The notes beneath the pieces were generated by a model that was not told the DNA's origin, did not search any database, and worked only from the letters and a program-made list of their open reading frames with translations. The position numbers and the translations under genes are program-made. A DNA stretch of 64,000 bases, from contig CAZOQB010000003.1 of assembly GCA_964581995.1 (NCBI GenBank), forward strand, positions 41,989 to 105,988, given 5' to 3'. Each line of letters begins with the position of its first letter. Position 1 is the stretch's first letter. Below, piece by piece: positions 1 to 64,000 of this stretch. The DNA is from an uncultured Ignavibacteriaceae bacterium. GTDB lineage: Bacteria > Bacteroidota > Ignavibacteria > UBA10030 > BY39.

Positions 1-2
1 AC

Positions 3-224
3 AACCACGATTTCCACGAATCGAAGCGCCATATTGAAAAACGCACATTAATTGTCGTTTTGCTGACTATCGCGACTATGGCAGTAGAGATTACCGCGGG
101 AACGATGTTTCACTCGATGGCACTCCTCGCCGATGGTTGGCACATGGGCACACACGCAACGGCATTAGGAATTTCACTGATGGCATACGTGCTGGCGCGC
201 CGCCATTCGCTCGAGGTTGTCTAA
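3..224 (+). pseudogene. Truncated duplicate of the 5' part of a cation-diffusion-facilitator (CDF) gene
   Basis: Translation ..NHDFHESKRHIEKRTLIVVLLTIATMAVEITAGTMFHSMALLADGWHMGTHATALGISLMAYVLARRHSLEVV* matches residues ~15-88 of the intact CDF at 7932..8906. Nucleotide identity is about 90% by eye. The copy ends in a premature stop after ~74 codons and runs off the window's 5' edge. Confidence 0.7.
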
Positions 225-486
225 AAAGGTTCTCTTCAGCCCGAGGCTGATGAGCCTTTGGCTCACGATACTCCATGATGAAACCATGCACTTGAGAACC
301 AGCATGTTTAGCCGGTTTTCGAGTGTTCTTCGACGACAAGTCGAAGAATGTAACGAGAAAACAAACTTATTGGTCAGCCACTCGCTCATAAGCTGCGGAA
401 TGTTTGTTAATATTTGGCTCTATATTTATATTGTATGTTGGAAACCTAAATCACTATAATGTTTAACAATCAAAAGGGAAAACATC

Positions 487-1197
487 ATGAAAACATTCAG
501 TGTTTACTTGGGTATCTTGCTCTTTCTGTTTACTTCGTCATACAGCCAAACAGAAAAGAGACAGACAGCAATTGATTCAGTCATCACCCAGAAAGAGCAA
601 GCTGCATTAACTCCGCAGCAAGTTTTATTCTTGCTGAAGGAAGGCAACAGACGGTTTGTTGAACAAAAGACAACTTTAAAAGATTTCAAACAACAGATAT
701 CGCAGACTTCAAAAGGACAATACCCTATGGCTGTTATCTTGAGTTGCATTGACTCGAGAACGTCATCCGAAATAATTTTCGACCAGGGGCTCGGCGATAT
801 TTTCAATGCAAGAATTGCCGGCAATTTTGTGAATGATGATATACTTGGCAGTATGGAGTTTGCATGCAAGGTATCGGGTTCCAAACTCATTCTCGTTGTT
901 GGACACACAAATTGTGGCGCAATAAAAGGCGCTTGCGACAATGTTGAGCTTGGCAACCTCACTCACGTTATCAAAGAAATAATGCCTGCCGTGGAAACAG
1001 TTTCCGATGTGCATGGAGAGCGTAACTCCCATAATCACGAGTTTGTTGAAAAAGTATCCAAACAAAATGTGTTTCTGGCTATTAAGGAAATAAGAGACAA
1101 GAGCAAAATCCTCAAGGAGATGGAATCTTCGAGGGCAATAAATATTTTAGGCGCTATGCACAACTTAGAGACCGGAGAAGTGGAGTTTTTCAAGTAG
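487..1197 (+). CDS. Secreted beta-class carbonic anhydrase
   Basis: N-terminal signal peptide. Beta-CA zinc-ligand motifs SCIDSR and HTNCGA are present. Confidence 0.9.
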   Translation: MKTFSVYLGILLFLFTSSYSQTEKRQTAIDSVITQKEQAALTPQQVLFLLKEGNRRFVEQKTTLKDFKQQISQTSKGQYPMAVILSCIDSRTSSEIIFDQGLGDIFNARIAGNFVNDDILGSMEFACKVSGSKLILVVGHTNCGAIKGACDNVELGNLTHVIKEIMPAVETVSDVHGERNSHNHEFVEKVSKQNVFLAIKEIRDKSKILKEMESSRAINILGAMHNLETGEVEFFK

Positions 1198-1296
1198 TCA
1201 TTAATCCACAATAGACAAGAACGCTTTGCCACTCAGCGGTAGCCGTTGTTGCAGGCACTAAAAATTTATTTAACTAAATAACAAAGGAGTTGAACT

Positions 1297-2751
1297 ATGG
1301 AAAAGAAAAAGAAACTTACTCACAATTCTGGTGCACCTGTTGTTGACAATCAAAATGTTATGACAGCAGGTAAAAAGGGACCAATGCTTTTACAGGATGT
1401 ATGGTTTCTTGAAAAACTTGCTCACTTCGACAGGGAAGTAATTCCAGAGCGAAGAATGCATGCTAAAGGTTCCGGTGCTTATGGAACATTCACTGTTACA
1501 CATGATATCACAAAATACACAAGGGCAAAAATATTTTCACACGTTGGAAAAAAGACAGAATTATTTGTCAGGTTTTCAACTGTTGCTGGCGAACGTGGTG
1601 CAGCCGATGCGGAACGGGATATTCGAGGATTTGCTATAAAATTTTATACTGAAGAAGGCAACTGGGATTTAGTAGGAAACAATACACCAGTATTTTTTCT
1701 AAAAGATCCGCTGAAATTTCCTGATTTAAATCATGCAGTAAAGAGAGATCCGAAAACAAATTTACGAAGCGCGAAGAACAATTGGGATTTCTGGACATCA
1801 CTTCCCGAAGCTCTTCATCAAGTAACAATTACTATGAGCGACCGCGGAATACCTTATTCTTACCGCCATATGGATGGATTCGGGAGTCATACTTTTAGTT
1901 TTATTAATTCAAAAAACGAAAGGTATTGGGTTAAATTCCATTTAAAAACTCAACAGGGAATTAAAAATCTTACCGATCAGGAAGCAGAAGCAATAATTGC
2001 TAAAGATAGAGAAAGCCATCAAAAAGATTTATTTGAAAGCATTGAAAAAAAGGATTTCCCGAAATGGAAAATGTCCATACAAATAATGCCGGAGAAAGGT
2101 GCATCAAAGACTCCGTACAATCCATTCGACCTTACGAAAGTTTGGCCCCATAAAGATTATCCATTAATTGAGGTGGGAATTATGGAGCTTAACCGCAATC
2201 CGGAAAATTACTTTGCCGAAGTTGAACAGTCGGCTTTTAATCCGGCAAACATTGTTCCCGGTATTGGGTTCTCTCCCGATAAAATGCTTCAAGGACGTTT
2301 ATTTTCTTATGGTGATGCGCAAAGATATAGACTTGGAGTTAATCATCATTTGATTCCGGTTAATGCACCAAAATGTCCATATCATAGTTTTCACCGTGAT
2401 GGACAAATGAGAGTTGACGACAACCACGGCGCAACTCTCGGTTACGAACCTAATAGTTATGGCGAGTGGCAAGAACAACCTGAGTTTAAAGAACCACCCC
2501 TAAGTATCGAAGGTGCTGCAGACCATTGGAATCATAGAGAAGATACAGACTACTATTCACAAGCTGGAAATCTTTTCCGTCTGATGAATAAAACCCAACA
2601 ACAGGTTCTTTTTGAAAATACAGCAAGAGCTATGGGTGACGCTCCGAAGGAAATAAAAATTAGACATATAGGAAATTGTCTCAAAGCTGATGAAGCATAT
2701 GGAAAAGGAGTGGCTCAGGCACTTGGAATAAATGTAAGTGAAATAAAATAA
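1297..2751 (+). CDS. Monofunctional heme catalase, small-subunit type (484 aa)
   Basis: Strong catalase signatures ([35 protein letters not shown]-like core, [16 protein letters not shown]). Length is typical of clade-3 catalases. Confidence 0.95.
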
Positions 2752-2851
2752 AATTAATTCAATAGTGCGCACTCTTTCAATACATGACGGGCGCAAAAAG
2801 GTTCAAGATGAAAACGAGTGATACATTGCAACTATATCGAAGGATAGACCA

Positions 2852-3139
2852 ATGAATAGTATAGGCCCGGATTCAAAGGTAGAAGACAATTCTACTGCTT
2901 ATCAAGACACTCCAATTGTCTCAAAAGCCCTACGACAGACAAAGCGAGTCATTGTTATCGTTATTGGCTTTTCAATCCTTTTTGTGGGGATTGCTATGTT
3001 TGTTTTGCCGGGACCCGATATTCTTGTCATACCGCTTGGACTGAGGATCCCCGCAACCGAGTTGCTTTGGGCGAGGTATCTACTGAAAACAATAAAAAAT
3101 AAATTTTATCAAAAAAAGGAAATGAACCATGCCAATTAA
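2852..3139 (+). CDS. Small transmembrane protein, PGPGW-like
   Basis: 95 aa, two TM helices, LPGPD motif. Confidence 0.45.
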   Translation: MNSIGPDSKVEDNSTAYQDTPIVSKALRQTKRVIVIVIGFSILFVGIAMFVLPGPDILVIPLGLRIPATELLWARYLLKTIKNKFYQKKEMNHAN

Positions 3140-3434
3140 ACCGAGTGACAAAGAAGAAGATTACTTTGCGAGACTTGATCTTGAAAGAAGGAAAAAAATC
3201 GAAGGGGAGAAACTCAAACAGATTGCAGAGGAGGAAAAAAGACAACTCAAGGAACTCCACTATATGCGCTGTCCGAAGTGTGGAATGAAACTAAACGAGA
3301 TAGATTATAAAAGTATTAAAGTTGACAAATGCTTCAGTTGCGATGGCGTATGGCTTGATGCTGGAGAACTTGAGTCGGTCGCTAAACTCGAAAAAGGAGC
3401 ACTGGACAAGTTGTTCGGTGTCTTTAAGAAATAA
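3129..3434 (+). CDS. Zinc-ribbon domain protein
   Basis: CPKCG...CFSCDG four-Cys ribbon in a charged N-terminal context. Overlaps the upstream gene by 11 nt. Confidence 0.55.
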   Translation: MPIKPSDKEEDYFARLDLERRKKIEGEKLKQIAEEEKRQLKELHYMRCPKCGMKLNEIDYKSIKVDKCFSCDGVWLDAGELESVAKLEKGALDKLFGVFKK

Positions 3435-3453
3435 TACATTTTTAATTAAATTT

Positions 3454-3675
3454 ATGAAAAAGAATATCTTTGAAACGATTCGTTATTTTGCTAAGAACAT
3501 TGCCATTGTTATTGGCATCGTTCTAATTTGGCGAGGTATTTGGTATGTACTCGATTACTTTGACATGTTGTTTTTTCAAGGTAATCATCTGCCTTTGGCT
3601 GTCGGAGGCATTATTATAGGCTTGTTAATACTTTATTTGCCAGATAGAGATCTCAAAGAAATTGAGAAGCTTTAG
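3454..3675 (+). CDS. Small hydrophobic membrane protein (73 aa), hypothetical
   Basis: ATG at 3454 inside a longer ORF-track entry. Two predicted TM helices. Placed in the operon by position. Confidence 0.4.
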   Translation: MKKNIFETIRYFAKNIAIVIGIVLIWRGIWYVLDYFDMLFFQGNHLPLAVGGIIIGLLILYLPDRDLKEIEKL

Positions 3676-3692
3676 TCAAATAATTACAACAG

Positions 3693-4151
3693 ATGAAGAT
3701 CAAAAAGGAAAATATGAATCATATAACAGTAAGAGAAGGAAGCGATTACTTTAGAGGATTACTTCTGCTAATCAGTAAAGACCGAAAGATTTCTGAACCA
3801 GAGATTATCCTGATGAAACGCATTGGTAAAGCTTTAGGGTTTGAAAAAGATTTCTGTAATAACGCCATTCATGAGATTCTCGAAAACAAACATGTCTCAA
3901 TTGAACCGCCCAAATTCTCAACGAATGAATTGGCGAAGAAATTCATCAAAGACGGTCTGATGTTAGCAGACTCTGATAATGAAATCCATGCATTTGAAGA
4001 AGTTTGGCTAAAAACTACGGCAGAGAAAAATGGTATTGACATAGAATTGTTTCTTCGAGAGAAAGAGATTGCTGCCGGAAGAAGAAGAGACCTCGATGAT
4101 CATTTGGAAGTGGACGATCTTACCGTAGAACATTCAAGACGCGACACATGA
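3693..4151 (+). CDS. TerB-like (tellurite-resistance TerB / DjlA-N fold) protein
   Basis: About 150 aa, helical, with an ADSDNEIHAFEEVWL acidic motif resembling TerB. The family call is tentative. Confidence 0.4.
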   Translation: MKIKKENMNHITVREGSDYFRGLLLLISKDRKISEPEIILMKRIGKALGFEKDFCNNAIHEILENKHVSIEPPKFSTNELAKKFIKDGLMLADSDNEIHAFEEVWLKTTAEKNGIDIELFLREKEIAAGRRRDLDDHLEVDDLTVEHSRRDT

Positions 4152-4240
4152 TCATAGTGACTTTCGATACCAAAATTATAGGTGCAGACACAATCAATCT
4201 ACTCAACAACGGTGTTCAACAATAACAAAAAGGACAGCCT

Positions 4241-4699
4241 ATGGCAAAACCCATAACACGACAATCATTTGATCGAATCACGAGATCTTTTATCTATCTT
4301 GTCAGGTGGTTCGAACGATTTCTGGCGATCGGTGTGCTGATTGGTGTCATTGTGCACACTGTTTCAAGCACGGTCATCTTCACCAGCATGGACTGGGGGC
4401 TTACAGAGACTCTTTACGACTTGATCTACCGTGCGCTGTTGTTGGTGATCGGGCTGGAACTCGTGCGGATGCTGGTCGTGCACGACCTAATGGCAATCTT
4501 GGAATTGCTGGCCTTCGTCATCGCACGCAAGATGTTGAAGCCCGATATCGATGGGCTTGACATCCTTCTGGCAGTCGTGGCGTTCGTGGCACTGCTGGCG
4601 GCGCGCCGTTATTTGCTGTCCGCTCCCGGCCCTCCTGCAAAGAAGGAAAGCAAAGAGGATAACACCGAACTATATAAATCTGAAATGAAAGGTGTGTAG
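4241..4699 (+). CDS. PsiE-like small inner-membrane protein
   Basis: 152 aa, four hydrophobic helices, architecture matches the phosphate-starvation-inducible PsiE family. It sits at the start of the high-GC block. Confidence 0.4.
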   Translation: MAKPITRQSFDRITRSFIYLVRWFERFLAIGVLIGVIVHTVSSTVIFTSMDWGLTETLYDLIYRALLLVIGLELVRMLVVHDLMAILELLAFVIARKMLKPDIDGLDILLAVVAFVALLAARRYLLSAPGPPAKKESKEDNTELYKSEMKGV

Positions 4700-4717
4700 A
4701 AACTTGGCTTTAGCTCT

Positions 4718-4981
4718 TTGGAGTTCCATAGCATGACTGGATTATTAGTCGTAGTTGCCACGGGATTCCTTTTGCCTTTCATTGCGCCGCAGGTAAACCG
4801 CTGGCTGAATCGTAAAGTGACCGTCGCAATTTGTGGGAGCGGACCGGTGATCGCATTTGCCAATTTCGTGAGTCTTGCCGATCCTATGAGTAAAGGCGAA
4901 TCGCTAACATTCTCTCCTCACTGGATACGAAGCATCGGCTTCAACCTCTCGTTCTTTGCTGACGGATTGAGTATTCTTTAA
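4718..4981 (+). pseudogene. N-terminal fragment (87 aa) of an MrpA/MnhA/NuoL-type antiporter subunit
   Basis: ..LLPFIAPQVNRW...WIRSIGFNLSFFADGLSIL resembles the MrpA/NuoL N-terminus (WIPSLGINFTVYIDGLGLLF). The ORF stops after 87 codons, whereas full proteins are >600 aa. Confidence 0.55.
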
Positions 4982-5023
4982 TACACCATATTCGGAGTGC
5001 ATATGATTGATGGAGCCTAAACA

Positions 5024-7738
5024 ATGGAAATATTAATAGGTAAGCACTGGCATCACCTGCCAACAGATGAAGTAATTGACCTCCTGGATAGTGATCAGGG
5101 AAAGGGGCTGGATCTTTTCGAGGTCGACCATCGCCAGAAAGAATTCGGTCCCAATGCTATCACCGGGAAAAAGGGGAAAGGACCGCTGCTGCGCTTCCTT
5201 CTCCAATTCCATCAGCCCCTGATCTACATTCTGCTGGCGGCCGGTTCAGTTACGGCCTTTCTTCAGGAATTGGTCGATGCCGGTGTTATTTTCGGAGTTG
5301 TGCTGGTCAATGCGCTCATAGGTTTTATCCAGGAAGCAAAAGCGGTCAAAGCCATAGAAGCTTTGGCCAGGACAATGACAACTGAGGCAACTGTGTTGCG
5401 GGCGGGCGAGAAACAACGCATCTCCTCGGCAGAAGTGGTCCCGGGCGACATCGTCCTTCTGCAGTCCGGTGACAAAGTGCCCGCGGATATGCGCCTATTT
5501 CAAACACGAGATCTTCAGGTGGATGAGTCCGCCCTAACCGGAGAGTCGGTGCCCGTGGATAAAAAACCGGATGTCCTCGACCACGACACGGGACTGGCTG
5601 ACCGGCAAAACATGGCGTATGCCTCGAGTCTAGTCACCTACGGTCAGGGTATCGGCATTGTCGTAGCTATTGGTGACAAGACGGAAGTGGGGCGCATCTC
5701 TGAACTTATCTCGTCAACAGAGGCATTGGAGACCCCGCTGACCCGTAAGATTGCCCGCTTCAGTCATATCCTGCTCTACGCGATCCTGGCACTTGCCGCG
5801 CTCACTTTTGTCGTAGGCCTCATACGGGGACAATCCGTCTTTGATATGTTCATGGCGGCTGTAGCCCTGTCAGTAGGTGCTATCCCTGAGGGCCTGCCGG
5901 CTGCGCTGACGATTACTCTGGCCATCGGTGTTGGCCGGATGGCGCGCAGGCGGGCCATAATCCGAAAACTCACAGCAGTGGAGACCCTCGGCAGCACAAC
6001 AGTCATCTGCTCCGACAAGACCGGTACTCTGACTGAGAACCAGATGACGGTGCAGGAGATCTTTGCAGGCGGTGAGCGATTTGAAGTCACCGGCGCAGGC
6101 TACACGCCCTCAGGCCGGATTCTCAAACAAGGGATTGCGGTGGATGCGTCAGGGTCACCGGCGCTGATGGAATGTCTGAAAGCAGGCTTATTGTGCAACG
6201 ACAGTTTGCTGTTGAAGAAAGAGGGCCGCTGGGCAATACAGGGTGATCCCACTGAAGGAGCGTTGCTGGTTTCTGCGGTCAAGGCAGGGCTCGACATGGC
6301 CACCGTACAAAAGGGATTGCCTCGCATCGATGCAATCCCTTTCGAATCGCAGCACCAGTATATGGCTTCCCTGCATGACAAAGGAAAGGACAATCCCGGC
6401 ATCATATATGTCAAGGGTTCTGTGGAAGCCATCATGGAAAGATGTGTTTCATCCCTTGATACAACTGGGCATCCTGCTGAACCGAATGTCGAACAGATTC
6501 ATAGAGCAGTGGAGGAAATGGCAGCCAATGGAATGCGGGTGCTCGCTTTTGCAAAAGGCGAAATCAAGCCCGGGACAACCGGGCTGAATCACCCTGATGT
6601 GGCTTTCGGCTTGATCTTTCTCGGTCTCCAGGGAATGATCGATCCGCCCCGGCAGGAGGCAATCCTCGCAGTTCAGAAGTGTCACACAGCGGGTATTCGC
6701 GTCAAGATGATCACCGGCGATCACGCCCTCACAGCTTCCTCGATTGCGCAGCAGGTTGGCCTTCACAATCCGTCCAATGTTGTCACCGGAAAGGCCTTGA
6801 TGAAAATCTCCGACAGGGAACTGATTGATGTTGCCGACCGTACATTTGTTTTCGCCAGAGTAACGCCTGAGCAAAAACTCCGCCTGGTTGAAGCCCTGCA
6901 GGTCAAGGGGAACGTTGTAGCCATGACCGGAGACGGGGTTAATGATGCCCCGGCTCTGAAAAGGGCAGACATCGGAGTGGCGATGGGCATCACCGGAACC
7001 GACGTAGCAAAAGAGGCAGCCGATATGGTGCTAACGGACGACAACTTCGCCTCCATAGAAGCCGCTGTAGAGGAAGGGCGGGGCATCTTCGATAATCTCA
7101 CCAAGTTCATCATCTGGACACTTCCCACCAACCTCGGTGAGGGACTGGTGATTCTCGCAGCGATATTCGCCGGTGCTACATTACCTATACTGCCGGTGCA
7201 GATTCTCTGGATCAATATGACAACCGCCGTGCTGCTGGGACTCATGCTTGCCTTCGAGCCTAAGGAGCCTGGCATTATGACACGGCCGCCACGCGATCCT
7301 AAGACGCCTATACTTACGCGGGAGTTGATCGGGCGGATTTTTATCGTGAGTACGCTCTTGCTCATCGGAGCATTCGGTCTTTTTGAGTGGGAACTCATGC
7401 AGGGGGCAGTCATACCTGAGGCGCGTACAGTCGCGGTAAACGTCTTTGTCATAGTTGAACTTTTCTACCTCTTCAATTGTCGGTCGCTGACAAAGTCCGT
7501 GTTCAGGATCGGTCTTTTTTCAAACCCCTGGGTGTGGGGCGGAGTTACCATTATGGTGATCTTGCAGTTGCTCTACACATATTTACCGGTCATGAACAGG
7601 ATGTTCCATAGCGCGCCTATCAGCATCGAGGCCTGGGAGCGGATATTGGCAGTAGCGCTCATCGCATTCTTTGTGGTGGGCTTCGAAAAATGGCTCCGTC
7701 AAAGGCTTTCGAAGAGATGGTCTGTTCAACGAATATAG
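5024..7738 (+). CDS. Cation-transporting P-type ATPase (type II/III, Ca2+/Mg2+-like)
   Basis: DKTGTLT phosphorylation motif, TGD, MTGDGVNDAPAL hinge, ten TM helices, 904 aa. Local GC is clearly higher than the flanks. Confidence 0.9.
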   Translation: MEILIGKHWHHLPTDEVIDLLDSDQGKGLDLFEVDHRQKEFGPNAITGKKGKGPLLRFLLQFHQPLIYILLAAGSVTAFLQELVDAGVIFGVVLVNALIGFIQEAKAVKAIEALARTMTTEATVLRAGEKQRISSAEVVPGDIVLLQSGDKVPADMRLFQTRDLQVDESALTGESVPVDKKPDVLDHDTGLADRQNMAYASSLVTYGQGIGIVVAIGDKTEVGRISELISSTEALETPLTRKIARFSHILLYAILALAALTFVVGLIRGQSVFDMFMAAVALSVGAIPEGLPAALTITLAIGVGRMARRRAIIRKLTAVETLGSTTVICSDKTGTLTENQMTVQEIFAGGERFEVTGAGYTPSGRILKQGIAVDASGSPALMECLKAGLLCNDSLLLKKEGRWAIQGDPTEGALLVSAVKAGLDMATVQKGLPRIDAIPFESQHQYMASLHDKGKDNPGIIYVKGSVEAIMERCVSSLDTTGHPAEPNVEQIHRAVEEMAANGMRVLAFAKGEIKPGTTGLNHPDVAFGLIFLGLQGMIDPPRQEAILAVQKCHTAGIRVKMITGDHALTASSIAQQVGLHNPSNVVTGKALMKISDRELIDVADRTFVFARVTPEQKLRLVEALQVKGNVVAMTGDGVNDAPALKRADIGVAMGITGTDVAKEAADMVLTDDNFASIEAAVEEGRGIFDNLTKFIIWTLPTNLGEGLVILAAIFAGATLPILPVQILWINMTTAVLLGLMLAFEPKEPGIMTRPPRDPKTPILTRELIGRIFIVSTLLLIGAFGLFEWELMQGAVIPEARTVAVNVFVIVELFYLFNCRSLTKSVFRIGLFSNPWVWGGVTIMVILQLLYTYLPVMNRMFHSAPISIEAWERILAVALIAFFVVGFEKWLRQRLSKRWSVQRI

Positions 7739-7753
7739 ATCAACAGAAAGAAG

Positions 7754-7864
7754 GTGCTGGGCGATTACTTCAATTTCTACCTTCTCAGTGCGGTACTGAT
7801 GATACTTGCCGTCGGGATAGTTGCGTCACTTCTGATCCGTTCATCGGAAGAGAAGGTTAGCTGA
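7754..7864 (+). CDS. Candidate 36-aa hydrophobic peptide immediately downstream of the P-type ATPase
   Basis: GTG-initiated frame VLGDYFNFYLLSAVLMILAVGIVASLLIRSSEEKVS* starts 16 nt after the ATPase stop. It has a single TM helix and reminds me of ATPase-associated small peptides (KdpF-like class). It is not in the ORF track because it is <60 aa. Confidence 0.25.
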   Translation: MLGDYFNFYLLSAVLMILAVGIVASLLIRSSEEKVS

Positions 7865-7931
7865 TCCACGAATTCAATAACTTTGAGAGGAATCGAATCG
7901 CAACTTTGATTCAAATTTCACATAGTATACA

Positions 7932-8906
7932 TTGGAGATCATAATGAAGACACAGCATACATTAAACGATGAACACAACCACGATTTCCATGAATCGAAG
8001 CGACATATAGAAAAACGGACATTAATTGTCGTTTTGTTGACCATTGCGACCATGGCAGTAGAGATTACCGCCGGAATGATGTTTCATTCGATGGCGCTTC
8101 TTGCCGATGGTTGGCATATGGGCACACACGCAACGGCATTAGGAATTTCACTGATGGCATACGTGCTGGCACGCCGCCATTCGTTGGATAAACGATACGC
8201 ATTTGGGACCTGGAAGATAGAAATACTTGGCGCATATACGAGTGCTCTCATTCTCGGTATAGTTGGACTCTCGTTAGTTGTTGCATCTGTCGATCGTTTA
8301 ATGAATCCTCAAGCTATCGATTACACTTTAGCAATAATTGTTGCTGTTGCCGGCTTGCTAGTAAACATTGTCAGTGCGTTCATTATGAATGCCGGCAGTA
8401 CACATAAAGATTCCTCTCACTCTGAATCTTCACATTCGTCTCACACTCACAACGATTTGAATCTTCGGTCAGCGTATCTCCACGTTATTGCCGATGCTGC
8501 AACATCGGTACTTGCTATTGCCGCTCTTATTGGAGGGCAAATGTTTGGATGGATTTGGCTCGATCCTATGGCAGGATTGATCGGCGCAGCCATGATCGCC
8601 CGATGGACTGTTTCTCTCTTGCGTGATAGCTCAGCAATTCTGTTGGACAGAGAAATGGATTCACCGTTAGTAGAACGAATAAAAACGGCTATCGAGGTTG
8701 ATGGCAGCAGCAAGGTGAATGATCTTCATCTGTGGCGGGTTAGCGACGCGCGCTATGCATGCATTGTGTCGGTATGTTCAACGGTGCCGCACTCAGCCGA
8801 CCGCTACCGGAAAACATTAAGTGGTTTTAAAGAGATCACACACCTGACTATAGAAACACATTGGCATGAGGAAGGGACAGATCAATTCTCAGATAAGTTG
8901 GCATAG
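7932..8906 (+). CDS. Cation diffusion facilitator family transporter (CzcD/ZitB-like)
   Basis: Six TM helices. His-rich loop HKDSSHSESSHSSHTH. C-terminal cytoplasmic domain. Confidence 0.9.
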   Translation: MEIIMKTQHTLNDEHNHDFHESKRHIEKRTLIVVLLTIATMAVEITAGMMFHSMALLADGWHMGTHATALGISLMAYVLARRHSLDKRYAFGTWKIEILGAYTSALILGIVGLSLVVASVDRLMNPQAIDYTLAIIVAVAGLLVNIVSAFIMNAGSTHKDSSHSESSHSSHTHNDLNLRSAYLHVIADAATSVLAIAALIGGQMFGWIWLDPMAGLIGAAMIARWTVSLLRDSSAILLDREMDSPLVERIKTAIEVDGSSKVNDLHLWRVSDARYACIVSVCSTVPHSADRYRKTLSGFKEITHLTIETHWHEEGTDQFSDKLA

Positions 8907-9074
8907 TAAGGTTGATTTGATCTGAGCCAGATCTCGGGATTGTTGCTTTGCATTTCCAATAAAGAATCAGCGAATAATTTTACGAGTCGAAGTGAATCGC
9001 CCGATGAATCACGTTCGGGCATAAATAGAACCCGTAGGGTTCATATGTTTATAGATTTGTGATGTTAAGAGAAT

Positions 9075-9135
9075 GTTCGATCCCCGAAGGCCTGCCCGCC
9101 GTCCCGCTTTGCGGGACTTCGGTAGGCGGGGGTCG
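9075..9135. terminator. GC-rich nested hairpin in an AT-rich intergenic region
   Basis: ccgaagg-cctgcccgcc-gtcccgc-ttt-gcgggac-ttcgg-taggcggggg forms nested stems. It sits between the convergent CDF (+) and LolA-like (-) genes. Confidence 0.3.
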
Positions 9136-9214
9136 CATGTTGTTTCCGGTGTTTTTAAACTATAAACATTTGATGCCTACGGCATCGTTTATTTTAAATA
9201 TTTCTCCCACACAG

Positions 9215-9901
9215 TTATTTCTCTTTTTCAAACAATTTATCAGGGAGATTTTGATTCACCATGTATTTCGTAAACGTGATAGTAATAGTTCCGGTACGCG
9301 GCATCCGACGAGGCATATTCTCGAATCCTTTTATCTCCGGCAGATTATCTGCTTCTTCCTCGTCGCTTTTTAATTCAACTCGTATGTTCGACGGCAATAG
9401 GTATTTATTCTCCACTTTTCCATAATCAATAATCACGTTTACTAATCTTTTCTCGAATGGTGTACTCTCTGTTTTTCTTATCACCCATTCTTGTGTGTCA
9501 ATCCAAATAAACAAATGCTTTCCCTTTATACTGCCTTCTTTTGGTATTAACCGCAGTTTGTACGTACGATAATTGTTGATTGTATCTTGTCCTTCGATTT
9601 CCGCATCGAATTTTTCAGGAGTAAACTGTGAAGATGTTAATCCAAATCCTTCTCGCGGTATTATAGCGAAGCCTTCGGAATCGAAATTAAATTTATCCGG
9701 CTGTTTAAATTGTACTGTAATTTTTCTCCTCGGTATTCGAAGACGCTCCATTTCCACAGAAACCAGCGCTTCGGCAGTGTAATCCTTAATTTCTTTAAAT
9801 CTTCCTTCAACACGCTCTAATATCTCACGTGCACTCGGCTGGCAGTAACTAATTGACATAAACTGACAACTTACAAACGCCGTTATTAAAAATTTTCTCA
9901 C
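9215..9901 (-). CDS. Outer-membrane lipoprotein-sorting (LolA-like) protein
   Basis: The GTG start overlaps the upstream permease stop (GTGA). Signal peptide. Sequence is typical of LolA-like proteins found with ABC-2 transporters. Confidence 0.6.
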   Translation of the reverse strand: MRKFLITAFVSCQFMSISYCQPSAREILERVEGRFKEIKDYTAEALVSVEMERLRIPRRKITVQFKQPDKFNFDSEGFAIIPREGFGLTSSQFTPEKFDAEIEGQDTINNYRTYKLRLIPKEGSIKGKHLFIWIDTQEWVIRKTESTPFEKRLVNVIIDYGKVENKYLLPSNIRVELKSDEEEADNLPEIKGFENMPRRMPRTGTITITFTKYMVNQNLPDKLFEKEK

Positions 9902-10734
9902 GACAAAATATCCTTTCTCCGGAAAATATAGAGGGTCAATAAAAAGAATCCGCAACAATAAGCTGCAAGATATCCTATCCATTCTATATATGCTTTCCAA
10001 TCAATCGGTTCCTCGAAAGCTTTCATCCATACAGTAAAATAAGTTGTGAAAAGATACGGTTTATACGGTTCAAAGAATTTCACAGGCAACTGACTAATTA
10101 TTAGGAATACAATCAACACAGCCATCGTCCCGATTATCGGTCCGATTGCATTCTCGACGAACGACGAGAGTAAAAAAGCAAGCGATGCTACTGTCCACAT
10201 ACCAAAAATTGCACCCACAAATGCTACCGCGAAGCGCCACCACAATTCATCAGCCGGCAGTAATACAATCTCCTTCCCAAAAATTATCAGGTCGCCGCTG
10301 CCGAATATCAGTAATCCTAAACCGAGGCTTAACAATGCTAAAAATAAAATAAATATAGTCGTGTAAAAAATTGTCGTTGTGTATTTGATTATAAGAATTT
10401 TCATTCTTGAGAACGGTCGCGTTAGCAGGATGCGATAAGTTCCCGCAGTTGCCTCGCCGGCGAGCATATCTCCGGCAACGAGCGTTATAAGAAATGGAAT
10501 GTGCACAAACAGACTGTTCATAATGAGATGAGTAATGAACCAGCCGTTAAAAAGATTGCCTACAAAAATAAAATCGTTCTGAAGCTGACGAGTTGCACCT
10601 TGAATGAAATGACCGCCTTCTAACCTCATCGCCAGCATGATGAGAGGAACGATAACTGCGAGAGTGATAAAGCCGATATACGTTCTCCACTTTTTAAAAA
10701 TTTTACGGGTTTCGAGTATAAATACTTTAAACAT
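9898..10734 (-). CDS. ABC-2 family transporter permease
   Basis: Six TM helices. Overlaps the ATPase gene. Confidence 0.8.
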   Translation of the reverse strand: MFKVFILETRKIFKKWRTYIGFITLAVIVPLIMLAMRLEGGHFIQGATRQLQNDFIFVGNLFNGWFITHLIMNSLFVHIPFLITLVAGDMLAGEATAGTYRILLTRPFSRMKILIIKYTTTIFYTTIFILFLALLSLGLGLLIFGSGDLIIFGKEIVLLPADELWWRFAVAFVGAIFGMWTVASLAFLLSSFVENAIGPIIGTMAVLIVFLIISQLPVKFFEPYKPYLFTTYFTVWMKAFEEPIDWKAYIEWIGYLAAYCCGFFLLTLYIFRRKDILS

Positions 10735-11644
10735 CGGAGGCTCCTTCGGTCATTTCCAAGAAATAATCCTCCAACGACCTTCGCGGAATGATAGCGCTTA
10801 CACTGATATCATTCTTTACAAGCGCCTCGTTAATTTGTGCCGCATAAATTAGCGGCGAATAAACCAATATTGTTCCGTTGCGTTTCTCCGTTTTACTGAC
10901 GAATGGCAGTGATTTAATAATTTGTTCGGCTTTATCTTTTGGAGAGGCGATTATTTGAATGTACTGTTCGCCGCTATTCAACAACTCCTGTACATTTCCT
11001 TGTACGACTAATTTACCCTTGTTTATAATTGCCATGCGGTTTGAGACAAGTTCTATTTCGTTTAAGAGGTGGGACGACAAGAAAATAGTGATGTTGTGTT
11101 CATTGGAAAGAGATCGTATTAACTCTCTCACCTCCTTCATACCTTGAGGGTCGAGACCTGATGTCGGTTCGTCGAGAATTATCAGCTCCGGATTTCCCAA
11201 AAGCGCTTGCGCGATGCCAAGCCGTTGTTTCATCCCGTGCGAATAAGTTTTTACTTTATCCTTGATACGGTCGCGGAGTTTGACTATGTCCAGCACTTCT
11301 TCAATTCGTTTTCTGCTTACTCCGCCATAAAGTGCACCGATAAAATTTAAGTTATCGTACGCGGAGAGATGTCCGTAAAAATCCGGTTTCTCAACAAATC
11401 CTCCAATGCGTTTTAAAACTTCTTTGCGATGTCCGCTAACAGATTTACCAAAGAGTGATATATTTCCACCGGTCGGATTGATTAGTGTAAGAAACATTCT
11501 TATCGTGGTACTTTTACCTGCACCGTTTGGACCTAAAAATCCGTACACGTCGCCTCTATAAACCTCAATGTTTAAATCACTTACCGCATAACGTTTTTTA
11601 TAACGTTTAGCAAGGTTGTGCGTATGTAGTATTATTTCAGACAT
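10727..11644 (-). CDS. ABC transporter ATP-binding protein (GldA-like subfamily)
   Basis: Walker A GPNGAGKST, signature YSHGMKQRL, Walker B ILDEPTSGLD. Confidence 0.9.
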   Translation of the reverse strand: MSEIILHTHNLAKRYKKRYAVSDLNIEVYRGDVYGFLGPNGAGKSTTIRMFLTLINPTGGNISLFGKSVSGHRKEVLKRIGGFVEKPDFYGHLSAYDNLNFIGALYGGVSRKRIEEVLDIVKLRDRIKDKVKTYSHGMKQRLGIAQALLGNPELIILDEPTSGLDPQGMKEVRELIRSLSNEHNITIFLSSHLLNEIELVSNRMAIINKGKLVVQGNVQELLNSGEQYIQIIASPKDKAEQIIKSLPFVSKTEKRNGTILVYSPLIYAAQINEALVKNDISVSAIIPRRSLEDYFLEMTEGASDV

Positions 11645-11781
11645 GTATTAAAAATTTCTTTGTTATGAATATAAATAGATTTTTGGAGAGATGCACAAAT
11701 CTAAAATATAAAATCCGGTTTTATCACTCTTGCTTCTCAAACTCGATTTCCATACCTTTCAATAGATAAATAAAAGGAAGG

Positions 11782-13803
11782 TTGATGCACGAACTCGACA
11801 TACTCAGCGAACTTGTGCTACTACTCGCGGTAATAATAGTTGTGATTTCTATTTTCAGAAAAATTAATATTCCACCGCTTGTGGGTTTCTTGATCAGTGG
11901 ACTAATCATCGGTCCTTACGGAATTAAACTAGTCAAGAATATAGAAGCGGTAAATGTTCTTGCTGAAGTCGGTGTTGTGCTTTTACTTTTTACAATCGGA
12001 CTTGAGTTTTCGTTAATGCGATTAAAACGGATTAAGAAAATTGTTTTGATAGGCGGTGGCTTACAAGTTCTCTTAACTATTATAGTCGTAACATTTTTAC
12101 AAATGGTGATGGGTTTGGAGTTTCGGCAATCACTCTTCGTGGGCTTTTTAATCTCACTCAGCAGTACCGCAATTGTAATGAAACTGCTTACCGAAAAAGC
12201 AGAAACAGATACACCTCACGGGAAGATATCTCTCGGCATTTTGCTTTTTCAAGATTTATGCATCGTTCCGATGATGTTATTGGTTCCAGTTCTTGCTGCT
12301 TCGAGCGGGACCACTGTCATTGATGTTGTACTGAATTTTATAATTTCACTCGCTGGCATAGGTGTTATAATTGTAGCCGCTATCTACCTAATGCCCAAGT
12401 TGGTAGAGTTTTTAGTTCTTGCTAAAAGTCGAGAACTGTTTGTAATTGGTGTTGTGTTTTTGAGTTTAGGAACAGCACTCGTTACTTCGTACGTTGGACT
12501 ATCGCTCGCTTTAGGAGCGTTCATCGCCGGCTTAATTTTATCAGAATCTGAATACTCGCATGAAATCGTAGGCGCTGCTTTGCCGTTTCGAGATGCACTA
12601 AGCAGTCTGTTCTTCATTTCAATCGGAATGTTGGTGAACATTAATTTACTTTTTGAAAAATCGGTTCTCTTAATTTTTATCTCGGCAATAATCGTGGCGA
12701 TAAAATTTATCATTGCTGCTTTAGTAGTTTTGTATCTTTCATTTCCGGCACGAACTGCTATCATCGTGGGATTTTCATTATCTCAAATTGGTGAGTTTTC
12801 ATTTATACTCGCACTGGCTGGAATATCATCCGGACTGATGAACAACGAAACGTATCAAATGTTTTTGGGTGCATCCATAATAACTATGATATTGACTCCG
12901 TTGTTCATTCAATTTTCCACTCCAACGGCACATTTCCTTCAAAAAATATTACCTCACAAAATCATCACGCACTTCTTTAATCGAATTGTTGCCGATGAAG
13001 TGGTTGATAAATACACACTATCTGATCTTAAAAATCACGTGATAATCGTAGGATATGGATTGAATGGAAAAAATGTTGCATCGGTTTTAAAAGAAACAGG
13101 AATTAAATATTTGATGGTTGATTTAAACGGTGAGACCGTCAAAGCCGCACGGAAGTTAGGAGAAAATGTAATATATGGCGATGCTACACGAAAAGAAATG
13201 CTGCAGCACTTAGGTATTGAGACTGCGCGCGTATTAGTGATTTCGATTTCAGACTCGGACGCAATGAGGCGGATATTAAAAACTGCCCGAAACCTTAACC
13301 CGGATTTACACATTATATCTAGAACGAGGTCGGTTGCTGATATCGAAGATCTATACAAATTAGGCTCGGATGAAGTAATTCCTGAAGAGTTTGAAACTTC
13401 GATTGAAATATTTATGCGAGTTCTACGGCAGTATCATTTGCCTCGAAACATAATTGCAGCACAAGTTGATTTGATACGGCGTGAAGGATACGGAATGTTC
13501 CGCGGACTGAAACTCCCCGATGCAACGATGGACCAATTAACCGCAATACTCGCGGCAGGGACGACAGATACATTTCTCGTTTTAAATGAGTCGCCCGCTT
13601 GTGGAAAAACTTTAGCCGACTTAAATTTACGATTTCTTTCGGGATGCTCCGTAATCGCAGTCGTCCGCGATAATAAGCCGACTACAAACCCACCCGCTGA
13701 TTTAAAAATAGAACCGGGTGACGTTATGGTGCTCTTAGGAACACACGCCGAGATAGATAAAGCGTTTGATTTATTAAGCCCGCCGAGGATGGAAGAAGGC
13801 TGA
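11782..13803 (+). CDS. CPA2 family cation:proton antiporter (Kef-type) with RCK/TrkA-N and TrkA-C domains
   Basis: N-terminal ~390-aa multi-TM Na_H exchanger domain. IIVGYGLNG Rossmann (TrkA-N). C-terminal TrkA-C. Confidence 0.85.
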   Translation: MMHELDILSELVLLLAVIIVVISIFRKINIPPLVGFLISGLIIGPYGIKLVKNIEAVNVLAEVGVVLLLFTIGLEFSLMRLKRIKKIVLIGGGLQVLLTIIVVTFLQMVMGLEFRQSLFVGFLISLSSTAIVMKLLTEKAETDTPHGKISLGILLFQDLCIVPMMLLVPVLAASSGTTVIDVVLNFIISLAGIGVIIVAAIYLMPKLVEFLVLAKSRELFVIGVVFLSLGTALVTSYVGLSLALGAFIAGLILSESEYSHEIVGAALPFRDALSSLFFISIGMLVNINLLFEKSVLLIFISAIIVAIKFIIAALVVLYLSFPARTAIIVGFSLSQIGEFSFILALAGISSGLMNNETYQMFLGASIITMILTPLFIQFSTPTAHFLQKILPHKIITHFFNRIVADEVVDKYTLSDLKNHVIIVGYGLNGKNVASVLKETGIKYLMVDLNGETVKAARKLGENVIYGDATRKEMLQHLGIETARVLVISISDSDAMRRILKTARNLNPDLHIISRTRSVADIEDLYKLGSDEVIPEEFETSIEIFMRVLRQYHLPRNIIAAQVDLIRREGYGMFRGLKLPDATMDQLTAILAAGTTDTFLVLNESPACGKTLADLNLRFLSGCSVIAVVRDNKPTTNPPADLKIEPGDVMVLLGTHAEIDKAFDLLSPPRMEEG

Positions 13804-14134
13804 TAGTCAATGGTTATTGATTAATGATTAATTGGCAATTAGCAATTCGGAATTCGTAATTCGTAATTGTTAATGGTTAATGTCCGATCGGAATAGCGGA
13901 TGAATAAATTGGTGGATTGGTGGAGTGATGGAGTTATGTAAAAATAAAAAGAAGGGCCGAAACGGAGATTCGGGGTTTTAAAAATTAAGCGTTGGTTTTA
14001 TACCTCACAATTTTGTATTTTAAACACCATTATATGCAAAACATAAAACATATTGATTCACTTGAGTTATCGGAACTTCAGTCATATCGAACAATGCGTC
14101 GGGCGGCTGGGCACGTCAAGCAAGGAATATTTGT
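13488..14134. repeat. Direct repeat copy 1 (kef 3' end, intergenic region, 5' end of TrmH-like gene)
   Basis: Near-identical to 15322..15892, apart from an internal low-complexity indel of about 70 bp at 13805-13895 and a few SNPs. Confidence 0.85.
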
Positions 14135-14239
14135 AACTTCATATGAGAAAAGGAAACTAAATTCTTGAAGAGCTATATTGCTAATCTTGAGAAGAAGATT
14201 ATCCCTAAACAGAAAAATATTTCAAAGGGTGCTTGACCC

Positions 14240-15292
14240 GTGATAAAGAGATTAAATCAAAGACGGAAAGGAGCTTTTACGGTGAAATTGATAAAACGAT
14301 TTGATAAACAGTTTTCTGAAGTCGTAAATATGATTCATCATGCTCGCTACGACGCTATCAAAAGCGTAAATGCTGAATTGGTAAAACTGTATTGGAGCAT
14401 TGGCGAATATATTAACAAAAAGATTGCAGCGGCTGAGTGGGGCGATGCTGTTGTTGACCAACTTGCCGATTATATTCAAGTAAACTATCCGGAATTTAAA
14501 GGTTTTACGCGTCGCGGGTTATATCGAATGCGCCAGTTTTATGAAACATACCACCGTAACAAATTTGTGTCAACACTGTTGACACAAATCAGTTGGTCCA
14601 GTCATCTGCACATCCTTTCTAAAACAAAAACCGTCGAAGAAAAAGCATTTTATCTCCGTCTTGCTGTAAAGGAACAATATTCCGTTCGTGAATTAGAACG
14701 CCAAATGGAAAGCGGTTATTACGAACGAGTCATGCTAACCAAGAAAAAAGTGTCATCACCGCTGACACAAACCACTAAAGACATTACCACCGTATTCAAG
14801 GATACTTATATTCTGGATTTTTTAAACCTTCCAGAAATTCACAGCGAAAAAGATTTGCAGAAAAGTATAGTTTCGAATTTGAGAGATTTTATTCTTGAAT
14901 TCGGAAAAGATTTCGCTTTTATCGGACAGGAATACCACCTACAGGTGGGTAAAAACGATTATTTTATCGATCTGCTTTTCTTTCATCGCGGCATCCAATG
15001 TCTTGTTATGGTTGAGCTTAAAATCACCGATTTCAAACCGGAATATCTTGGGAAAATGAATTTTTACCTTGAAGCGTTAGACAGAGACATTAAAAAAGAA
15101 AATGAAAATCCCAGTGTCGGCATTATTTTATGCAAGTCAAAAGACGATGAGGTTGTGGAGTACGCATTAAGCCGTCATCTTTCGCCAACGCTCGTAGCCG
15201 AATATAAAACAAAATTAATACCTAAGAAAATATTGCAAAAAAAATTGCACGAGCTTTTTCTTTTGCGAGAGAAAAAAATCGATGGAAACTAA
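14240..15292 (+). CDS. DUF1016/YhcG family PD-(D/E)xK nuclease
   Basis: YhcG_N-type motif ISWSSHLHIL. C-terminal nuclease core D(x)n-ELK (FIDLLFFHRGIQCLVMVELK). The GTG at 14240 is one possible start, the ATG at 14330 another. Confidence 0.7.
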   Translation: MIKRLNQRRKGAFTVKLIKRFDKQFSEVVNMIHHARYDAIKSVNAELVKLYWSIGEYINKKIAAAEWGDAVVDQLADYIQVNYPEFKGFTRRGLYRMRQFYETYHRNKFVSTLLTQISWSSHLHILSKTKTVEEKAFYLRLAVKEQYSVRELERQMESGYYERVMLTKKKVSSPLTQTTKDITTVFKDTYILDFLNLPEIHSEKDLQKSIVSNLRDFILEFGKDFAFIGQEYHLQVGKNDYFIDLLFFHRGIQCLVMVELKITDFKPEYLGKMNFYLEALDRDIKKENENPSVGIILCKSKDDEVVEYALSRHLSPTLVAEYKTKLIPKKILQKKLHELFLLREKKIDGN

Positions 15293-15321
15293 TTGGGCGA
15301 AATAAGTGAAATAACCAATGA

Positions 15322-15637
15322 ATACGGAATGTTCCGCGGACTGAAACTCCCCGATGCAACGATGGACCAATTAACCGCAATACTCGCGGCAGGGACGACA
15401 GATACATTTCTCGTTTTAAATGAGTCGCCCGCTTGTGGAAAAACTTTAGCCGACTTAAATTTACGATTTCTTTCGGGATGCTCCGTAATCGCAGTCGTCC
15501 GCGATAATAAGCCGACTACAAACCCACCCGCTGATTTAAAAATAGAACCGGGTGACGTTATGGTGCTCTTAGGAACACATGCCGAGATAGATAAAGCGTT
15601 TGATTTATTAAGCCCGCCGAGGATGGAAGAAGGTTAA
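15322..15637 (+). pseudogene. Duplicated 3' fragment of the kef gene (TrkA-C region)
   Basis: Encodes YGMFRGLKLPDATMDQL...PPRMEEG, identical to the Kef C-terminus at 13488..13803. No N-terminal part is present. Confidence 0.8.
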
Positions 15638-15892
15638 TGGTCAGTCGGAATAGTGGATGAATAAATTGGTGGATTGGTGGAGTGATGGAGTTATGTAAAA
15701 ATAAAAAGAAGGGCCGAAACGGAGATTCGGGGTTTTAAAAATTAAGCGTTGGTTTTATACCTCACAATTTTGTATTTTAAACACCATTATATGCAAAACA
15801 TAAAACATATTGATTCACTTGAGTTATCGGAACTTCAGCCATACCGAACAATGCGTCGGGCGGCTGGGCACGTCAAGCAAGGAATTTTTGTC
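15322..15892. repeat. Direct repeat copy 2
   Basis: See 13488..14134. Confidence 0.85.
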
Positions 15893-16669
15893 GCCGAAAG
15901 CGAGAAGGTTGTTCGTAAATTGCTTGCGTCTAACATCACCATCATGTCAATGCTTATAACTCCACAATGGTATGAAAATATATTTTCTGATAATCCCCGC
16001 CCGAACGACGAAGGCGGGTGGGCAACAACCCAACAATCGAACGCTACGACAGAATTATCTCCGGACTTTACTATTTACATCGCGGAAAAATCGCTCCTCG
16101 AATCAATAGTCGGATTTGATCTTCACCAGGGTATAATGGCAGTTGCGAAAATTCCTAAGCCGCTATTAATTGAAGAGGTATTAAAACAATCTTTGCAGCC
16201 GTATTTGTTTGTTGCCTTAGATGGACTTACAAATGCGGATAACTTGGGTGTTATTGTAAGAAACTGTGTTGCGTTTGGTGCAACAGGATTGATTGTTGGA
16301 GAGACATCAAGCAGTCCTTATTTAAGGCGCGCAATCAGGCAGTCGATGGGATATGTATTTGACCTTCCGGTTATTCACGTTTCCGATCTTGCAGCGACGC
16401 TGAAATTAATGTCCGCTAAATACAACATCCAAACTATTGCCGCCGATGCGCACGCAAATGTAGTATCGGTCGAGGAAGCAAATTTAAAAGAAAATATTTG
16501 TATCGTTCTCGGAAGTGAAGCAAGCGGAATAAGAAAAAATGTTCTCGACGCGTGTATTGAGAAAGTTACAATTCCTCTCAGTGGTAAAGTTGATTCGCTG
16601 AATGTTGCAAGCGCGAGTGCAATATTTTTATGGGAAGTAAAAAGAAAGAGAATCTCAGATATTAAGTGA
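15791..16669 (+). CDS. TrmH/SpoU-family RNA 2'-O-methyltransferase
   Basis: SPOUT-like C-terminal motifs (LVLGSEASGIRKNVL, IPLSGKVDSLNVASASAI). The ATG at 15791 is the likely start, with a TTG at 15749 as alternative. The 5' end lies inside repeat copy 2. Confidence 0.7.
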   Translation: MQNIKHIDSLELSELQPYRTMRRAAGHVKQGIFVAESEKVVRKLLASNITIMSMLITPQWYENIFSDNPRPNDEGGWATTQQSNATTELSPDFTIYIAEKSLLESIVGFDLHQGIMAVAKIPKPLLIEEVLKQSLQPYLFVALDGLTNADNLGVIVRNCVAFGATGLIVGETSSSPYLRRAIRQSMGYVFDLPVIHVSDLAATLKLMSAKYNIQTIAADAHANVVSVEEANLKENICIVLGSEASGIRKNVLDACIEKVTIPLSGKVDSLNVASASAIFLWEVKRKRISDIK

Positions 16670-16920
16670 ATGGAGTAATGGAGTGGTGGAGCATTGGATA
16701 GATGGACAAATTAAAAACTGAATGTGTATGATAAAAAAATATTTTCTTTAAGAATCATAGAAGCGCTGGAACGGTAGAGGAGGAGTTTGTATTATGATTT
16801 ATTTTCTTTTCATATCGTAAATAGGTTAAACTCGAAAATTGTATTTATTGGCATGATAAGATATTTTGATGTTATCTGTGTGCAGTTAATCAGACCTCAT
16901 AATTACTTCTTTTATACAGA

Positions 16921-18066
16921 TTATAATCCCAAATCGAAACTTATTGCCCAAACGTTATTCTTATAATTATAAAAATCGTCGTTCGATTCGTTTCTGATAT
17001 AATCATACATCAGACTAACGGCAAAACCGTTAAACCAACCGAATTCCTTTTCTAGAATAATTGATAATGAAGAGACATTATCCATACGTTGATTCGCCTT
17101 TATACTGTCGAGTAAATCGTAAGCGGGACGATTCGTATAATTTTTATTTCGATAAGCAAAAGATATTCTAGTCATCATTGACCAAGGCAGGATATGAGTT
17201 AGGGCAGCATCGAAGCTTGCCCCCTCGTAGCCATAATTATCGTCGAACAAATCATCGTCCGAAACAATATATCCCGAAGAAAGATACCTCGTTTCCTCTT
17301 GTAAATTACTCTGATAGCCCGCCGTAACGCTTATCCCTGTTTCATCAAATATTGATTGGGCGATTCGAGCGTTACCAGATAGTTGAATTACACTCGGCTT
17401 ACTATCATCTACAGTACTACTGTTCCTTCCCATACCAGAAGTAATAGCAGTTGTTTCCGGCGGAGCGTTAGTATAGGTCTTTACACCGAGGTTAGCTTCG
17501 AACGCTAACGTCGTTCTCGAAGGGAAAAAATTCATAATTTGTGCAAAGAAATAATTCTCTAAATTGTTTAAATCTGCTAACTCTTTGTAAGTCAAATATT
17601 TTATCCTATAACCTAACTTGCCGAATGTTCTTTCGGATAATTGATGTTTGACATTCAAGTAACCCACGTACTGACTATTGTCAAAATAGGCGAATTCTTC
17701 TCTTCCGACCATCGTATTATAATTTGCGCCTACGTTTAGTGCGGTTTCCGATTCTTCACCATAAAGTTTTGAATAGACAAACCCGGTTGAATGTGCGTGA
17801 GATGTTCTGGCAATGATGTTCTGATAATAATTGAACGACCCTATGTAAAATATTTGCAGGTTATAAGTATCATTATTAAAATCATAACCAGATTGAAGTG
17901 AAAATTGTGTTAACCGGTCGAATGTGTTAAGGTAGTTATTATTCACATTATCGTCGAAGGCATTATGAATGCCTGTATTCAACACAAACTGTGATTGAGC
18001 AACCGAGAAATTGATAAGCACAGATAATACTAATCCTACGCCGTAAAAGAAATTAATTTTTTTCAT
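16921..18066 (-). CDS. Outer-membrane beta-barrel protein, hypothetical
   Basis: Signal peptide, alternating aromatic beta-strand pattern, C-terminal F. Confidence 0.5.
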   Translation of the reverse strand: MKKINFFYGVGLVLSVLINFSVAQSQFVLNTGIHNAFDDNVNNNYLNTFDRLTQFSLQSGYDFNNDTYNLQIFYIGSFNYYQNIIARTSHAHSTGFVYSKLYGEESETALNVGANYNTMVGREEFAYFDNSQYVGYLNVKHQLSERTFGKLGYRIKYLTYKELADLNNLENYFFAQIMNFFPSRTTLAFEANLGVKTYTNAPPETTAITSGMGRNSSTVDDSKPSVIQLSGNARIAQSIFDETGISVTAGYQSNLQEETRYLSSGYIVSDDDLFDDNYGYEGASFDAALTHILPWSMMTRISFAYRNKNYTNRPAYDLLDSIKANQRMDNVSSLSIILEKEFGWFNGFAVSLMYDYIRNESNDDFYNYKNNVWAISFDLGL

Positions 18067-18074
18067 AACTCTTA

Positions 18075-18398
18075 TTACCTGTCTGCCGATCTTTTATGTC
18101 CACCTTGCTTGGTTTGCATGTCACCCTGCCGAAGTCGTAAACCGACTCCGCCTGAACGTCCATCGCATATTCCGTCGCCGTCTAAGTCAATAAATCTATC
18201 GCGCATACGTTTCTGTTTCCCTTCACCTTGTTGTTTTTCTAATCTATCGTCGACCCCGTTTGCATTTTCATCTAGAAAATTTTTATTCTTTTCAGTTTCT
18301 TTTACTTTTTTAATACTCGATGTATCTGAAGAAATCTGAGCAGAAGCGAAGGAGCCAAGCAGAACTAGCAGCATTAATATTTTTATAAAGTTTTTCAT
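18075..18398 (-). CDS. Small secreted protein with a DxDGDG calcium-binding-like motif
   Basis: Signal peptide. Motif FIDLDGDGICDG. Confidence 0.45.
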   Translation of the reverse strand: MKNFIKILMLLVLLGSFASAQISSDTSSIKKVKETEKNKNFLDENANGVDDRLEKQQGEGKQKRMRDRFIDLDGDGICDGRSGGVGLRLRQGDMQTKQGGHKRSADR

Positions 18399-18485
18399 AA
18401 TGATTCCATCAATTTATTAGTTAATATACTACAGATGCAGGACAAATAAAAATTCTTGCCCTGCATCTGAGCGGAGTTACAATAA

Positions 18486-18926
18486 TTATCTTTTACTACC
18501 TTTTCCTTTTCCGCTTTTAGCGCCTCGTTTGCCTTCTTTGTCACCTGACCAATTTGGTTTTCCATCTTGATCTGCAAACGACATGCTTTTTCCTTCTTGC
18601 ACAATCTCCCAAGGATAAAATTCATATCTACCTTGAACTTCTTTTACTTCACCTTTGATTTGCGCTTTAACGTTGTGCTTTAGTTGATACTTATTTCGTT
18701 CCCAATACCACTGAGGTCCCATATGAACACGGTATTCTTTTCCGTCTTCATCTTTAAATGTGGCGTAAGGATGTTTTACTTCGACTATAGTTCCTTTCAG
18801 AGTTTGGACTTTATCAACATCTCTTTTTTCGGAACCCTGCGTTGACCTGCCTTCGGTTTGAGCATATACGAAAAACGGCATTAAGAAAGCGGTCAAAATT
18901 GCTGCAAATAATATCACTGTTTTCAT
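18486..18926 (-). CDS. Secreted lysine-rich hypothetical protein
   Basis: Signal peptide. No family assigned. Confidence 0.4.
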   Translation of the reverse strand: MKTVILFAAILTAFLMPFFVYAQTEGRSTQGSEKRDVDKVQTLKGTIVEVKHPYATFKDEDGKEYRVHMGPQWYWERNKYQLKHNVKAQIKGEVKEVQGRYEFYPWEIVQEGKSMSFADQDGKPNWSGDKEGKRGAKSGKGKGSKR

Positions 18927-18974
18927 TTTGTCATCTCCTATTATTGATTTATCGTTTCCGAATTAATTAGTTAT

Positions 18975-19012
18975 ACTATGCTTATTAAAAACGGTAAAGC
19001 GGCGATGGAGTT
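18975..19012 (-). terminator. Rho-independent terminator
   Basis: ggcgatgg-agttttt-ccatcgcc, a perfect 8-bp stem followed on the minus strand by a T-run, right after the stop of the 19045..19575 gene. Confidence 0.6.
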
Positions 19013-19044
19013 TTTCCATCGCCGGCTTTTACCCGCTTTATTGA

Positions 19045-19575
19045 TTACTTGCCTTTGCGTGTTTGTCTAACGCTGCCTTTTGGGCCGGTGCCGTCGCAGT
19101 TACCTGTTCCTGTACCCGGTCCGAATCCTGAACCATCTTTTGGACCTACGCCTTTGTTGCCTGTGCCGTCGCCAGGACCAAATCCGCCGTTACCATTTTT
19201 TGCATTCTTACCGTTCATCATTTTACGACCTGTTCCATCTTGCGGTTTTACGTAGTCAGGGTCTTGTCCGTTTGGAATACCATCTCCATCGGAATCGATT
19301 GCATTGTCGTTTAGACCGTCGCCGTTAAGGTCGATAAAACCCTTTGTGCCTGTTCTGTTTTCTGGTTTTACGTAGTCAGGGTCTTTTCCGTTTGGAATAC
19401 CATCTCCGTCGGAATCGATTGCGTTATCGTTGATACCGTCGCCGTTAAGGTCGATGAAACCTTTTGTTCCTTTGCCACCTTTTGCGGTCTGGGCATTCGC
19501 ATCAGTCGATGCGAATAAGAATACTACTGCTACTAAAGCAAGTAGTGTTGTGAGTAATTTAATTTTGTTTATCAT
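19045..19575 (-). CDS. Secreted protein with tandem thrombospondin-type-3-like calcium-binding repeats
   Basis: Signal peptide. Two near-identical copies of TKGFIDLNGDG(I/L)NDNAIDSDGDGIPNG(K/Q)DPDYVKP. Gly-rich C-terminus. Confidence 0.6.
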   Translation of the reverse strand: MINKIKLLTTLLALVAVVFLFASTDANAQTAKGGKGTKGFIDLNGDGINDNAIDSDGDGIPNGKDPDYVKPENRTGTKGFIDLNGDGLNDNAIDSDGDGIPNGQDPDYVKPQDGTGRKMMNGKNAKNGNGGFGPGDGTGNKGVGPKDGSGFGPGTGTGNCDGTGPKGSVRQTRKGK

Positions 19576-19637
19576 TTTATTAATCCTTTATTTTATTGTT
19601 GTTGAATTAGTTAATTAGTTAATCTTTGATTAGTTTA

Positions 19638-19657
19638 GGCTCAATCATCGTGCCAGG
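19638..19657 (-). promoter_or_regulatory. Sigma-54-like promoter (-24/-12 type) for the secreted-protein operon
   Basis: Minus-strand reading is CCTGGCACGATGATTGAGCC, about 65 nt upstream of the 19575 start. It shares TGGCACG-N4-TTGAGCC with the divergent site at 19929. Confidence 0.45.
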
Positions 19658-19928
19658 AATTAATAACCTGAATAATCAATCATTTAAGCTCCAGTTAAGC
19701 ATTTTTTTAAAAAATAACTGAAATAGAACGGGTTTTACAGACAAGTAATCGGCAGAAGTGTCGAAACTATTCGGCAAGTTTGCCGAATAGTTTCCTGGTG
19801 TTTGAATTTTCCTCTTTTATATCGTGAAGTAACAATCCTGTTGTGGTATATATATGTTGATTTAAAATAGTAGTTATTTGAACCGTTTACACTAAACACG
19901 CATCTAATCATAAACCACAAACTATATA

Positions 19929-19947
19929 TTGGCACGTGTATTGAGCC
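19929..19947 (+). promoter_or_regulatory. Sigma-54-like promoter for the TonB-receptor/ABC operon
   Basis: TTGGCACGTGTATTGAGCC, about 90 nt upstream of the ATG at 20036. Matches the sigma-54 consensus except TTGA where TTGC is expected. Confidence 0.45.
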
Positions 19948-20035
19948 AATATTAAAGCTATTTGTATCTTTTCACGTTTATAGTCATCTAACAAATAACC
20001 ATCAATTACATTTAATATCGGATCGGATAATTTTC

Positions 20036-22309
20036 ATGCAAAAAATATTTCAACAAAACTTAATTTATATTTTATCTCTCATTATAATTGTTATGAGTGT
20101 TCACAGTGCATACTCGGAAGAGAAAGCCGGAAGTATTTCCGGTGAAGTGCGCGATGCGGTAACAAAACAACCGCTGCCGGCGGCAAATGTTATGCTTGTG
20201 GGAACTAACTCCGGTGCATCAACTAACGATAATGGATACTTTGTTATAAAAAATATTCCGATCGGTGTTTATCAATTAAAAGCTTCATATATAGGTTACA
20301 ACAATTTCATCAATGATGATATTCAAGTTGTATTAAACCGGAACACGAATATCCAGATTGAACTTGTACCGAGTCAGGTCGAAGTTGACGAGGTAGTAGT
20401 AACTGGAGGATATTTCCAGAAACCTACGGAAAGCACTGTTAGCTATCGAACGCTTTCGTCGCAAGAGATTCGACGTTCTCCCGGTTCGGCAGAAGATATA
20501 TTCCGGGTGATGCAATCGCTGCCGGGCGTTGCAACTGCTGGCGGTAAAAGCGCTCAGTTGATTGTTCGCGGTGGAAGTCCGGATGAAAATCTCACGCTGC
20601 TTGATAACATCGAAATATATAACCCAATACATTTTGCACGTACAGGTGAATCGATGGGAATCATAAGCATAATAAATCCTTCGTTGCTTAAAGAAGTAAA
20701 TTTTATGACGGGCGGTTTTCCGGCTAAGTATGGAGATAAAATGTCGTCTGTGTTCGATATGACTATGGTCGATGGTAATAAGGAATTACACAATATAGAT
20801 GTCAACGCAAATGTAGCTGGTTTCGGAGTGATGGTGGATGGACCGGTGATGGATAACGGCACAATGGTGTTCTCTGCGCGCCGTGGATTATTTGACCTGT
20901 TGACATCCGTTTTCAATCGACCTGCGGCTCCAAGTTATTATGATGCTGTAGGAAAATTTACTTACGATTTAGATGCTAATAACCGTTTGAGTCTTGTTGG
21001 CTTTTATTATCTCGATCAGATAGAGCGAGAAGGGACAGTGAGTATGAAAAGTTCTACCGATACCGCTAAGTATAATTACTTAACGCGCGATGATTATGGA
21101 ACTGCATTCGGTGTCAATTGGCGCTATCTCTTATCGCCGAAAGCTTATAGTTTAACTACTCTGTCATTTTCGGGTAACGGTTGGAATACTCTTCGAGGTT
21201 CCGAAACTGAAAGAGATTTAATTGGTGAAGATATTCTTGAGAACAGTTATACGTTGAAGAATGAAATCACTTATCAAATAAAATCTAATCTTGATATTAA
21301 AAGCGGAGTTCATGTTCGATTTATCGGATCGGAACATATAACATGGAAACCTGCCGATACTACTCGGCTTGGTCAAATAATTCCGGCATCGTCAATCTCT
21401 TATCTACCTGATTTAAGTAATAAAACATCCGTATTTTTGCAAAGCACATGGAGCCCATGGGTGCAGTTATCTTTAACTGCCGGCGGACGTTATGATTATT
21501 TCTCCTTCACAAAAGAAGGAACATTAAGCCCACGCTTATCTGCTTCTTATCATCTTACAGATAGAACATCTTTCAATATGGCATATGGCAAATATTACCA
21601 AACCCCTGCATCATACCAGATTGCCCTCGATCCGCTTAATCAACAACTTCGCAGCAGCAGTGCGACTCATTATATCTTCGGCATAGAACAAATAGTTCGT
21701 GATGATATAAAGGCAACTGTTGAGGTGTATCATAAAGATCTATCCGATGTTATTGTAGGAACCGATACGACCGACATTCTATATAATACCGGAAGCGGTT
21801 ACGCGAGAGGAATTGAATTATCTTTCCAGAAAAAATTCGTCGATGGGTTTGTTGGAACAGCTTCCTATTCATATTCAGTATCGAAACGACGTGATGCGGA
21901 TGAATTAACCGAATATTATTTCGAGTTCGATAGACCGCACATACTCAACCTGATTGCAGGTATGGAAATTGGCAAAGGTTGGCAGTTGGGTGCAAAGTTC
22001 CAATATGCTTCCGGCAATCCGTTTACGCCGGTTATAGGCGTAACGGAAAAGAGCGGTACTTATTATGTGGTTGACGGTGATTACAACTCAGCACGGCTTC
22101 CTGTTTATCACAAACTCGATGTCCGGCTCGATAAAAAATTCGTATTTGATTCCTGGACATTAACTGCGTATCTTGATTTGTGGAATCTTTATAATCAGCA
22201 GAATGTTCTTTCCTATTCATATAAAGTCGATCCATACGGCACCATTACCGAAACACCTCGATATGATTTCGGAATAACACCTATTATTGGGTTATCAGCA
22301 CAGTTTTAA
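20036..22309 (+). CDS. TonB-dependent outer-membrane receptor with an N-terminal carboxypeptidase-regulatory-like domain
   Basis: Signal peptide. CarbopepD_reg-like beta-sandwich (GEVRDAVTKQPLPAANV..GYFVIKNIPIGVY). Plug region. Long beta-barrel ending in F. Confidence 0.8.
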   Translation: MQKIFQQNLIYILSLIIIVMSVHSAYSEEKAGSISGEVRDAVTKQPLPAANVMLVGTNSGASTNDNGYFVIKNIPIGVYQLKASYIGYNNFINDDIQVVLNRNTNIQIELVPSQVEVDEVVVTGGYFQKPTESTVSYRTLSSQEIRRSPGSAEDIFRVMQSLPGVATAGGKSAQLIVRGGSPDENLTLLDNIEIYNPIHFARTGESMGIISIINPSLLKEVNFMTGGFPAKYGDKMSSVFDMTMVDGNKELHNIDVNANVAGFGVMVDGPVMDNGTMVFSARRGLFDLLTSVFNRPAAPSYYDAVGKFTYDLDANNRLSLVGFYYLDQIEREGTVSMKSSTDTAKYNYLTRDDYGTAFGVNWRYLLSPKAYSLTTLSFSGNGWNTLRGSETERDLIGEDILENSYTLKNEITYQIKSNLDIKSGVHVRFIGSEHITWKPADTTRLGQIIPASSISYLPDLSNKTSVFLQSTWSPWVQLSLTAGGRYDYFSFTKEGTLSPRLSASYHLTDRTSFNMAYGKYYQTPASYQIALDPLNQQLRSSSATHYIFGIEQIVRDDIKATVEVYHKDLSDVIVGTDTTDILYNTGSGYARGIELSFQKKFVDGFVGTASYSYSVSKRRDADELTEYYFEFDRPHILNLIAGMEIGKGWQLGAKFQYASGNPFTPVIGVTEKSGTYYVVDGDYNSARLPVYHKLDVRLDKKFVFDSWTLTAYLDLWNLYNQQNVLSYSYKVDPYGTITETPRYDFGITPIIGLSAQF

Positions 22310-22323
22310 GAAAGGGTAGAAAT

Positions 22324-23034
22324 ATGAGTTTAATTAAACTTGAGAATGTAAAAAAAATATATCAGACGGGTGAAATTCCTGTTACCGCTTTGAATGAAAT
22401 CTCATTCACTATCGAGCGACAAACTTTTGTCTCGTTCATAGGTCCTTCGGGCAGCGGTAAATCTACAATTCTGAATTTAGTCGGGTCGTTAGATAAACCT
22501 ACCAGCGGCAATGTTATTGTCGATAATGTAAATGTGGCAATGCTCGACCGTTCTGAAGCCGCGAAGTTTCGGGGTAGTACGATCGGTTTCGTATTTCAAA
22601 ACTTTAATTTGATTCCCGTTCTCTCGGTTTATGAAAATGTTGAATATCCACTTTTATTGATAAAATCGATTCCCGCTTCAGAAAGGCGTGAACGAATCGA
22701 TTCTCTCCTCGAAAAAGTAGGTATGATTGAATATAGAAATAAATATCCGAATCAAATATCGGGCGGACAGAAACAGCGCGTAGCAATTGCACGTGCATTA
22801 GTAACAAACCCAAAGATTGTTCTTGCCGATGAACCAACAGCTAATCTTGATCATAAAACTGCGTTTAAAGTAATTAATATCATGCATGAAATGCAAAAAT
22901 CATTGGGGACAACCTTTATATTCTCCACACACGATCCAAAAATCGTCGGTGAAGCTGAAATTATTTACACGCTCGAGGATGGTGCAATCGTGAATCAAGA
23001 AATTAAACAGAAAGATGGAGGCATCCATGATTAA
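22324..23034 (+). CDS. ABC transporter ATP-binding protein (LolD/MacB-type)
   Basis: Walker [10 protein letters not shown], signature [15 protein letters not shown], Walker [12 protein letters not shown]. Confidence 0.9.
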
Positions 23035-24259
23035 TCTTATTAAAATAGCCGTTCGCAATCTTTTCCGATATAAACGCCGAACAATATTAACTTCATCACT
23101 CATTGCCTTCGGGGTTGTGTTGGTGATAGTTTTTGGCGGCTTGGCTATATCGTTTAAGACGCAGATGATTGGGATGATTACAAACACCAACCTCGGAGAT
23201 TTGCAAATCCATAAAAAAGGATACGTTGAATCAATCGACAACCTTCCGCTTAATATCAGTCTTTCCGATTCCGAGTATGCGGATGTAGAGCGCGCATTGA
23301 ATGCTATGCCTGAAATCGCAGCTTTCAGTCCACGCATTAAGTTCGGAGCGATGATAAGCAATTACGTACAGACTTCGAACATACGGCTAACCGCAATTTA
23401 CCCGGATTTAGAAAGCAATACTTTACCCGACCTTATTAAAAGAATTAAAAGCGATATTAAGGATAAGAAAAATTATCTGAAGCAGGGTGAAATATTAGTG
23501 CCTGAAAATTTGATGAAAGGACTTTCACTTAAGGTCGGCGATGATATAGTTCTTATCGCAACAAATAAAGACGGATCGGTTAATGGAATTCCGGTTCGCA
23601 TTGCAGCGATGATGGAGAATGTTCTCGGACCATCGGGTAAAGACGGCTACATTCATATTGCCGATGCTATGACTTTATTGAGAATGGAAAAACCCGAAAT
23701 CATCGAAGTCGCTATCAAGCTCAAACAGTTCGATCAACTCGATAAAGTATATGAAAATTTGAAAAAAGCTCTCAGCCAACAGCCAACACAGAAAGAAGTT
23801 CACACGTGGGAACAGCTTTCTCCTTTTGCAAGCATAGCGCGGATTGTGGATTTGTTAATCCTTGTAGTGAAGTTTATATTAATATCAATTGTTTTAGTAA
23901 GTGTTTTAAACATCATGACTATGTCTGTGTACGAGCGTATCAGCGAAATTGGAACAATAGCCGCTATCGGTACGCGTCCGAGCCGGATTCTAACGATGTT
24001 TTTGGTAGAGGGTTTTACGATGGGCTTGTTGAGTAACATTATAGGAATATTAGTGGGTGTAGGAATTCTTTTGTTGATGAATACAACGAGCATTAACTTT
24101 ACATTCGGACAGATGAATGTTGCACTTGCCCCGGATATTCCCGCCCGCGAGATTTTATTAACAACATTAATAGTAATGCTTGTTTCAGTTTCTGCAAGCT
24201 TGCAACCGGCATATAAGGCATCCAGGATGGAACCGGTTGATGCCTTGGGACATGTATAA
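23015..24259 (+). CDS. ABC transporter permease, FtsX/MacB-like (LolE-like)
   Basis: N-terminal TM helix, a large periplasmic domain, and a C-terminal FtsX-type four-TM bundle. Confidence 0.8.
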   Translation: MEASMINLIKIAVRNLFRYKRRTILTSSLIAFGVVLVIVFGGLAISFKTQMIGMITNTNLGDLQIHKKGYVESIDNLPLNISLSDSEYADVERALNAMPEIAAFSPRIKFGAMISNYVQTSNIRLTAIYPDLESNTLPDLIKRIKSDIKDKKNYLKQGEILVPENLMKGLSLKVGDDIVLIATNKDGSVNGIPVRIAAMMENVLGPSGKDGYIHIADAMTLLRMEKPEIIEVAIKLKQFDQLDKVYENLKKALSQQPTQKEVHTWEQLSPFASIARIVDLLILVVKFILISIVLVSVLNIMTMSVYERISEIGTIAAIGTRPSRILTMFLVEGFTMGLLSNIIGILVGVGILLLMNTTSINFTFGQMNVALAPDIPAREILLTTLIVMLVSVSASLQPAYKASRMEPVDALGHV

Positions 24260-24271
24260 AAAGGATAAAAT

Positions 24272-25000
24272 ATGAAAACCATAACATCATTCATTCTAAT
24301 TTTTTTATTTAGTGTAATTCTTCAGGCACAAGATGCGAATGTTTTACTAAAAACAGTCGATGAAAATCTGATGCCTGATTCGTACGAAGCAATACGCAAA
24401 ATTATTAATGAAGAACCCAATGGTTCAAAGAAGGAATACACCTTTTACACTATAAAAAAAGGGAAAGATAAAATTGCGATGCTGTACATTACACCGGCGA
24501 GTGAGAAGGGACGCGCTACGCTGCGTTTGGGCGATAATATGTGGTTATACGTTCCCAATGTAAACAAACCAGTCCGTATCACAAGCTTGCAATCGGTTAT
24601 TGGCGGTGTGTTTAACAATGCCGATCTTATGCAGTTGGAGTATGCTGTCGAGTACAACGCTTCGTATGCTGAAGGAACTGAGAAAGAGTATATCCTCGAC
24701 TTGAAAGCAAAGAACAAAACTGTTGCTTACGACAGATTGAAGATGTGGATTAGTAAAGACAAAAAAAATCTCCTCAAAGTTGAGGCATACTCAGCATCCA
24801 ACATGTTGATTAAGACACTCGAATTTAAAGAGGACAAAAATTTTGGCGGCGGACTAATTCGTTCATCAGTTATTGAAACATCCAGCCCGCTCTATAAAGG
24901 TTATCGCTCGTTGATGGTGTACCAAAAAATCAAAAAACGACAGTTCCCTGATGAGGTGTTTACGCTGAGTTACATGGGTCGTTTAGGAGACCTCCGGTGA
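24272..25000 (+). CDS. Outer-membrane lipoprotein-sorting (LolA-like) protein
   Basis: Signal peptide. Sequence pattern typical of LolA-like proteins next to LolDE-like ABC transporters. Confidence 0.65.
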   Translation: MKTITSFILIFLFSVILQAQDANVLLKTVDENLMPDSYEAIRKIINEEPNGSKKEYTFYTIKKGKDKIAMLYITPASEKGRATLRLGDNMWLYVPNVNKPVRITSLQSVIGGVFNNADLMQLEYAVEYNASYAEGTEKEYILDLKAKNKTVAYDRLKMWISKDKKNLLKVEAYSASNMLIKTLEFKEDKNFGGGLIRSSVIETSSPLYKGYRSLMVYQKIKKRQFPDEVFTLSYMGRLGDLR

Positions 25001-26256
25001 AGTTCTGGTTCCTTTATTTTCTAATGGTTCCTCTGCTTGCGTTTTCACAAGAAGAATTCGATTCATCTACAAACGAGAAAAAATTAGAATGGAGCGGCAA
25101 TCTTGATGTAAAGTATTCTCTTTTACAGATGTCTCAGACTTCACCGGCATATCGACTTCAATTCTATAGTTCGAAGGATATATCGCGTTATCTATCGCAG
25201 TATCGAATCGAGCCGTATCTGAATGCCGAATATAAATCGGGGAGTTTAGGGTTTTTTATGAAAACCCACGCAACATATTTTAGCGATGATGAAGCGAGTG
25301 TCGATTTGTTCGAGGCATACGCAAGATACAATCCTTCGTTGAGCGCTACTATGCAACTTGGTAAAAGCGTGTTTAGCTGGGGAAAGGGATATGCCTTCAA
25401 TCCGGTAGGGTATGTAAATCCGCTGAAGGATCCTGAGAACCCGGAACTTGCTCAGGCGGGAATTCTTTCGGCAAATGTTGAGTATATAAAAAGTTTTTCA
25501 TCGGGTGCGCTTCAATCCTTTGCAGCCCAGGCGATAATAATCCCGGAAAGCAATCCTATAAACGGTCGTTTCGGTGAAGCAAAATACACAGATGTTGCGG
25601 CGAAGCTTTATTTTCTATTTTTGGATACCGATATTGATTTAATGATTTACCAGGGCAGCCGGAATCCTAAGCGATATGGGTTTGATGTTTCGAAGAACAT
25701 AATGGAAAATTTAGAATTCCACACCGAATTCGGTTTGACACGAAACGCTGACAGATATTTCATTGGCGATGGAGTTTTAAGCCGAGAGCATGGCGATATT
25801 TACAGTTATCTTTTCGGAATAAGATATCTTAACGAGTGGAATACGACCGTGATTGCAGAATACTATCGCAACGGGTTTGGTCTGAGTGAAACAGAATACG
25901 AATCGTATAATAAATATCTTTTGAACGGTCTTACTGTTGGAACACCTGATGCTATTCAACAAACAGTTGGCATTAGTCAGGCATATTTCAAGAGCAGCAC
26001 ATTAATGCGCGATTATCTCTATGTAAAAATAACTCAGCCGGAACCTTTTGAATTGCTTTATTTTACCCCATCAATTTACACTATTTACAATCTGCAAGAC
26101 AACAGTTTTTTGCTCTCAACAAACTTGACCTATAAACCTGAAACGAATCTTGAATTTATTGTTTGGTACACATCTATGTTTGGCAAAGAGGCGAGTGAAT
26201 TCGGATCACGTCAGGTCGAGCAAAAAATTGAGTTGTGGATGCGAGCGTATTTTTAA
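24997..26256 (+). CDS. Outer-membrane beta-barrel protein, hypothetical
   Basis: Signal peptide. Porin-like alternating pattern. Terminal YF. Confidence 0.5.
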   Translation: MKFWFLYFLMVPLLAFSQEEFDSSTNEKKLEWSGNLDVKYSLLQMSQTSPAYRLQFYSSKDISRYLSQYRIEPYLNAEYKSGSLGFFMKTHATYFSDDEASVDLFEAYARYNPSLSATMQLGKSVFSWGKGYAFNPVGYVNPLKDPENPELAQAGILSANVEYIKSFSSGALQSFAAQAIIIPESNPINGRFGEAKYTDVAAKLYFLFLDTDIDLMIYQGSRNPKRYGFDVSKNIMENLEFHTEFGLTRNADRYFIGDGVLSREHGDIYSYLFGIRYLNEWNTTVIAEYYRNGFGLSETEYESYNKYLLNGLTVGTPDAIQQTVGISQAYFKSSTLMRDYLYVKITQPEPFELLYFTPSIYTIYNLQDNSFLLSTNLTYKPETNLEFIVWYTSMFGKEASEFGSRQVEQKIELWMRAYF

Positions 26257-26822
26257 GAAAAATCGATTGAAGCGACGTTAGAAGATAATCTAAGAGATTT
26301 AGCTGATAAATATCGAATGACATCGATTGATATTGTGAAGATAGTAGTTCCGGATGAGGATTAGCAAAATCGGTACTGATATAATTCGATATTTTTACTT
26401 GCCTAAACTCAACCATTTATTTATGACCGGCGAGGGTATAGCAAAACCTGAAGCATACAATCTATATAATTCAAGAGATATTTGAAGTTGGAATTATTAA
26501 ATGATATATTATAATCAACGTGCGGCTCCGTGAAAATACTTACACGAAGGAATTTCGTGTAACTTCGTGAAATAAAAATAGATGGCTTGGTGTTAAGAGC
26601 CCGCCTGTCTACCGATAGGTAGATTCGACTGAAGCAAGCAGGATGATAGATATGCAACTGCACGCATATCTATGTTCCAGAAGATATATAGCCGTTCAGG
26701 CTTGCCCGACAATTTTTGTGGCGGGATAATTAATAGGTAGCCCTATTTCAGGGTGCATAGTGTTTTTTAATATGTTTTCGATTATATTTTTGAAGGCATT
26801 TAGAACAAAATAAAGTAAAAAT

Positions 26823-27110
26823 ATGAGTAAAGAATTATCCAAAAAGATTGCAGACTGTTTCAAGAATAAGCCTGTAAAAAAGGCATTTTTATTTGGCTCG
26901 GTGTCGCGAAACGAAGAAGATGATCAAAGTGACGTAGATATCTTAGTCGAATTAGATTACTCACAACCAATCGGTCTTGGTTTTGTAAGAATGAAATTAG
27001 AATTAGAAGACATGTTAAAAAGGAAAGTTGATATTCTTACAAGTAATAGTGTTTCAAAGTATATTCAACCATTTATTGATTCAGAAAAAATATTGATATA
27101 TGAGAAATAG
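26823..27110 (+). CDS. mntA: MntA-type nucleotidyltransferase (antitoxin of a HepT/MntA pair)
   Basis: GSVSRNEEDDQSDVDILV minimal nucleotidyltransferase motif. 95 aa. Confidence 0.85.
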   Translation: MSKELSKKIADCFKNKPVKKAFLFGSVSRNEEDDQSDVDILVELDYSQPIGLGFVRMKLELEDMLKRKVDILTSNSVSKYIQPFIDSEKILIYEK

Positions 27111-27444
27111 TTTAGGCGATAAGGCGCGATTACAACATATTTATGATGCTATTCTCGAAATCGAATCATATATTCAAAAATCACGTTATGAAGTTTTCCA
27201 ATCTAATACGATGATGCAATTTGCTTGTGTAAAACAATTGGAAATTATTGGTGAAGCAGCAAATCATCTCACCCCTCATTTCAAGAAACTCTATTCAGAA
27301 ATACAATGGCGAGAAATAATAGGTCTTAGGAATATATTAATCCACGAATATTTTGGAATTGATACAAAAATTGTGTGGGATATAATTACAACCGATATTG
27401 TTTCATTAAAGTCACAAGTCAAAGAAATTATAGAACAATTATAA
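27100..27444 (+). CDS. hepT: HepT-type HEPN toxin (DUF86)
   Basis: Rx4HxY motif (RNILIHEY). 114 aa. Overlaps mntA by 11 nt. Confidence 0.85.
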   Translation: MRNSLGDKARLQHIYDAILEIESYIQKSRYEVFQSNTMMQFACVKQLEIIGEAANHLTPHFKKLYSEIQWREIIGLRNILIHEYFGIDTKIVWDIITTDIVSLKSQVKEIIEQL

Positions 27445-27594
27445 CAAGGTCTTACCCGTCGCTCAACACGGACAGCCCCGCGGAGCGGGTTAAACTGCTT
27501 TCGCATTTGGCATTCCCTACTACGCAAAAACGCTTCAGCGGGCAAGCTGGGGTGCCGCTTATCGACAACGCCGTTATACCAAAAAGGAAAACTA

Positions 27595-28191
27595 ATGAAA
27601 CTTTATTCCTATGTAGTTGAACATGATAATGGATTTGCGCCAAATCCATATTTTAATGTCTGCTCTTTAGCGCATTGTAAATTTGGTAAAAAAAGAAAAA
27701 ATATCGTAGAAATGGCAAATGTTGACGATTGGATTATTGGTACTGGAGGTAGTAGTTCCAGAAGTGCTGGAAAAGGAAAATTAGTATATGCTATGCGTGT
27801 AGATGAGAAGTTGAGTCTGAAAGAATATTATAAAGATAAAAGGTTCAATTCAAAGAAACCAAATAATAGTAGTTTTGAAAATAGTAGGGGTGATAATAAA
27901 TCTAAATTCAAAAATGATATACAAAGATTTGTGCTATTATCATCTCATTATTATTATTTTGGTAATAAAGCGGTAAAAATTCCAACCCGATTTAGAAACC
28001 ACAAAACTTGTGCTCTTGAAAAAAAAGGTCCCGGCTATAAATCTTCCTTTGATGAAAAGTATATCTTAAATTTTGTTTTTTGGTTAGAGAAAAATTACTC
28101 TATTGGTATTATTGGTGTACCTTGTAATCTTGAAACAGAAGAAATGTATTTTACTGATAAGCTAAAAAAGAAAAATGGAGTTTGCAAATGA
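27595..28191 (+). CDS. Uncharacterised protein, first gene of an AT-rich cassette
   Basis: 198 aa. N-terminal motif YSYVVEHDNGFAPNPYFNVCSLAHC. Lys-rich. No family recognisable by eye. Confidence 0.6.
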   Translation: MKLYSYVVEHDNGFAPNPYFNVCSLAHCKFGKKRKNIVEMANVDDWIIGTGGSSSRSAGKGKLVYAMRVDEKLSLKEYYKDKRFNSKKPNNSSFENSRGDNKSKFKNDIQRFVLLSSHYYYFGNKAVKIPTRFRNHKTCALEKKGPGYKSSFDEKYILNFVFWLEKNYSIGIIGVPCNLETEEMYFTDKLKKKNGVCK

Positions 28192-28949
28192 AAGCACTTT
28201 TATTACGTGTTGGAATTGATAATGGCTATGGAGCTGTTACACCAATATTTGCTGATGATACTTATGAGTATATTTCTATCTATTATAAAAACAAAGTATC
28301 AATAGAAAAGAACGAAAAAAGAACATACAAAGATATTAAGTGCAAATATAGAGATAATGGCTTAGAGTTAAGAAATTTACAAGGATTTACAAATATTGCT
28401 TCATACCTTCCTAAAAAGCTCCATGATAAAATTATTCATCTTGACCCAGAATTTGAATCATTTACTTATGGTGAACCAGGCCGTCAAAAAAGGGCGGCTT
28501 TATTGAAATTGGAAAAAGGTGATTTATTAGTTTTTTATTTAGGAGGCAAGAATTGGGATGATAAAACGGACAGTGAATTAGGCGTTTATATCTTCAGTTA
28601 TTTTACAGTTAAAGAAGTTTATGATTGGAACAATTTAAGCAAAAAAGAACAAAAAGAACTATCAATAAATCAACTCTCTAAAAACGCTCATATAATAAGT
28701 TCAAAACCAAGAACAAACTTAGTTATAGTTAAAGGTGAATCTTCTAAAAGCAAAAAACTAAAATATTGTATTAAGATATCGGAACCCAATCAGAAAAGTA
28801 ATAATCCTTGTTATATTGCATCAAAGGAAATAAGAAAGTTACTTGGTATTAGGGAGTTTATTACACGTGCAGTTCCTATTTGGATTATGAATAAAAAATA
28901 TTTGCAGAATTTGCAAAGTTTACTACTATTAAAAACAATAAGTTTATAG
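28188..28949 (+). CDS. Uncharacterised protein, second gene of the cassette
   Basis: ATGA overlap with the upstream gene implies translational coupling. N-terminal LLLRVGIDNGYGAVTPIF motif. About 254 aa. Confidence 0.6.
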   Translation: MKALLLRVGIDNGYGAVTPIFADDTYEYISIYYKNKVSIEKNEKRTYKDIKCKYRDNGLELRNLQGFTNIASYLPKKLHDKIIHLDPEFESFTYGEPGRQKRAALLKLEKGDLLVFYLGGKNWDDKTDSELGVYIFSYFTVKEVYDWNNLSKKEQKELSINQLSKNAHIISSKPRTNLVIVKGESSKSKKLKYCIKISEPNQKSNNPCYIASKEIRKLLGIREFITRAVPIWIMNKKYLQNLQSLLLLKTISL

Positions 28950-29128
28950 AAAAATCCAATAATTATAATAGAATGCTTAAAATAACATAGAATTGCATAA
29001 CAAGCGGTTAAACTTAACCGCAGTTTTCAGAGTAGCAAGTTAGGCGCAACGCCGTTAGACCACATGAATTAACTATCGCATAGCTACACAAGTTAGCGGA
29101 AATCAAAATAAACAGGAGACAAAATATC

Positions 29129-30058
29129 ATGCAAACAATTTTGGGAGCAAACGGAACAATTGGCTCTGTATTAGCAAAGGAGTTAACGGCTTACACAAAT
29201 CAAATAAGATTAGTCAGTCGCAATCCAAAGAAAGTAAATGAAACAGACGAATTGTTCCCAGCCGATTTGTCGGATGCAAGTCAGGTAGAAAAAGCTATTG
29301 TGGGTTCTGAAGTTGTATATCTATTAGTGGGATTTGATTACAACATAAAAGTATGGCGAGATAACTGGCCCAAACTCATGCGTGCCACAATAGACGCTTG
29401 TATTAAGCACAAAGCGAAATTAGTATTTTTTGATAATGTCTATATGTATGATATTAATGCTATCCCGCACATGACTGATAATTCATTCATAAACCCGCCA
29501 AGTAAAAAGGGGGCAGTTAGAAAAGAAATTGCCGACATGCTTTTAAATGAAGTAAAATCCGGGAAATTGACTGCACTAATTGCCCGCTCTGCTGATTTTT
29601 ATGGTCCTAATAACGATAAAAGTTTCTTAATTGAAGTGGTTTACAAAAATATAAAAAAAGGCAAGAAGCCCAATTGGTTCATTGATGCAAATAAAAAACA
29701 TTCCTTTACTTATACACCCGATGCAGCCAAAGCTACCGCACTATTGGGAAACACTGTTGACGCATACAACCAAGTGTGGCATTTACCCACCGATAAAAAC
29801 ACCTTAACAGGTAAAGAAATGATAGCATTGTTTGCCAAAGAAATGAATGTAGAAAACAAGGTTTCTATATTGCCGATGTGGTTATTGAAAATACTCGGTC
29901 TCTTCATTCCAATAATGAAAGAGATGCCTGAGATGATGTATCAATACGATAGGGATTATTATTTTGACTCAAGCAAATTTGATAAACGATTTAACTTTAA
30001 AGCTACAACTTATCAGGAGGGTGTAAAACTGACAGTTGAGCAAACAAAAAATAAATGA
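29129..30058 (+). CDS. NAD(P)-binding SDR/NmrA-like epimerase-dehydratase family protein
   Basis: N-terminal GANGTIGS Rossmann motif. 309 aa. Confidence 0.8.
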   Translation: MQTILGANGTIGSVLAKELTAYTNQIRLVSRNPKKVNETDELFPADLSDASQVEKAIVGSEVVYLLVGFDYNIKVWRDNWPKLMRATIDACIKHKAKLVFFDNVYMYDINAIPHMTDNSFINPPSKKGAVRKEIADMLLNEVKSGKLTALIARSADFYGPNNDKSFLIEVVYKNIKKGKKPNWFIDANKKHSFTYTPDAAKATALLGNTVDAYNQVWHLPTDKNTLTGKEMIALFAKEMNVENKVSILPMWLLKILGLFIPIMKEMPEMMYQYDRDYYFDSSKFDKRFNFKATTYQEGVKLTVEQTKNK

Positions 30059-30596
30059 TGGAAGCAGATCAACCACGAATACATATTGGCAGTGGTTCAG
30101 TGGATAATTAAATATTCTATCGTGTGTCTTCTAACAAGTGCCTCATACAAAAGGCATCTTCCGAAGGAATCACTTTGTGACCTTCGGGACTAAAATTAGG
30201 AGGGGGGACGTTTGCCTCCATGTCTATAAGAGTAGAGAAGTCGACTATCGAGTCGCAGACTCGTAGAGGGGATGAGTCCGAAACAAGTTTGCACTTGATT
30301 TGAGCTTTTTATAATATTTGCAGTGTATATTTTATGAATGCAAGCGATTGTATCACCGAGAAGTGTATCATAAATTGGAACATAATTTTAGTCATCAACT
30401 CGCTTGATAATATCCTATAGTGATGTGAATGATAACCCGTTGAAAGAATATAAAATACAATGAAAACAAAAAAACATACTAAATCTAACACACACGCTGC
30501 CTGCGTGTTAGACGGATTATATGGCAGTATAATTAATAGTTCGGCGGCAGAGCATATGTCGGCATTTGAAACGATAATTTGATAAGGAAATATACT

Positions 30597-31475
30597 ATGA
30601 AAAAAGTATCCAGTATTCCTATTATTTTGTCCATCTTGATTGCAACATTGGCAATAATCGTTGCTGGATTAGGGGTCTTTTGGCAAGGCGGAGGACAAAA
30701 ATCTGAATTTCTCACTCTGCGTGGTGAAACAGTAACGATACAAGGACATGGACTGTATCAACATGAAACGCTCTCTACCGCGGCGCAGGCAATAGCCCAA
30801 GATGTCGTTACTCTGCTGGTGGGGATTCCGCTATTAGTTATATCCATGATTTTGTTCAAAAAAGGAAGTTTGCAGGGTAAGTTGCTTCTATCGGGAACAT
30901 TAGCATATTTTCTATATACGTATGCGTCTTTTGCTTTTGGTGCGGCATACAACATCTTGTTTCTGGTATATGTGAGTTTATTCTCGCTTAGCCTATTCGC
31001 TTTCATCTTTGCGCTCATGGAAATAGATATTCCAACTTTGCCAAAGCATTTTTCGTCAGGTTTGCCTCATCGCACAATCGCTATATTCTTATTCGTTGTG
31101 GGGAGTTTCTTGTTATTAGCCTGGTTGGGGCGCATCGTACCAGCACTATTAGCAAATCAGCCGCCACTTGGATTGGACGCGTACACAACCCTAATTATTC
31201 AAGCATTAGATTTAGGGTTGGTTATGCCAATAGCCTTTCTGTCAGGTATCTTGCTCTGGAAGAAAAGCGCATGGGGCTATCTGCTTTCTTCAATTGTTCT
31301 AATTAAGGGAGTCACTTTAGCACTTGCAGTATCAGCAATGGCGGTAAACATGATTTTAGCGGGAGTGCAAGTCAGCACTGGTGAGTTAATAATGTTTCCA
31401 TTCATTGCCATAGTTAGCGGCGGGTTGACAGTTATACTTCTGAGAAATGTTACTGAGTTAGGAGACAAGAATTGA
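30597..31475 (+). CDS. Polytopic membrane protein, hypothetical
   Basis: Eight or more hydrophobic helices. Start taken at MKKVSS. Confidence 0.5.
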   Translation: MKKVSSIPIILSILIATLAIIVAGLGVFWQGGGQKSEFLTLRGETVTIQGHGLYQHETLSTAAQAIAQDVVTLLVGIPLLVISMILFKKGSLQGKLLLSGTLAYFLYTYASFAFGAAYNILFLVYVSLFSLSLFAFIFALMEIDIPTLPKHFSSGLPHRTIAIFLFVVGSFLLLAWLGRIVPALLANQPPLGLDAYTTLIIQALDLGLVMPIAFLSGILLWKKSAWGYLLSSIVLIKGVTLALAVSAMAVNMILAGVQVSTGELIMFPFIAIVSGGLTVILLRNVTELGDKN

Positions 31476-31792
31476 GAAGCAGAAGAGCCGCCGAACAAAG
31501 CGTGCACATGACTGGGGGAGTCGGCGCGATTTATGAGCATTTTCTACACTTTTACAGTTTCCTGCTTCCGAGCCTTTTCCTACTCCCGCCCGCTAGCAGG
31601 TAACGCTCACCGTTAGGTAACTATGCAAAGGCATTCCAAATGAACGAAACATTTCCATTCGGCAGACCAATTATTCCTGTAGAACAAAGAGACAGAAATG
31701 AGGTTGAACGAACTTCAGTTCGTTAAATATATTACAAAAACGAAATAAATTTCGTTCTACATTTCCACCCCTTGTTCAAAAAAATGTTTATT

Positions 31793-31880
31793 CCTTATAA
31801 ATCCCTACCACCACTCTCCCATTCTCATCAATAAAAAAACCCATCCTGGTTTTTTCATCAGAATGGGTTTTGATTTTTTT
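31793..31880 (-). terminator. ~85-bp terminator-associated repeat element, copy A
   Basis: Hairpin cccattctgatga..caggatggg followed by a T-run on the minus strand, directly 3' of the oxidase subunit I gene. About 80% identical to 49196..49280. Confidence 0.6.
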
Positions 31881-31889
31881 TTGGAGAAA

Positions 31890-33518
31890 TTACTTAGTCG
31901 ATGGAATCAAGTCCTTCGTTTTCAATTTCGATGGGGAAAAGATTCCTATTACTCCGTTCAATCCCACTGTCATAACTATATTATAGAAAAACGCGATGAA
32001 GGCAATCAGCAATAATGAGCCGGAAAGAGCCGCAAGTATCATATAGCTGTTGAACTCACCCTCGAAATACAAGGTACGTCTCAACATTCCCTGCAATCCT
32101 GCCATTCCCATGAAAGCGCCCATTCCAATTCCTCCGATCAGGTGCGCCCAGAAATGGAAACTTGCCAATTTATCGCTGTACAACTTTGCGCCGTTCGTGA
32201 GAATCGGTAACAACAGATAGATCGCGGAATATAATGTCATTGTCAGTCCTACTAATATTGCAACATGCACGTGCGGACCGACGATCCATTGCGTGTTATG
32301 GAGAATTCTATTCAAGCCCAAATCTGCCTGCATAATTCCGGCTGGAACTGCCAGAGCAAATCCCAATAATCCGCCGAGCAGGAATTTTAACGGGTGAGTC
32401 ATCTTGAGTGGTCTCGCACTCCAGAGAGTAACGAGCGTTATGAAAAATGCCAGACCTTGTGTAATAAGTTCGAAGGCGGTTACCATTTCACCCGAAACAA
32501 TTTTTAGAATTCCCGGCTGTGCCTGATCGGACATCAGATGATGCGACCATACTGTCCACGAGACAACCATCTCAATAAATAATGCGGCACGGGCAACATT
32601 CTCCATGAAAAGTTTTTTCCCCGTAATCATCGTCGCTAATAAATACCAGGTTCCGGCAACAAATATTAATACTAATCCATCGGCAATGAGGTCGAGTCCC
32701 CACCAAAACCAATTCTTGTATAACAACGCATCAACCGCAGAGTGTTTTAAACTGACTCCAAATAACTCCGCTACCATGTAAACAAGAATCAATACACCTG
32801 TAAAAATGATGATGCCCGCATTGAGGGCTGTGTCAACTGTGCCTCTTGCAATGGCGGCAACCGGTAAAGAAACTAAATGTTCTTTTTTCTTTTTTGAAAA
32901 TAGATTTTTCAATCCGGTTAAACCAAGCGCCGATTTCATCAATGCGCCGCCATTCTGTTTTTCCCATCCTTCAGGCGTATAGGTGATCGTCTTGAAAATA
33001 TTAATGACGAAAAATGTGGTGCCCACCATTACTATGGCAATACCGAAGATGAAGAAGGTTCCACCAACAACGCTGAACTGAGTAAAGTCTGCCGGCAGGG
33101 GCCAGTACAGTGTGTAGAGAGGACTGTAATGCGAAACAAATCCGGAGAACCAGAAAATAAAAGTTCCCACAGCAATTAACCATAATGTCCAATTGCCGAG
33201 TTTGATACTCCATAATGGTTTTTTCATAAGAAACGGAACGAGGAATAAGAACGCTCCGAAAACTATGGAGTAGGTCGAGCCAAAAATTCCGACTAACGGA
33301 TGTGCGGTTAGGATGGCAAAGAACTGTTCGTTTGAAACGAGCGGAAAAGGAGCGACCTCGTACAAACGCATGATCATTCCTTCGACAACAGCCAATCCGT
33401 AATAAAGCAAGCCCACAACGACGAATCGTAATGCAAGCTTCTGCATCGGCGTCAGGGTGTTCGGCTTAAATAAACCCTGCTCACCGTGTGTAAGTGTTTT
33501 TATAAAGCTCATATTCAT
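31890..33518 (-). CDS. Heme-copper oxidase superfamily subunit I-like protein (putative NO reductase or atypical oxidase)
   Basis: 542 aa, 12+ TM helices, His pairs at WSHHLM and GPHVHVAIL consistent with CuB and heme ligands. No CuA-bearing partner. Next to an Rrf2 regulator. Confidence 0.65.
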   Translation of the reverse strand: MNMSFIKTLTHGEQGLFKPNTLTPMQKLALRFVVVGLLYYGLAVVEGMIMRLYEVAPFPLVSNEQFFAILTAHPLVGIFGSTYSIVFGAFLFLVPFLMKKPLWSIKLGNWTLWLIAVGTFIFWFSGFVSHYSPLYTLYWPLPADFTQFSVVGGTFFIFGIAIVMVGTTFFVINIFKTITYTPEGWEKQNGGALMKSALGLTGLKNLFSKKKKEHLVSLPVAAIARGTVDTALNAGIIIFTGVLILVYMVAELFGVSLKHSAVDALLYKNWFWWGLDLIADGLVLIFVAGTWYLLATMITGKKLFMENVARAALFIEMVVSWTVWSHHLMSDQAQPGILKIVSGEMVTAFELITQGLAFFITLVTLWSARPLKMTHPLKFLLGGLLGFALAVPAGIMQADLGLNRILHNTQWIVGPHVHVAILVGLTMTLYSAIYLLLPILTNGAKLYSDKLASFHFWAHLIGGIGMGAFMGMAGLQGMLRRTLYFEGEFNSYMILAALSGSLLLIAFIAFFYNIVMTVGLNGVIGIFSPSKLKTKDLIPSTK

Positions 33519-33539
33519 TCTCCTTGTGTTTATGGAAAT

Positions 33540-34088
33540 TTAATCGGTTACTTCGACGGCGTCACGGACGATCATGTTAATTCCTTTCCATCCGGAATAT
33601 TCGGTCGAGCGAATTGAATAAACACCCGCACGGTCGAATTGCCAGAGGATATCGTTATTGTGTCCGGGAATTACCTGCATTTGGAAAACCATCGAATTAT
33701 CTTTTCGAAACAATCCGAAGCCGTATGTTAGATCATTTGAAGTTACATTGAATCTCACCTTTTCATTTGTTTTGATCATCAGTTTTTCCGAAGGAAGCGA
33801 GAACTGGTGATCTGCAACCGTGATGTTGAATTCCCGATCCGCTATAATCTCGGCGCGATTTAAATCCATCGGCTTCCATGGTATAGTTTCATGCGTAACG
33901 ATGTGTAACGAAACACCGATGACGACAAGTAATCCGACGAATGAATAAAAAAGAGCCGGTTTAATTTGATTGGTACCTCTGTCTCTTGTGACCTTATATG
34001 CAAACCAGCCCATCGTTGCCATAATCGCAAGGACATAGAACGTGTAGGCGATTGTTTGCCCGGTAAGCACTGTGTTTGAATCTATCAT
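33540..34088 (-). CDS. Heme-copper oxidase subunit II-like (cupredoxin-fold) protein lacking CuA cysteines
   Basis: Two N-terminal TM helices plus a beta-rich domain (SNDLTYGFGL..MQVIPGHNN) resembling the subunit II fold. No Cys residues in the CuA position. Start placed at MIDSN. Confidence 0.5.
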   Translation of the reverse strand: MIDSNTVLTGQTIAYTFYVLAIMATMGWFAYKVTRDRGTNQIKPALFYSFVGLLVVIGVSLHIVTHETIPWKPMDLNRAEIIADREFNITVADHQFSLPSEKLMIKTNEKVRFNVTSNDLTYGFGLFRKDNSMVFQMQVIPGHNNDILWQFDRAGVYSIRSTEYSGWKGINMIVRDAVEVTD

Positions 34089-34109
34089 AGTAGCGCCCTT
34101 TATATTGGT

Positions 34110-34119
34110 TATACGTATA
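34110..34119. promoter_or_regulatory. Perfect palindrome TATACGTATA in the promoter region of the oxidase genes (candidate Rrf2 operator)
   Basis: Seen directly between the Rrf2 stop and the subunit II start, followed by a ctacc-acaa-ggtag hairpin. Confidence 0.3.
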
Positions 34120-34159
34120 TATCCTACCACAAGGTAGCATTTAAAAATAAAAAAAACAA

Positions 34160-34564
34160 TTACTTCATTTTCTTTTTCAAGTCGGTTAATTTTGTTGATG
34201 AGAGAACATTTATCAGATTCATCTGCGAATCTGCCCAGACATCGTGCATAGCACAGGGATTTTCTAATACACATTCACCGAATCCGAAAAAACATGTGGG
34301 TGCGGTGGGGAATCCTTCCACAGCTTTAATAATATCGGAGAGATAAATTTTATCCGCTTTTTTTGCGAACTTATATCCGCCATATTTCCCGCGCTCACTT
34401 TTGATTAAGCCATTTTTCGATAGAACAGTTAATAACCATTGCAAATATTTTTTCGGAATTTTAAGCTGCTTATGGATATAGTCGGAAGAGTATTTTTCTT
34501 TTTCTTCCACAGCCATGAAAGTAAGTATCCGCAGAGCGTATTCCGTCGTTTTTGAGAATGTCAT
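34160..34564 (-). CDS. Rrf2-family transcriptional regulator with a three-Cys cluster-binding motif (IscR/NsrR-like)
   Basis: N-terminal wHTH (TEYALRIL..). Motif C-x6-C-x5-C (TCFFGFGECVLENPC). Confidence 0.8.
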   Translation of the reverse strand: MTFSKTTEYALRILTFMAVEEKEKYSSDYIHKQLKIPKKYLQWLLTVLSKNGLIKSERGKYGGYKFAKKADKIYLSDIIKAVEGFPTAPTCFFGFGECVLENPCAMHDVWADSQMNLINVLSSTKLTDLKKKMK

Positions 34565-34671
34565 CGGTTTATAATCATTGTTTTAAAAATATAACAAATA
34601 TTCTTATTCAACACCAAAAATAATCGTGTATTCAATTAACTATTTAAGACATTTGAAAAATTAGCAGTCAT

Positions 34672-34828
34672 ATTAATGTAAAGGTTTTTTCGCCATCCAC
34701 GCTAACCAAACGATGACCGACCAAATTATTGAGCGCAAACCCATAGCATGTACGCTGTGCAATGCAACAACGCCACCCAAAATATGCATTATGCTAACGA
34801 GAGCCAATACAATCAGGTGCATTGCCAA
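34672..34828 (-). pseudogene. Remnant (C-terminal ~50 codons plus 15 nt of 3' UTR) of a paralog of the 51279..51668 membrane-protein gene
   Basis: About 95% nucleotide identity to 51293..51450. No upstream portion of the gene is present. Confidence 0.7.
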
Positions 34829-35159
34829 TTATGTGAATCATTGAACTTTCTTTCCGTGATATGGCATGAAACTAACAATATCCCACAAATCAAGAGAGTT
34901 TAAAGGGCTTTCCATATCTGTGTTGCATACTAATAATTTAAGCTCGTTGTGTATTTGCTTTTATCCACATTCTTCTGTATTTTTCCCAATCCAAATTGTT
35001 ATCAAGTTAGGTTATTGAGTTTACTACTCCTATGGATGATCTTAAAGCTTAGCTACAAGAGCGATTTGTGGAAGAACTCTAACCATAGATGAGATATATG
35101 TTAAACCTAACGTCGGATTTCCACATCGCTATGATGAAAAGTTAAATTAACTTATTGTA

Positions 35160-36263
35160 ATGAGTCGTATAGAAGTAAATATTAACCCAAGCGTGTTACA
35201 ATGGGCAAGAGAAGAAGCCGGTTACGATCCTTCTGAAATTGCCGCAAAAGTAGAAGTCCCTACGGAAAAATACAATACGTGGGAGCAGAAGGGTGAAAAA
35301 GTGCCTCTTGGGAAATTAAAAAATATTGCCAATTATTATAAAAGGCAATTAGCTGTGTTTTTCCTCCCTGAAGTCCCAAAGAAAATCGTCAAGCCGAAAG
35401 ATTTTCGGAATGTCATAACTGCAAAGAGTAAACTCTCCAAAAAAGTTCTTTTAGTAATGCGCGATGTTACATATTTTCGTCAAACCGCACTTGAAATAAA
35501 AGGAGAAGGATACTGGAAAGATCGCTACAGTTGGATAGCTGAAGTTGACGCCAACAATAAAAAATCCGATGTGATTGCAGGATGGCTTCGTGAGAAATTA
35601 AATATCAGCGTTGAAGAGCAGCTCCGCTGGAAAACATCCAATGAGGCGTATCGTACGTGGAGAAGTGCGGTAGAAAACCAATTGGGAATTTTGATTTTCC
35701 AATTTCCGATGCCACTAAAAGAAGTGCAGGGTTTTTGTTTTACCGATGCGTATCCTTACTCAATCATTGTTAATTCCAATCATTCTTATACTGGTCGTAT
35801 CTTTACAATCTTTCACGAATTGGCTCATATCATAAACCATAATTCCGGCATTTGTTTGTGGGATGATGTTATGGAAAACCAAAATGAAGAATGGGAATGC
35901 AATTCGATTGCAGGAAATTTTCTTGTTCCAAAGAATATACTTCAATCCACAGACGATCTTAAAGAAATTCAGACATACGCCAACAAGTTTAAAATTAGTC
36001 CGGAAGCATATCTGCGTAGATTAAAAGAAGAAAAGGCAATCAGTTCCGTAAAATTCTTTACACTGCTGGATCAAATAAAAGCATCGTATCCCGCAATTCC
36101 ACCTAAGAAAATAATAATTAAGCCTGAAGTGAAAAGCAGGGCGAGCAGAGGAGAGACATTTTACACTCTTGTATTAGATGCTCTGAATCAAAATAGAATA
36201 TCTTATACACAAGCATCCGGAATGCTCGATCTGAATATCAGCCGGGTAATGCGTGAAGCATAG
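35160..36263 (+). CDS. HTH (XRE-like) + ImmA/IrrE-family zinc metallopeptidase
   Basis: N-terminal HTH-like region. HEXXH motif (FHELAHIINH). 367 aa. Confidence 0.75.
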   Translation: MSRIEVNINPSVLQWAREEAGYDPSEIAAKVEVPTEKYNTWEQKGEKVPLGKLKNIANYYKRQLAVFFLPEVPKKIVKPKDFRNVITAKSKLSKKVLLVMRDVTYFRQTALEIKGEGYWKDRYSWIAEVDANNKKSDVIAGWLREKLNISVEEQLRWKTSNEAYRTWRSAVENQLGILIFQFPMPLKEVQGFCFTDAYPYSIIVNSNHSYTGRIFTIFHELAHIINHNSGICLWDDVMENQNEEWECNSIAGNFLVPKNILQSTDDLKEIQTYANKFKISPEAYLRRLKEEKAISSVKFFTLLDQIKASYPAIPPKKIIIKPEVKSRASRGETFYTLVLDALNQNRISYTQASGMLDLNISRVMREA

Positions 36264-36777
36264 CTCGCAAAATATCTATTGCCTTGATACGAGCGCTTTA
36301 GTAACTATGCACCGATACTATCCTATACGAATCCTGCCTGATTTATGGAACAATCTTGAAGAATTATTTAAGAAACGCCGGGTACGTTCCCACGAATTTG
36401 TGTACGATGAAATAGTTCCGTCAACCGGAACAAAAGATGATTTAGCAAAACTTGTTTCGAAGCATAAAGTCTGTTTCCAAGCAATCACAAAAAAACAAGC
36501 GCAAGTTGTACCTGAAATTCTTTCTCTCTTTCCACATCTAATTGATCCGAGAAGCAAGAAAGATCAAGCTGATCCCTGGATTATTGCGATGGTTGTTGAA
36601 TTAATGGAAGAGACAAGTCTATTCGGGAAGGAATCTGAATTTGTTGTTGTCAGCACCGAGAGTGAATCGAGTCCAAATAAAATTCCCGCTGTTTGCAAGC
36701 ATTACAACGTAAGGCATATGAATCTTTTTGAATTTTATGAAGATAATGGATGGAGTTTTTCATTATCAATAAAATGA
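36253..36777 (+). CDS. DUF4411-family (PIN-like) protein, partner of the ImmA/IrrE gene
   Basis: 174 aa. N-terminal YCLDTSALV (PIN-like Asp). Overlaps the upstream gene by 11 nt. Confidence 0.6.
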   Translation: MKHSSQNIYCLDTSALVTMHRYYPIRILPDLWNNLEELFKKRRVRSHEFVYDEIVPSTGTKDDLAKLVSKHKVCFQAITKKQAQVVPEILSLFPHLIDPRSKKDQADPWIIAMVVELMEETSLFGKESEFVVVSTESESSPNKIPAVCKHYNVRHMNLFEFYEDNGWSFSLSIK

Positions 36778-36918
36778 GCTGCTATCTGCGGACTTGTTGG
36801 ATGTACGTTAAGTTGATTCTCTCAAAAGACTTTCGTAACTTTACCCACTATAAAAGCGGGTAAACAGAAATATTAGCTGAAATGGAAGAATACTATCGTT
36901 TACAATTGGGATTATAAC

Positions 36919-37641
36919 ATGGCAGTTAACTCATCCATAGAATGGACCGAATCTACGTGGAACCCGGTTACCGGTTGCAACAAGATAAGTCCGGGATGCA
37001 AGCATTGTTATGCAGAACGGATGGCGCATCGCTTGCAGCGAATGGGACAGGCGAACTATGCTAACGGGTTCAAGCTGACGATGCATGAACACGTTGTAGA
37101 ACTTCCGCTCCATTGGAAGAAGCCGCAAACGATCTTTGTGAATTCGATGAGCGATTTGTTCCACGAAAATGTTCCGCTTGAATTCATCCGGAAAGTTTTT
37201 GATGTGATGCGACGCGCTCACTGGCATCGTTTTCAAATCCTAACGAAACGCTCGGAGCGACTGCGAGAACTAAGTTCACTGCTTACGTGGACGCCAAATA
37301 TCTGGATGGGTGTCAGCGTAGAGAATCAAGAGTACACGCACCGCATAGACGATCTAAGAGCGACAGGTGCACAGGTGAAGTTTCTTTCGCTTGAGCCGCT
37401 GATGGGTCCTCTCCGCAAACTGAACCTTAAAAAGATCGATTGGGTGATTGTTGGCGGCGAATCGGGTCCGCACGCGCGACCGATGGATGAAACGTGGGTG
37501 CTCGATATACGTGACCAATGTGATAGTGCTAATGTCCCGTTCTTCTTTAAGCAATGGGGTGGTACGAACAAGAAGAAAGCCGGCAGATTGCTCGAAGGTA
37601 AGACGTGGGATGAGATGCCGAGATTGAGGAAGGCGGGATAA
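36919..37641 (+). CDS. Phage protein Gp37/Gp68 family (DUF5131)
   Basis: N-terminal [30 protein letters not shown] is highly characteristic of this family. It contains a Cx6Cx2C motif. Confidence 0.8.
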
Positions 37642-37691
37642 AGCAATGAGATTATTATCACTATTAAATAATTAGATAGAAAGGTATTCTT

Positions 37692-38816
37692 ATGCATATA
37701 CGAAATAATGTAATCACACTCCTCTTGGTTCTGTTTATCGCCGGATGCAGTAAGTATGACAAAGAAACTATTAAAGTTGGAAGAATACTTCCACTAACTG
37801 GTCCCGCAGCATCTTATGGACAAAGCGAACAGAAAGGTACGGCACTTGCCTTAGATGAAATAAACACCAAGGGTGGAATTGATAATAAAAAACTTGAAAT
37901 CATTTTTGAGGATGATAAGTGCGATGTTAAAGAAGGTGTGAATGCGATGAAGAAGCTTGTAGAGGTTGATAAGGTACCCGCAGTTCTTGGTGCGACTTGT
38001 AGTGGTGTAACTCTTGCTATATCACCGATTGCAAATGAAAAGCAAGTACTTTTACTTTCCCCTCTCTCTTCGCTTGCCGAAATAACCAACGCAGGTCCTT
38101 TTGTTTTCAGGGTGATGCCTTCCGATGCATTCCAAAGCAGAATATTAGCTGAGTGGGTTTATTCAGAGGGGTACACAAAAATTGCTATGCTTTCGATAAA
38201 CAATGCTTGGGGAAAGGGGGTCTCAGATGAATTTCAGAAATATTACAGTCAACTTGGAGGTGTTATTACAATAACTGAAATGTGCAAAGAGGGAGACAGA
38301 GATTTTCGTATCCAATTGGGCAAAATTAAAGAATCAAAACCGACTGCAATCTTTTGTCCGTCGATGCCCAAGGAGGGTGGGCTTATTTTAAAACAATTAA
38401 AAGAACTCGGAATAAAAGTGCCCATCTACGGTGCAGATGCATGGAGTGTAAAAGAACTACTAGATGAAGCAGGAAATGCAGCAGAAGGTGTGATGTACAC
38501 TTACCCAGCTCAGTTTACTGGTGCAGAGTATCAAGAATTCGCTACTTCATTCAAGAAAAAATACAGTCAAGATCCAGATGTCAATGCCGCAGGTGCATAT
38601 GACGCCCTTAAAATTTTATCCGTGTGTATTAAAAACGTTCTGGACCAAAAACTTCCTTTAACGGGCGGCAACCTAAAGATCGAAATGTCCAAGATAAAGG
38701 ATTTCAAGGGTGCAACAGGGACAACAACATTTGATGAGAATGGTGACTCAATCGCAAAGACTTTCGAAAAGATGATAATTCGAAATGGAAGTAGAGTTAA
38801 GTATGAAAAACAATAG
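37692..38816 (+). CDS. ABC transporter substrate-binding lipoprotein, LivK-like (Peripla_BP_6 family)
   Basis: Lipobox (LFIAGCS). Type-I periplasmic binding fold with branched-chain amino-acid binding-protein-like motifs. Confidence 0.8.
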   Translation: MHIRNNVITLLLVLFIAGCSKYDKETIKVGRILPLTGPAASYGQSEQKGTALALDEINTKGGIDNKKLEIIFEDDKCDVKEGVNAMKKLVEVDKVPAVLGATCSGVTLAISPIANEKQVLLLSPLSSLAEITNAGPFVFRVMPSDAFQSRILAEWVYSEGYTKIAMLSINNAWGKGVSDEFQKYYSQLGGVITITEMCKEGDRDFRIQLGKIKESKPTAIFCPSMPKEGGLILKQLKELGIKVPIYGADAWSVKELLDEAGNAAEGVMYTYPAQFTGAEYQEFATSFKKKYSQDPDVNAAGAYDALKILSVCIKNVLDQKLPLTGGNLKIEMSKIKDFKGATGTTTFDENGDSIAKTFEKMIIRNGSRVKYEKQ

Positions 38817-38819
38817 GAA

Positions 38820-39917
38820 TTGGGATTACCAAATAGAATGTTGACTCCGCCTCCCTTAATACGAGGCTCCTTTTTTCGGAGTGATGAGATTGAACGCGTA
38901 CGAGTAAACCATACATTACTTTCGGTTTCGCTTCTTCTTTCCAATGCATGCAATCTCCGCTGTATGTACTGCTATCGTGATGCGGGTGCACAAGACACAC
39001 AATTATTTATATTGAAAGAATGGAAGGAAGTATTAACTCAAGTTAAAGCATTAGGAGCAAGGAATGTTTGGATACCAGGATCGGGAGAACCAATGCTGGA
39101 TCCTGTTTTTTATTATGCTGGAAATTTCCCTTTGATTGAGCTTGCCAATTCTCTTGGATTATCGGTTACTTTCTTTACGAATGGAACCCTTCTTACGAAG
39201 CAACTCGTAAGGCTAATAAAGCAATATGATGTTTCCGTTATCACAAAGCTTAATAGTTTTAATCCTGCAGTGCAAGATTATCTCGCCGGGAAGTCGAACG
39301 TATTTGAGAAAGTGTGGCGTGGTCTAACTTTACTAATTGAGGCCGGGTTTGCGGACAACCATTCATCGAGACTTGGCATCGATACTGTAATTGTTGCTCA
39401 AAACTATGATGAAATCCCAGAGATGTTCAAATTTTGTCGAGATAGGAATATCATTCCTTATATTACTGCTAATCTCCATGGTGGTCGTGCTTGTATGAAT
39501 AACCAGTTGGATGTTTCAAAGAATAAGCTGAGCGTACTATTCGAACAACTATTACGTATTGACCAAGAAGAATATGGTTTTACTTGGTTCCCTTCTCCTC
39601 CAATTGTAGCCTCACAGTGTAAAAAGCTTTTCTACGATATCGTGGTAGATTCCACAGGCGAGGTCTCTCTGTGCCCAGGGATTCAACTACCGATTGGTAA
39701 TATCCGTGATAATAAATTAAAGGACTTGATGCAGGCATCGGATTTATTCCAAAAGATTCGTAATCTGCCAAATAAACTCGAAGGCAAATGCCGATCCTGT
39801 CTTTCAACGGAATGTGGATATGGATGTCGGCTGGAAGCTTGGGCGCATGGTAATCTCTTTGGAGATGATCCGATGTGCTGGCATGAAATTAATACCACAA
39901 CAGTTGCCGTACAATAG
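38820..39917 (+). CDS. Radical SAM enzyme with a C-terminal SPASM domain
   Basis: CNLRCMYC (CX3CX2C). C-terminal CX2CX5CX3C (CRSCLSTECGYGC) preceded by CPG. Confidence 0.8.
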   Translation: MGLPNRMLTPPPLIRGSFFRSDEIERVRVNHTLLSVSLLLSNACNLRCMYCYRDAGAQDTQLFILKEWKEVLTQVKALGARNVWIPGSGEPMLDPVFYYAGNFPLIELANSLGLSVTFFTNGTLLTKQLVRLIKQYDVSVITKLNSFNPAVQDYLAGKSNVFEKVWRGLTLLIEAGFADNHSSRLGIDTVIVAQNYDEIPEMFKFCRDRNIIPYITANLHGGRACMNNQLDVSKNKLSVLFEQLLRIDQEEYGFTWFPSPPIVASQCKKLFYDIVVDSTGEVSLCPGIQLPIGNIRDNKLKDLMQASDLFQKIRNLPNKLEGKCRSCLSTECGYGCRLEAWAHGNLFGDDPMCWHEINTTTVAVQ

Positions 39918-39925
39918 TAGAAACC

Positions 39926-41296
39926 ATGAAAATTCAACTTGTAAAAGCACCTACTCAAAATACAGGCATGCCTGAGCATGACTGGTATACACCTTTAAAT
40001 CTAATTTGGCTTGCGAATTATCTCTGCCAATATGATTATGAAGTTGAAATACTCGATGGTCAGATTCTTACGATTGAAGAAATCCTAAGTAGAATTTCCG
40101 CTGATCTTGTAGGCGTAAGTTTTGATATTTTATCGATTGACAAATTTGATCAAATAGTTTATCAAGCAAAGAGCAGGGGATGCTTTACTTTGGCTGGTGG
40201 TCATCTTGCAACCGCACTCGGAGAACGACTCTTAATTGACAACCCAAATCTTGATGCTGTGGCTTGCTACGATGGAGAAGAAGCACTTCTTGGAGTTGTT
40301 CGTACAGTCGAGAAAAAGAAAAAACTATCAAAAGAGATCCCAAACCTTATTTTTCGGCAAAATGGGACTATTGTTAAAACTATCGTCCGAGATGTGAACT
40401 TATCAGATATACCATTACCGAAGAGGGATGTGGGAGGTATTCAACTTGATGATTATATAAAAAATTTTCAAGAGACAAAAAAAAGATTAGGTTTCGATTT
40501 CAATTATAATAGACCAACAAACACATACTCACACAAAGGTTGCCTGTTCCGCACGAATGGTAACGGTTGTAGTTTCTGTTCCAGAGTAGATCAGAAATTT
40601 AGATTAAAACCTGCTAAAAGGGTATACGAAGAGTACAAATATTTAGAGAGGACATTTGACATAGACTACATATCCGACTTTAGCGATAGCTGGATTTATA
40701 CTCCTTTCGTGAGGGATTTGGTAGAACAATATGAACGGAAAGGGAAGCTGAGTGCATCGATTCGCGTATACGGTGACGTAAGAATGGTGACCGCAGACAA
40801 TGCGAGAATGATGCGACAAATCGGGGTTAATACAGTTCTCCTAGGCATTGAGTCCGGGAATGAAGATGTTCTCAAGAAGAATGGAAAACCAACAACAAGA
40901 AAACAAATTCTCGCAGCGGTTGACATCTTAGCTGCTAACGATATGAAGATTGCAGATGCTTATGTCCTGGGTTTAATCGGTGAGACACGTGAAAGTGTCA
41001 ATGATACAATTTCATTAGCAAAAGAAATTAGAGAGCGATGTAAAACAGAAATTTCGTATTGGAATCTAATGACGCCTCTTCCCGGGAGCAGGATTTGGAA
41101 CATTTTAGTACACGAAAAATATGATCTGTATCCAGATGGAGTATTTCATATTGATACTGAATACCTAGAACGTGTAAGCATTAAAAAATTCACACAACTT
41201 GGTATCCATGGATATGAATATTTAGTAGACAGACGAGAAGAGATGCTGTCTTTATCAAGAATTGCGAGCTCTGAGTTTGTTACAGCCAATAGATAG
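39926..41296 (+). CDS. B12-binding-domain radical SAM protein (class B-like) with a non-canonical Cys motif
   Basis: N-terminal Rossmann-like B12-binding region. Cys motif CLFRTNGNGCSFC (CX8CX2C) in place of CX3CX2C. 456 aa. Confidence 0.65.
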   Translation: MKIQLVKAPTQNTGMPEHDWYTPLNLIWLANYLCQYDYEVEILDGQILTIEEILSRISADLVGVSFDILSIDKFDQIVYQAKSRGCFTLAGGHLATALGERLLIDNPNLDAVACYDGEEALLGVVRTVEKKKKLSKEIPNLIFRQNGTIVKTIVRDVNLSDIPLPKRDVGGIQLDDYIKNFQETKKRLGFDFNYNRPTNTYSHKGCLFRTNGNGCSFCSRVDQKFRLKPAKRVYEEYKYLERTFDIDYISDFSDSWIYTPFVRDLVEQYERKGKLSASIRVYGDVRMVTADNARMMRQIGVNTVLLGIESGNEDVLKKNGKPTTRKQILAAVDILAANDMKIADAYVLGLIGETRESVNDTISLAKEIRERCKTEISYWNLMTPLPGSRIWNILVHEKYDLYPDGVFHIDTEYLERVSIKKFTQLGIHGYEYLVDRREEMLSLSRIASSEFVTANR

Positions 41297-41318
41297 TCAA
41301 TCATAAGGAATATTTAAT

Positions 41319-42464
41319 ATGGGCCTACTTAAATTTATAGTTTCTATAATTGTTCTTGCTGTTATTGCATACTATACTTATCAAAGCACTTTTAATAGGA
41401 TAGATATCGAGACACTTATCATCGCGGAGAAAAGTGGGGGTATAGCTGCGGTCATTCCAGATGGGAAGATAATAAAAGAGGAATCGGCGGATTCACTTTT
41501 CGCAATGTTGGGATATGTCAAGTCAGACAGCTTTGTTGTTCAAGCCGGAAAAGGTACTGGCGATTCGATTGTTGGTACTATAGTTATACTCTTTGGGAGT
41601 ATTGTCGTTTCCTGGAGTATTTTTTCGATAATAGATTACTTGTTCAGTATAGCTCCTTTGCGTCTTCAATGGAGGAGCAAGTTTTTTCGATGGACACATC
41701 GATGGCTGGGAAAATATGGATTAAGTCGTACAGACAGCACAGACAGTGAGTTACGAGAAAACTATTATGAACTTCTTCGGCTACTTTCATCTGGGTTCGC
41801 TAGTGAATATGAAAATGTCAATATCCGCTTAAGCTATAATGGGACAGTATCAGATCTTCAAGAGAGATGCGAAGCAAGTTTAAACGTTGATAAGTTAACA
41901 CTACCCGTAGGTAAAGGGAAATTGGTTGAATTATTGGAATATTGGGAGAAACTTGTTGTCGCAAATAAGGCAATCGTATCCCGTGTTTTTGTTTCGCCAC
42001 CGTGGATTTACTTGTATAACTCAGTAAAGGATAAGAATTCACTCTCTTGGTACTCTTCTGTAAATAAAAACATAAAAACCTGTTGGACGCACACAGGGAA
42101 AGAAAATGTGGAGAGGGAAATAAAGAATCTCAAACCAGATCTAGATTTTGCACTTTTTGAAGGAGATCGCAATGTAGGAGGCATGAAAGAACGGGGTAGG
42201 ATTTGTGTGGGGTATATTAAGGGAAGTCTTGTTTATACCTTCCAGACCAATGATGAATGTTTACTAGACAAAAGGCCTACTTATCTCAACACTTTGTGGG
42301 CTACTGGACAAGACCACAACGCGACGATTGCGGAAATTAATAGTCATTCAAAGCTCTCATGGCGGATTCGTTCTAAAATCATGAGTTACTGTTCAAATTT
42401 TAGTAAAAATATTTTTTCCTTCAAGAAACAATTTCCAATTTCATCAACTACAGTTCCCAAATAA
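41319..42464 (+). CDS. Membrane-anchored hypothetical protein (two N-terminal TM helices plus a ~250-aa soluble domain)
   Basis: Hydrophobic segments at residues ~5-22 and ~85-112. No recognisable family. Confidence 0.5.
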   Translation: MGLLKFIVSIIVLAVIAYYTYQSTFNRIDIETLIIAEKSGGIAAVIPDGKIIKEESADSLFAMLGYVKSDSFVVQAGKGTGDSIVGTIVILFGSIVVSWSIFSIIDYLFSIAPLRLQWRSKFFRWTHRWLGKYGLSRTDSTDSELRENYYELLRLLSSGFASEYENVNIRLSYNGTVSDLQERCEASLNVDKLTLPVGKGKLVELLEYWEKLVVANKAIVSRVFVSPPWIYLYNSVKDKNSLSWYSSVNKNIKTCWTHTGKENVEREIKNLKPDLDFALFEGDRNVGGMKERGRICVGYIKGSLVYTFQTNDECLLDKRPTYLNTLWATGQDHNATIAEINSHSKLSWRIRSKIMSYCSNFSKNIFSFKKQFPISSTTVPK

Positions 42465-42499
42465 TGCATAGGAAAGAATTGTGAATAGTTGTTTTTCAA

Positions 42500-43963
42500 T
42501 TGATATTACAGTATATGAAACCTAAAAAATACTCCATTCTCTCAACAATCAGCGATCCGCAGCGATACGATTTGATGTTAGAATCATGTTATGTCTTATT
42601 ACGATGTGATGAATGGGATTTTATTGAAACTGATGAAAATGGTATACCTTCATCTTCAACTTCATGGATCCATAGTATACAATCTGCATTGATGATGTTC
42701 GGACTTGATGTTACATCGTATCCACAAGGAAGTGTTTCTGCTAATAGAAATTACTATGAAGCATTACGAAATTATTTTGACGGCAAATTCCCTGATAACG
42801 GCGATACAAACCTATTAAGAGAGAGATTAAGAAATTTTCTTCGTCTCAGACGAGATGATTCAGGTACAAGTAATACTGATCTTTATGGGTCATATTTCAG
42901 CACTGATAAAACACACAGTTCACGGGATGTAACTAATTTTAGAAAAATCGAAACAAGCTTGAGACATAGTGCAGCTGCATTATGGATTTTAGTCGAAGAA
43001 TCTCTTGGTAACTTCCGAAAGGATATCTCAGATTCTCTTGATTCTTTTTTTCTACATATCAAGGAGTATTTATCAGCTTCAGATATTTGGAAAAGAGACA
43101 AATTCAAACAACTGACGATCTCCAACACATATAATTTGTGCAAATCTATCTTAAAATATTCAGAAGATAATAAATTTAGAAAAAATGCCTCTTCTGTAAT
43201 TCTAAAATGTAAAAAAGCTATTTGGTCTGAGGACTGTTTAAGACAAGGAGATGATGGTGAATATAGTTGGATATATCCCCAAATTAGTAAGAGTAAATTA
43301 GCAATTTATGAATACTACCTCAATTCTTATTGTCTTGCGCAGATGCCTGAATTGTTAAATGATAAAAGAGCACAGTCTATTGTACGTGGTATGCTAAAAA
43401 ATAGAATTAATTCACTTGTAGGTTTTGGCATTCCTCTCCATCCGTTGATAATATACAATTCTCAGGATAATATTAAACCTGATTTCGGTGCTACTGCCTC
43501 AGTACTTTATTTTCTGTGGTACTCAATTGAGAATGAAGTTGGTGGCCGTAAATGGATTGAATATTGTAAAACAAATTTTGATTGGGTCTTACAGTTTTGT
43601 TTAAAAGCATATGAAAAAAAAGAATATTACATTCTTCCAATATTAGAAAACAGTTCAAAAATATTACTTATGCCAAGGATGAAATTTGATCCTATACGTG
43701 AAGAAGAAATCAATAAGTATATCGAAGAACTAAAAAAGAATGCAATATATCCTGAGATGAAAACACATGAAGGAAAACTTCATAAATCAATGAAAAACAT
43801 ACAATCACCAACTGGTTTAGAATGTGTTAAGGAAATAATCGGAACATGGAATCTCACTGAACATTGGGGTTCACAAAAACGCTGGAAATTTAATTTTAAA
43901 ATTAATTCTGGGAAACTAGGTGAATTTGTTGGTGGTATTTTAAAAGCATATAGTACACCATGA
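42500..43963 (+). CDS. Large hypothetical protein (487 aa), helical, Cys/Trp-rich
   Basis: No recognisable motifs. Shares AT-rich composition with the radical SAM genes. Confidence 0.5.
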   Translation: MILQYMKPKKYSILSTISDPQRYDLMLESCYVLLRCDEWDFIETDENGIPSSSTSWIHSIQSALMMFGLDVTSYPQGSVSANRNYYEALRNYFDGKFPDNGDTNLLRERLRNFLRLRRDDSGTSNTDLYGSYFSTDKTHSSRDVTNFRKIETSLRHSAAALWILVEESLGNFRKDISDSLDSFFLHIKEYLSASDIWKRDKFKQLTISNTYNLCKSILKYSEDNKFRKNASSVILKCKKAIWSEDCLRQGDDGEYSWIYPQISKSKLAIYEYYLNSYCLAQMPELLNDKRAQSIVRGMLKNRINSLVGFGIPLHPLIIYNSQDNIKPDFGATASVLYFLWYSIENEVGGRKWIEYCKTNFDWVLQFCLKAYEKKEYYILPILENSSKILLMPRMKFDPIREEEINKYIEELKKNAIYPEMKTHEGKLHKSMKNIQSPTGLECVKEIIGTWNLTEHWGSQKRWKFNFKINSGKLGEFVGGILKAYSTP

Positions 43964-43964
43964 T

Positions 43965-44240
43965 ATGATTAATCAGTTGCTGATAAATGGTTTAATTTCT
44001 GGAGCGATTTATTCTCTCGTGGCTCTTGGCTTTGCCCTCATTTACCAAACAACCCGTGGCGAAGCCACTCCTTTGGAGCTTCTTCTCCCGCTTTACAGCG
44101 GGACAGGCACTTCCCAAAGGGACAAGTCGCTCACGGGGCTGTTTATACATTTGGCGCTTACACTTCGACGGATTTTACCCCGACGAAAGTAGGGGCTCAG
44201 CGCATGATTTGCTTATCTGTTTTACACACAACTAGAATCT
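43965..44240 (+). pseudogene. Degraded duplicate of the 5' end of livH
   Basis: MINQLLINGLISGAIYSLVALGFALIYQTTRG.. versus LivH MIEQLILNGIIAGSIYSLVAIGFALIYQTTRFF... The nucleotide match resumes at gctcacggggctgtttatacatttggcgcttac and cttatctgttttacacaca. Two GC-rich insertions break the frame. Confidence 0.7.
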
Positions 44241-44284
44241 CCTTTTTTATAGTATGATTATCATGGATAAGTTGTTTGCATTTC

Positions 44285-44322
44285 ATATACAAAAGTATAT
44301 ATTTGTATACAAAAGTATATAA
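44285..44322. promoter_or_regulatory. Tandem direct repeat (tatacaaaagtatata x2), candidate operator upstream of the wHTH-MNT gene
   Basis: Two 15-16-nt units separated by ~4 nt, about 40 nt upstream of the ATG at 44363. Each unit is internally palindromic (TATAC..GTATA). Confidence 0.35.
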
Positions 44323-44362
44323 ACAAGTCAAAAGTCAAAATTAAAAATTAAAAAAATATGAA

Positions 44363-44974
44363 ATGATAATTCACAGGGTATTTGATGAGGTGTTTCGGTC
44401 GTGGTCGCATGTAGCGGTATTGCGGGCTTTACTCGATACGTCGACCGGCTCTACCGGTAATGAAGTGGCGCGTGTATCGGGGATGCAACCGCGATCAGCA
44501 TTGAAGGCGCTGACTTCATTGGAAGCGCTGGGGATTGTTCGCCGCCAGCGGGGTGGAAGAGACCACATTTTTACTTTAAATCGAGAGCACTTCATTGTTC
44601 GTGATGCGATCTTATCACTATACAACTCGGAACGACAATTCCCTGAGGTTCTTGTCAATGAGCTTAAAGCAATTTTGAAAAGCCCTGTTGTAAGTGCAGT
44701 AATGTTTGGAAGCGCCGCTAGAAGAGAAGAGACTCCCCAATCCGATCTCGATATTTGCTGCGTTGTTAAGAGTGAAAAACAAAAGGATGTCGTGCGAGAC
44801 ATATTGAACGATCAAGCCGGGATATTATTTCGGAAATATGGTGTTAAAATTTCTCCTTTACTTTTTACGGTTGATGAACTGCGGAAGAAATCAAAAAATC
44901 AAATCATCAAAAGTATTATAGAAGACGGCAGAGTGATCACCGGGAAAAATCCGAAGGTACTATTAAATGGCTAA
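44363..44974 (+). CDS. Winged-helix + minimal nucleotidyltransferase (MNT) domain protein
   Basis: N-terminal MarR-like wHTH. FGSAARREETPQSDLDICCV nucleotidyltransferase motif. Local GC is markedly higher than the neighbouring radical SAM genes. Confidence 0.75.
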   Translation: MIIHRVFDEVFRSWSHVAVLRALLDTSTGSTGNEVARVSGMQPRSALKALTSLEALGIVRRQRGGRDHIFTLNREHFIVRDAILSLYNSERQFPEVLVNELKAILKSPVVSAVMFGSAARREETPQSDLDICCVVKSEKQKDVVRDILNDQAGILFRKYGVKISPLLFTVDELRKKSKNQIIKSIIEDGRVITGKNPKVLLNG

Positions 44975-45377
44975 ACGACGGGGAAGGAAATCGGTTGATA
45001 GATCACGATACCGGGAGTATTTAAATGTTGCGGAACATTTTTATCAAGCCGGAAAGGATTCTTTTGAATTAGAATACCATACCGCTGCAGGCGTTTTGGT
45101 TGTACACTCGGCAATTGCTTATGCAGACGCACTCTGTATAAAACTATCAGGACAAAGGAGTGCAGGTGAAAATCATGAAGATGTTATCGCCATATTAGAA
45201 AACGTTGTAGCGGATAGTGATGATAAAAAGAAAGCAATACAGCAGCTAAGGCGAATCATAGAAGAAAAAACGCTGATTTCGTATTCGGGAGAATTGTATA
45301 CTGCAAGCGGTGTTGGTGAGTTAATGAAAAGGTTAGAGAGGTTTCGTGAATGGGCAGTGGGAATCTTAAACCGGTGA
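44967..45377 (+). CDS. HEPN-domain protein, partner of the MNT gene
   Basis: 136 aa, helical. Overlaps the MNT gene by 8 nt. Classic MNT-HEPN arrangement. Confidence 0.6.
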   Translation: MAKRRGRKSVDRSRYREYLNVAEHFYQAGKDSFELEYHTAAGVLVVHSAIAYADALCIKLSGQRSAGENHEDVIAILENVVADSDDKKKAIQQLRRIIEEKTLISYSGELYTASGVGELMKRLERFREWAVGILNR

Positions 45378-45381
45378 AGCC

Positions 45382-46260
45382 ATGATCGAACAACTTATTC
45401 TCAATGGAATAATTGCTGGCAGTATTTACTCACTCGTTGCCATCGGCTTCGCTCTCATCTACCAAACCACCCGCTTCTTTCACTTCGCTCACGGCGCTGT
45501 TTATACATTCGGCGCTTACTTCGCTTATCTGTTTTACACACAGCTTGGGTTAGATAGATTTGTAGCGTTTCCTCTCGCTTGCATCTGCGCAGCACTTATC
45601 GGCGTAATCTGCGAAATCATTATTTATAAACCGATGCGAGCGAGGAAAGCAACCGACCTTACATTACTCATAGCATCGCTTGGTCTCTACATCGTTTTAC
45701 AAAATATCATCTCCATGCTCTGGGGAGACGATACTAAAACAATGCGAACAGGTGAAGTGGTTGAGGGACATGAATTTCTTGGCGCACGAATTACAGATAT
45801 CCAAATCGCAATCATCGTAACGTCTATCGTTTTGATTGCGCTGATTTCGCTGATGTTATCGAGGATGAAGTTTGGTAAGGCACTGCGTGCGCTGGCGAAT
45901 GATCCTGAGCTTGCACGGCTGAGCGGTATCAACTCTGATCGGTATATCATGTATGCGTTTGCTATCGGCTCGTTCTTAGCTGCCGTTGCTGCAATTATGA
46001 TCTCGTTTGATACAGACATGACTCCGACTATGGGCTTCAATGCGTTGGTTATGGGAGTGATTGCTGTGATTGTCGGCGGAATTAACAGTTTGCCGGGTGC
46101 GGCGCTTGGTGGTTTGTTTATCGGTCTTGCACAGAATTTAGGTGTGTGGCAGTTGCCCTCAAAGTGGCAGGATACGATAGCGTTTGTGATACTGATTTTG
46201 TTTTTACTTTTTAGACCGTATGGAATACTCGGGAAGAAACCGACGAAGGAACATGTATGA
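45382..46260 (+). CDS. livH: Branched-chain amino-acid ABC transporter permease (LivH-like)
   Basis: 292 aa, eight or more TM helices, typical LivH N-terminus. Confidence 0.8.
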   Translation: MIEQLILNGIIAGSIYSLVAIGFALIYQTTRFFHFAHGAVYTFGAYFAYLFYTQLGLDRFVAFPLACICAALIGVICEIIIYKPMRARKATDLTLLIASLGLYIVLQNIISMLWGDDTKTMRTGEVVEGHEFLGARITDIQIAIIVTSIVLIALISLMLSRMKFGKALRALANDPELARLSGINSDRYIMYAFAIGSFLAAVAAIMISFDTDMTPTMGFNALVMGVIAVIVGGINSLPGAALGGLFIGLAQNLGVWQLPSKWQDTIAFVILILFLLFRPYGILGKKPTKEHV

Positions 46261-46323
46261 TTTCACAGATTGCACAGATTGGACGCAGATGGTGATTATG
46301 CAGATTGCACAGATGATACACAG

Positions 46324-46746
46324 ATGAGCGAGCGAGAAAAATATCCGTTGAAGGAGTTGACTGAGAAGATTATCGGCGCAGCATATGAAGTGCATAACAC
46401 ACTCGGCGGCGGGTTTGTAGAGAAGGTGTATGAGAATGCGTTAATAGAAGAGTTGCGTGAACATGGTTTTATTATTGAACAGCAGAAACCGGTGAGCGTT
46501 TTATACAAAGGGAAATCCGCAGGTGAGTTCATTGCAGATATGATTGTGGAAAAGAAGGTGCTTGTTGAAGTGAAGTCAGTAAAAATGTTAACAAAAGATT
46601 TCGACTCAAAGTTGATTCATTACCTCAAAGCTACAGGCATTGAAGTTGGCTTATTAATCAATTTCGGTGAGAGTGTACAAGTTCATCGTAAAATCTATAC
46701 TCCAAAACAAAAACAATCTGTGAATAAATCTGCGCAATCTGAGTAA
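46324..46746 (+). CDS. GxxExxY family protein (PD-(D/E)xK-like)
   Basis: GGGFVEKVYENAL motif. About 140 aa from the MSEREK start. Inserted between livH and livM. Confidence 0.75.
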   Translation: MSEREKYPLKELTEKIIGAAYEVHNTLGGGFVEKVYENALIEELREHGFIIEQQKPVSVLYKGKSAGEFIADMIVEKKVLVEVKSVKMLTKDFDSKLIHYLKATGIEVGLLINFGESVQVHRKIYTPKQKQSVNKSAQSE

Positions 46747-46749
46747 TCA

Positions 46750-47625
46750 ATGGAATATATACTTCACATATTAATCCTCATCGGCATCTACTGTATCGTA
46801 GGAATCTCGCTAAACTTAGTTGCGGGATATACGGGATTAATCTCGCTTGCACATGCCGGATTTTATGGAATCGGTGCGTACACGGCGGCTTTACTCTCGT
46901 TGAACTTTGGCGTGAACTTCCTTGTGGCAATCCCGATTGCCGTTCTTGTCTCTGCTGTGTTTGGCTTTCTTATTGGGTTTCCATCGCTACGCATCCGCGA
47001 CGATATGTTTGTTATTACGACATTTGGCTTTCAGGTAATCCTTTTCCAGATTATGAACAACTGGATGGACTTGACACACGGTCCGCTTGGGCTTCCCGGT
47101 ATTCCACAACCGACAATCTTTGGATATCAATTCAGTTCGCATATAGATTTTTTAATTTTATCAGTTGTTTTTGTTTTATTGGTTTACTGGATTGTCAACA
47201 GACTTGTAAAATCTCCGTTCGGTAATGTGCTTCGAGGAATACGCGAAGACGAAATATTTGCACAATCGCTTGGGAAGAATGTAAGTTTTTATAAAGTCCT
47301 TTCATTTTCAGTCTCCGCCGGTTTGACTGCAATTGCAGGTGCGTTGTATGCATATTACATTACGTTCATTGATCCGACAAGCTTTACAGTACAGGAATCT
47401 GTTTTCATGCTCTCGCTCGTTATCGTTGGTGGTGCTGGAAGATTATCGGGGTCGATTATTGGTGCGGTGCTTTTAGTAAGCATTCCTGAGATTCTCCGTT
47501 TTGTTGGAATGCCAAGCTCAATCGCAGCGAACATGAGACAGATTCTTTATGGTGGTTTGCTGGTAGCGTTTATGATGTTTCGTCCGAAAGGAATATTAGG
47601 TGAATTCAGTTTTAGACGTGATTAA
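46750..47625 (+). CDS. livM: Branched-chain amino-acid ABC transporter permease (LivM-like)
   Basis: 291 aa, multi-TM, follows livH. Confidence 0.8.
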   Translation: MEYILHILILIGIYCIVGISLNLVAGYTGLISLAHAGFYGIGAYTAALLSLNFGVNFLVAIPIAVLVSAVFGFLIGFPSLRIRDDMFVITTFGFQVILFQIMNNWMDLTHGPLGLPGIPQPTIFGYQFSSHIDFLILSVVFVLLVYWIVNRLVKSPFGNVLRGIREDEIFAQSLGKNVSFYKVLSFSVSAGLTAIAGALYAYYITFIDPTSFTVQESVFMLSLVIVGGAGRLSGSIIGAVLLVSIPEILRFVGMPSSIAANMRQILYGGLLVAFMMFRPKGILGEFSFRRD

Positions 47626-48374
47626 TGCTTGAGATAAAAAACTTAAATAAGTCGTTTGATGGATTGAAGGCGGTGAACGATTTTTCTTTATCGTTACAGG
47701 AAAGAAAAATCACGAGCTTGATTGGTCCGAATGGTGCTGGAAAGACGACGGTGTTTAACATTGTCACGGGATTTCTCCATCCGAATAGTGGTATGGTTAT
47801 GTTCGAGGGGGAAGAAGTAACAAATTTCCCTTCGTTCAAAATCGCCCGGAGAGGTATTGCACGAACTTTTCAAAACTTACGTCTCTTCAAGAAGATGACT
47901 GTTCTGGAAAATGTTCTGTTAAGTCGACAGAATCAACAAGGTGAAAAGTTTTTAAATGCACTTATTGCACATTCTGATTCATCATCAGAGCATAAACGTC
48001 ATCTTGAAAAAACTGAAGCTTTGATAGAATTCATCGGTTTGACAGAACATAAAGATGAGCTTGCTGATAATCTGTCTTATGGTCAACAGAAGTTACTAAG
48101 CATAGCATGTTGTTTAGCGATGGAACCGAAATTACTGATGCTTGATGAACCGGTCGCGGGAGTTCAACCTGCAATGATTGAGAAGATTATTACAATCTTA
48201 AAAGAACTTGTCGAGAAGGAAAAGAAAACCATTCTTTTAATCGAACATAATATCGATGTCGTGTTGGATATTTCCGATACCATAGTAGTTATGGACGAAG
48301 GGAAGAAGATCGCTGAAGACAAACCATCTGTAATACGAAATAATCCGGCGATCCTGGAGGCGTATCTCTCTTGA
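47625..48374 (+). CDS. livG: ABC ATP-binding protein (LivG-like)
   Basis: Walker A GPNGAGKTT. LivG-type insertion. Signature LSYGQQKLL. Confidence 0.85.
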   Translation: MLEIKNLNKSFDGLKAVNDFSLSLQERKITSLIGPNGAGKTTVFNIVTGFLHPNSGMVMFEGEEVTNFPSFKIARRGIARTFQNLRLFKKMTVLENVLLSRQNQQGEKFLNALIAHSDSSSEHKRHLEKTEALIEFIGLTEHKDELADNLSYGQQKLLSIACCLAMEPKLLMLDEPVAGVQPAMIEKIITILKELVEKEKKTILLIEHNIDVVLDISDTIVVMDEGKKIAEDKPSVIRNNPAILEAYLS

Positions 48375-49075
48375 TATACTTAAAAGCAGATATTCCCGAA
48401 GCCGGTTACGGCAAGAAAGTGGTTTTGAAGAACATTGCTCTTAATATTGAGCAGGGGAAGATAGTTGCACTCATTGGTCCCAATGGCGCTGGGAAATCGA
48501 CTCTTCTCAAAGTAATTATGGGTATACTGAAAATACAACAAGGAACCATTTCAGTTGATGGAAAAGATATCACCAATCATTCACCCGAACAAAATGTAAG
48601 GGATAGTATCTCATTTATTCCCCAAGGTAACAGAGTATTCGATGAGCTATCTGTTTATGAGAATCTTGAAGTCGGCGGATATTTGCTCGGCAAGCATGAA
48701 ATCCCGTCGAATATTCAATCAATCCTTGAAATATTTCCCGATATAAAAGATCGGTTGAAACAAAATGCCGGTAAACTCAGCGGAGGAGAAAAGCAACAGC
48801 TTGCTCTGGCGAGAGCACTCATGCTCCAACCCAAAATTCTTCTGATGGACGAACCTTCACTTGGACTCTCGCCAAAATTGGTTGAGAAAGCATTCTCAAC
48901 TATTCAGGATATCAATCAAAAATTTGGTACAACAGTATTAATCGTTGAACAAAAAGTCAGAGAGGTACTTAAGATTTCACACTCTGTCTATGCACTTAGG
49001 TTGGGAGAGATTGTTTTCAGAGGAACACCAGTTGAGCTCAACAGTGAAGAATTGAAAAAGATTTTTTTGGTCTAA
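48371..49075 (+). CDS. livF: ABC ATP-binding protein (LivF-like)
   Basis: Walker A GPNGAGKST, signature LSGGEKQQLALARAL, Walker B LLMDEPSLGL. Confidence 0.85.
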   Translation: MIYLKADIPEAGYGKKVVLKNIALNIEQGKIVALIGPNGAGKSTLLKVIMGILKIQQGTISVDGKDITNHSPEQNVRDSISFIPQGNRVFDELSVYENLEVGGYLLGKHEIPSNIQSILEIFPDIKDRLKQNAGKLSGGEKQQLALARALMLQPKILLMDEPSLGLSPKLVEKAFSTIQDINQKFGTTVLIVEQKVREVLKISHSVYALRLGEIVFRGTPVELNSEELKKIFLV

Positions 49076-49195
49076 AGTATTATTAATAGGAATGATTTAT
49101 CGAACCTTACTAAGGTAGACAATCACCCTTTTTCTTTTCCAGAAGATTGGAGATGACGTAATCTGACCTGTCGTTCAAGCTATTAAGTTTCCTTC

Positions 49196-49280
49196 ACTCC
49201 TTATAAATCTCCGCCACCTGCTTCCCATTCTCATCAATACAAAAGCCTATCTTGATTATTCATCAGAATGGGCTTTGAAT
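49196..49280 (-). terminator. ~85-bp terminator-associated repeat element, copy B
   Basis: Homologous to 31793..31880 (shared ccttataaatc...cccattctcatcaata...catcagaatggg). Directly 3' of a minus-strand gene. Confidence 0.55.
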
Positions 49281-49683
49281 TTATTTTCTCAAAATTTCTT
49301 CTTTTTTCAATCCCTTTAATTCCGGCTTATTCATCTTGGAAAACTTTGCTTTCTGTTCGTCATTTAATTGATTTTCAATATCATCAAGTAAGTCATCAAT
49401 TTTGCCAACTCTACTATCCCGCGCTAGCTTCACTTTAATTTTTTCGAAGAATCCTGGTTCATCTCCGTTTTTAAAGCGTGTTTTTAAGTTGGAGATTATA
49501 GTTTTATCTTCTTCAAGTACCTCTTTTATTTGCTCAACCAGTGTATTGATTGTTTTATATTGATCTGCGCTGAGTGTTAAATATTCCTTTGCTTTATCCA
49601 TTTCTAAAAGCGATACTTGGCTCTGTGCGGTTATTGTTCTTGCAACAATTAAACCAAGTATGATAACAAACAATTTTACTTTC
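49281..49683 (-). CDS. Secreted coiled-coil-like hypothetical protein
   Basis: Signal peptide from MKVKLF. Charged helical remainder. Confidence 0.45.
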
Positions 49684-49744
49684 ATTCGATTTCCTCGCAT
49701 ATAATAATTTATATTTTACTTGAATTGAATCTATTAGTTTTATC

Positions 49745-49870
49745 TGTTTTCCATACAACCCAAACAATAGCCAGCCAAACTACTGAGCGGATGCTCATCG
49801 CTTCTACACTATGCAAAGCAACTGCTCCATTCGAAAAATAAATTACTCCAACAAGTCCCATATTGTTATT
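49745..49870 (-). pseudogene. Diverged remnant of a paralog of the 51279..51668 gene
   Basis: About 70% identity to 51300..51420, with an internal deletion. Confidence 0.45.
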
Positions 49871-50489
49871 AACGATAAATTGCTACTCCAAATCCAACTT
49901 CTATTATTTCACTTAAAGGGATCGTTGAGTTTCCAAACATACTTGCTATGTATAATCCTCTGCTTCCCACACGAACGTAAAACGCTGTTCCGGAGGCGGG
50001 AGTTTTATCGCTTAATAGCTTTGTTTTTATTTCTCCACCAATGAATATTCCTACGTTTCTTCCCGGCGACCACCAGTAATATTCATCAGGATAATGTGAT
50101 GGTAAACTTATCCAGTATTCAGTACCAAATGTATGATGAATAAAAAAACCGATGTTTAATGGTAATAATTCTATGTTTTCATAAACTTTAAATTGAAAAA
50201 ATTTTGCTGTTAATTGTAAACTAACACTATGTAAGTCGTCGATAGAAATAAATTTCGGTACATATCCGTAAAAAAAAGAGACATCCAATCTGTGCTTAAA
50301 AAAGCTGTACCCCACTCCCACAGATAAAAATCCTATACCTCCGGCAAATTGTAATTTCACATAATCAGGCAAAAACTTTTTATACTTTGCAGAATCAGTG
50401 TTTTGAGAAACCTGACTGTAAGCATCAAATCGACTGCAAAGCAGAAAAAAAGTGATAATCAATACTATTTTAAAATTCGTATGTTTCAA
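49869..50489 (-). CDS. Small outer-membrane beta-barrel protein, hypothetical
   Basis: Signal peptide. Aromatic-rich strands. Confidence 0.45.
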   Translation of the reverse strand: MKHTNFKIVLIITFFLLCSRFDAYSQVSQNTDSAKYKKFLPDYVKLQFAGGIGFLSVGVGYSFFKHRLDVSFFYGYVPKFISIDDLHSVSLQLTAKFFQFKVYENIELLPLNIGFFIHHTFGTEYWISLPSHYPDEYYWWSPGRNVGIFIGGEIKTKLLSDKTPASGTAFYVRVGSRGLYIASMFGNSTIPLSEIIEVGFGVAIYR

Positions 50490-51282
50490 TTTCGAATTGA
50501 TTATTAGTTATTTTAATAATGTTAAATTTTCTGTGCTCTACACCATACACATTTATATAGCTGATACTGTCGTTATAAGGCTTATATATTTCATGATGAT
50601 GCAAGTGGCCATGTGTTGCAAATAAAACATTATTGTAGCGTGCTAATGTGTTATGAAAAGCTTGTTCTAATGACGAATTAAAATCTCCATCCATTGGCGG
50701 GACATGAAAAATAACAACCGCATTAGTAAAATTATCGTTTGGTTGTAATTGTGCGTCCAGCCAATTAATGTCCGGCACATTTCCACTAAACTTAAATTCA
50801 CGACTATTTGTGTTTACAAATACAAATTTTACACTATCATAAATAAAACTAAAATTAAAAGCGCCGAACATTTCTTTATATGCAGTACTGCCATTCCCGA
50901 CTAAATCGTGATTACCAACTACAACAAAATACGGCGATGTCAATTTTAAAAGTAAAGAGTTTGCCCATTCATATTGTTTCGGCAAACCAAAATCAGTTAT
51001 ATCGCCAACATGTATAACAAAATCAACTGAAGGTTTCTTATTTACTTCGTTTACAAATTCTTTTGTTTCATCATAAAAACGATGAGTATCGCCGGTTAAT
51101 GCTATTATTATTGTATCGTCTGTATTTTGATTAACTAATTTATCGATGTTTTTCTGATTGACATTTTTGTCTTCCTCACTAAGATCAATTACATAAGGAC
51201 TATAATCGAACATATCTTCACATCCTGTTAATGTGAACACCCCTAAAAAAAACAAAAGTATTTTAATTAAATAATGTTTCAT
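50470..51282 (-). CDS. Metallophosphoesterase (calcineurin-like) lipoprotein
   Basis: Motifs GDTHRF, VIHVGDITDFG, GNHD, HGHLHH. Lipobox TLTGC. Confidence 0.85.
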   Translation of the reverse strand: MKHYLIKILLFFLGVFTLTGCEDMFDYSPYVIDLSEEDKNVNQKNIDKLVNQNTDDTIIIALTGDTHRFYDETKEFVNEVNKKPSVDFVIHVGDITDFGLPKQYEWANSLLLKLTSPYFVVVGNHDLVGNGSTAYKEMFGAFNFSFIYDSVKFVFVNTNSREFKFSGNVPDINWLDAQLQPNDNFTNAVVIFHVPPMDGDFNSSLEQAFHNTLARYNNVLFATHGHLHHHEIYKPYNDSISYINVYGVEHRKFNIIKITNNQFEIETYEF

Positions 51283-51668
51283 CCGACATCTGTAAAAGGT
51301 TTTTTCGACATCCATGTAAACCAAACAATGACCGACCAAATTATTGAGCGCAAACCCATAGCATGTACGCTGTGTAATGCAACAACGCCACCCAAAATAT
51401 GCATCATGCTGACGAGAGCCAATACAATCAGGTGCATTGATGTAACTATGACCGCGAGCTTTAACGCCCTCTGCCGGTTAAGCCACAACATCACTCCAAC
51501 AATTACTCCAACAACTCCCATGACTACGTTGTAGATGAGCAATGGAGTCAGCACGATGTAATCCGGTTGAGTTATACCCAACAACACCTGAAATCCCTCT
51601 ATGGTCGAAAGTAAACTGAAGATAACTGCAATACCAGCCGCTATTTTTCCAAACAATATTTTTTTCAT
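51279..51668 (-). CDS. Small four-helix membrane protein (DoxX-like), intact member of a repeated gene family
   Basis: 129 aa, four TM helices. The 3' third is repeated at 34672..34828 and 49745..49870. Confidence 0.6.
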   Translation of the reverse strand: MKKILFGKIAAGIAVIFSLLSTIEGFQVLLGITQPDYIVLTPLLIYNVVMGVVGVIVGVMLWLNRQRALKLAVIVTSMHLIVLALVSMMHILGGVVALHSVHAMGLRSIIWSVIVWFTWMSKKPFTDVG

Positions 51669-51689
51669 CTGTATATCTTTCTTTTTTAA

Positions 51690-52817
51690 TTAAGCTAATT
51701 TTGTTTTAAACCTTACCACCGCGAGTGTAAGGATGGCGATTCCGAATATCCAAAGCGCCAATGCTTGGGGCCATAACTCGGCAATGCCGACACCTTTGAG
51801 AAATATTCCGCGGATGATCACAATAAAGTATCTCAATGGAATCAAAGTAGTTAAATACTGTATCCACTGCGGCATATTTTCTATCGGAAATGTGAATCCC
51901 GATAAATAAATGAAAGGCAAAAAGATAAAGAACTGAGCCGTCATCATTGCCTGCTGCTGGGTCTTTGAAATTGTTGAAATGAAAAGTCCGAGACCTAAAG
52001 TAGTCATTACGAATAAGCCGCTCATTGCAAACAAGAGGACGATGCTGCCTCGTAATGGTACGTCAAACCAAAAATACGTAACGAATAATACGAGAATCAC
52101 ATCAATCATTCCGATAATGACGAACGGTAAAAGTTTGCCGATAATTAGCTGGTACGGTTTAATGGGTGTAACCATCAACTGTTCAAGCGTGCCTATTTCT
52201 TTTTCCTTCACAACACCAAGTGAAGTTAAAGTCATCGTGATGATCATAAGAACATTTGCAAGAACACCGGGTACCATAAAGTTACGGCTTTTCAATTCGG
52301 CGTTGTACAACACCCGGACTTCAGGTTGCAACTGCGGTGGCGCTGTAACTTGCGGAACCTGCTTCTTTATATCAGCGACTATTACAGAAGAATATTTATT
52401 TATAATCTGAGAAGCATATCCCATGCTGATGTTCGCCGAGTTTGCATCGCTTCCGTCGATCAGAATTTGCACCTCTGTTGTTTTACGTGCGAGAAGCTTA
52501 GAGCTGAAATCGGGCGGTATGACGAGCGCCATCCAAACATTTCCATATTCGATCTCATGGTCGATTTCATCTACAGAATTTACTTCCTTCTGAATAACAA
52601 AGTAACCCGACTGAACAAACTGGTTAACTAACTCGCGGCTTTCTACCGACTTATCCTGATTATACACAGCCATCGGTACATCTTTAACATCCGTTGTTGC
52701 CGCGTAACCGAGAAGGATGAGCTGTAGAACCGGAGCGATGAAGGAGAGGACCATCATCCTTTTGTCGCGCCTGAATTGAATGAATTCCTTAACGATAATG
52801 TGATAGATTGTTTTCAT
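51690..52817 (-). CDS. ABC-2 type transporter permease
   Basis: N-terminal TM helix, a large extracytoplasmic loop, then a six-TM bundle. Paralog of the next gene. Confidence 0.85.
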   Translation of the reverse strand: MKTIYHIIVKEFIQFRRDKRMMVLSFIAPVLQLILLGYAATTDVKDVPMAVYNQDKSVESRELVNQFVQSGYFVIQKEVNSVDEIDHEIEYGNVWMALVIPPDFSSKLLARKTTEVQILIDGSDANSANISMGYASQIINKYSSVIVADIKKQVPQVTAPPQLQPEVRVLYNAELKSRNFMVPGVLANVLMIITMTLTSLGVVKEKEIGTLEQLMVTPIKPYQLIIGKLLPFVIIGMIDVILVLFVTYFWFDVPLRGSIVLLFAMSGLFVMTTLGLGLFISTISKTQQQAMMTAQFFIFLPFIYLSGFTFPIENMPQWIQYLTTLIPLRYFIVIIRGIFLKGVGIAELWPQALALWIFGIAILTLAVVRFKTKLA

Positions 52818-52818
52818 A

Positions 52819-53949
52819 TTATTTTGCTTTCTTTAATAATAACCGTGAACTTACGCCGAGTGTAACTGCGGCAAAAATAAGCATATAAACAAGTTGATCC
52901 CAGAACGCGCCAACCCCGGCGCCTTTTAAAATAACGTCACGGATGACAATTAGGAAATATTTTGGAGGGGTTAGATTGGAAATAATTTGCAGAGCATAAG
53001 GCATACTGCGTATGGGAAATACAAACCCTGAAAGAATCAGCGCCGGTAGGAGCGTTGAAAAAACCGATATAATAAATGCGACTTGCTGCGTATGAGAAAT
53101 TGCAGAAATTAAAAGTCCCTGCCCCAACGAGGCGAGCAAGAAAATAAATATACCTACATACAACCATAGAATACTGCCGCGTATCGAGATATCAAAAAAG
53201 AAATATCCTATAAGCAGCACAAGCGCCGATGCGAACAAAGCAATGATGAGGAATGAAATTGTTTTACCTAATATTATTTCGCCGGTATGCAGCCGTGATA
53301 CCATCATTTGATCCATCGTGCCGCGTTCTTTTTCGCGCACAACCGATAGAGAAGTGGAGACAACTGCGCTAAGCATTAATATAAAGCCGATCAAACCCGG
53401 CACAAGGAACTTTGCGCTTATCAACTCGGGGTTGTACCATACTTTGGGTTTAATTTCGATTGGCGTATATAATTCCCTACCTTGTTTTTGTAAAACTTTG
53501 ACGGCAAGTTTCGCCGAATACGTTTGTACAATCGTATTGAAATATCCGATTGCTGTTGTTGCCGTGTTCGAGTTCGAGCCATCAACAAGAATTTGAATCG
53601 GTGTGTTTCTTCCGGCGAGAATCTCTTTCGAAAAGTCGGTCGGGATAACCACTGCAACAAGCGCCTTGCTCTGGTCAAGCAAATTATCTATCTCTTTGTA
53701 ACTTTCTACCGAATAGTTTACATCGAAGTATTCCGAATTCGTGAAACTTCCAACGAAATCACGGCTCGTTTGTGTTTTATCTTGGTCGAAAATTGCAACG
53801 GATATATGTTTCACATCGAAGTTCAGCGCGTAACCGATTAATAAAACAAGGAACGCGGGAAACACGAGCAGAACGCCGAGCGAGCGTTTGTCGCGGCGTA
53901 TCTGACGAAATTCTTTTACGATAATTGGTTTAACTCTTTTAATATTCAT
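52819..53949 (-). CDS. ABC-2 type transporter permease
   Basis: Same architecture as 51690..52817. Confidence 0.85.
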   Translation of the reverse strand: MNIKRVKPIIVKEFRQIRRDKRSLGVLLVFPAFLVLLIGYALNFDVKHISVAIFDQDKTQTSRDFVGSFTNSEYFDVNYSVESYKEIDNLLDQSKALVAVVIPTDFSKEILAGRNTPIQILVDGSNSNTATTAIGYFNTIVQTYSAKLAVKVLQKQGRELYTPIEIKPKVWYNPELISAKFLVPGLIGFILMLSAVVSTSLSVVREKERGTMDQMMVSRLHTGEIILGKTISFLIIALFASALVLLIGYFFFDISIRGSILWLYVGIFIFLLASLGQGLLISAISHTQQVAFIISVFSTLLPALILSGFVFPIRSMPYALQIISNLTPPKYFLIVIRDVILKGAGVGAFWDQLVYMLIFAAVTLGVSSRLLLKKAK

Positions 53950-54890
53950 GCTGCCCTCTTTTTCATATCTTGTTCAAGTAAGTGTAAGAAAACATCTTCT
54001 AATGATGGTACGATTTGTTCGATACGCTGAATCTGAATTCCTTCTGCAGCGAGTGTTGAACGAATGGCATTTTTTCCTAAATCAAGTTCCGACACGCCAA
54101 CGTGAAGATAGGTGCCGAACACTGATATTTCTACCACCCACGGTTTTGCTCGCAGAAGCTCGAGCGCTTTAACAACATTGTCGGTTTCTACTTCGAGTAT
54201 CGGATAAGTGATGTGCTGTGTTTTTAATTCTTTCGGACTTCCCTGGGCAATCAACCTGCCGGCGTTAATCAGAATTATATCGTTGCAGTATTCCGCCTCG
54301 TCTAAATAGTGTGTCGTTACCAGGATCGTGATGCCTTGGCTCGAAAGCTGGTTGATCAGGTCCCAGAAATTTCTGCGCGAGACAGGGTCAACGCCACTTG
54401 TCGGCTCGTCTAAAAATACTATCTTCGGCTCGTGAAGTATTGCACATCCAAGCGCGAGTCGTTGCTTCCATCCGCCGGAAAGTGTTTTTGTTAAACTTTT
54501 TTCGCGCCCTTTCAATCCAGCCATTTCTAAAACCCATCGTTTACGTTCTTCAACCTTCTCCCTCGACAAACCATATACACCGCCGTAAAAATGGATATTC
54601 TCTTCAACCGTCAGATCTTCATATAGAGAAAACTTCTGCGACATATAACCGATATTTTTTTTCAGAAGGTCGGTTTGTGTTTTTACATCATAGCCGCCTA
54701 CTTTAGCTTGACCTGAAGTTGGTTCCAATAAACCGATAAGCATTCTTATTGTGGTCGATTTACCTGCGCCGTTAGCGCCAAGAAAACCAAATATCTCACC
54801 CCGCTTTACACCGAAGCTTACCTTATCAACCGCTGTAAAGTTGCCGAACATTTTTGTTATCTCGTTTACTTCTATCGCTAACTGTGACAT
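53946..54890 (-). CDS. ABC transporter ATP-binding protein
   Basis: Walker A GANGAGKST, signature LSGGWKQRLALG, Walker B FLDEPTSGVD. Confidence 0.9.
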   Translation of the reverse strand: MSQLAIEVNEITKMFGNFTAVDKVSFGVKRGEIFGFLGANGAGKSTTIRMLIGLLEPTSGQAKVGGYDVKTQTDLLKKNIGYMSQKFSLYEDLTVEENIHFYGGVYGLSREKVEERKRWVLEMAGLKGREKSLTKTLSGGWKQRLALGCAILHEPKIVFLDEPTSGVDPVSRRNFWDLINQLSSQGITILVTTHYLDEAEYCNDIILINAGRLIAQGSPKELKTQHITYPILEVETDNVVKALELLRAKPWVVEISVFGTYLHVGVSELDLGKNAIRSTLAAEGIQIQRIEQIVPSLEDVFLHLLEQDMKKRAA

Positions 54891-55039
54891 TGTCTTTTCC
54901 TTTTCTGACTACGTTTTATGAATTATAAGATTGATTATTCATGGGTATTTTATTGGACGGTCTTCGTTTGATAAGCGGAGACCGTCCATTGTTTTCTTCA
55001 ACTATTATGTTATCTGTGTGTAACATCTTACTCGATGAA

Positions 55040-55651
55040 TTATAGACTAAAACCATAAGATATACCGAGACCGAAATTGACCGCGCTTCTGTCGTACGAT
55101 TCTAACCCTATACCATCGGTATTCGAGAATACATAGTTATACTTTGCACGTAAATCTATTCCGAAATTTGATTCAGGAATTTTGAAATTAATACCTGCAA
55201 TTGCTTCCATACCGAAATTGGATGTGCATTGTTCTTCATTATTTACATAGACACTTTCCCCATCACGCCGGAGTACATTATTATATAGACCCGCTGCAAC
55301 GCCAAAGTACGGCTGAACATCCTTTGTCTTTAACAACTCTGCAAAGTTATAGTTGACTCCGAACAGAATCGGAAATTGAGCCAACCTTAAATCTTCGTCA
55401 GCGCCATAATTCGACCAACCGAAACCTGTCTCTAAATAAACGGTGGCTCCGTAACCCAAACCGTATCCGATGCTAACATTGAATGATGGTCCAACTTCGG
55501 AATCATCACTGCTATCTCCTACTTGAACCGTTCCTCCTGCCCCAACTCTGATTACGAATTGATCTTTCTCTGCTATTTGAGCAGTTCCTGACGATACGGC
55601 AATTGCTAATATTGCAATCGTTATCAGTGATATGTTGATTATGTTTTTCAT
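55040..55651 (-). CDS. Outer-membrane beta-barrel protein (OmpW/porin-like small barrel)
   Basis: Signal peptide. Gly/aromatic-rich strands. Terminal F. Confidence 0.55.
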   Translation of the reverse strand: MKNIINISLITIAILAIAVSSGTAQIAEKDQFVIRVGAGGTVQVGDSSDDSEVGPSFNVSIGYGLGYGATVYLETGFGWSNYGADEDLRLAQFPILFGVNYNFAELLKTKDVQPYFGVAAGLYNNVLRRDGESVYVNNEEQCTSNFGMEAIAGINFKIPESNFGIDLRAKYNYVFSNTDGIGLESYDRSAVNFGLGISYGFSL

Positions 55652-55705
55652 TGATTAAATCCTTGTATTTATTATTGATGTTGTTATTTATTATTTGATT
55701 GTTGA

Positions 55706-57040
55706 TTAATTTTCTTTTCCTATAGCTTTTAAAAGTTTTGCATAAGTGAGTTCATTATCTACAAGCGATACCGTGTAATTTAATTTCGATTGTAACAGGG
55801 CAACTTCCGCATCGAGCAATTCGGTATTTGTAGCGGTGCCGTTTGCAAACTTACTCTTGGTGATTCTGAAATTCTCGTCGGCTTGATCAACGCCTTGCCG
55901 AGCCACATTAACTTTCTTTCCCGATTGCACGAAAGTCATATAACTCTGATTAACTTCAAGCGCAACGGCGTCTTTGAGTTGTCGCTCTGCGTACCGGGTT
56001 TGCTCATACACTGCTTTTGACTGATCTGATTGATGTTTCGTTAAGCCCCAGTTCCAGATATCCCACGAAAGACCAATGCCAACATCCCAAGTGTCTTTAA
56101 ATTCCTCCTTCGTTGGCTGGTAACGCAAGTTAGGACTTGAATAGTAATAATTGCTAAACAGATTTATTTGCGGATACCAACCGCTGTTGGCTGCGGTAAC
56201 CGAGGCATCAGCGGCTTGCATTCTATATGCTGCCGATTTCAGGTCGGGGCGCGATTCTAACGCCGCAATTTTAAAATTACCATCAAGCGGAAATTCTTTA
56301 TTTTGAACTTGAATAGCTGACTTAATTTGTACATCCGTTTCAAGCGGTAAACCGATTAAGCTGTTCAAATTCATCATCGCTATCTGTACATTGTTTGCAG
56401 CGTCTATCTGTGCAACTTCGCTGCTCGAAAGCTGCACCTCAACTTTTAGCAATTCATTTTTTGTTACTAAACCTTGTCTGAGCATATTATTGACATCTAT
56501 CAGGTGCGCCTTTACCTGTTGAACATTTTCATCTATGACACGACTTACTTCTATCGCTTTAAACAGACTCCAATAAGCTGCTTTAATATTATAGACCATA
56601 TCTTGTTTATCCTTCTCAAAATCGAAGTTAGTCGCTATAGCGTTATATTCAGCGGCATCGGCTGATTTGGAGAGCTTGAAACCGGAAAACAACGGCTGTT
56701 GTAATGTTAATCGCGTGTTGTATTGGTCTAATACAATCGGTGAGATAACGACGGGAGTTGGCAGTATGGGCAATGTAACCGCAAAGGGATCAACATCGCT
56801 CAACCGAGTGTAGCTTGCCTGCGCTTTTAGTGATGGTAAACGATTTGCATTTACCTCGCTCGATTTTGCCTCAGCAGCAGCTACTTTATTCTCGGATATA
56901 TGAAGTATGTTGCTGTTATCGAGTCCAAGCTGTATAGCTTCTTCGATAGTTAAAGTTTTCTTCTCTTGTGCAAAAAGTATTGTTGGAATTAAGAGTAGTA
57001 ATAAATATTTTTTCATGATAGTGATCTCCATTAAAGTCAT
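55706..57040 (-). CDS. TolC-family outer-membrane efflux protein
   Basis: Signal peptide. Two-repeat coiled-coil/barrel architecture. 444 aa. Confidence 0.8.
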   Translation of the reverse strand: MTLMEITIMKKYLLLLLIPTILFAQEKKTLTIEEAIQLGLDNSNILHISENKVAAAEAKSSEVNANRLPSLKAQASYTRLSDVDPFAVTLPILPTPVVISPIVLDQYNTRLTLQQPLFSGFKLSKSADAAEYNAIATNFDFEKDKQDMVYNIKAAYWSLFKAIEVSRVIDENVQQVKAHLIDVNNMLRQGLVTKNELLKVEVQLSSSEVAQIDAANNVQIAMMNLNSLIGLPLETDVQIKSAIQVQNKEFPLDGNFKIAALESRPDLKSAAYRMQAADASVTAANSGWYPQINLFSNYYYSSPNLRYQPTKEEFKDTWDVGIGLSWDIWNWGLTKHQSDQSKAVYEQTRYAERQLKDAVALEVNQSYMTFVQSGKKVNVARQGVDQADENFRITKSKFANGTATNTELLDAEVALLQSKLNYTVSLVDNELTYAKLLKAIGKEN

Positions 57041-57960
57041 TTAACATTTTGTTGAGTCATCAGCGAGATGAATACATTCTCAAGTCGTGGCGAGATATTG
57101 CGCCACTCGCTGATTGTTATCTTTGCGTTTTGAAGCGCCTGGGCGATTATCGGAAAATCGTTTTGACTGTTTTCAACAACTACATTTAACCGGTCGCCGA
57201 ATGCCTGAACGTCTAAAACTGAATTGTGTACTTTTAGTATATCAGAGGCAAGGCGAACCTTATCGGTAACAATTTCTATCAACTGTCCCTTCATTAAAGA
57301 TTTTACGTTCTGAGGTGTGTCAACAACGAGCAAGCTTCCTTGATTCACTAATGCTACTCTGCCGCATCGCTCAGCTTCATCCAAATAAGGTGTGCTCATT
57401 ACAATTGTAATGTTGGACTCCAGAAGACTTGAAAGAATCTTCCAGAAATCTCTCCGAGATACTGGATCGACACCGGTTGTGGGTTCGTCTAAGAATATAA
57501 TTTTTGGCTTGTGGATAAGTGTGCAGGCGAGAGCTAATTTTTGTTTCATACCGCCCGAAAGCTGGTCGGCTAAACGGTCCCGGAATTTTGTAAGCCGTGT
57601 GAACTCGAGTAATTCTTCACGTCGCTCTTTGTAACCGTACACTTCATTAATCTCTGCAAAGAACTCGATGTTTTCATCTATCGTTAAATCGCCGTACAAA
57701 CTGAATTTCTGTGAGAGGTAACCGATTTCTTTTTTAATTTCATTCGTTTCCTTCAACAGGTCGAATCCAAGTAGATTAGCAGTTCCTGATGTTGGAAGTA
57801 ATATACCGGTTAACATTCTAAAGAGTGTAGTTTTACCTGAACCGTCAGGACCAACCAAACCAAACATTTCGCCTTGCTTGATTGTTAGCTCAAGATTATC
57901 GACAGCAGTGATTTTATCGAATGTTTTCGTCAATCCTAATATTTCAATTGCATTAGTCAT
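57037..57960 (-). CDS. ABC transporter ATP-binding protein
   Basis: Walker A GPDGSGKTT, signature LSGGMKQKLALA, Walker B FLDEPTTGVD. Confidence 0.9.
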   Translation of the reverse strand: MTNAIEILGLTKTFDKITAVDNLELTIKQGEMFGLVGPDGSGKTTLFRMLTGILLPTSGTANLLGFDLLKETNEIKKEIGYLSQKFSLYGDLTIDENIEFFAEINEVYGYKERREELLEFTRLTKFRDRLADQLSGGMKQKLALACTLIHKPKIIFLDEPTTGVDPVSRRDFWKILSSLLESNITIVMSTPYLDEAERCGRVALVNQGSLLVVDTPQNVKSLMKGQLIEIVTDKVRLASDILKVHNSVLDVQAFGDRLNVVVENSQNDFPIIAQALQNAKITISEWRNISPRLENVFISLMTQQNVK

Positions 57961-57964
57961 TGCA

Positions 57965-58882
57965 TTACGATCCGATCTCTATAACTGCATCGGCGGGCAT
58001 ACCCGGTTTTAATGTAAAGTCAGGGTTCGACGCTTCTATTTTAACGCCAAAAACTAACTTCGTGCGGTCATCTTTTGTTTGTATGTTCTTTGGCGTAAAT
58101 TCGGCAACGTCGGAAATGTATGTTATTTTTCCGATGAAAGGTTTGTCGGGATAAGCATCGATGAAAATCTTTGCATCTTGACCTAATTTAATTTTCGCCA
58201 ATTCAATTTCTGTAACGTAGATTGTAAGATGAACTTTATCAAGGCGTGAGATTCGGAATAACGCACCGTTCGGTACTACATTATCGCCTTCTTCGATTGC
58301 TTTTTGTGTAATAACTCCCTGGATTGGGGCAACTACAACAGCATCGTTCAACTTCTTTTGAATCGCTTCGGTCTGAGCTGCCGCCTGATTGAATCGGGCA
58401 CGCGCGCCTGCAATTTCTTCCGAACGTGAACCGCGCTTCATCTTTTCATAATTTTGTTCTGCCGTTATAAATTTAAGCTCCGCATCGTCGCGCATTTTTT
58501 GTGTGACAGTTTTTTCTTTGTACAATTCTTCTGCCCGGTCAAAATCGGTTTTTGCATTTTTATAATTCGCTTCGGCTTGCAGCATATCTTCAATGCGAGG
58601 ACCTTTTAAAGTAAGGTTGTATTGCGCTTCTGCGGCAGATGCATTCGATAATGCCTGTTTGTATTGTATCTCGAGATCCGTTCTATCGATGTTGAGCAAA
58701 GTATCGCCTTTATTTACTTTTGCACCCTCGTTCACGAGAAGTTTAGTAATTTCGCCGCCAACCTTGGCTGCTACAGTAACCTCAGTCGTTTCGATGGTGC
58801 CTGAAGCTGTAATTGTATTTTGGTTATCGTTTGAACAACCAAACAAAAAAAGCGTGAGTAGAAGAGCCATAAAATATTTCAT
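57965..58882 (-). CDS. HlyD-family membrane-fusion protein
   Basis: Lipoprotein signal (LFGCS). Biotinyl-like hairpin plus coiled coil. 305 aa. Confidence 0.8.
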   Translation of the reverse strand: MKYFMALLLTLFLFGCSNDNQNTITASGTIETTEVTVAAKVGGEITKLLVNEGAKVNKGDTLLNIDRTDLEIQYKQALSNASAAEAQYNLTLKGPRIEDMLQAEANYKNAKTDFDRAEELYKEKTVTQKMRDDAELKFITAEQNYEKMKRGSRSEEIAGARARFNQAAAQTEAIQKKLNDAVVVAPIQGVITQKAIEEGDNVVPNGALFRISRLDKVHLTIYVTEIELAKIKLGQDAKIFIDAYPDKPFIGKITYISDVAEFTPKNIQTKDDRTKLVFGVKIEASNPDFTLKPGMPADAVIEIGS

Positions 58883-58898
58883 ATTGTTATCCTTATTA

Positions 58899-59522
58899 TT
58901 AATTTGAAGTGATTAAATTTTTATTATTCCAACGTCCCCATTCGTGGACAGTCAAAAGTCCATCGACCAGGATGTGAGTTATGTTGTTGATTGCCTCATC
59001 ACGAGAAAATGAATTTGCCGAAATTTCTTTAGAGCGGAGGAAACTCTCCATAGTACCAAAATACGCGATGATCAGAACCTCTTTGCGCAGATCGTCCCTT
59101 ACTATTCCAAGCCGTATTCCGTCTTCTAAGAACTCAGTAATGCTCATAAAGAGCGTTTGTCTGCGGACATCTTCCAACATGTGCCATAAATCTGGTCGAT
59201 ATTTTCGCATGTCTTCGAGAAACAGTATACCTATATTCGTGAGTGTCTTGCCCATCATGGATAAAAGGTGGAATAGTTTTATTGCGTATTCCTCAGTTGA
59301 ATCCATTATTTCTTTGTATCGATGCAATGCAGCAAGCATCTGATCTTCGAGAATCCGCTCAACCAATGTATCTTTTGATAAATAATATTTATGGATAGTC
59401 TTCTTATCGATACCAATCTGGTTACCAATCTCTTCCATTCTCACACTGTTGAATCCGTACTGGAAAAATTTTTCTCTTGCAGCTTCAAGTATCTGATGTT
59501 CTATTTTTTTCTCTTCTAACAT
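58899..59522 (-). CDS. TetR/AcrR-family transcriptional regulator
   Basis: N-terminal HTH (EIGNQIGIDKKTIHKYY). First gene of the efflux operon. Confidence 0.8.
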   Translation of the reverse strand: MLEEKKIEHQILEAAREKFFQYGFNSVRMEEIGNQIGIDKKTIHKYYLSKDTLVERILEDQMLAALHRYKEIMDSTEEYAIKLFHLLSMMGKTLTNIGILFLEDMRKYRPDLWHMLEDVRRQTLFMSITEFLEDGIRLGIVRDDLRKEVLIIAYFGTMESFLRSKEISANSFSRDEAINNITHILVDGLLTVHEWGRWNNKNLITSN

Positions 59523-60014
59523 AAAGGTGATGTAATATTTTTATTTGACGACTGAATGATTACGACGTTTCTTTTCTTGATTACGAGATGAAATCTCGAC
59601 CCAAGTGTAAGTCAGTATTAAGATACCGGCGAGCAGAGATACCGTTGTTATTATTAATGTGTGCCACATGATTTTTTCTTTAATTATTTTTTTAAACTTG
59701 ATTGTCTTTAACCCAAGATTCGTGCCATGTACGAACCTTTGAATATCACTTAGAAATGAGCATTTAGATAAGCAAGTGCGAAGGATTAGTTCGCAGCGGA
59801 AATATTGAATGAGGGCTAACTTGTTAGATATAAGAAGTTGCAGGTGCGGAGTAGAGATACGCAGTTGGGAGGAAAGTATCAAGAGATGGTGATCAAATCG
59901 AAACATTTTTAACAATTAGGCACGAAGGAGACTGAGAGCTACTAATTATTATTACTGATGTTACGCAATGGTACCAAGATACACACTAAAAGGAGGTTGT
60001 CTAAAAAGTAAATA

Positions 60015-60115
60015 ATTCTTAGTGTATCTTAGTGAACTCGGTGACTTAGTGGTAAGAATCCTTTGATTATGATTCAAAAATAAAAGCATCAACACTAAGA
60101 CACTAAGAACACTTA
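60015..60115. repeat. Inverted array of CTTAGTG heptamers
   Basis: Three direct CTTAGTG copies (60019-60060) face three CACTAAG/CACTTAG copies (60088-60115), giving a ~30-bp imperfect inverted repeat with a ~30-nt spacer. Confidence 0.5.
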
Positions 60116-60223
60116 GGCACACAAAGATTTTTAGGACAGCCCCTTATTCGAATTCAGAAAAAAGCATGAATAAAGGATGTGCGAAACATGAGTTATTATC
60201 TATGTAGATTCACTCGAATAAAA

Positions 60224-61627
60224 TCAAGTCTCGTTTTCTTTCGATTTCAGTCCGTGCTCTTTCATCATATTTTGGAGTTGCCGGCGATCCATATCGAGAG
60301 ATTTTGCAGTTTGGGAAACATTCCAGCTATTATTCCGAAGCGCCTCGAGTATAAAAATATTTTCGAACTCATGGAGATGCTTTTCTTTCAGCTTCTTCTT
60401 CATCGTAAGATATTCTTGATACGATGATGGAATCGTTTCATCTATTTCATCGCGTGTAAGGTGAATGTCGGTGGGCAGATCATCGATTGTGATATATTCT
60501 CCCACTGTTGCAACCATCGATCTCACCACTGCATTTTCCAATTCACGAACATTGCCGCGCCATTGATATGCTTTTAAATAGATAAGTGCGGTCGGCTCGA
60601 ATCCTTTAATCTCTTTGCCAACGTTTTGCTTATGCTTCATTAAGAAATGTTGAGCGAGAAGCGGAATATCCTCCGCGCGTTCACGAAGCGGTGGAAGAGC
60701 AATATTGACAACGTTGAGCCGATAATATAAATCGCTGCGGAATCGCCCGGCTTCAACTTCAACCTTCAATTTACGATTCGTTGCCGCTACAATGCGGAGG
60801 TCTAACGAAATTTTCTCATTACCCCCCACACGCACAATCGACTGCTCTTCAATAGCGCGAAGAAGTTTTACCTGTAGTTCGATAGGTAACTCACCGATTT
60901 CATCAAGGAACAACGTTCCGCCGCTTGCCTGTTCAAATTTGCCGATACGCCTGCTGGTTGCGCCGGTAAATGCGCCTTTCTCGCTGCCGAAAAATTCGCT
61001 CTCCAATAACTCTCTTGGAATCGCGCCGCAATTTATTGCAACGAATGTTTTAGCCGCGCGTTGACTTGAAGAATGTATCGCCCGTGCGATTAATTCTTTT
61101 CCTGTTCCGGTTTCACCTTCAATAAGCACAGTGAAATTTGTTGAAGCAATTTGTTGAACCGTTTTTAAAACATCTTGCATCTTCGGACTTGCTGTTACGA
61201 TGTTGCTGAGATTTCCTAAAGAACGCAATTGGTTGCGCAGTTCTTCGTTCTCTTTAATCAACTTCACATGATTCATGGCGCGAGTAAGCACCAGATCAAG
61301 CTGATCAAGATCAATCGGTTTCGTCAAATAATCAAACGCTCCTTCCTTCATCATCGCAACCGCATTCTCGATTGTGCCGAACGCGGTCATAATAATAACC
61401 GGAATACTCCGCTCCATCTTTTTCACTTCTTTCATAACAGTATGTCCATCTACTTCCGGCATTTTCAGATCTGTGAGTACGACATCGATAGATTCACTTT
61501 GCAATATCGACAACGCTTCGCGACCGTCTTTTGCAAGAATAACATTATGGGCAGATTGAAGATTGATTTCTAAAACTTGTCTTGTCTTTTCTTCGTCATC
61601 AATTATTAAGAGATTGAGTTTGTTCAT
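60224..61627 (-). CDS. Sigma-54-dependent response regulator (NtrC family)
   Basis: Receiver domain (LLIIDDE..D). AAA+ sigma-54 activator domain with GAFTGA-like loop (GSEKGAFTGA) and ESELFGHEKGAFTGA-type motifs. C-terminal Fis-type HTH. Confidence 0.9.
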   Translation of the reverse strand: MNKLNLLIIDDEEKTRQVLEINLQSAHNVILAKDGREALSILQSESIDVVLTDLKMPEVDGHTVMKEVKKMERSIPVIIMTAFGTIENAVAMMKEGAFDYLTKPIDLDQLDLVLTRAMNHVKLIKENEELRNQLRSLGNLSNIVTASPKMQDVLKTVQQIASTNFTVLIEGETGTGKELIARAIHSSSQRAAKTFVAINCGAIPRELLESEFFGSEKGAFTGATSRRIGKFEQASGGTLFLDEIGELPIELQVKLLRAIEEQSIVRVGGNEKISLDLRIVAATNRKLKVEVEAGRFRSDLYYRLNVVNIALPPLRERAEDIPLLAQHFLMKHKQNVGKEIKGFEPTALIYLKAYQWRGNVRELENAVVRSMVATVGEYITIDDLPTDIHLTRDEIDETIPSSYQEYLTMKKKLKEKHLHEFENIFILEALRNNSWNVSQTAKSLDMDRRQLQNMMKEHGLKSKENET

Positions 61628-63711
61628 ACTTGCGATCCATCTATTGGAAGTTTTATACAAAATGTTGTACTGTTTTCGTTTGAAGTGAAAGATATTTCAC
61701 CGTTAATACTCTGTACCATCGAATGAACGATAGACAAACCTAAACCGGTGCCGGTTGATTTAGTCGTGAAAAAAGGATCAAAGATTTTCGACTGATTATC
61801 CATTGGAATGCCTGTGCCGGTATCTGAAACTGTGATGGTAACAGAATTATCTTCACTCATCGCTTTAAAACTTAATTCGCCGCCTTTTGACATTGCCTCG
61901 ATAGCATTCGTGCCTAAGTTTGCCAGCACCCGTTCGAGATGTTGTACCGATGTTATCAACTCCGGAATTTCTCCACTAAATTCTTTTTTGATTTTAACGT
62001 TGTTGCCCGAAGCGTTGATATTTATTGCCTGAATGGTTTTATCTATAAGCTGTTCAAGATTAGCTTTTTCCCAAACAGGTTTATGTGGTTTAGCATATTG
62101 TAAAAAAGTGTCGACATTTTTATTCAGCCGTTTGCTCTCTTCAACAATGAAGTTGCTCATCTTCTGAAGAAGATGTTCATCTTTGGGATTGCGTTGAATA
62201 GTTTGTGCCGACATTGAAATAATGCCGAGTGGATTCCGTAAATCGTGTGCGATACCAGCAGTTAGCCGACCGAGCGATGCAAGCCGTTCCAATTGAGCTG
62301 CTTTAATTTGCTCGTCCCGTATTTTTTCTAACAGCACATTTCGTTCTAATGTTATAGATATTTCATTTGCAAAGATAGTAAAAAATTCAACTTCATCAAT
62401 GGAATATGGTTTTCGCGTCGTCATCGGACCAATGAGCAGAAGTCCTGATATTGATTTTTTTGAATAGAGTCCTATAACGTATCCACCACGATAGTTTTTT
62501 AGAATTGTTTGTTCATCAGTCGTACAGGATTCCATAATTTCTTCAACTTCGCACGGTTTAAATTCTTTGCTGATTATTGTTGAAAGACATCCATCCATTG
62601 GTAATGTAATAGCTGAATTTGAAACGCTCCGGAACAAATATTCTGAATCATCCTTCAAGAAAACATCCGATATAGAAACAAAAATTGTTTCCCTAAGAAA
62701 TCGAACTACCGCTTCCGTCAATTCTCTCGCGTTCGTGTAATAAACCGCTTCGCGCGTGAAGCGTATGAAGTTACGGCGGTAACGGAATATATCTTGATAA
62801 AAAAGATGCTCGACCAGAGTTTGTACACGGGCAACTACTGGTCTGAAGATGAATGCTAAAAACACAATTAAAACAGCTTCAATCCAGAGTGACTCTATCG
62901 CAAACCTTGCTTCTACTAACGAGGCAATATTTTTAATTACAAAAATATAAAAACCGAACAATGTGCCTGTTACAATTGCATATGTCAATCCTTGTTTTCC
63001 GCGTTTACGAAAAATAAGAATTTTCCCGCTTAGCACAACATAAGATAAAAATGTGCTGATGAGTAAATAGGTGATTCGTGAGACAGAGATGTGTAGCTGT
63101 TCATACTCTTTTAACAAATCTAGTATAATAACTAAGACGCTAAAACCCAACATCGCTAAAAGGAAATAGACGATTTGTGAACGCACTTTCTTAGAGCGGG
63201 ATTGCTTTAGTTGCAGGATGAGATTCCGTATTCCCCATCCTAAATATAAAAAGAGAACGATGTAGATAATAACATTCAACTCATCGGTAAAAATATCCAC
63301 GACGTATATATAAATATTCTTTTCCAGAATTTTACGCAGTTCGAATGGGCGCGCGATTTGAAGACCGGCTATAATCGTAAATACAAAGGGGAGAACAAAA
63401 AAGAGCGGCCGGATAGATATCCGGTCTAATTTTGATTTAATACTTGTAGGGAACGAAAAAGAAAGTATGAGAAAAAAAGCTGAGGCGAATAACATCGCCG
63501 CTACGATAACAGCACCTCCGAGCGAAGCAAGCTCAACCGTGGAGCTGTTCACGACTATGACATCGGCAATATTCCACAAAGCAAAGCAAAAAACGAGGAG
63601 AGCAAACAACCGATTGGAGTGACCTTTCGGGTTGTCGAGAATAATTATAACAGCAAGCGATAAGTTTATCGCTAATGCAATGATTGCCGGAAGTGAATAA
63701 AAAGAAACCAT
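61624..63711 (-). CDS. Sensor histidine kinase with a multi-TM N-terminal sensor domain
   Basis: About ten TM helices, then HisKA (H-box IAHDLRNPL) and HATPase_c (GTGLGLSIV). Confidence 0.85.
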   Translation of the reverse strand: MVSFYSLPAIIALAINLSLAVIIILDNPKGHSNRLFALLVFCFALWNIADVIVVNSSTVELASLGGAVIVAAMLFASAFFLILSFSFPTSIKSKLDRISIRPLFFVLPFVFTIIAGLQIARPFELRKILEKNIYIYVVDIFTDELNVIIYIVLFLYLGWGIRNLILQLKQSRSKKVRSQIVYFLLAMLGFSVLVIILDLLKEYEQLHISVSRITYLLISTFLSYVVLSGKILIFRKRGKQGLTYAIVTGTLFGFYIFVIKNIASLVEARFAIESLWIEAVLIVFLAFIFRPVVARVQTLVEHLFYQDIFRYRRNFIRFTREAVYYTNARELTEAVVRFLRETIFVSISDVFLKDDSEYLFRSVSNSAITLPMDGCLSTIISKEFKPCEVEEIMESCTTDEQTILKNYRGGYVIGLYSKKSISGLLLIGPMTTRKPYSIDEVEFFTIFANEISITLERNVLLEKIRDEQIKAAQLERLASLGRLTAGIAHDLRNPLGIISMSAQTIQRNPKDEHLLQKMSNFIVEESKRLNKNVDTFLQYAKPHKPVWEKANLEQLIDKTIQAININASGNNVKIKKEFSGEIPELITSVQHLERVLANLGTNAIEAMSKGGELSFKAMSEDNSVTITVSDTGTGIPMDNQSKIFDPFFTTKSTGTGLGLSIVHSMVQSINGEISFTSNENSTTFCIKLPIDGSQV

Positions 63712-63717
63712 ATGATT

Positions 63718-64000
63718 TTATTGTTTCACCGAATACTTTTTTAAACCCAACTTATCTAATTTATATCGCAAGTTCCTCTCGGAAATTCCCAACAACAAAG
63801 CTGCTTTCGACTGGTTGCCATCTGTTTTTTGGAGAGTTTCGAAGATTAATTCTTTCTCCAATTCCTCAACTCGCTCCCCTAAATTTATAGAGTGAGTAGA
63901 TTTGGGCGATAACAGCTCGCTCGGTAAATTGCGCAAGTTTATAGGCAATTCATTTGAAGTAATAAGATCTCCACGCACAAGCACAACTGCGCGTTGGACG
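63718..64000 (-). CDS. C-terminal part of a sigma-54-dependent activator / Fis-type HTH protein (partial; continues past the window end)
   Basis: Ends ..KAALLLGISERNLRYKLDKLGL, a typical Fis-family HTH. No start codon inside the window. Confidence 0.6.
   Translation of the reverse strand, partial: VQRAVVLVRGDLITSNELPINLRNLPSELLSPKSTHSINLGERVEELEKELIFETLQKTDGNQSKAALLLGISERNLRYKLDKLGLKKYSVKQ

Follow-up and report, generated by a model that had tools for sequence, protein, structure and literature searches.

The four genes at 38820..43963, which the original prediction had taken for an orphan radical SAM cluster, belong to a single operon (37692-49075) comprising a Liv/HAAT-type ABC importer dependent on a substrate-binding protein (SBP) together with g1 to g4. 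With a probability of roughly 0.4, the SBP and g1-g4 would form one interchangeable specificity cassette upstream of LivHMGF, working with the transporter in a pathway that modifies a small, amino-acid-like molecule. What is conserved is the link to an importer, Liv-type or otherwise dependent on an SBP, and the cassette is rare and recurs, in interchangeable versions, inside Liv-type importers of uncultivated bacteria. If this reading is correct, the cassettes pair different SBP pockets with different enzymes, and related strains handle different ligands.

Layout of the operon and the livH remnant

The tight spacing and common direction of g1-g4 were confirmed in the window, that is, the whole stretch of 64,000 nucleotides that was analyzed, with intergenic gaps of 8, 22 and 35 nt (Table 1). 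As described originally, the start of g1 lies 3 nt beyond the SBP stop (38816) and a livH-like fragment begins 1 nt past the g4 stop. The genes livM, livG and livF are the operon's conserved translocon part.

Table 1. Features of the importer operon, in positions of the window
Feature	Position	Strand	Basis or remark
SBP, LivJ/LivK-type substrate-binding lipoprotein	37692..38816	+	Pfam Peripla_BP_6; first cassette gene, not flank
g1, radical SAM/SPASM, 365 aa	38820..39917	+	Pfam Radical_SAM and SPASM
g2, B12-binding radical SAM, CX8CX2C, 456 aa	39926..41296	+	Pfam B12-binding and Radical_SAM
g3, membrane protein with two hydrophobic segments, 381 aa	41319..42464	+	hydropathy; without family
g4, predicted (alpha/alpha)6-toroid protein, 487 aa	42500..43963	+	AF2 model; rare family
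degraded livH 5' end	43965..44233	+	similarity to resident livH start
MNT-type nucleotidyltransferase and HEPN pair	44363..45377	+	Pfam NTP_transf_2/Polbeta, HEPN
livH-type permease, intact	45382..46260	+	Pfam BPD_transp_2, 162 bits
PDDEXK_3 gene between livH and livM	46270..46746	+	Pfam PDDEXK_3, 129.6 bits
livM permease	46750-47625	+	BPD_transp_2/ABC_tran gene calls on identical public contig L001
livG ATPase	47625-48374	+	BPD_transp_2/ABC_tran gene calls on identical public contig L001
livF ATPase	48371-49075	+	BPD_transp_2/ABC_tran gene calls on identical public contig L001

The livH fragment had been interpreted as the mark left by insertion of the g1-g4 block, but it flanks the MNT/HEPN module instead. 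It comprises 31 codons that agree with the start of the resident livH at 77% of protein positions and at 65/93 nt, and the remnant is longer than this, because degenerate copies of the livH 5' end reach to about 44233; the further pieces at 44127-44161 (94%) and 44197-44233 (84%) match 45485-45545 (repeats D1 and D2). The MNT/HEPN module is bounded by these duplicated livH 5' segments, and two perfect copies of a 16-nt palindromic repeat, TATACAAAAGTATATA, lie upstream of it at 44286-44321. A parallel was seen in locus L003, where an analogous livH-type fragment (11517-11696) precedes a BrnT toxin-antitoxin insert. The fragment is a scar left when the MNT/HEPN toxin-antitoxin pair inserted later, and it shows that livH originally came directly after g4; in L002, L010, L012 and L013 an intact livH is adjacent, or almost so, to g4. 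Neither the MNT/HEPN pair, a selfish element that arrived later between g4 and livH, nor the PDDEXK_3 gene, an intruder between livH and livM, belongs to the system. At the livH-livM position L003 carries a 23S_rRNA_IVP gene and a ParE pair, and selfish modules have invaded such operons in at least four loci.

Recurrence and exchange of the cassette

The order SBP, radical SAM/SPASM, B12-binding radical SAM, 355-aa TM protein, g4 and livHMGF recurs in L010/L011 as in the window, with identities of 58% (SBP), 56% (g1), 58% (g2) and 48% (g4). L024 keeps the order SBP-g1-g2-g3-livHMGF without g4 (SBP 64%, g1 56%, g2 59%, g3 22%). The cluster is therefore not an orphan, and its genes do occur together in other genomes. 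At seven further loci (L002, L003/4, L007/8/16, L012, L013, L017-19 and L020) a relative of g4 is embedded in a Liv-type operon, even with another gene order, as in L012 (livG-livF-SBP-...-g4-livH-livM) and in L020 (g4 between livH and livM). In L022, g4 is located beside a PF04392 SBP, a BPD_transp_2 permease, an ATPase, a Cupin_8 protein and a methyltransferase, and in L025 an NMT1-type SBP, a BPD_transp_1 permease and an ATPase precede a g2 homologue (40%) that has a radical SAM partner; these two loci extend the link to import in general. Three loci have g4 without visible liv genes (L005/6, L009 and L021), on contigs that are short or rearranged. The radical SAM pair does not depend on g4, which L024 lacks and which carries a frameshift in L017-19.

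The enzymes encoded between the SBP and g4 vary by locus and may be B12-binding radical SAM, radical SAM/SPASM, SAM methyltransferases or a RelA/SpoT-like protein. Methyltransferase-type enzymes were present in six of the seven g4 cassette types; types A and B carry B12-binding radical SAM enzymes, while types C, E and F and the SAR324 locus carry SAM methyltransferases. Because the SBP varies with the enzymes while the permease and ATPase genes stay conserved, the exchangeable unit extends from the SBP to g4 and is swapped between related genomes. Comparison of L012 with L020 gave identities of 91% for LivM, 80% for LivF, 66% for LivG and 58% for LivH, whereas g4 and the SBP showed 34% and 31% and the enzymes were unrelated. 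Among L010, L003 and L007, LivM (69-73%) and LivH (62-70%) were likewise conserved, but the SBPs (36-39%) and g4 (41-44%) were not; the OLD nuclease upstream is 71% identical between L003 and L010. The window SBP is 58-64% identical to other type-A SBPs and 33-43% to those of other types. Its livH is 45-57% identical to that of other cassette loci, with corresponding ranges of 49-60% for LivM, 40-56% for LivG and 38-58% for LivF.

The block had also been described as AT-rich relative to its flanks, which held against livH, mainly for g4, but not against the SBP gene. GC was 0.399 for the SBP, 0.410 for g1, 0.381 for g2 and for g3, 0.323 for g4 and 0.455 for livH (window mean 0.399, sd 0.044, in 1-kb windows), and GC3 was 0.33 for the SBP, 0.31-0.35 for g1-g3, 0.23 for g4 and 0.48 for livH. 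The SBP gene therefore shares the composition of g1-g3 and not that of livH.

The binding protein and the products of g1 to g4

The SBP matched Pfam Peripla_BP_6 with 190.9 bits, its N-terminus ends in a lipobox (IAGC) and its closest solved relatives are the amino-acid binders 4gnr and 3td9 (E 5e-46 and 2e-40). An amino-acid-like ligand is suggested by alignment with LivJ, at about 25% identity, in which the SBPs mostly retain the alpha-amino and alpha-carboxylate anchors; the roles of the anchor and pocket residues we take to be those of E. coli LivJ. LivJ S79 is conserved in 10/10, T102 is S or T and E226 is D or E in eight of nine cassette SBPs each, and the window SBP keeps all three (T102 as S, E226 as D). 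Pocket positions Y18, Y150 and Y202 vary and change with the cassette type, Y202 being M and Y150 being W in the window.

Both motifs predicted in g1 were found (Pfam Radical_SAM 64.4 bits, SPASM 35 bits): the CX3CX2C core is C44/C48/C51 and the SPASM domain is full, with seven Cys (267, 285, 324, 327, 332, 336 and 353), although the spacing in its Cys block CRSCLSTECGYGC is CX2CX4CX3C rather than CX2CX5CX3C. The top NCBIfam match, NirJ2, was rejected because its 101 bits are far under the cut-off of 500, and the nearest PDB match was SkfB (E 7.5e-10). Orthologues of g1 are 56% identical in L010 and L024 and 44% in a Yonathbacteria genome (L026). In g2, the B12-binding region (Pfam B12-binding 42.5 bits, Radical_SAM 47 bits) and the non-canonical CX8CX2C motif CLFRTNGNGCSFC at residue 206 were as predicted. 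This spacing is kept in 96 of 111 full-length homologues and is the hallmark of an uncharacterized family of about 150 members; the type-B partners show CX9CX2C instead. The best NCBIfam match of g2 was TIGR04013 (62.9 bits, cut-off 251) and its sole PDB match was 9CCB (E 2e-5), which is QCMT (PMC12931638). No characterized equivalog was found for g1 or g2, all NCBIfam scores being far under the curated cut-offs.

The two TM segments ascribed to g3 correspond to hydropathy peaks at residues 1-19 and 84-102. An Arg/Lys-rich stretch read after the second segment is consistent with a cytoplasmic C-terminal domain of about 270 aa. As stated before, g3 belongs to no Pfam family, even at E<=1, and a word-indexed search of 5.8 billion proteins returned only g3 itself. 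Its weak positional homologues in L010 (355 aa, E 4e-4) and L024 (367 aa, E 1e-8) are 22% identical while the neighbouring genes are 53-64% identical. It is a fast-evolving membrane protein; its single-sequence AF2 model was unusable (pLDDT 36.5).

No match to g4 was found in Pfam, NCBIfam, PADLOC or PHROG, as anticipated, but its length of 487 aa is questionable: the public gene call begins at ATG 42515 and gives 482 aa, and this is probably the true start rather than TTG 42500 because homologue N-termini fit it better. The AF2 model, built on a 17-sequence alignment (pLDDT 88.6, pTM 0.88), confidently predicts an (alpha/alpha)6-toroid, for which Foldseek against PDB gave nothing better than E 2e-3 and a TM of about 0.4. 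The family is very rare (17 homologues among 5.8 billion proteins searched; 35 representatives among 1.84 billion) and shows 40 invariant positions (including R83, R117, D119, R148, R155, H156, D328 and E383) and a conserved Gly-rich C-terminal helix. No hydrophobic segment was seen by hydropathy, and g4 is cytoplasmic.

Possible functions of the cassette

Small-molecule tailoring, one of the roles first proposed, remains the best reading. The lipoprotein SBP would capture an alpha-amino-acid-like ligand, LivHMGF would import it, and g1, g2 and g4 would transform it in the cytoplasm or at the membrane, with g3 as membrane-side partner; g2 would probably methylate an unactivated carbon or carry out some other radical chemistry there. 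Precedents for an importer operon that also encodes processing enzymes are phn C-P lyase, chu/hut (which includes the radical SAM enzyme ChuW), lsr and the opine occ/noc operons. Hallmarks of RiPPs or known defence systems were not detected. Counting against import followed by modification, the recurring methyltransferase-type enzymes would suit biosynthetic tailoring better than catabolism or salvage, and membrane proteins as fast-evolving as these are unusual for a plain metabolic operon. The transporter-free g1-g2 pair of L026, the loci with g4 but no visible liv genes, and the loss or frameshift of g4 in L024 and L017-19 also speak against it. It is rather unlikely, though worth considering, that the cassette instead makes a strain-specific, secreted metabolite derived from an amino acid, which the cognate SBP and the shared LivHMGF retake; the product might act as a signal or be a "private good", for instance a metallophore of the opine type, and swapping of cassettes would then set up specificity groups like those of pyoverdine or pherotype loci. 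The co-variation of receptor (SBP) and tailoring enzymes at one locus in close relatives, over a conserved translocon, would fit, as would the recurrence of methyltransferase-type enzymes across cassette types, and the cnt staphylopine operon, with biosynthesis genes next to an SBP importer, is a precedent. Importers embedded in biosynthetic clusters are reported to serve mainly for recaptured products (PMC7849407), which also favours recapture. However, no exporter was present in any locus examined, the sole membrane proteins have 2-4 hydrophobic segments and match no transporter family, no scaffold-forming enzyme (NRPS, ligase or nicotianamine-synthase-like) was seen, metal-related genes are absent, and neither regulator nor riboswitch was detected. 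Maturation of a protein or peptide, RiPP-like or anSME/QCMT-like, in which g1 and g2 modify g3, g4, the pre-export SBP or a trans-encoded peptide, seems improbable. SPASM enzymes often act on peptides or proteins, as the relationship of g1 to SkfB recalls; QCMT, a protein C-methyltransferase, is the only solved relative of g2, which scores 53.9 bits on the NCBIfam MCR glutamine C-methyltransferase family; g3 diverges far faster than its neighbours, like many precursors; and two further cassette types contain small ORFs (58 aa in L007, 65 aa in L022). Yet the gaps of 3-35 nt within the window block are too short to hold a precursor gene; as noted originally, neither precursor peptide nor protease was seen there, an exporter is likewise absent, and g1 has no RRE-sized N-terminal extension nor the block a PqqD-like gene (Pfam, NCBIfam). 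All similarities to peptide maturases are far under family cut-offs and no better than those to small-molecule enzymes such as NirJ2/AhbD, other cassettes swap in a RelA/SpoT-like protein or ordinary methyltransferases, and the dependence on an SBP would be left unexplained.

We give least credit to the original view, in which the block is unrelated cargo that landed in a housekeeping liv operon, or in a recurrent integration hot spot, and has nothing to do functionally with the transporter. The AT-richness of g4, the selfish modules demonstrably inside such operons and the existence of the g1-g2 pair without any transporter in L026 speak for it, but it is largely refuted by recurrence in importer operons of three SBP families with differing gene orders and by an SBP that changes along with the block and has a matching composition. 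The toxin-antitoxin insertion accounts for the livH fragment, flanking direct or inverted repeats around 38820-43963 amounted to short chance-level matches, and no integrase or transposase was seen at the block. Scarcely more likely is a conflict or anti-phage system of variable enzymes and a membrane effector coupled to the ABC module, in keeping with the nucleic-acid or phage role first suggested. PADLOC returned generic viperin-level radical SAM similarity for g1 (pVip, 57.5 bits) and nothing for g2-g4, g1 was rejected as a viperin (45 bits on the NCBIfam model, cut-off 180), no relatives were found in viral contigs, phage protein families or viral structures, and a periplasmic amino-acid-type SBP with a complete importer has no obvious infection-sensing role. 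Proximity to conflict genes is weak evidence because these genomes appear rich in toxin-antitoxin systems throughout. Still, interchangeable locus versions and fast-evolving membrane proteins are both typical of conflict systems, and the repeated toxin-antitoxin insertions and the conflict genes neighbouring many of the loci leave circumstantial room for such a role: ImmA/IrrE with DUF4411, and DUF5131, lie upstream in the window (Pfam), the start of the SBP is overlapped by an OLD nuclease in L003 and L010, L007 has ABC-3C parts and an SLFN-like protein, L009 a TIR protein, L021 a faint KAP-NTPase match and L025 GmrSD and HEPN, and one cassette itself includes a RelA/SpoT-like enzyme.

The four genes and the operon around them

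Four co-directional ORFs, here called g1 to g4, were found where the original prediction had placed them, with gaps of 8, 22 and 35 nt. The tight fit at both ends was also confirmed: g1 starts 3 nt after the stop codon of the gene for a LivJ/LivK-type substrate-binding lipoprotein (SBP), and g4 ends 1 nt before a livH-like fragment. In a public contig identical to the window g4 starts at ATG 42515 and encodes 482 aa; the remaining gene calls agree. The surrounding Liv/HAAT operon has a complete set of parts (a Peripla_BP_6 SBP, two BPD_transp_2 permeases and two ABC ATPases, the last four forming the translocon livHMGF) and is interrupted by g1 to g4, by an MNT/HEPN pair and by a PDDEXK_3 gene. 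The block had been described as richer in AT than its flanks. This is true of g4 (GC 0.323), the sole outlier with respect to the window mean of 0.399, and does not hold for g1, g2 and g3 (0.410, 0.381 and 0.381), which resemble the SBP gene (0.399); livH has a value of 0.455. GC3 is low from SBP to g4 (0.23-0.35) as compared with livHMGF (0.36-0.48) in the window. In the window no tRNA was found and no Rfam family reached its gathering score, and a promoter/terminator scan of it gave counts at the shuffle level.

Coordinates of the features discussed, in the window and at the comparison loci (L numbers) that hold relatives of g4 or g2
Feature	Sequence	Coordinates	Strand	Description
g1	window	38820-39917	+	radical SAM/SPASM
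g2	window	39926-41296	+	B12-binding radical SAM
g3	window	41319-42464	+	two hydrophobic segments
g4	window	42500-43963	+	predicted toroid protein, no family
SBP	window	37692-38816		substrate-binding lipoprotein
Liv operon	window	37692-49075		SBP to translocon genes
MNT/HEPN module	window	43965-45545		toxin-antitoxin, at livH 5' end
Palindromic repeats	window	44286-44321		upstream of MNT gene
MNT/HEPN pair	window	44363-45377		between g4 and intact livH
livH	window	45382-46260		intact permease gene
PDDEXK_3	window	46270-46746		between livH and livM
DUF5131	window	36919-37641		phage Gp37/Gp68
ImmA/IrrE-like + DUF4411	window	35160-36777		peptidase and DUF4411 pair
COX1	window	31890-33518	-	haem-copper oxidase subunit I
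Lowest-GC stretch	window	27000-29500
OLD-family nuclease	L003	4657-6450		AAA_15 + TOPRIM
OLD-family nuclease	L010	3507-5291		AAA_15 + TOPRIM
BrnT + partner	L003	11517-12800		toxin-antitoxin, at livH 5' end
23S_rRNA_IVP + ParE	L003	13660-14664		IVP gene plus ParE pair, at liv junction
g4 copy	L005	9691-11458		beside MC6 gene
58-aa ORF	L007	5265-5441		before radical SAM/SPASM gene
Frameshifted g4	L018	4985-6431		type D
PIN pair	L018	7119-7768		interrupts liv-type operon
84 aa + 176 aa pair	L020	1562-2300		interrupts liv-type operon
65-aa ORF	L022	10955-11152		before methyltransferase gene

The livH-like fragment had been taken as the scar of an insertion that brought in the four genes as cargo. 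This interpretation was not supported. The fragment shows 77% protein identity to the start of the resident livH over 31 codons (65/93 nt), and degenerate livH copies, 84-94% identical to positions 45485-45545, run on to about 44233; the duplicated livH pieces bracket the MNT/HEPN pair. Nothing above chance-level short repeats brackets 38820-43963, and no recombinase gene was found there. The same order is seen at L003 (g4, livH 5' fragment, BrnT toxin-antitoxin pair, intact livH), and g4 abuts livH at the loci that have no toxin-antitoxin insert.

In the window and at L003 the toxin-antitoxin modules sit exactly at the livH 5' end, with the first 90-270 nt of livH duplicated, in diverged form, around them. 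It looks as if the element supplies or displaces a replacement 5' end, leaving livH intact, and insertion of this kind may recur as a gene-targeted mode. The MNT gene is preceded by two perfect copies, 20 nt apart, of the 16-nt palindromic repeat TATACAAAAGTATATA, which are probably the operator of the MNT/HEPN pair. Further small selfish genes occupy other liv junctions (PDDEXK_3 in the window, 23S_rRNA_IVP plus a ParE pair at L003), and liv-type operons are also interrupted by a PIN pair at L018 and by a pair of 84 and 176 aa at L020, whose families were guessed by eye. In all, four of the examined liv-type operons have been invaded by small selfish genes.

Exchange of the cassette as a unit

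We compared the neighbourhoods of g4 and g2 relatives gene by gene with BLAST and Pfam, in a small sample of about a dozen independent contexts. The four genes had been called an orphan cluster, and their never standing together in another genome had been named as a refuting condition. The same genes do stand together in other genomes (L010/L011), and the unit from SBP to g4, here called the cassette, occurs in several versions with different enzyme sets.

Gene order in the cassette types (rSAM, radical SAM; TM, transmembrane)
Type	Loci	Gene order
A	window, L010/L011	SBP - rSAM/SPASM - B12-rSAM - TM protein - g4 - livH livM livG livF
A without g4	L024	SBP - g1 - g2 - g3 - livHMGF
B	L002, L013, L003/4, L012	SBP - 2-TM protein - B12-rSAM - g4 - livH...
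C	L007/8/16	SBP - 58-aa ORF - rSAM/SPASM - 928-aa methyltransferase protein - TM protein - g4 - livHMGF
D	L017-19	SBP - 669-aa RelA/SpoT-domain protein - g4 (frameshifted) - PIN toxin-antitoxin - livHMGF
E	L020	livG - toxin-antitoxin - livF - SBP - rSAM/SPASM - 321 aa - TM-methyltransferase - livH - g4 - livM
F	L022/23	g4 - PF04392 SBP - BPD_transp_2 permease - ATPase - 661-aa TM protein - Cupin_8 - 65 aa - TPMT-type methyltransferase

At L012 the ATPase genes lie upstream (livG-livF-SBP-...-g4-livH-livM). Beyond these types, at L025 genes for an NMT1-type SBP, a BPD_transp_1 permease and an ATPase precede those for a g2 homologue (40%), its radical SAM partner and a TM/coiled-coil protein, and in L026 (Yonathbacteria) the g1-g2 pair occurs alone, beside TrmB regulators. 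No convincing small ORF was identified near this transporter-free pair.

Two independent cases revealed pairwise identities in which the translocon is conserved and the cassette is not. Between L012 (type B) and L020 (type E), LivM is 91%, LivF 80%, LivG 66% and LivH 58% identical, whereas g4 shows 34% and SBP 31% identity and the enzymes are unrelated. Among L010 (A), L003 (B) and L007 (C), the values are 69-73% for LivM and 62-70% for LivH, as against 36-39% for SBP and 41-44% for g4. Within each cassette type SBP, enzymes and g4 track one another. As judged from these identities and from the low GC3 of SBP to g4 in the window, the signature is that of allelic replacement of the whole cassette, with recombination in the flanks that are conserved, and not of a four-gene insertion; the exchangeable unit extends from SBP through g4. 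The parts, g3 and g4 excepted, are of known kinds. The architecture and the way it is exchanged appear to be undescribed, as do the g4 family and the g2 clade discussed below; no curated family or defence model covers radical SAM genes embedded in a Liv-type operon, and the literature searched on radical SAM enzymes with Liv-type or SBP-dependent importers contained no account of such an operon. An operon design in which SBP and tailoring enzymes are swapped as one against a conserved translocon is, in the libraries and literature searched, unreported for Liv-type importers.

Some loci deserve separate mention. A frameshift close to a CCCC stretch breaks the type-D g4, which is probably a genuine pseudogene in that population because the identical frameshift is present in L017, L018 and L019, assemblies from different samples. 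Short ORFs directly precede the radical SAM/SPASM gene at L007 (58 aa) and the methyltransferase gene at L022 (65 aa); they could encode precursor peptides or small partner proteins, and no counterpart was found in the window. The g4 copy at L005 and L006 shares 78% identity with the L007 one. It has no SBP or liv genes around it and lies beside a gene of MC6, a Pfam family found together with the CTD families of ABC-three-component systems; the locus looks like a rearranged remnant of an L007-type one. Directly upstream of SBP at L003 and L010 lies an OLD-family nuclease gene (71% identity between the two), which at L003 overlaps the SBP start by 4 nt, suggesting that this defence-type nuclease is transcribed together with the importer genes.

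Features of the encoded proteins

Neither g1 nor g2 could be placed in a characterised family by profile searches. The g1 product carries a CX3CX2C motif (C44-x3-C48-x2-C51) in a radical SAM domain beginning at residue 40 (PF04055, 64.4 bits; cut-off 29.5) and a SPASM domain (PF13186, 35 bits; cut-off 21.5). Its seven SPASM cysteines lie at 267, 285 (GX4C), 324, 327, 332, 336 and 353, which departs from the consensus CX9-15GX4C ... CX2CX5CX3C ... C in a first spacer of X17 and in one spacer of X4 instead of X5. The two motifs expected for g1 are present, except that the distal block reads CX2CX4CX3C, one residue shorter than announced. Scores for all 25 NCBIfam equivalogs listed were far under the curated cut-offs (best NirJ2, 101.2 bits versus 500), and the closest solved relative, SkfB, is remote (E 7.5e-10). 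With the SPASM/twitch enzymes NirJ/AhbD, SkfB, MftC, PqqE and anSME, g1 shares the CX3CX2C core and the seven-Cys SPASM domain, but it falls far below every equivalog cut-off and lacks an RRE domain, a partner peptide and a chaperone.

The N-terminal B12-binding region and the CX8CX2C motif (residue 206) expected for g2 were borne out by Pfam scores (PF02310, 42.5 bits, cut-off 32.1; PF04055, 47 bits, cut-off 29.5) and a motif scan. This motif replaces the canonical CX3CX2C; a 2026 review gives the motif of class B B12-radical SAM enzymes as CXXXCXXC (PMC12931638). The CX8CX2C spacing is kept in 96 out of 111 full-length g2 homologues, and because of this conservation it probably represents a working variant and not a decayed motif. 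The more distant B12-radical SAM partners in type-B cassettes have CX9CX2C. On sequence grounds g2 is assigned to an uncharacterised clade with a conserved non-canonical motif, which comprises 156 proteins at E<=1e-20; the plasmid set contained one 23% match. The best NCBIfam equivalog was TIGR04013 (62.9 bits, cut-off 251), the ChuW/HutW model gave merely 16 bits and the sole PDB match was 9CCB (E 2e-5 over ~100 residues), the glutamine C-methyltransferase QCMT (PMC12931638). As compared with class B enzymes (QCMT, TokK, PhpK, HpnJ/HpnR, BchE), g2 has the same B12-binding Rossmann and radical SAM core and weak profile similarity to many members, but differs in its cluster motif.

For g3, no family match was found in Pfam, NCBIfam, PADLOC or PHROGs, an indexed search of 5.8 billion proteins returned only g3 itself, and a single-sequence AF2 model was unusable (pLDDT 36.5). 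Position and weak BLAST matches relate it to proteins of 355 aa at L010 (22%, E 4e-4) and 367 aa at L024 (22%, E 1e-8), whose neighbouring genes are 53-64% identical to those of the window; g3 is very fast-evolving. Between type-A (window, L010) and type-B (L002, L003, L012, L013) TM proteins hhalign detected no relationship (probability 0.1), so we treated them as positional analogues alone. Ten TM/accessory proteins of the cassette loci gave only noise against Pfam at E<=1.

The original prediction could place g4 in no family, and this was also our result with Pfam, NCBIfam, PADLOC and PHROGs. A word-indexed search of 5.8 billion proteins yielded 17 relatives at 39-48% identity, none of which matched a Pfam family at E<=5 beyond noise, and a full HMMER search of 1.84 billion representatives yielded 35 profile matches, all at E<=1e-40 except the three weakest, which are short fragments. 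A genome-collection scan located a single g4 locus, in a SAR324 MAG. From a confident AF2 model on the 17-sequence alignment (pLDDT 88.6, pTM 0.88), g4 is predicted to be an (alpha/alpha)6-toroid of a new, very rare family. Foldseek against PDB and viral structures gave nothing below E 1e-3, and the profile gave nothing under E 0.38 against PDB sequences. In the alignment 40 positions are invariant, with an abundance of Arg, Ser, Asp, Glu and His, and the conserved motifs include YPQGSxSANR, LRRDDS, RHSAxALW and PDFGAT, for which no correspondence with known catalytic signatures was identified; the invariant residues look like those of an enzyme with an anionic substrate. The C-terminal helix is conserved and Gly-rich (GEFxGG...), in a region of low model confidence. 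Six-hairpin glycosidases (GH88/GH105/GH15/GH8) and class II terpene cyclases or prenyltransferase-like proteins are 5-12% identical to g4, with a Foldseek TM of ~0.4. The terpene cyclases have the (alpha/alpha)6 fold in common with g4, which nevertheless has LRRDDS in place of DxDD, one QxxDGxYxW stretch (by eye) and no SQHop_cyclase/Prenyltrans match. Weak transcobalamin matches in Foldseek (E 0.04-0.07) raised the idea of a cobalamin carrier, which was rejected as several g4 cassettes have no B12 enzyme.

The closest solved relatives of the SBP are amino-acid binders (4gnr, 3td9, LivJ/LivK). Cassette SBPs were aligned, at ~25% identity, to an E. coli LivJ sequence in which the binding residues Y18, C78, S79, A100-T102, Y150, Y202 and E226 fall at these numbers. 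All of them retain S79, while eight of the nine have S or T at T102 and the same proportion have D or E at E226 (S and D in the window); the type-D SBP lacks both T102 and E226. Pocket positions vary with cassette type: Y18 is W in type B, Y150 is W, G or S, and Y202 is M in type A, the window SBP having W and M at the last two. The ligand is inferred to resemble an alpha-amino acid, with a side chain that varies from one cassette to the next. The substrate in the label "branched-chain amino-acid transporter" is probably wrong for such operons. The E. coli LivJ/K-LivHMGF system has the same parts and the window keeps its S79/T102/E226 anchors, but here four non-transport genes separate SBP and permeases, the pocket is altered and SBP swaps together with enzymes between related genomes.

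Possible functions and the host

We infer function throughout. At a probability of about 0.4, the best-supported reading is a transporter-coupled small-molecule pathway: SBP and LivHMGF would import an amino-acid-like compound that g1, g2 and g4 would transform, with g3 as a membrane-side partner. Importer operons with enzymes for the imported compound include phn (C-P lyase), chu/hut (haem uptake), lsr (AI-2) and the opine occ/noc systems. In chu/hut the radical SAM protein ChuW/HutW acts on the imported substrate, and opine systems differ between strains, SBP and enzymes changing together. The window shares with them an SBP-dependent importer and cytoplasmic processing enzymes in one operon; it differs in that there is no sequence relationship, the enzymes lie between SBP and permeases, and a rare toroid and a fast-evolving TM protein are added.

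The main rival is that the enzymes produce a metabolite specific to the strain, which the cognate SBP would then take back up. It is favoured by the recurrence of methyltransferase-type tailoring enzymes and by the joint change of receptor and enzymes, and importers found in biosynthetic clusters are noted to take up products or precursors (PMC7849407). We consider it unlikely; the lack of an exporter or scaffold-forming enzyme at the loci examined weakens it. Peptide or protein maturation by g1 and g2 is less probable still: precursor, RRE, protease and exporter are missing. As had been foreseen, the block itself contains no precursor peptide, protease or transporter (the gaps measure 3, 8, 22 and 35 nt, and small ORFs occur only in L007 and L022), and Pfam and NCBIfam gave no PqqD, peptidase or exporter match in g1 to g4.

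A defence role takes its sole basis from the neighbourhood (OLD, ABC-3C parts, TIR, GmrSD, ImmA/DUF4411, DUF5131) and is very improbable, with no support from PADLOC, phages or viruses. In PADLOC-DB v2 g1 matched pVip alone (57.5 bits over the radical SAM core; 45.3 bits versus 180 for the NCBIfam viperin model) and g2 to g4 matched nothing; in PHROGs g1 hit generic radical SAM families only and g2 to g4 nothing. IMG/VR contigs held no g4 or g2 relatives, viral structures gave no match and plasmids no match to g4. An SBP-dependent importer is present at nearly every locus, in any gene order and with three SBP families, and the view of the genes as pure unrelated cargo is the least probable of all.

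Apart from the preferred importer-coupled pathway, a categorically new arrangement is conceivable though doubtful: a conserved ABC translocon served by interchangeable modules, each for a private metabolite with its matched receptor. A module would consist of a binding protein, a membrane protein, a new (alpha/alpha)6-toroid enzyme and a different set of radical/methyl-transfer enzymes. Every version would have a non-proteinogenic amino-acid-like molecule of its own to make and/or recognise, perhaps a private metabolite or signal, diversity being kept by frequency-dependent selection and exchanged via recombination in conserved flanks, and the CX8CX2C family would perform new chemistry on free amino-acid-like substrates. 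If cassettes define ligand-specific uptake or recapture groups, they would give environmental bacteria a new means of keeping metabolism or signalling private at the level of the strain. The co-encoded SBP is a practical route to the substrate of g3 and g4, which lack families, and of the g2 clade (~150 members).

This arrangement would belong to uncultivated, probably anaerobic bacteria. The window encodes TonB-receptor and OEP proteins, and the organism is therefore diderm. The genome that carries the cobalamin/radical SAM cassette also has a COX1 gene, so the host is probably not a strict anaerobe, or the oxidase is used for oxygen defence. The DUF5131 gene, 50 nt upstream of SBP, is compositionally foreign, since its GC is 0.50 (GC3 0.56) against a window mean of 0.40; the ImmA/IrrE-like peptidase and DUF4411 pair lies just before it. 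The lowest GC in the window, ~0.30 over 1.5 kb and below that of g4, is found farther upstream.
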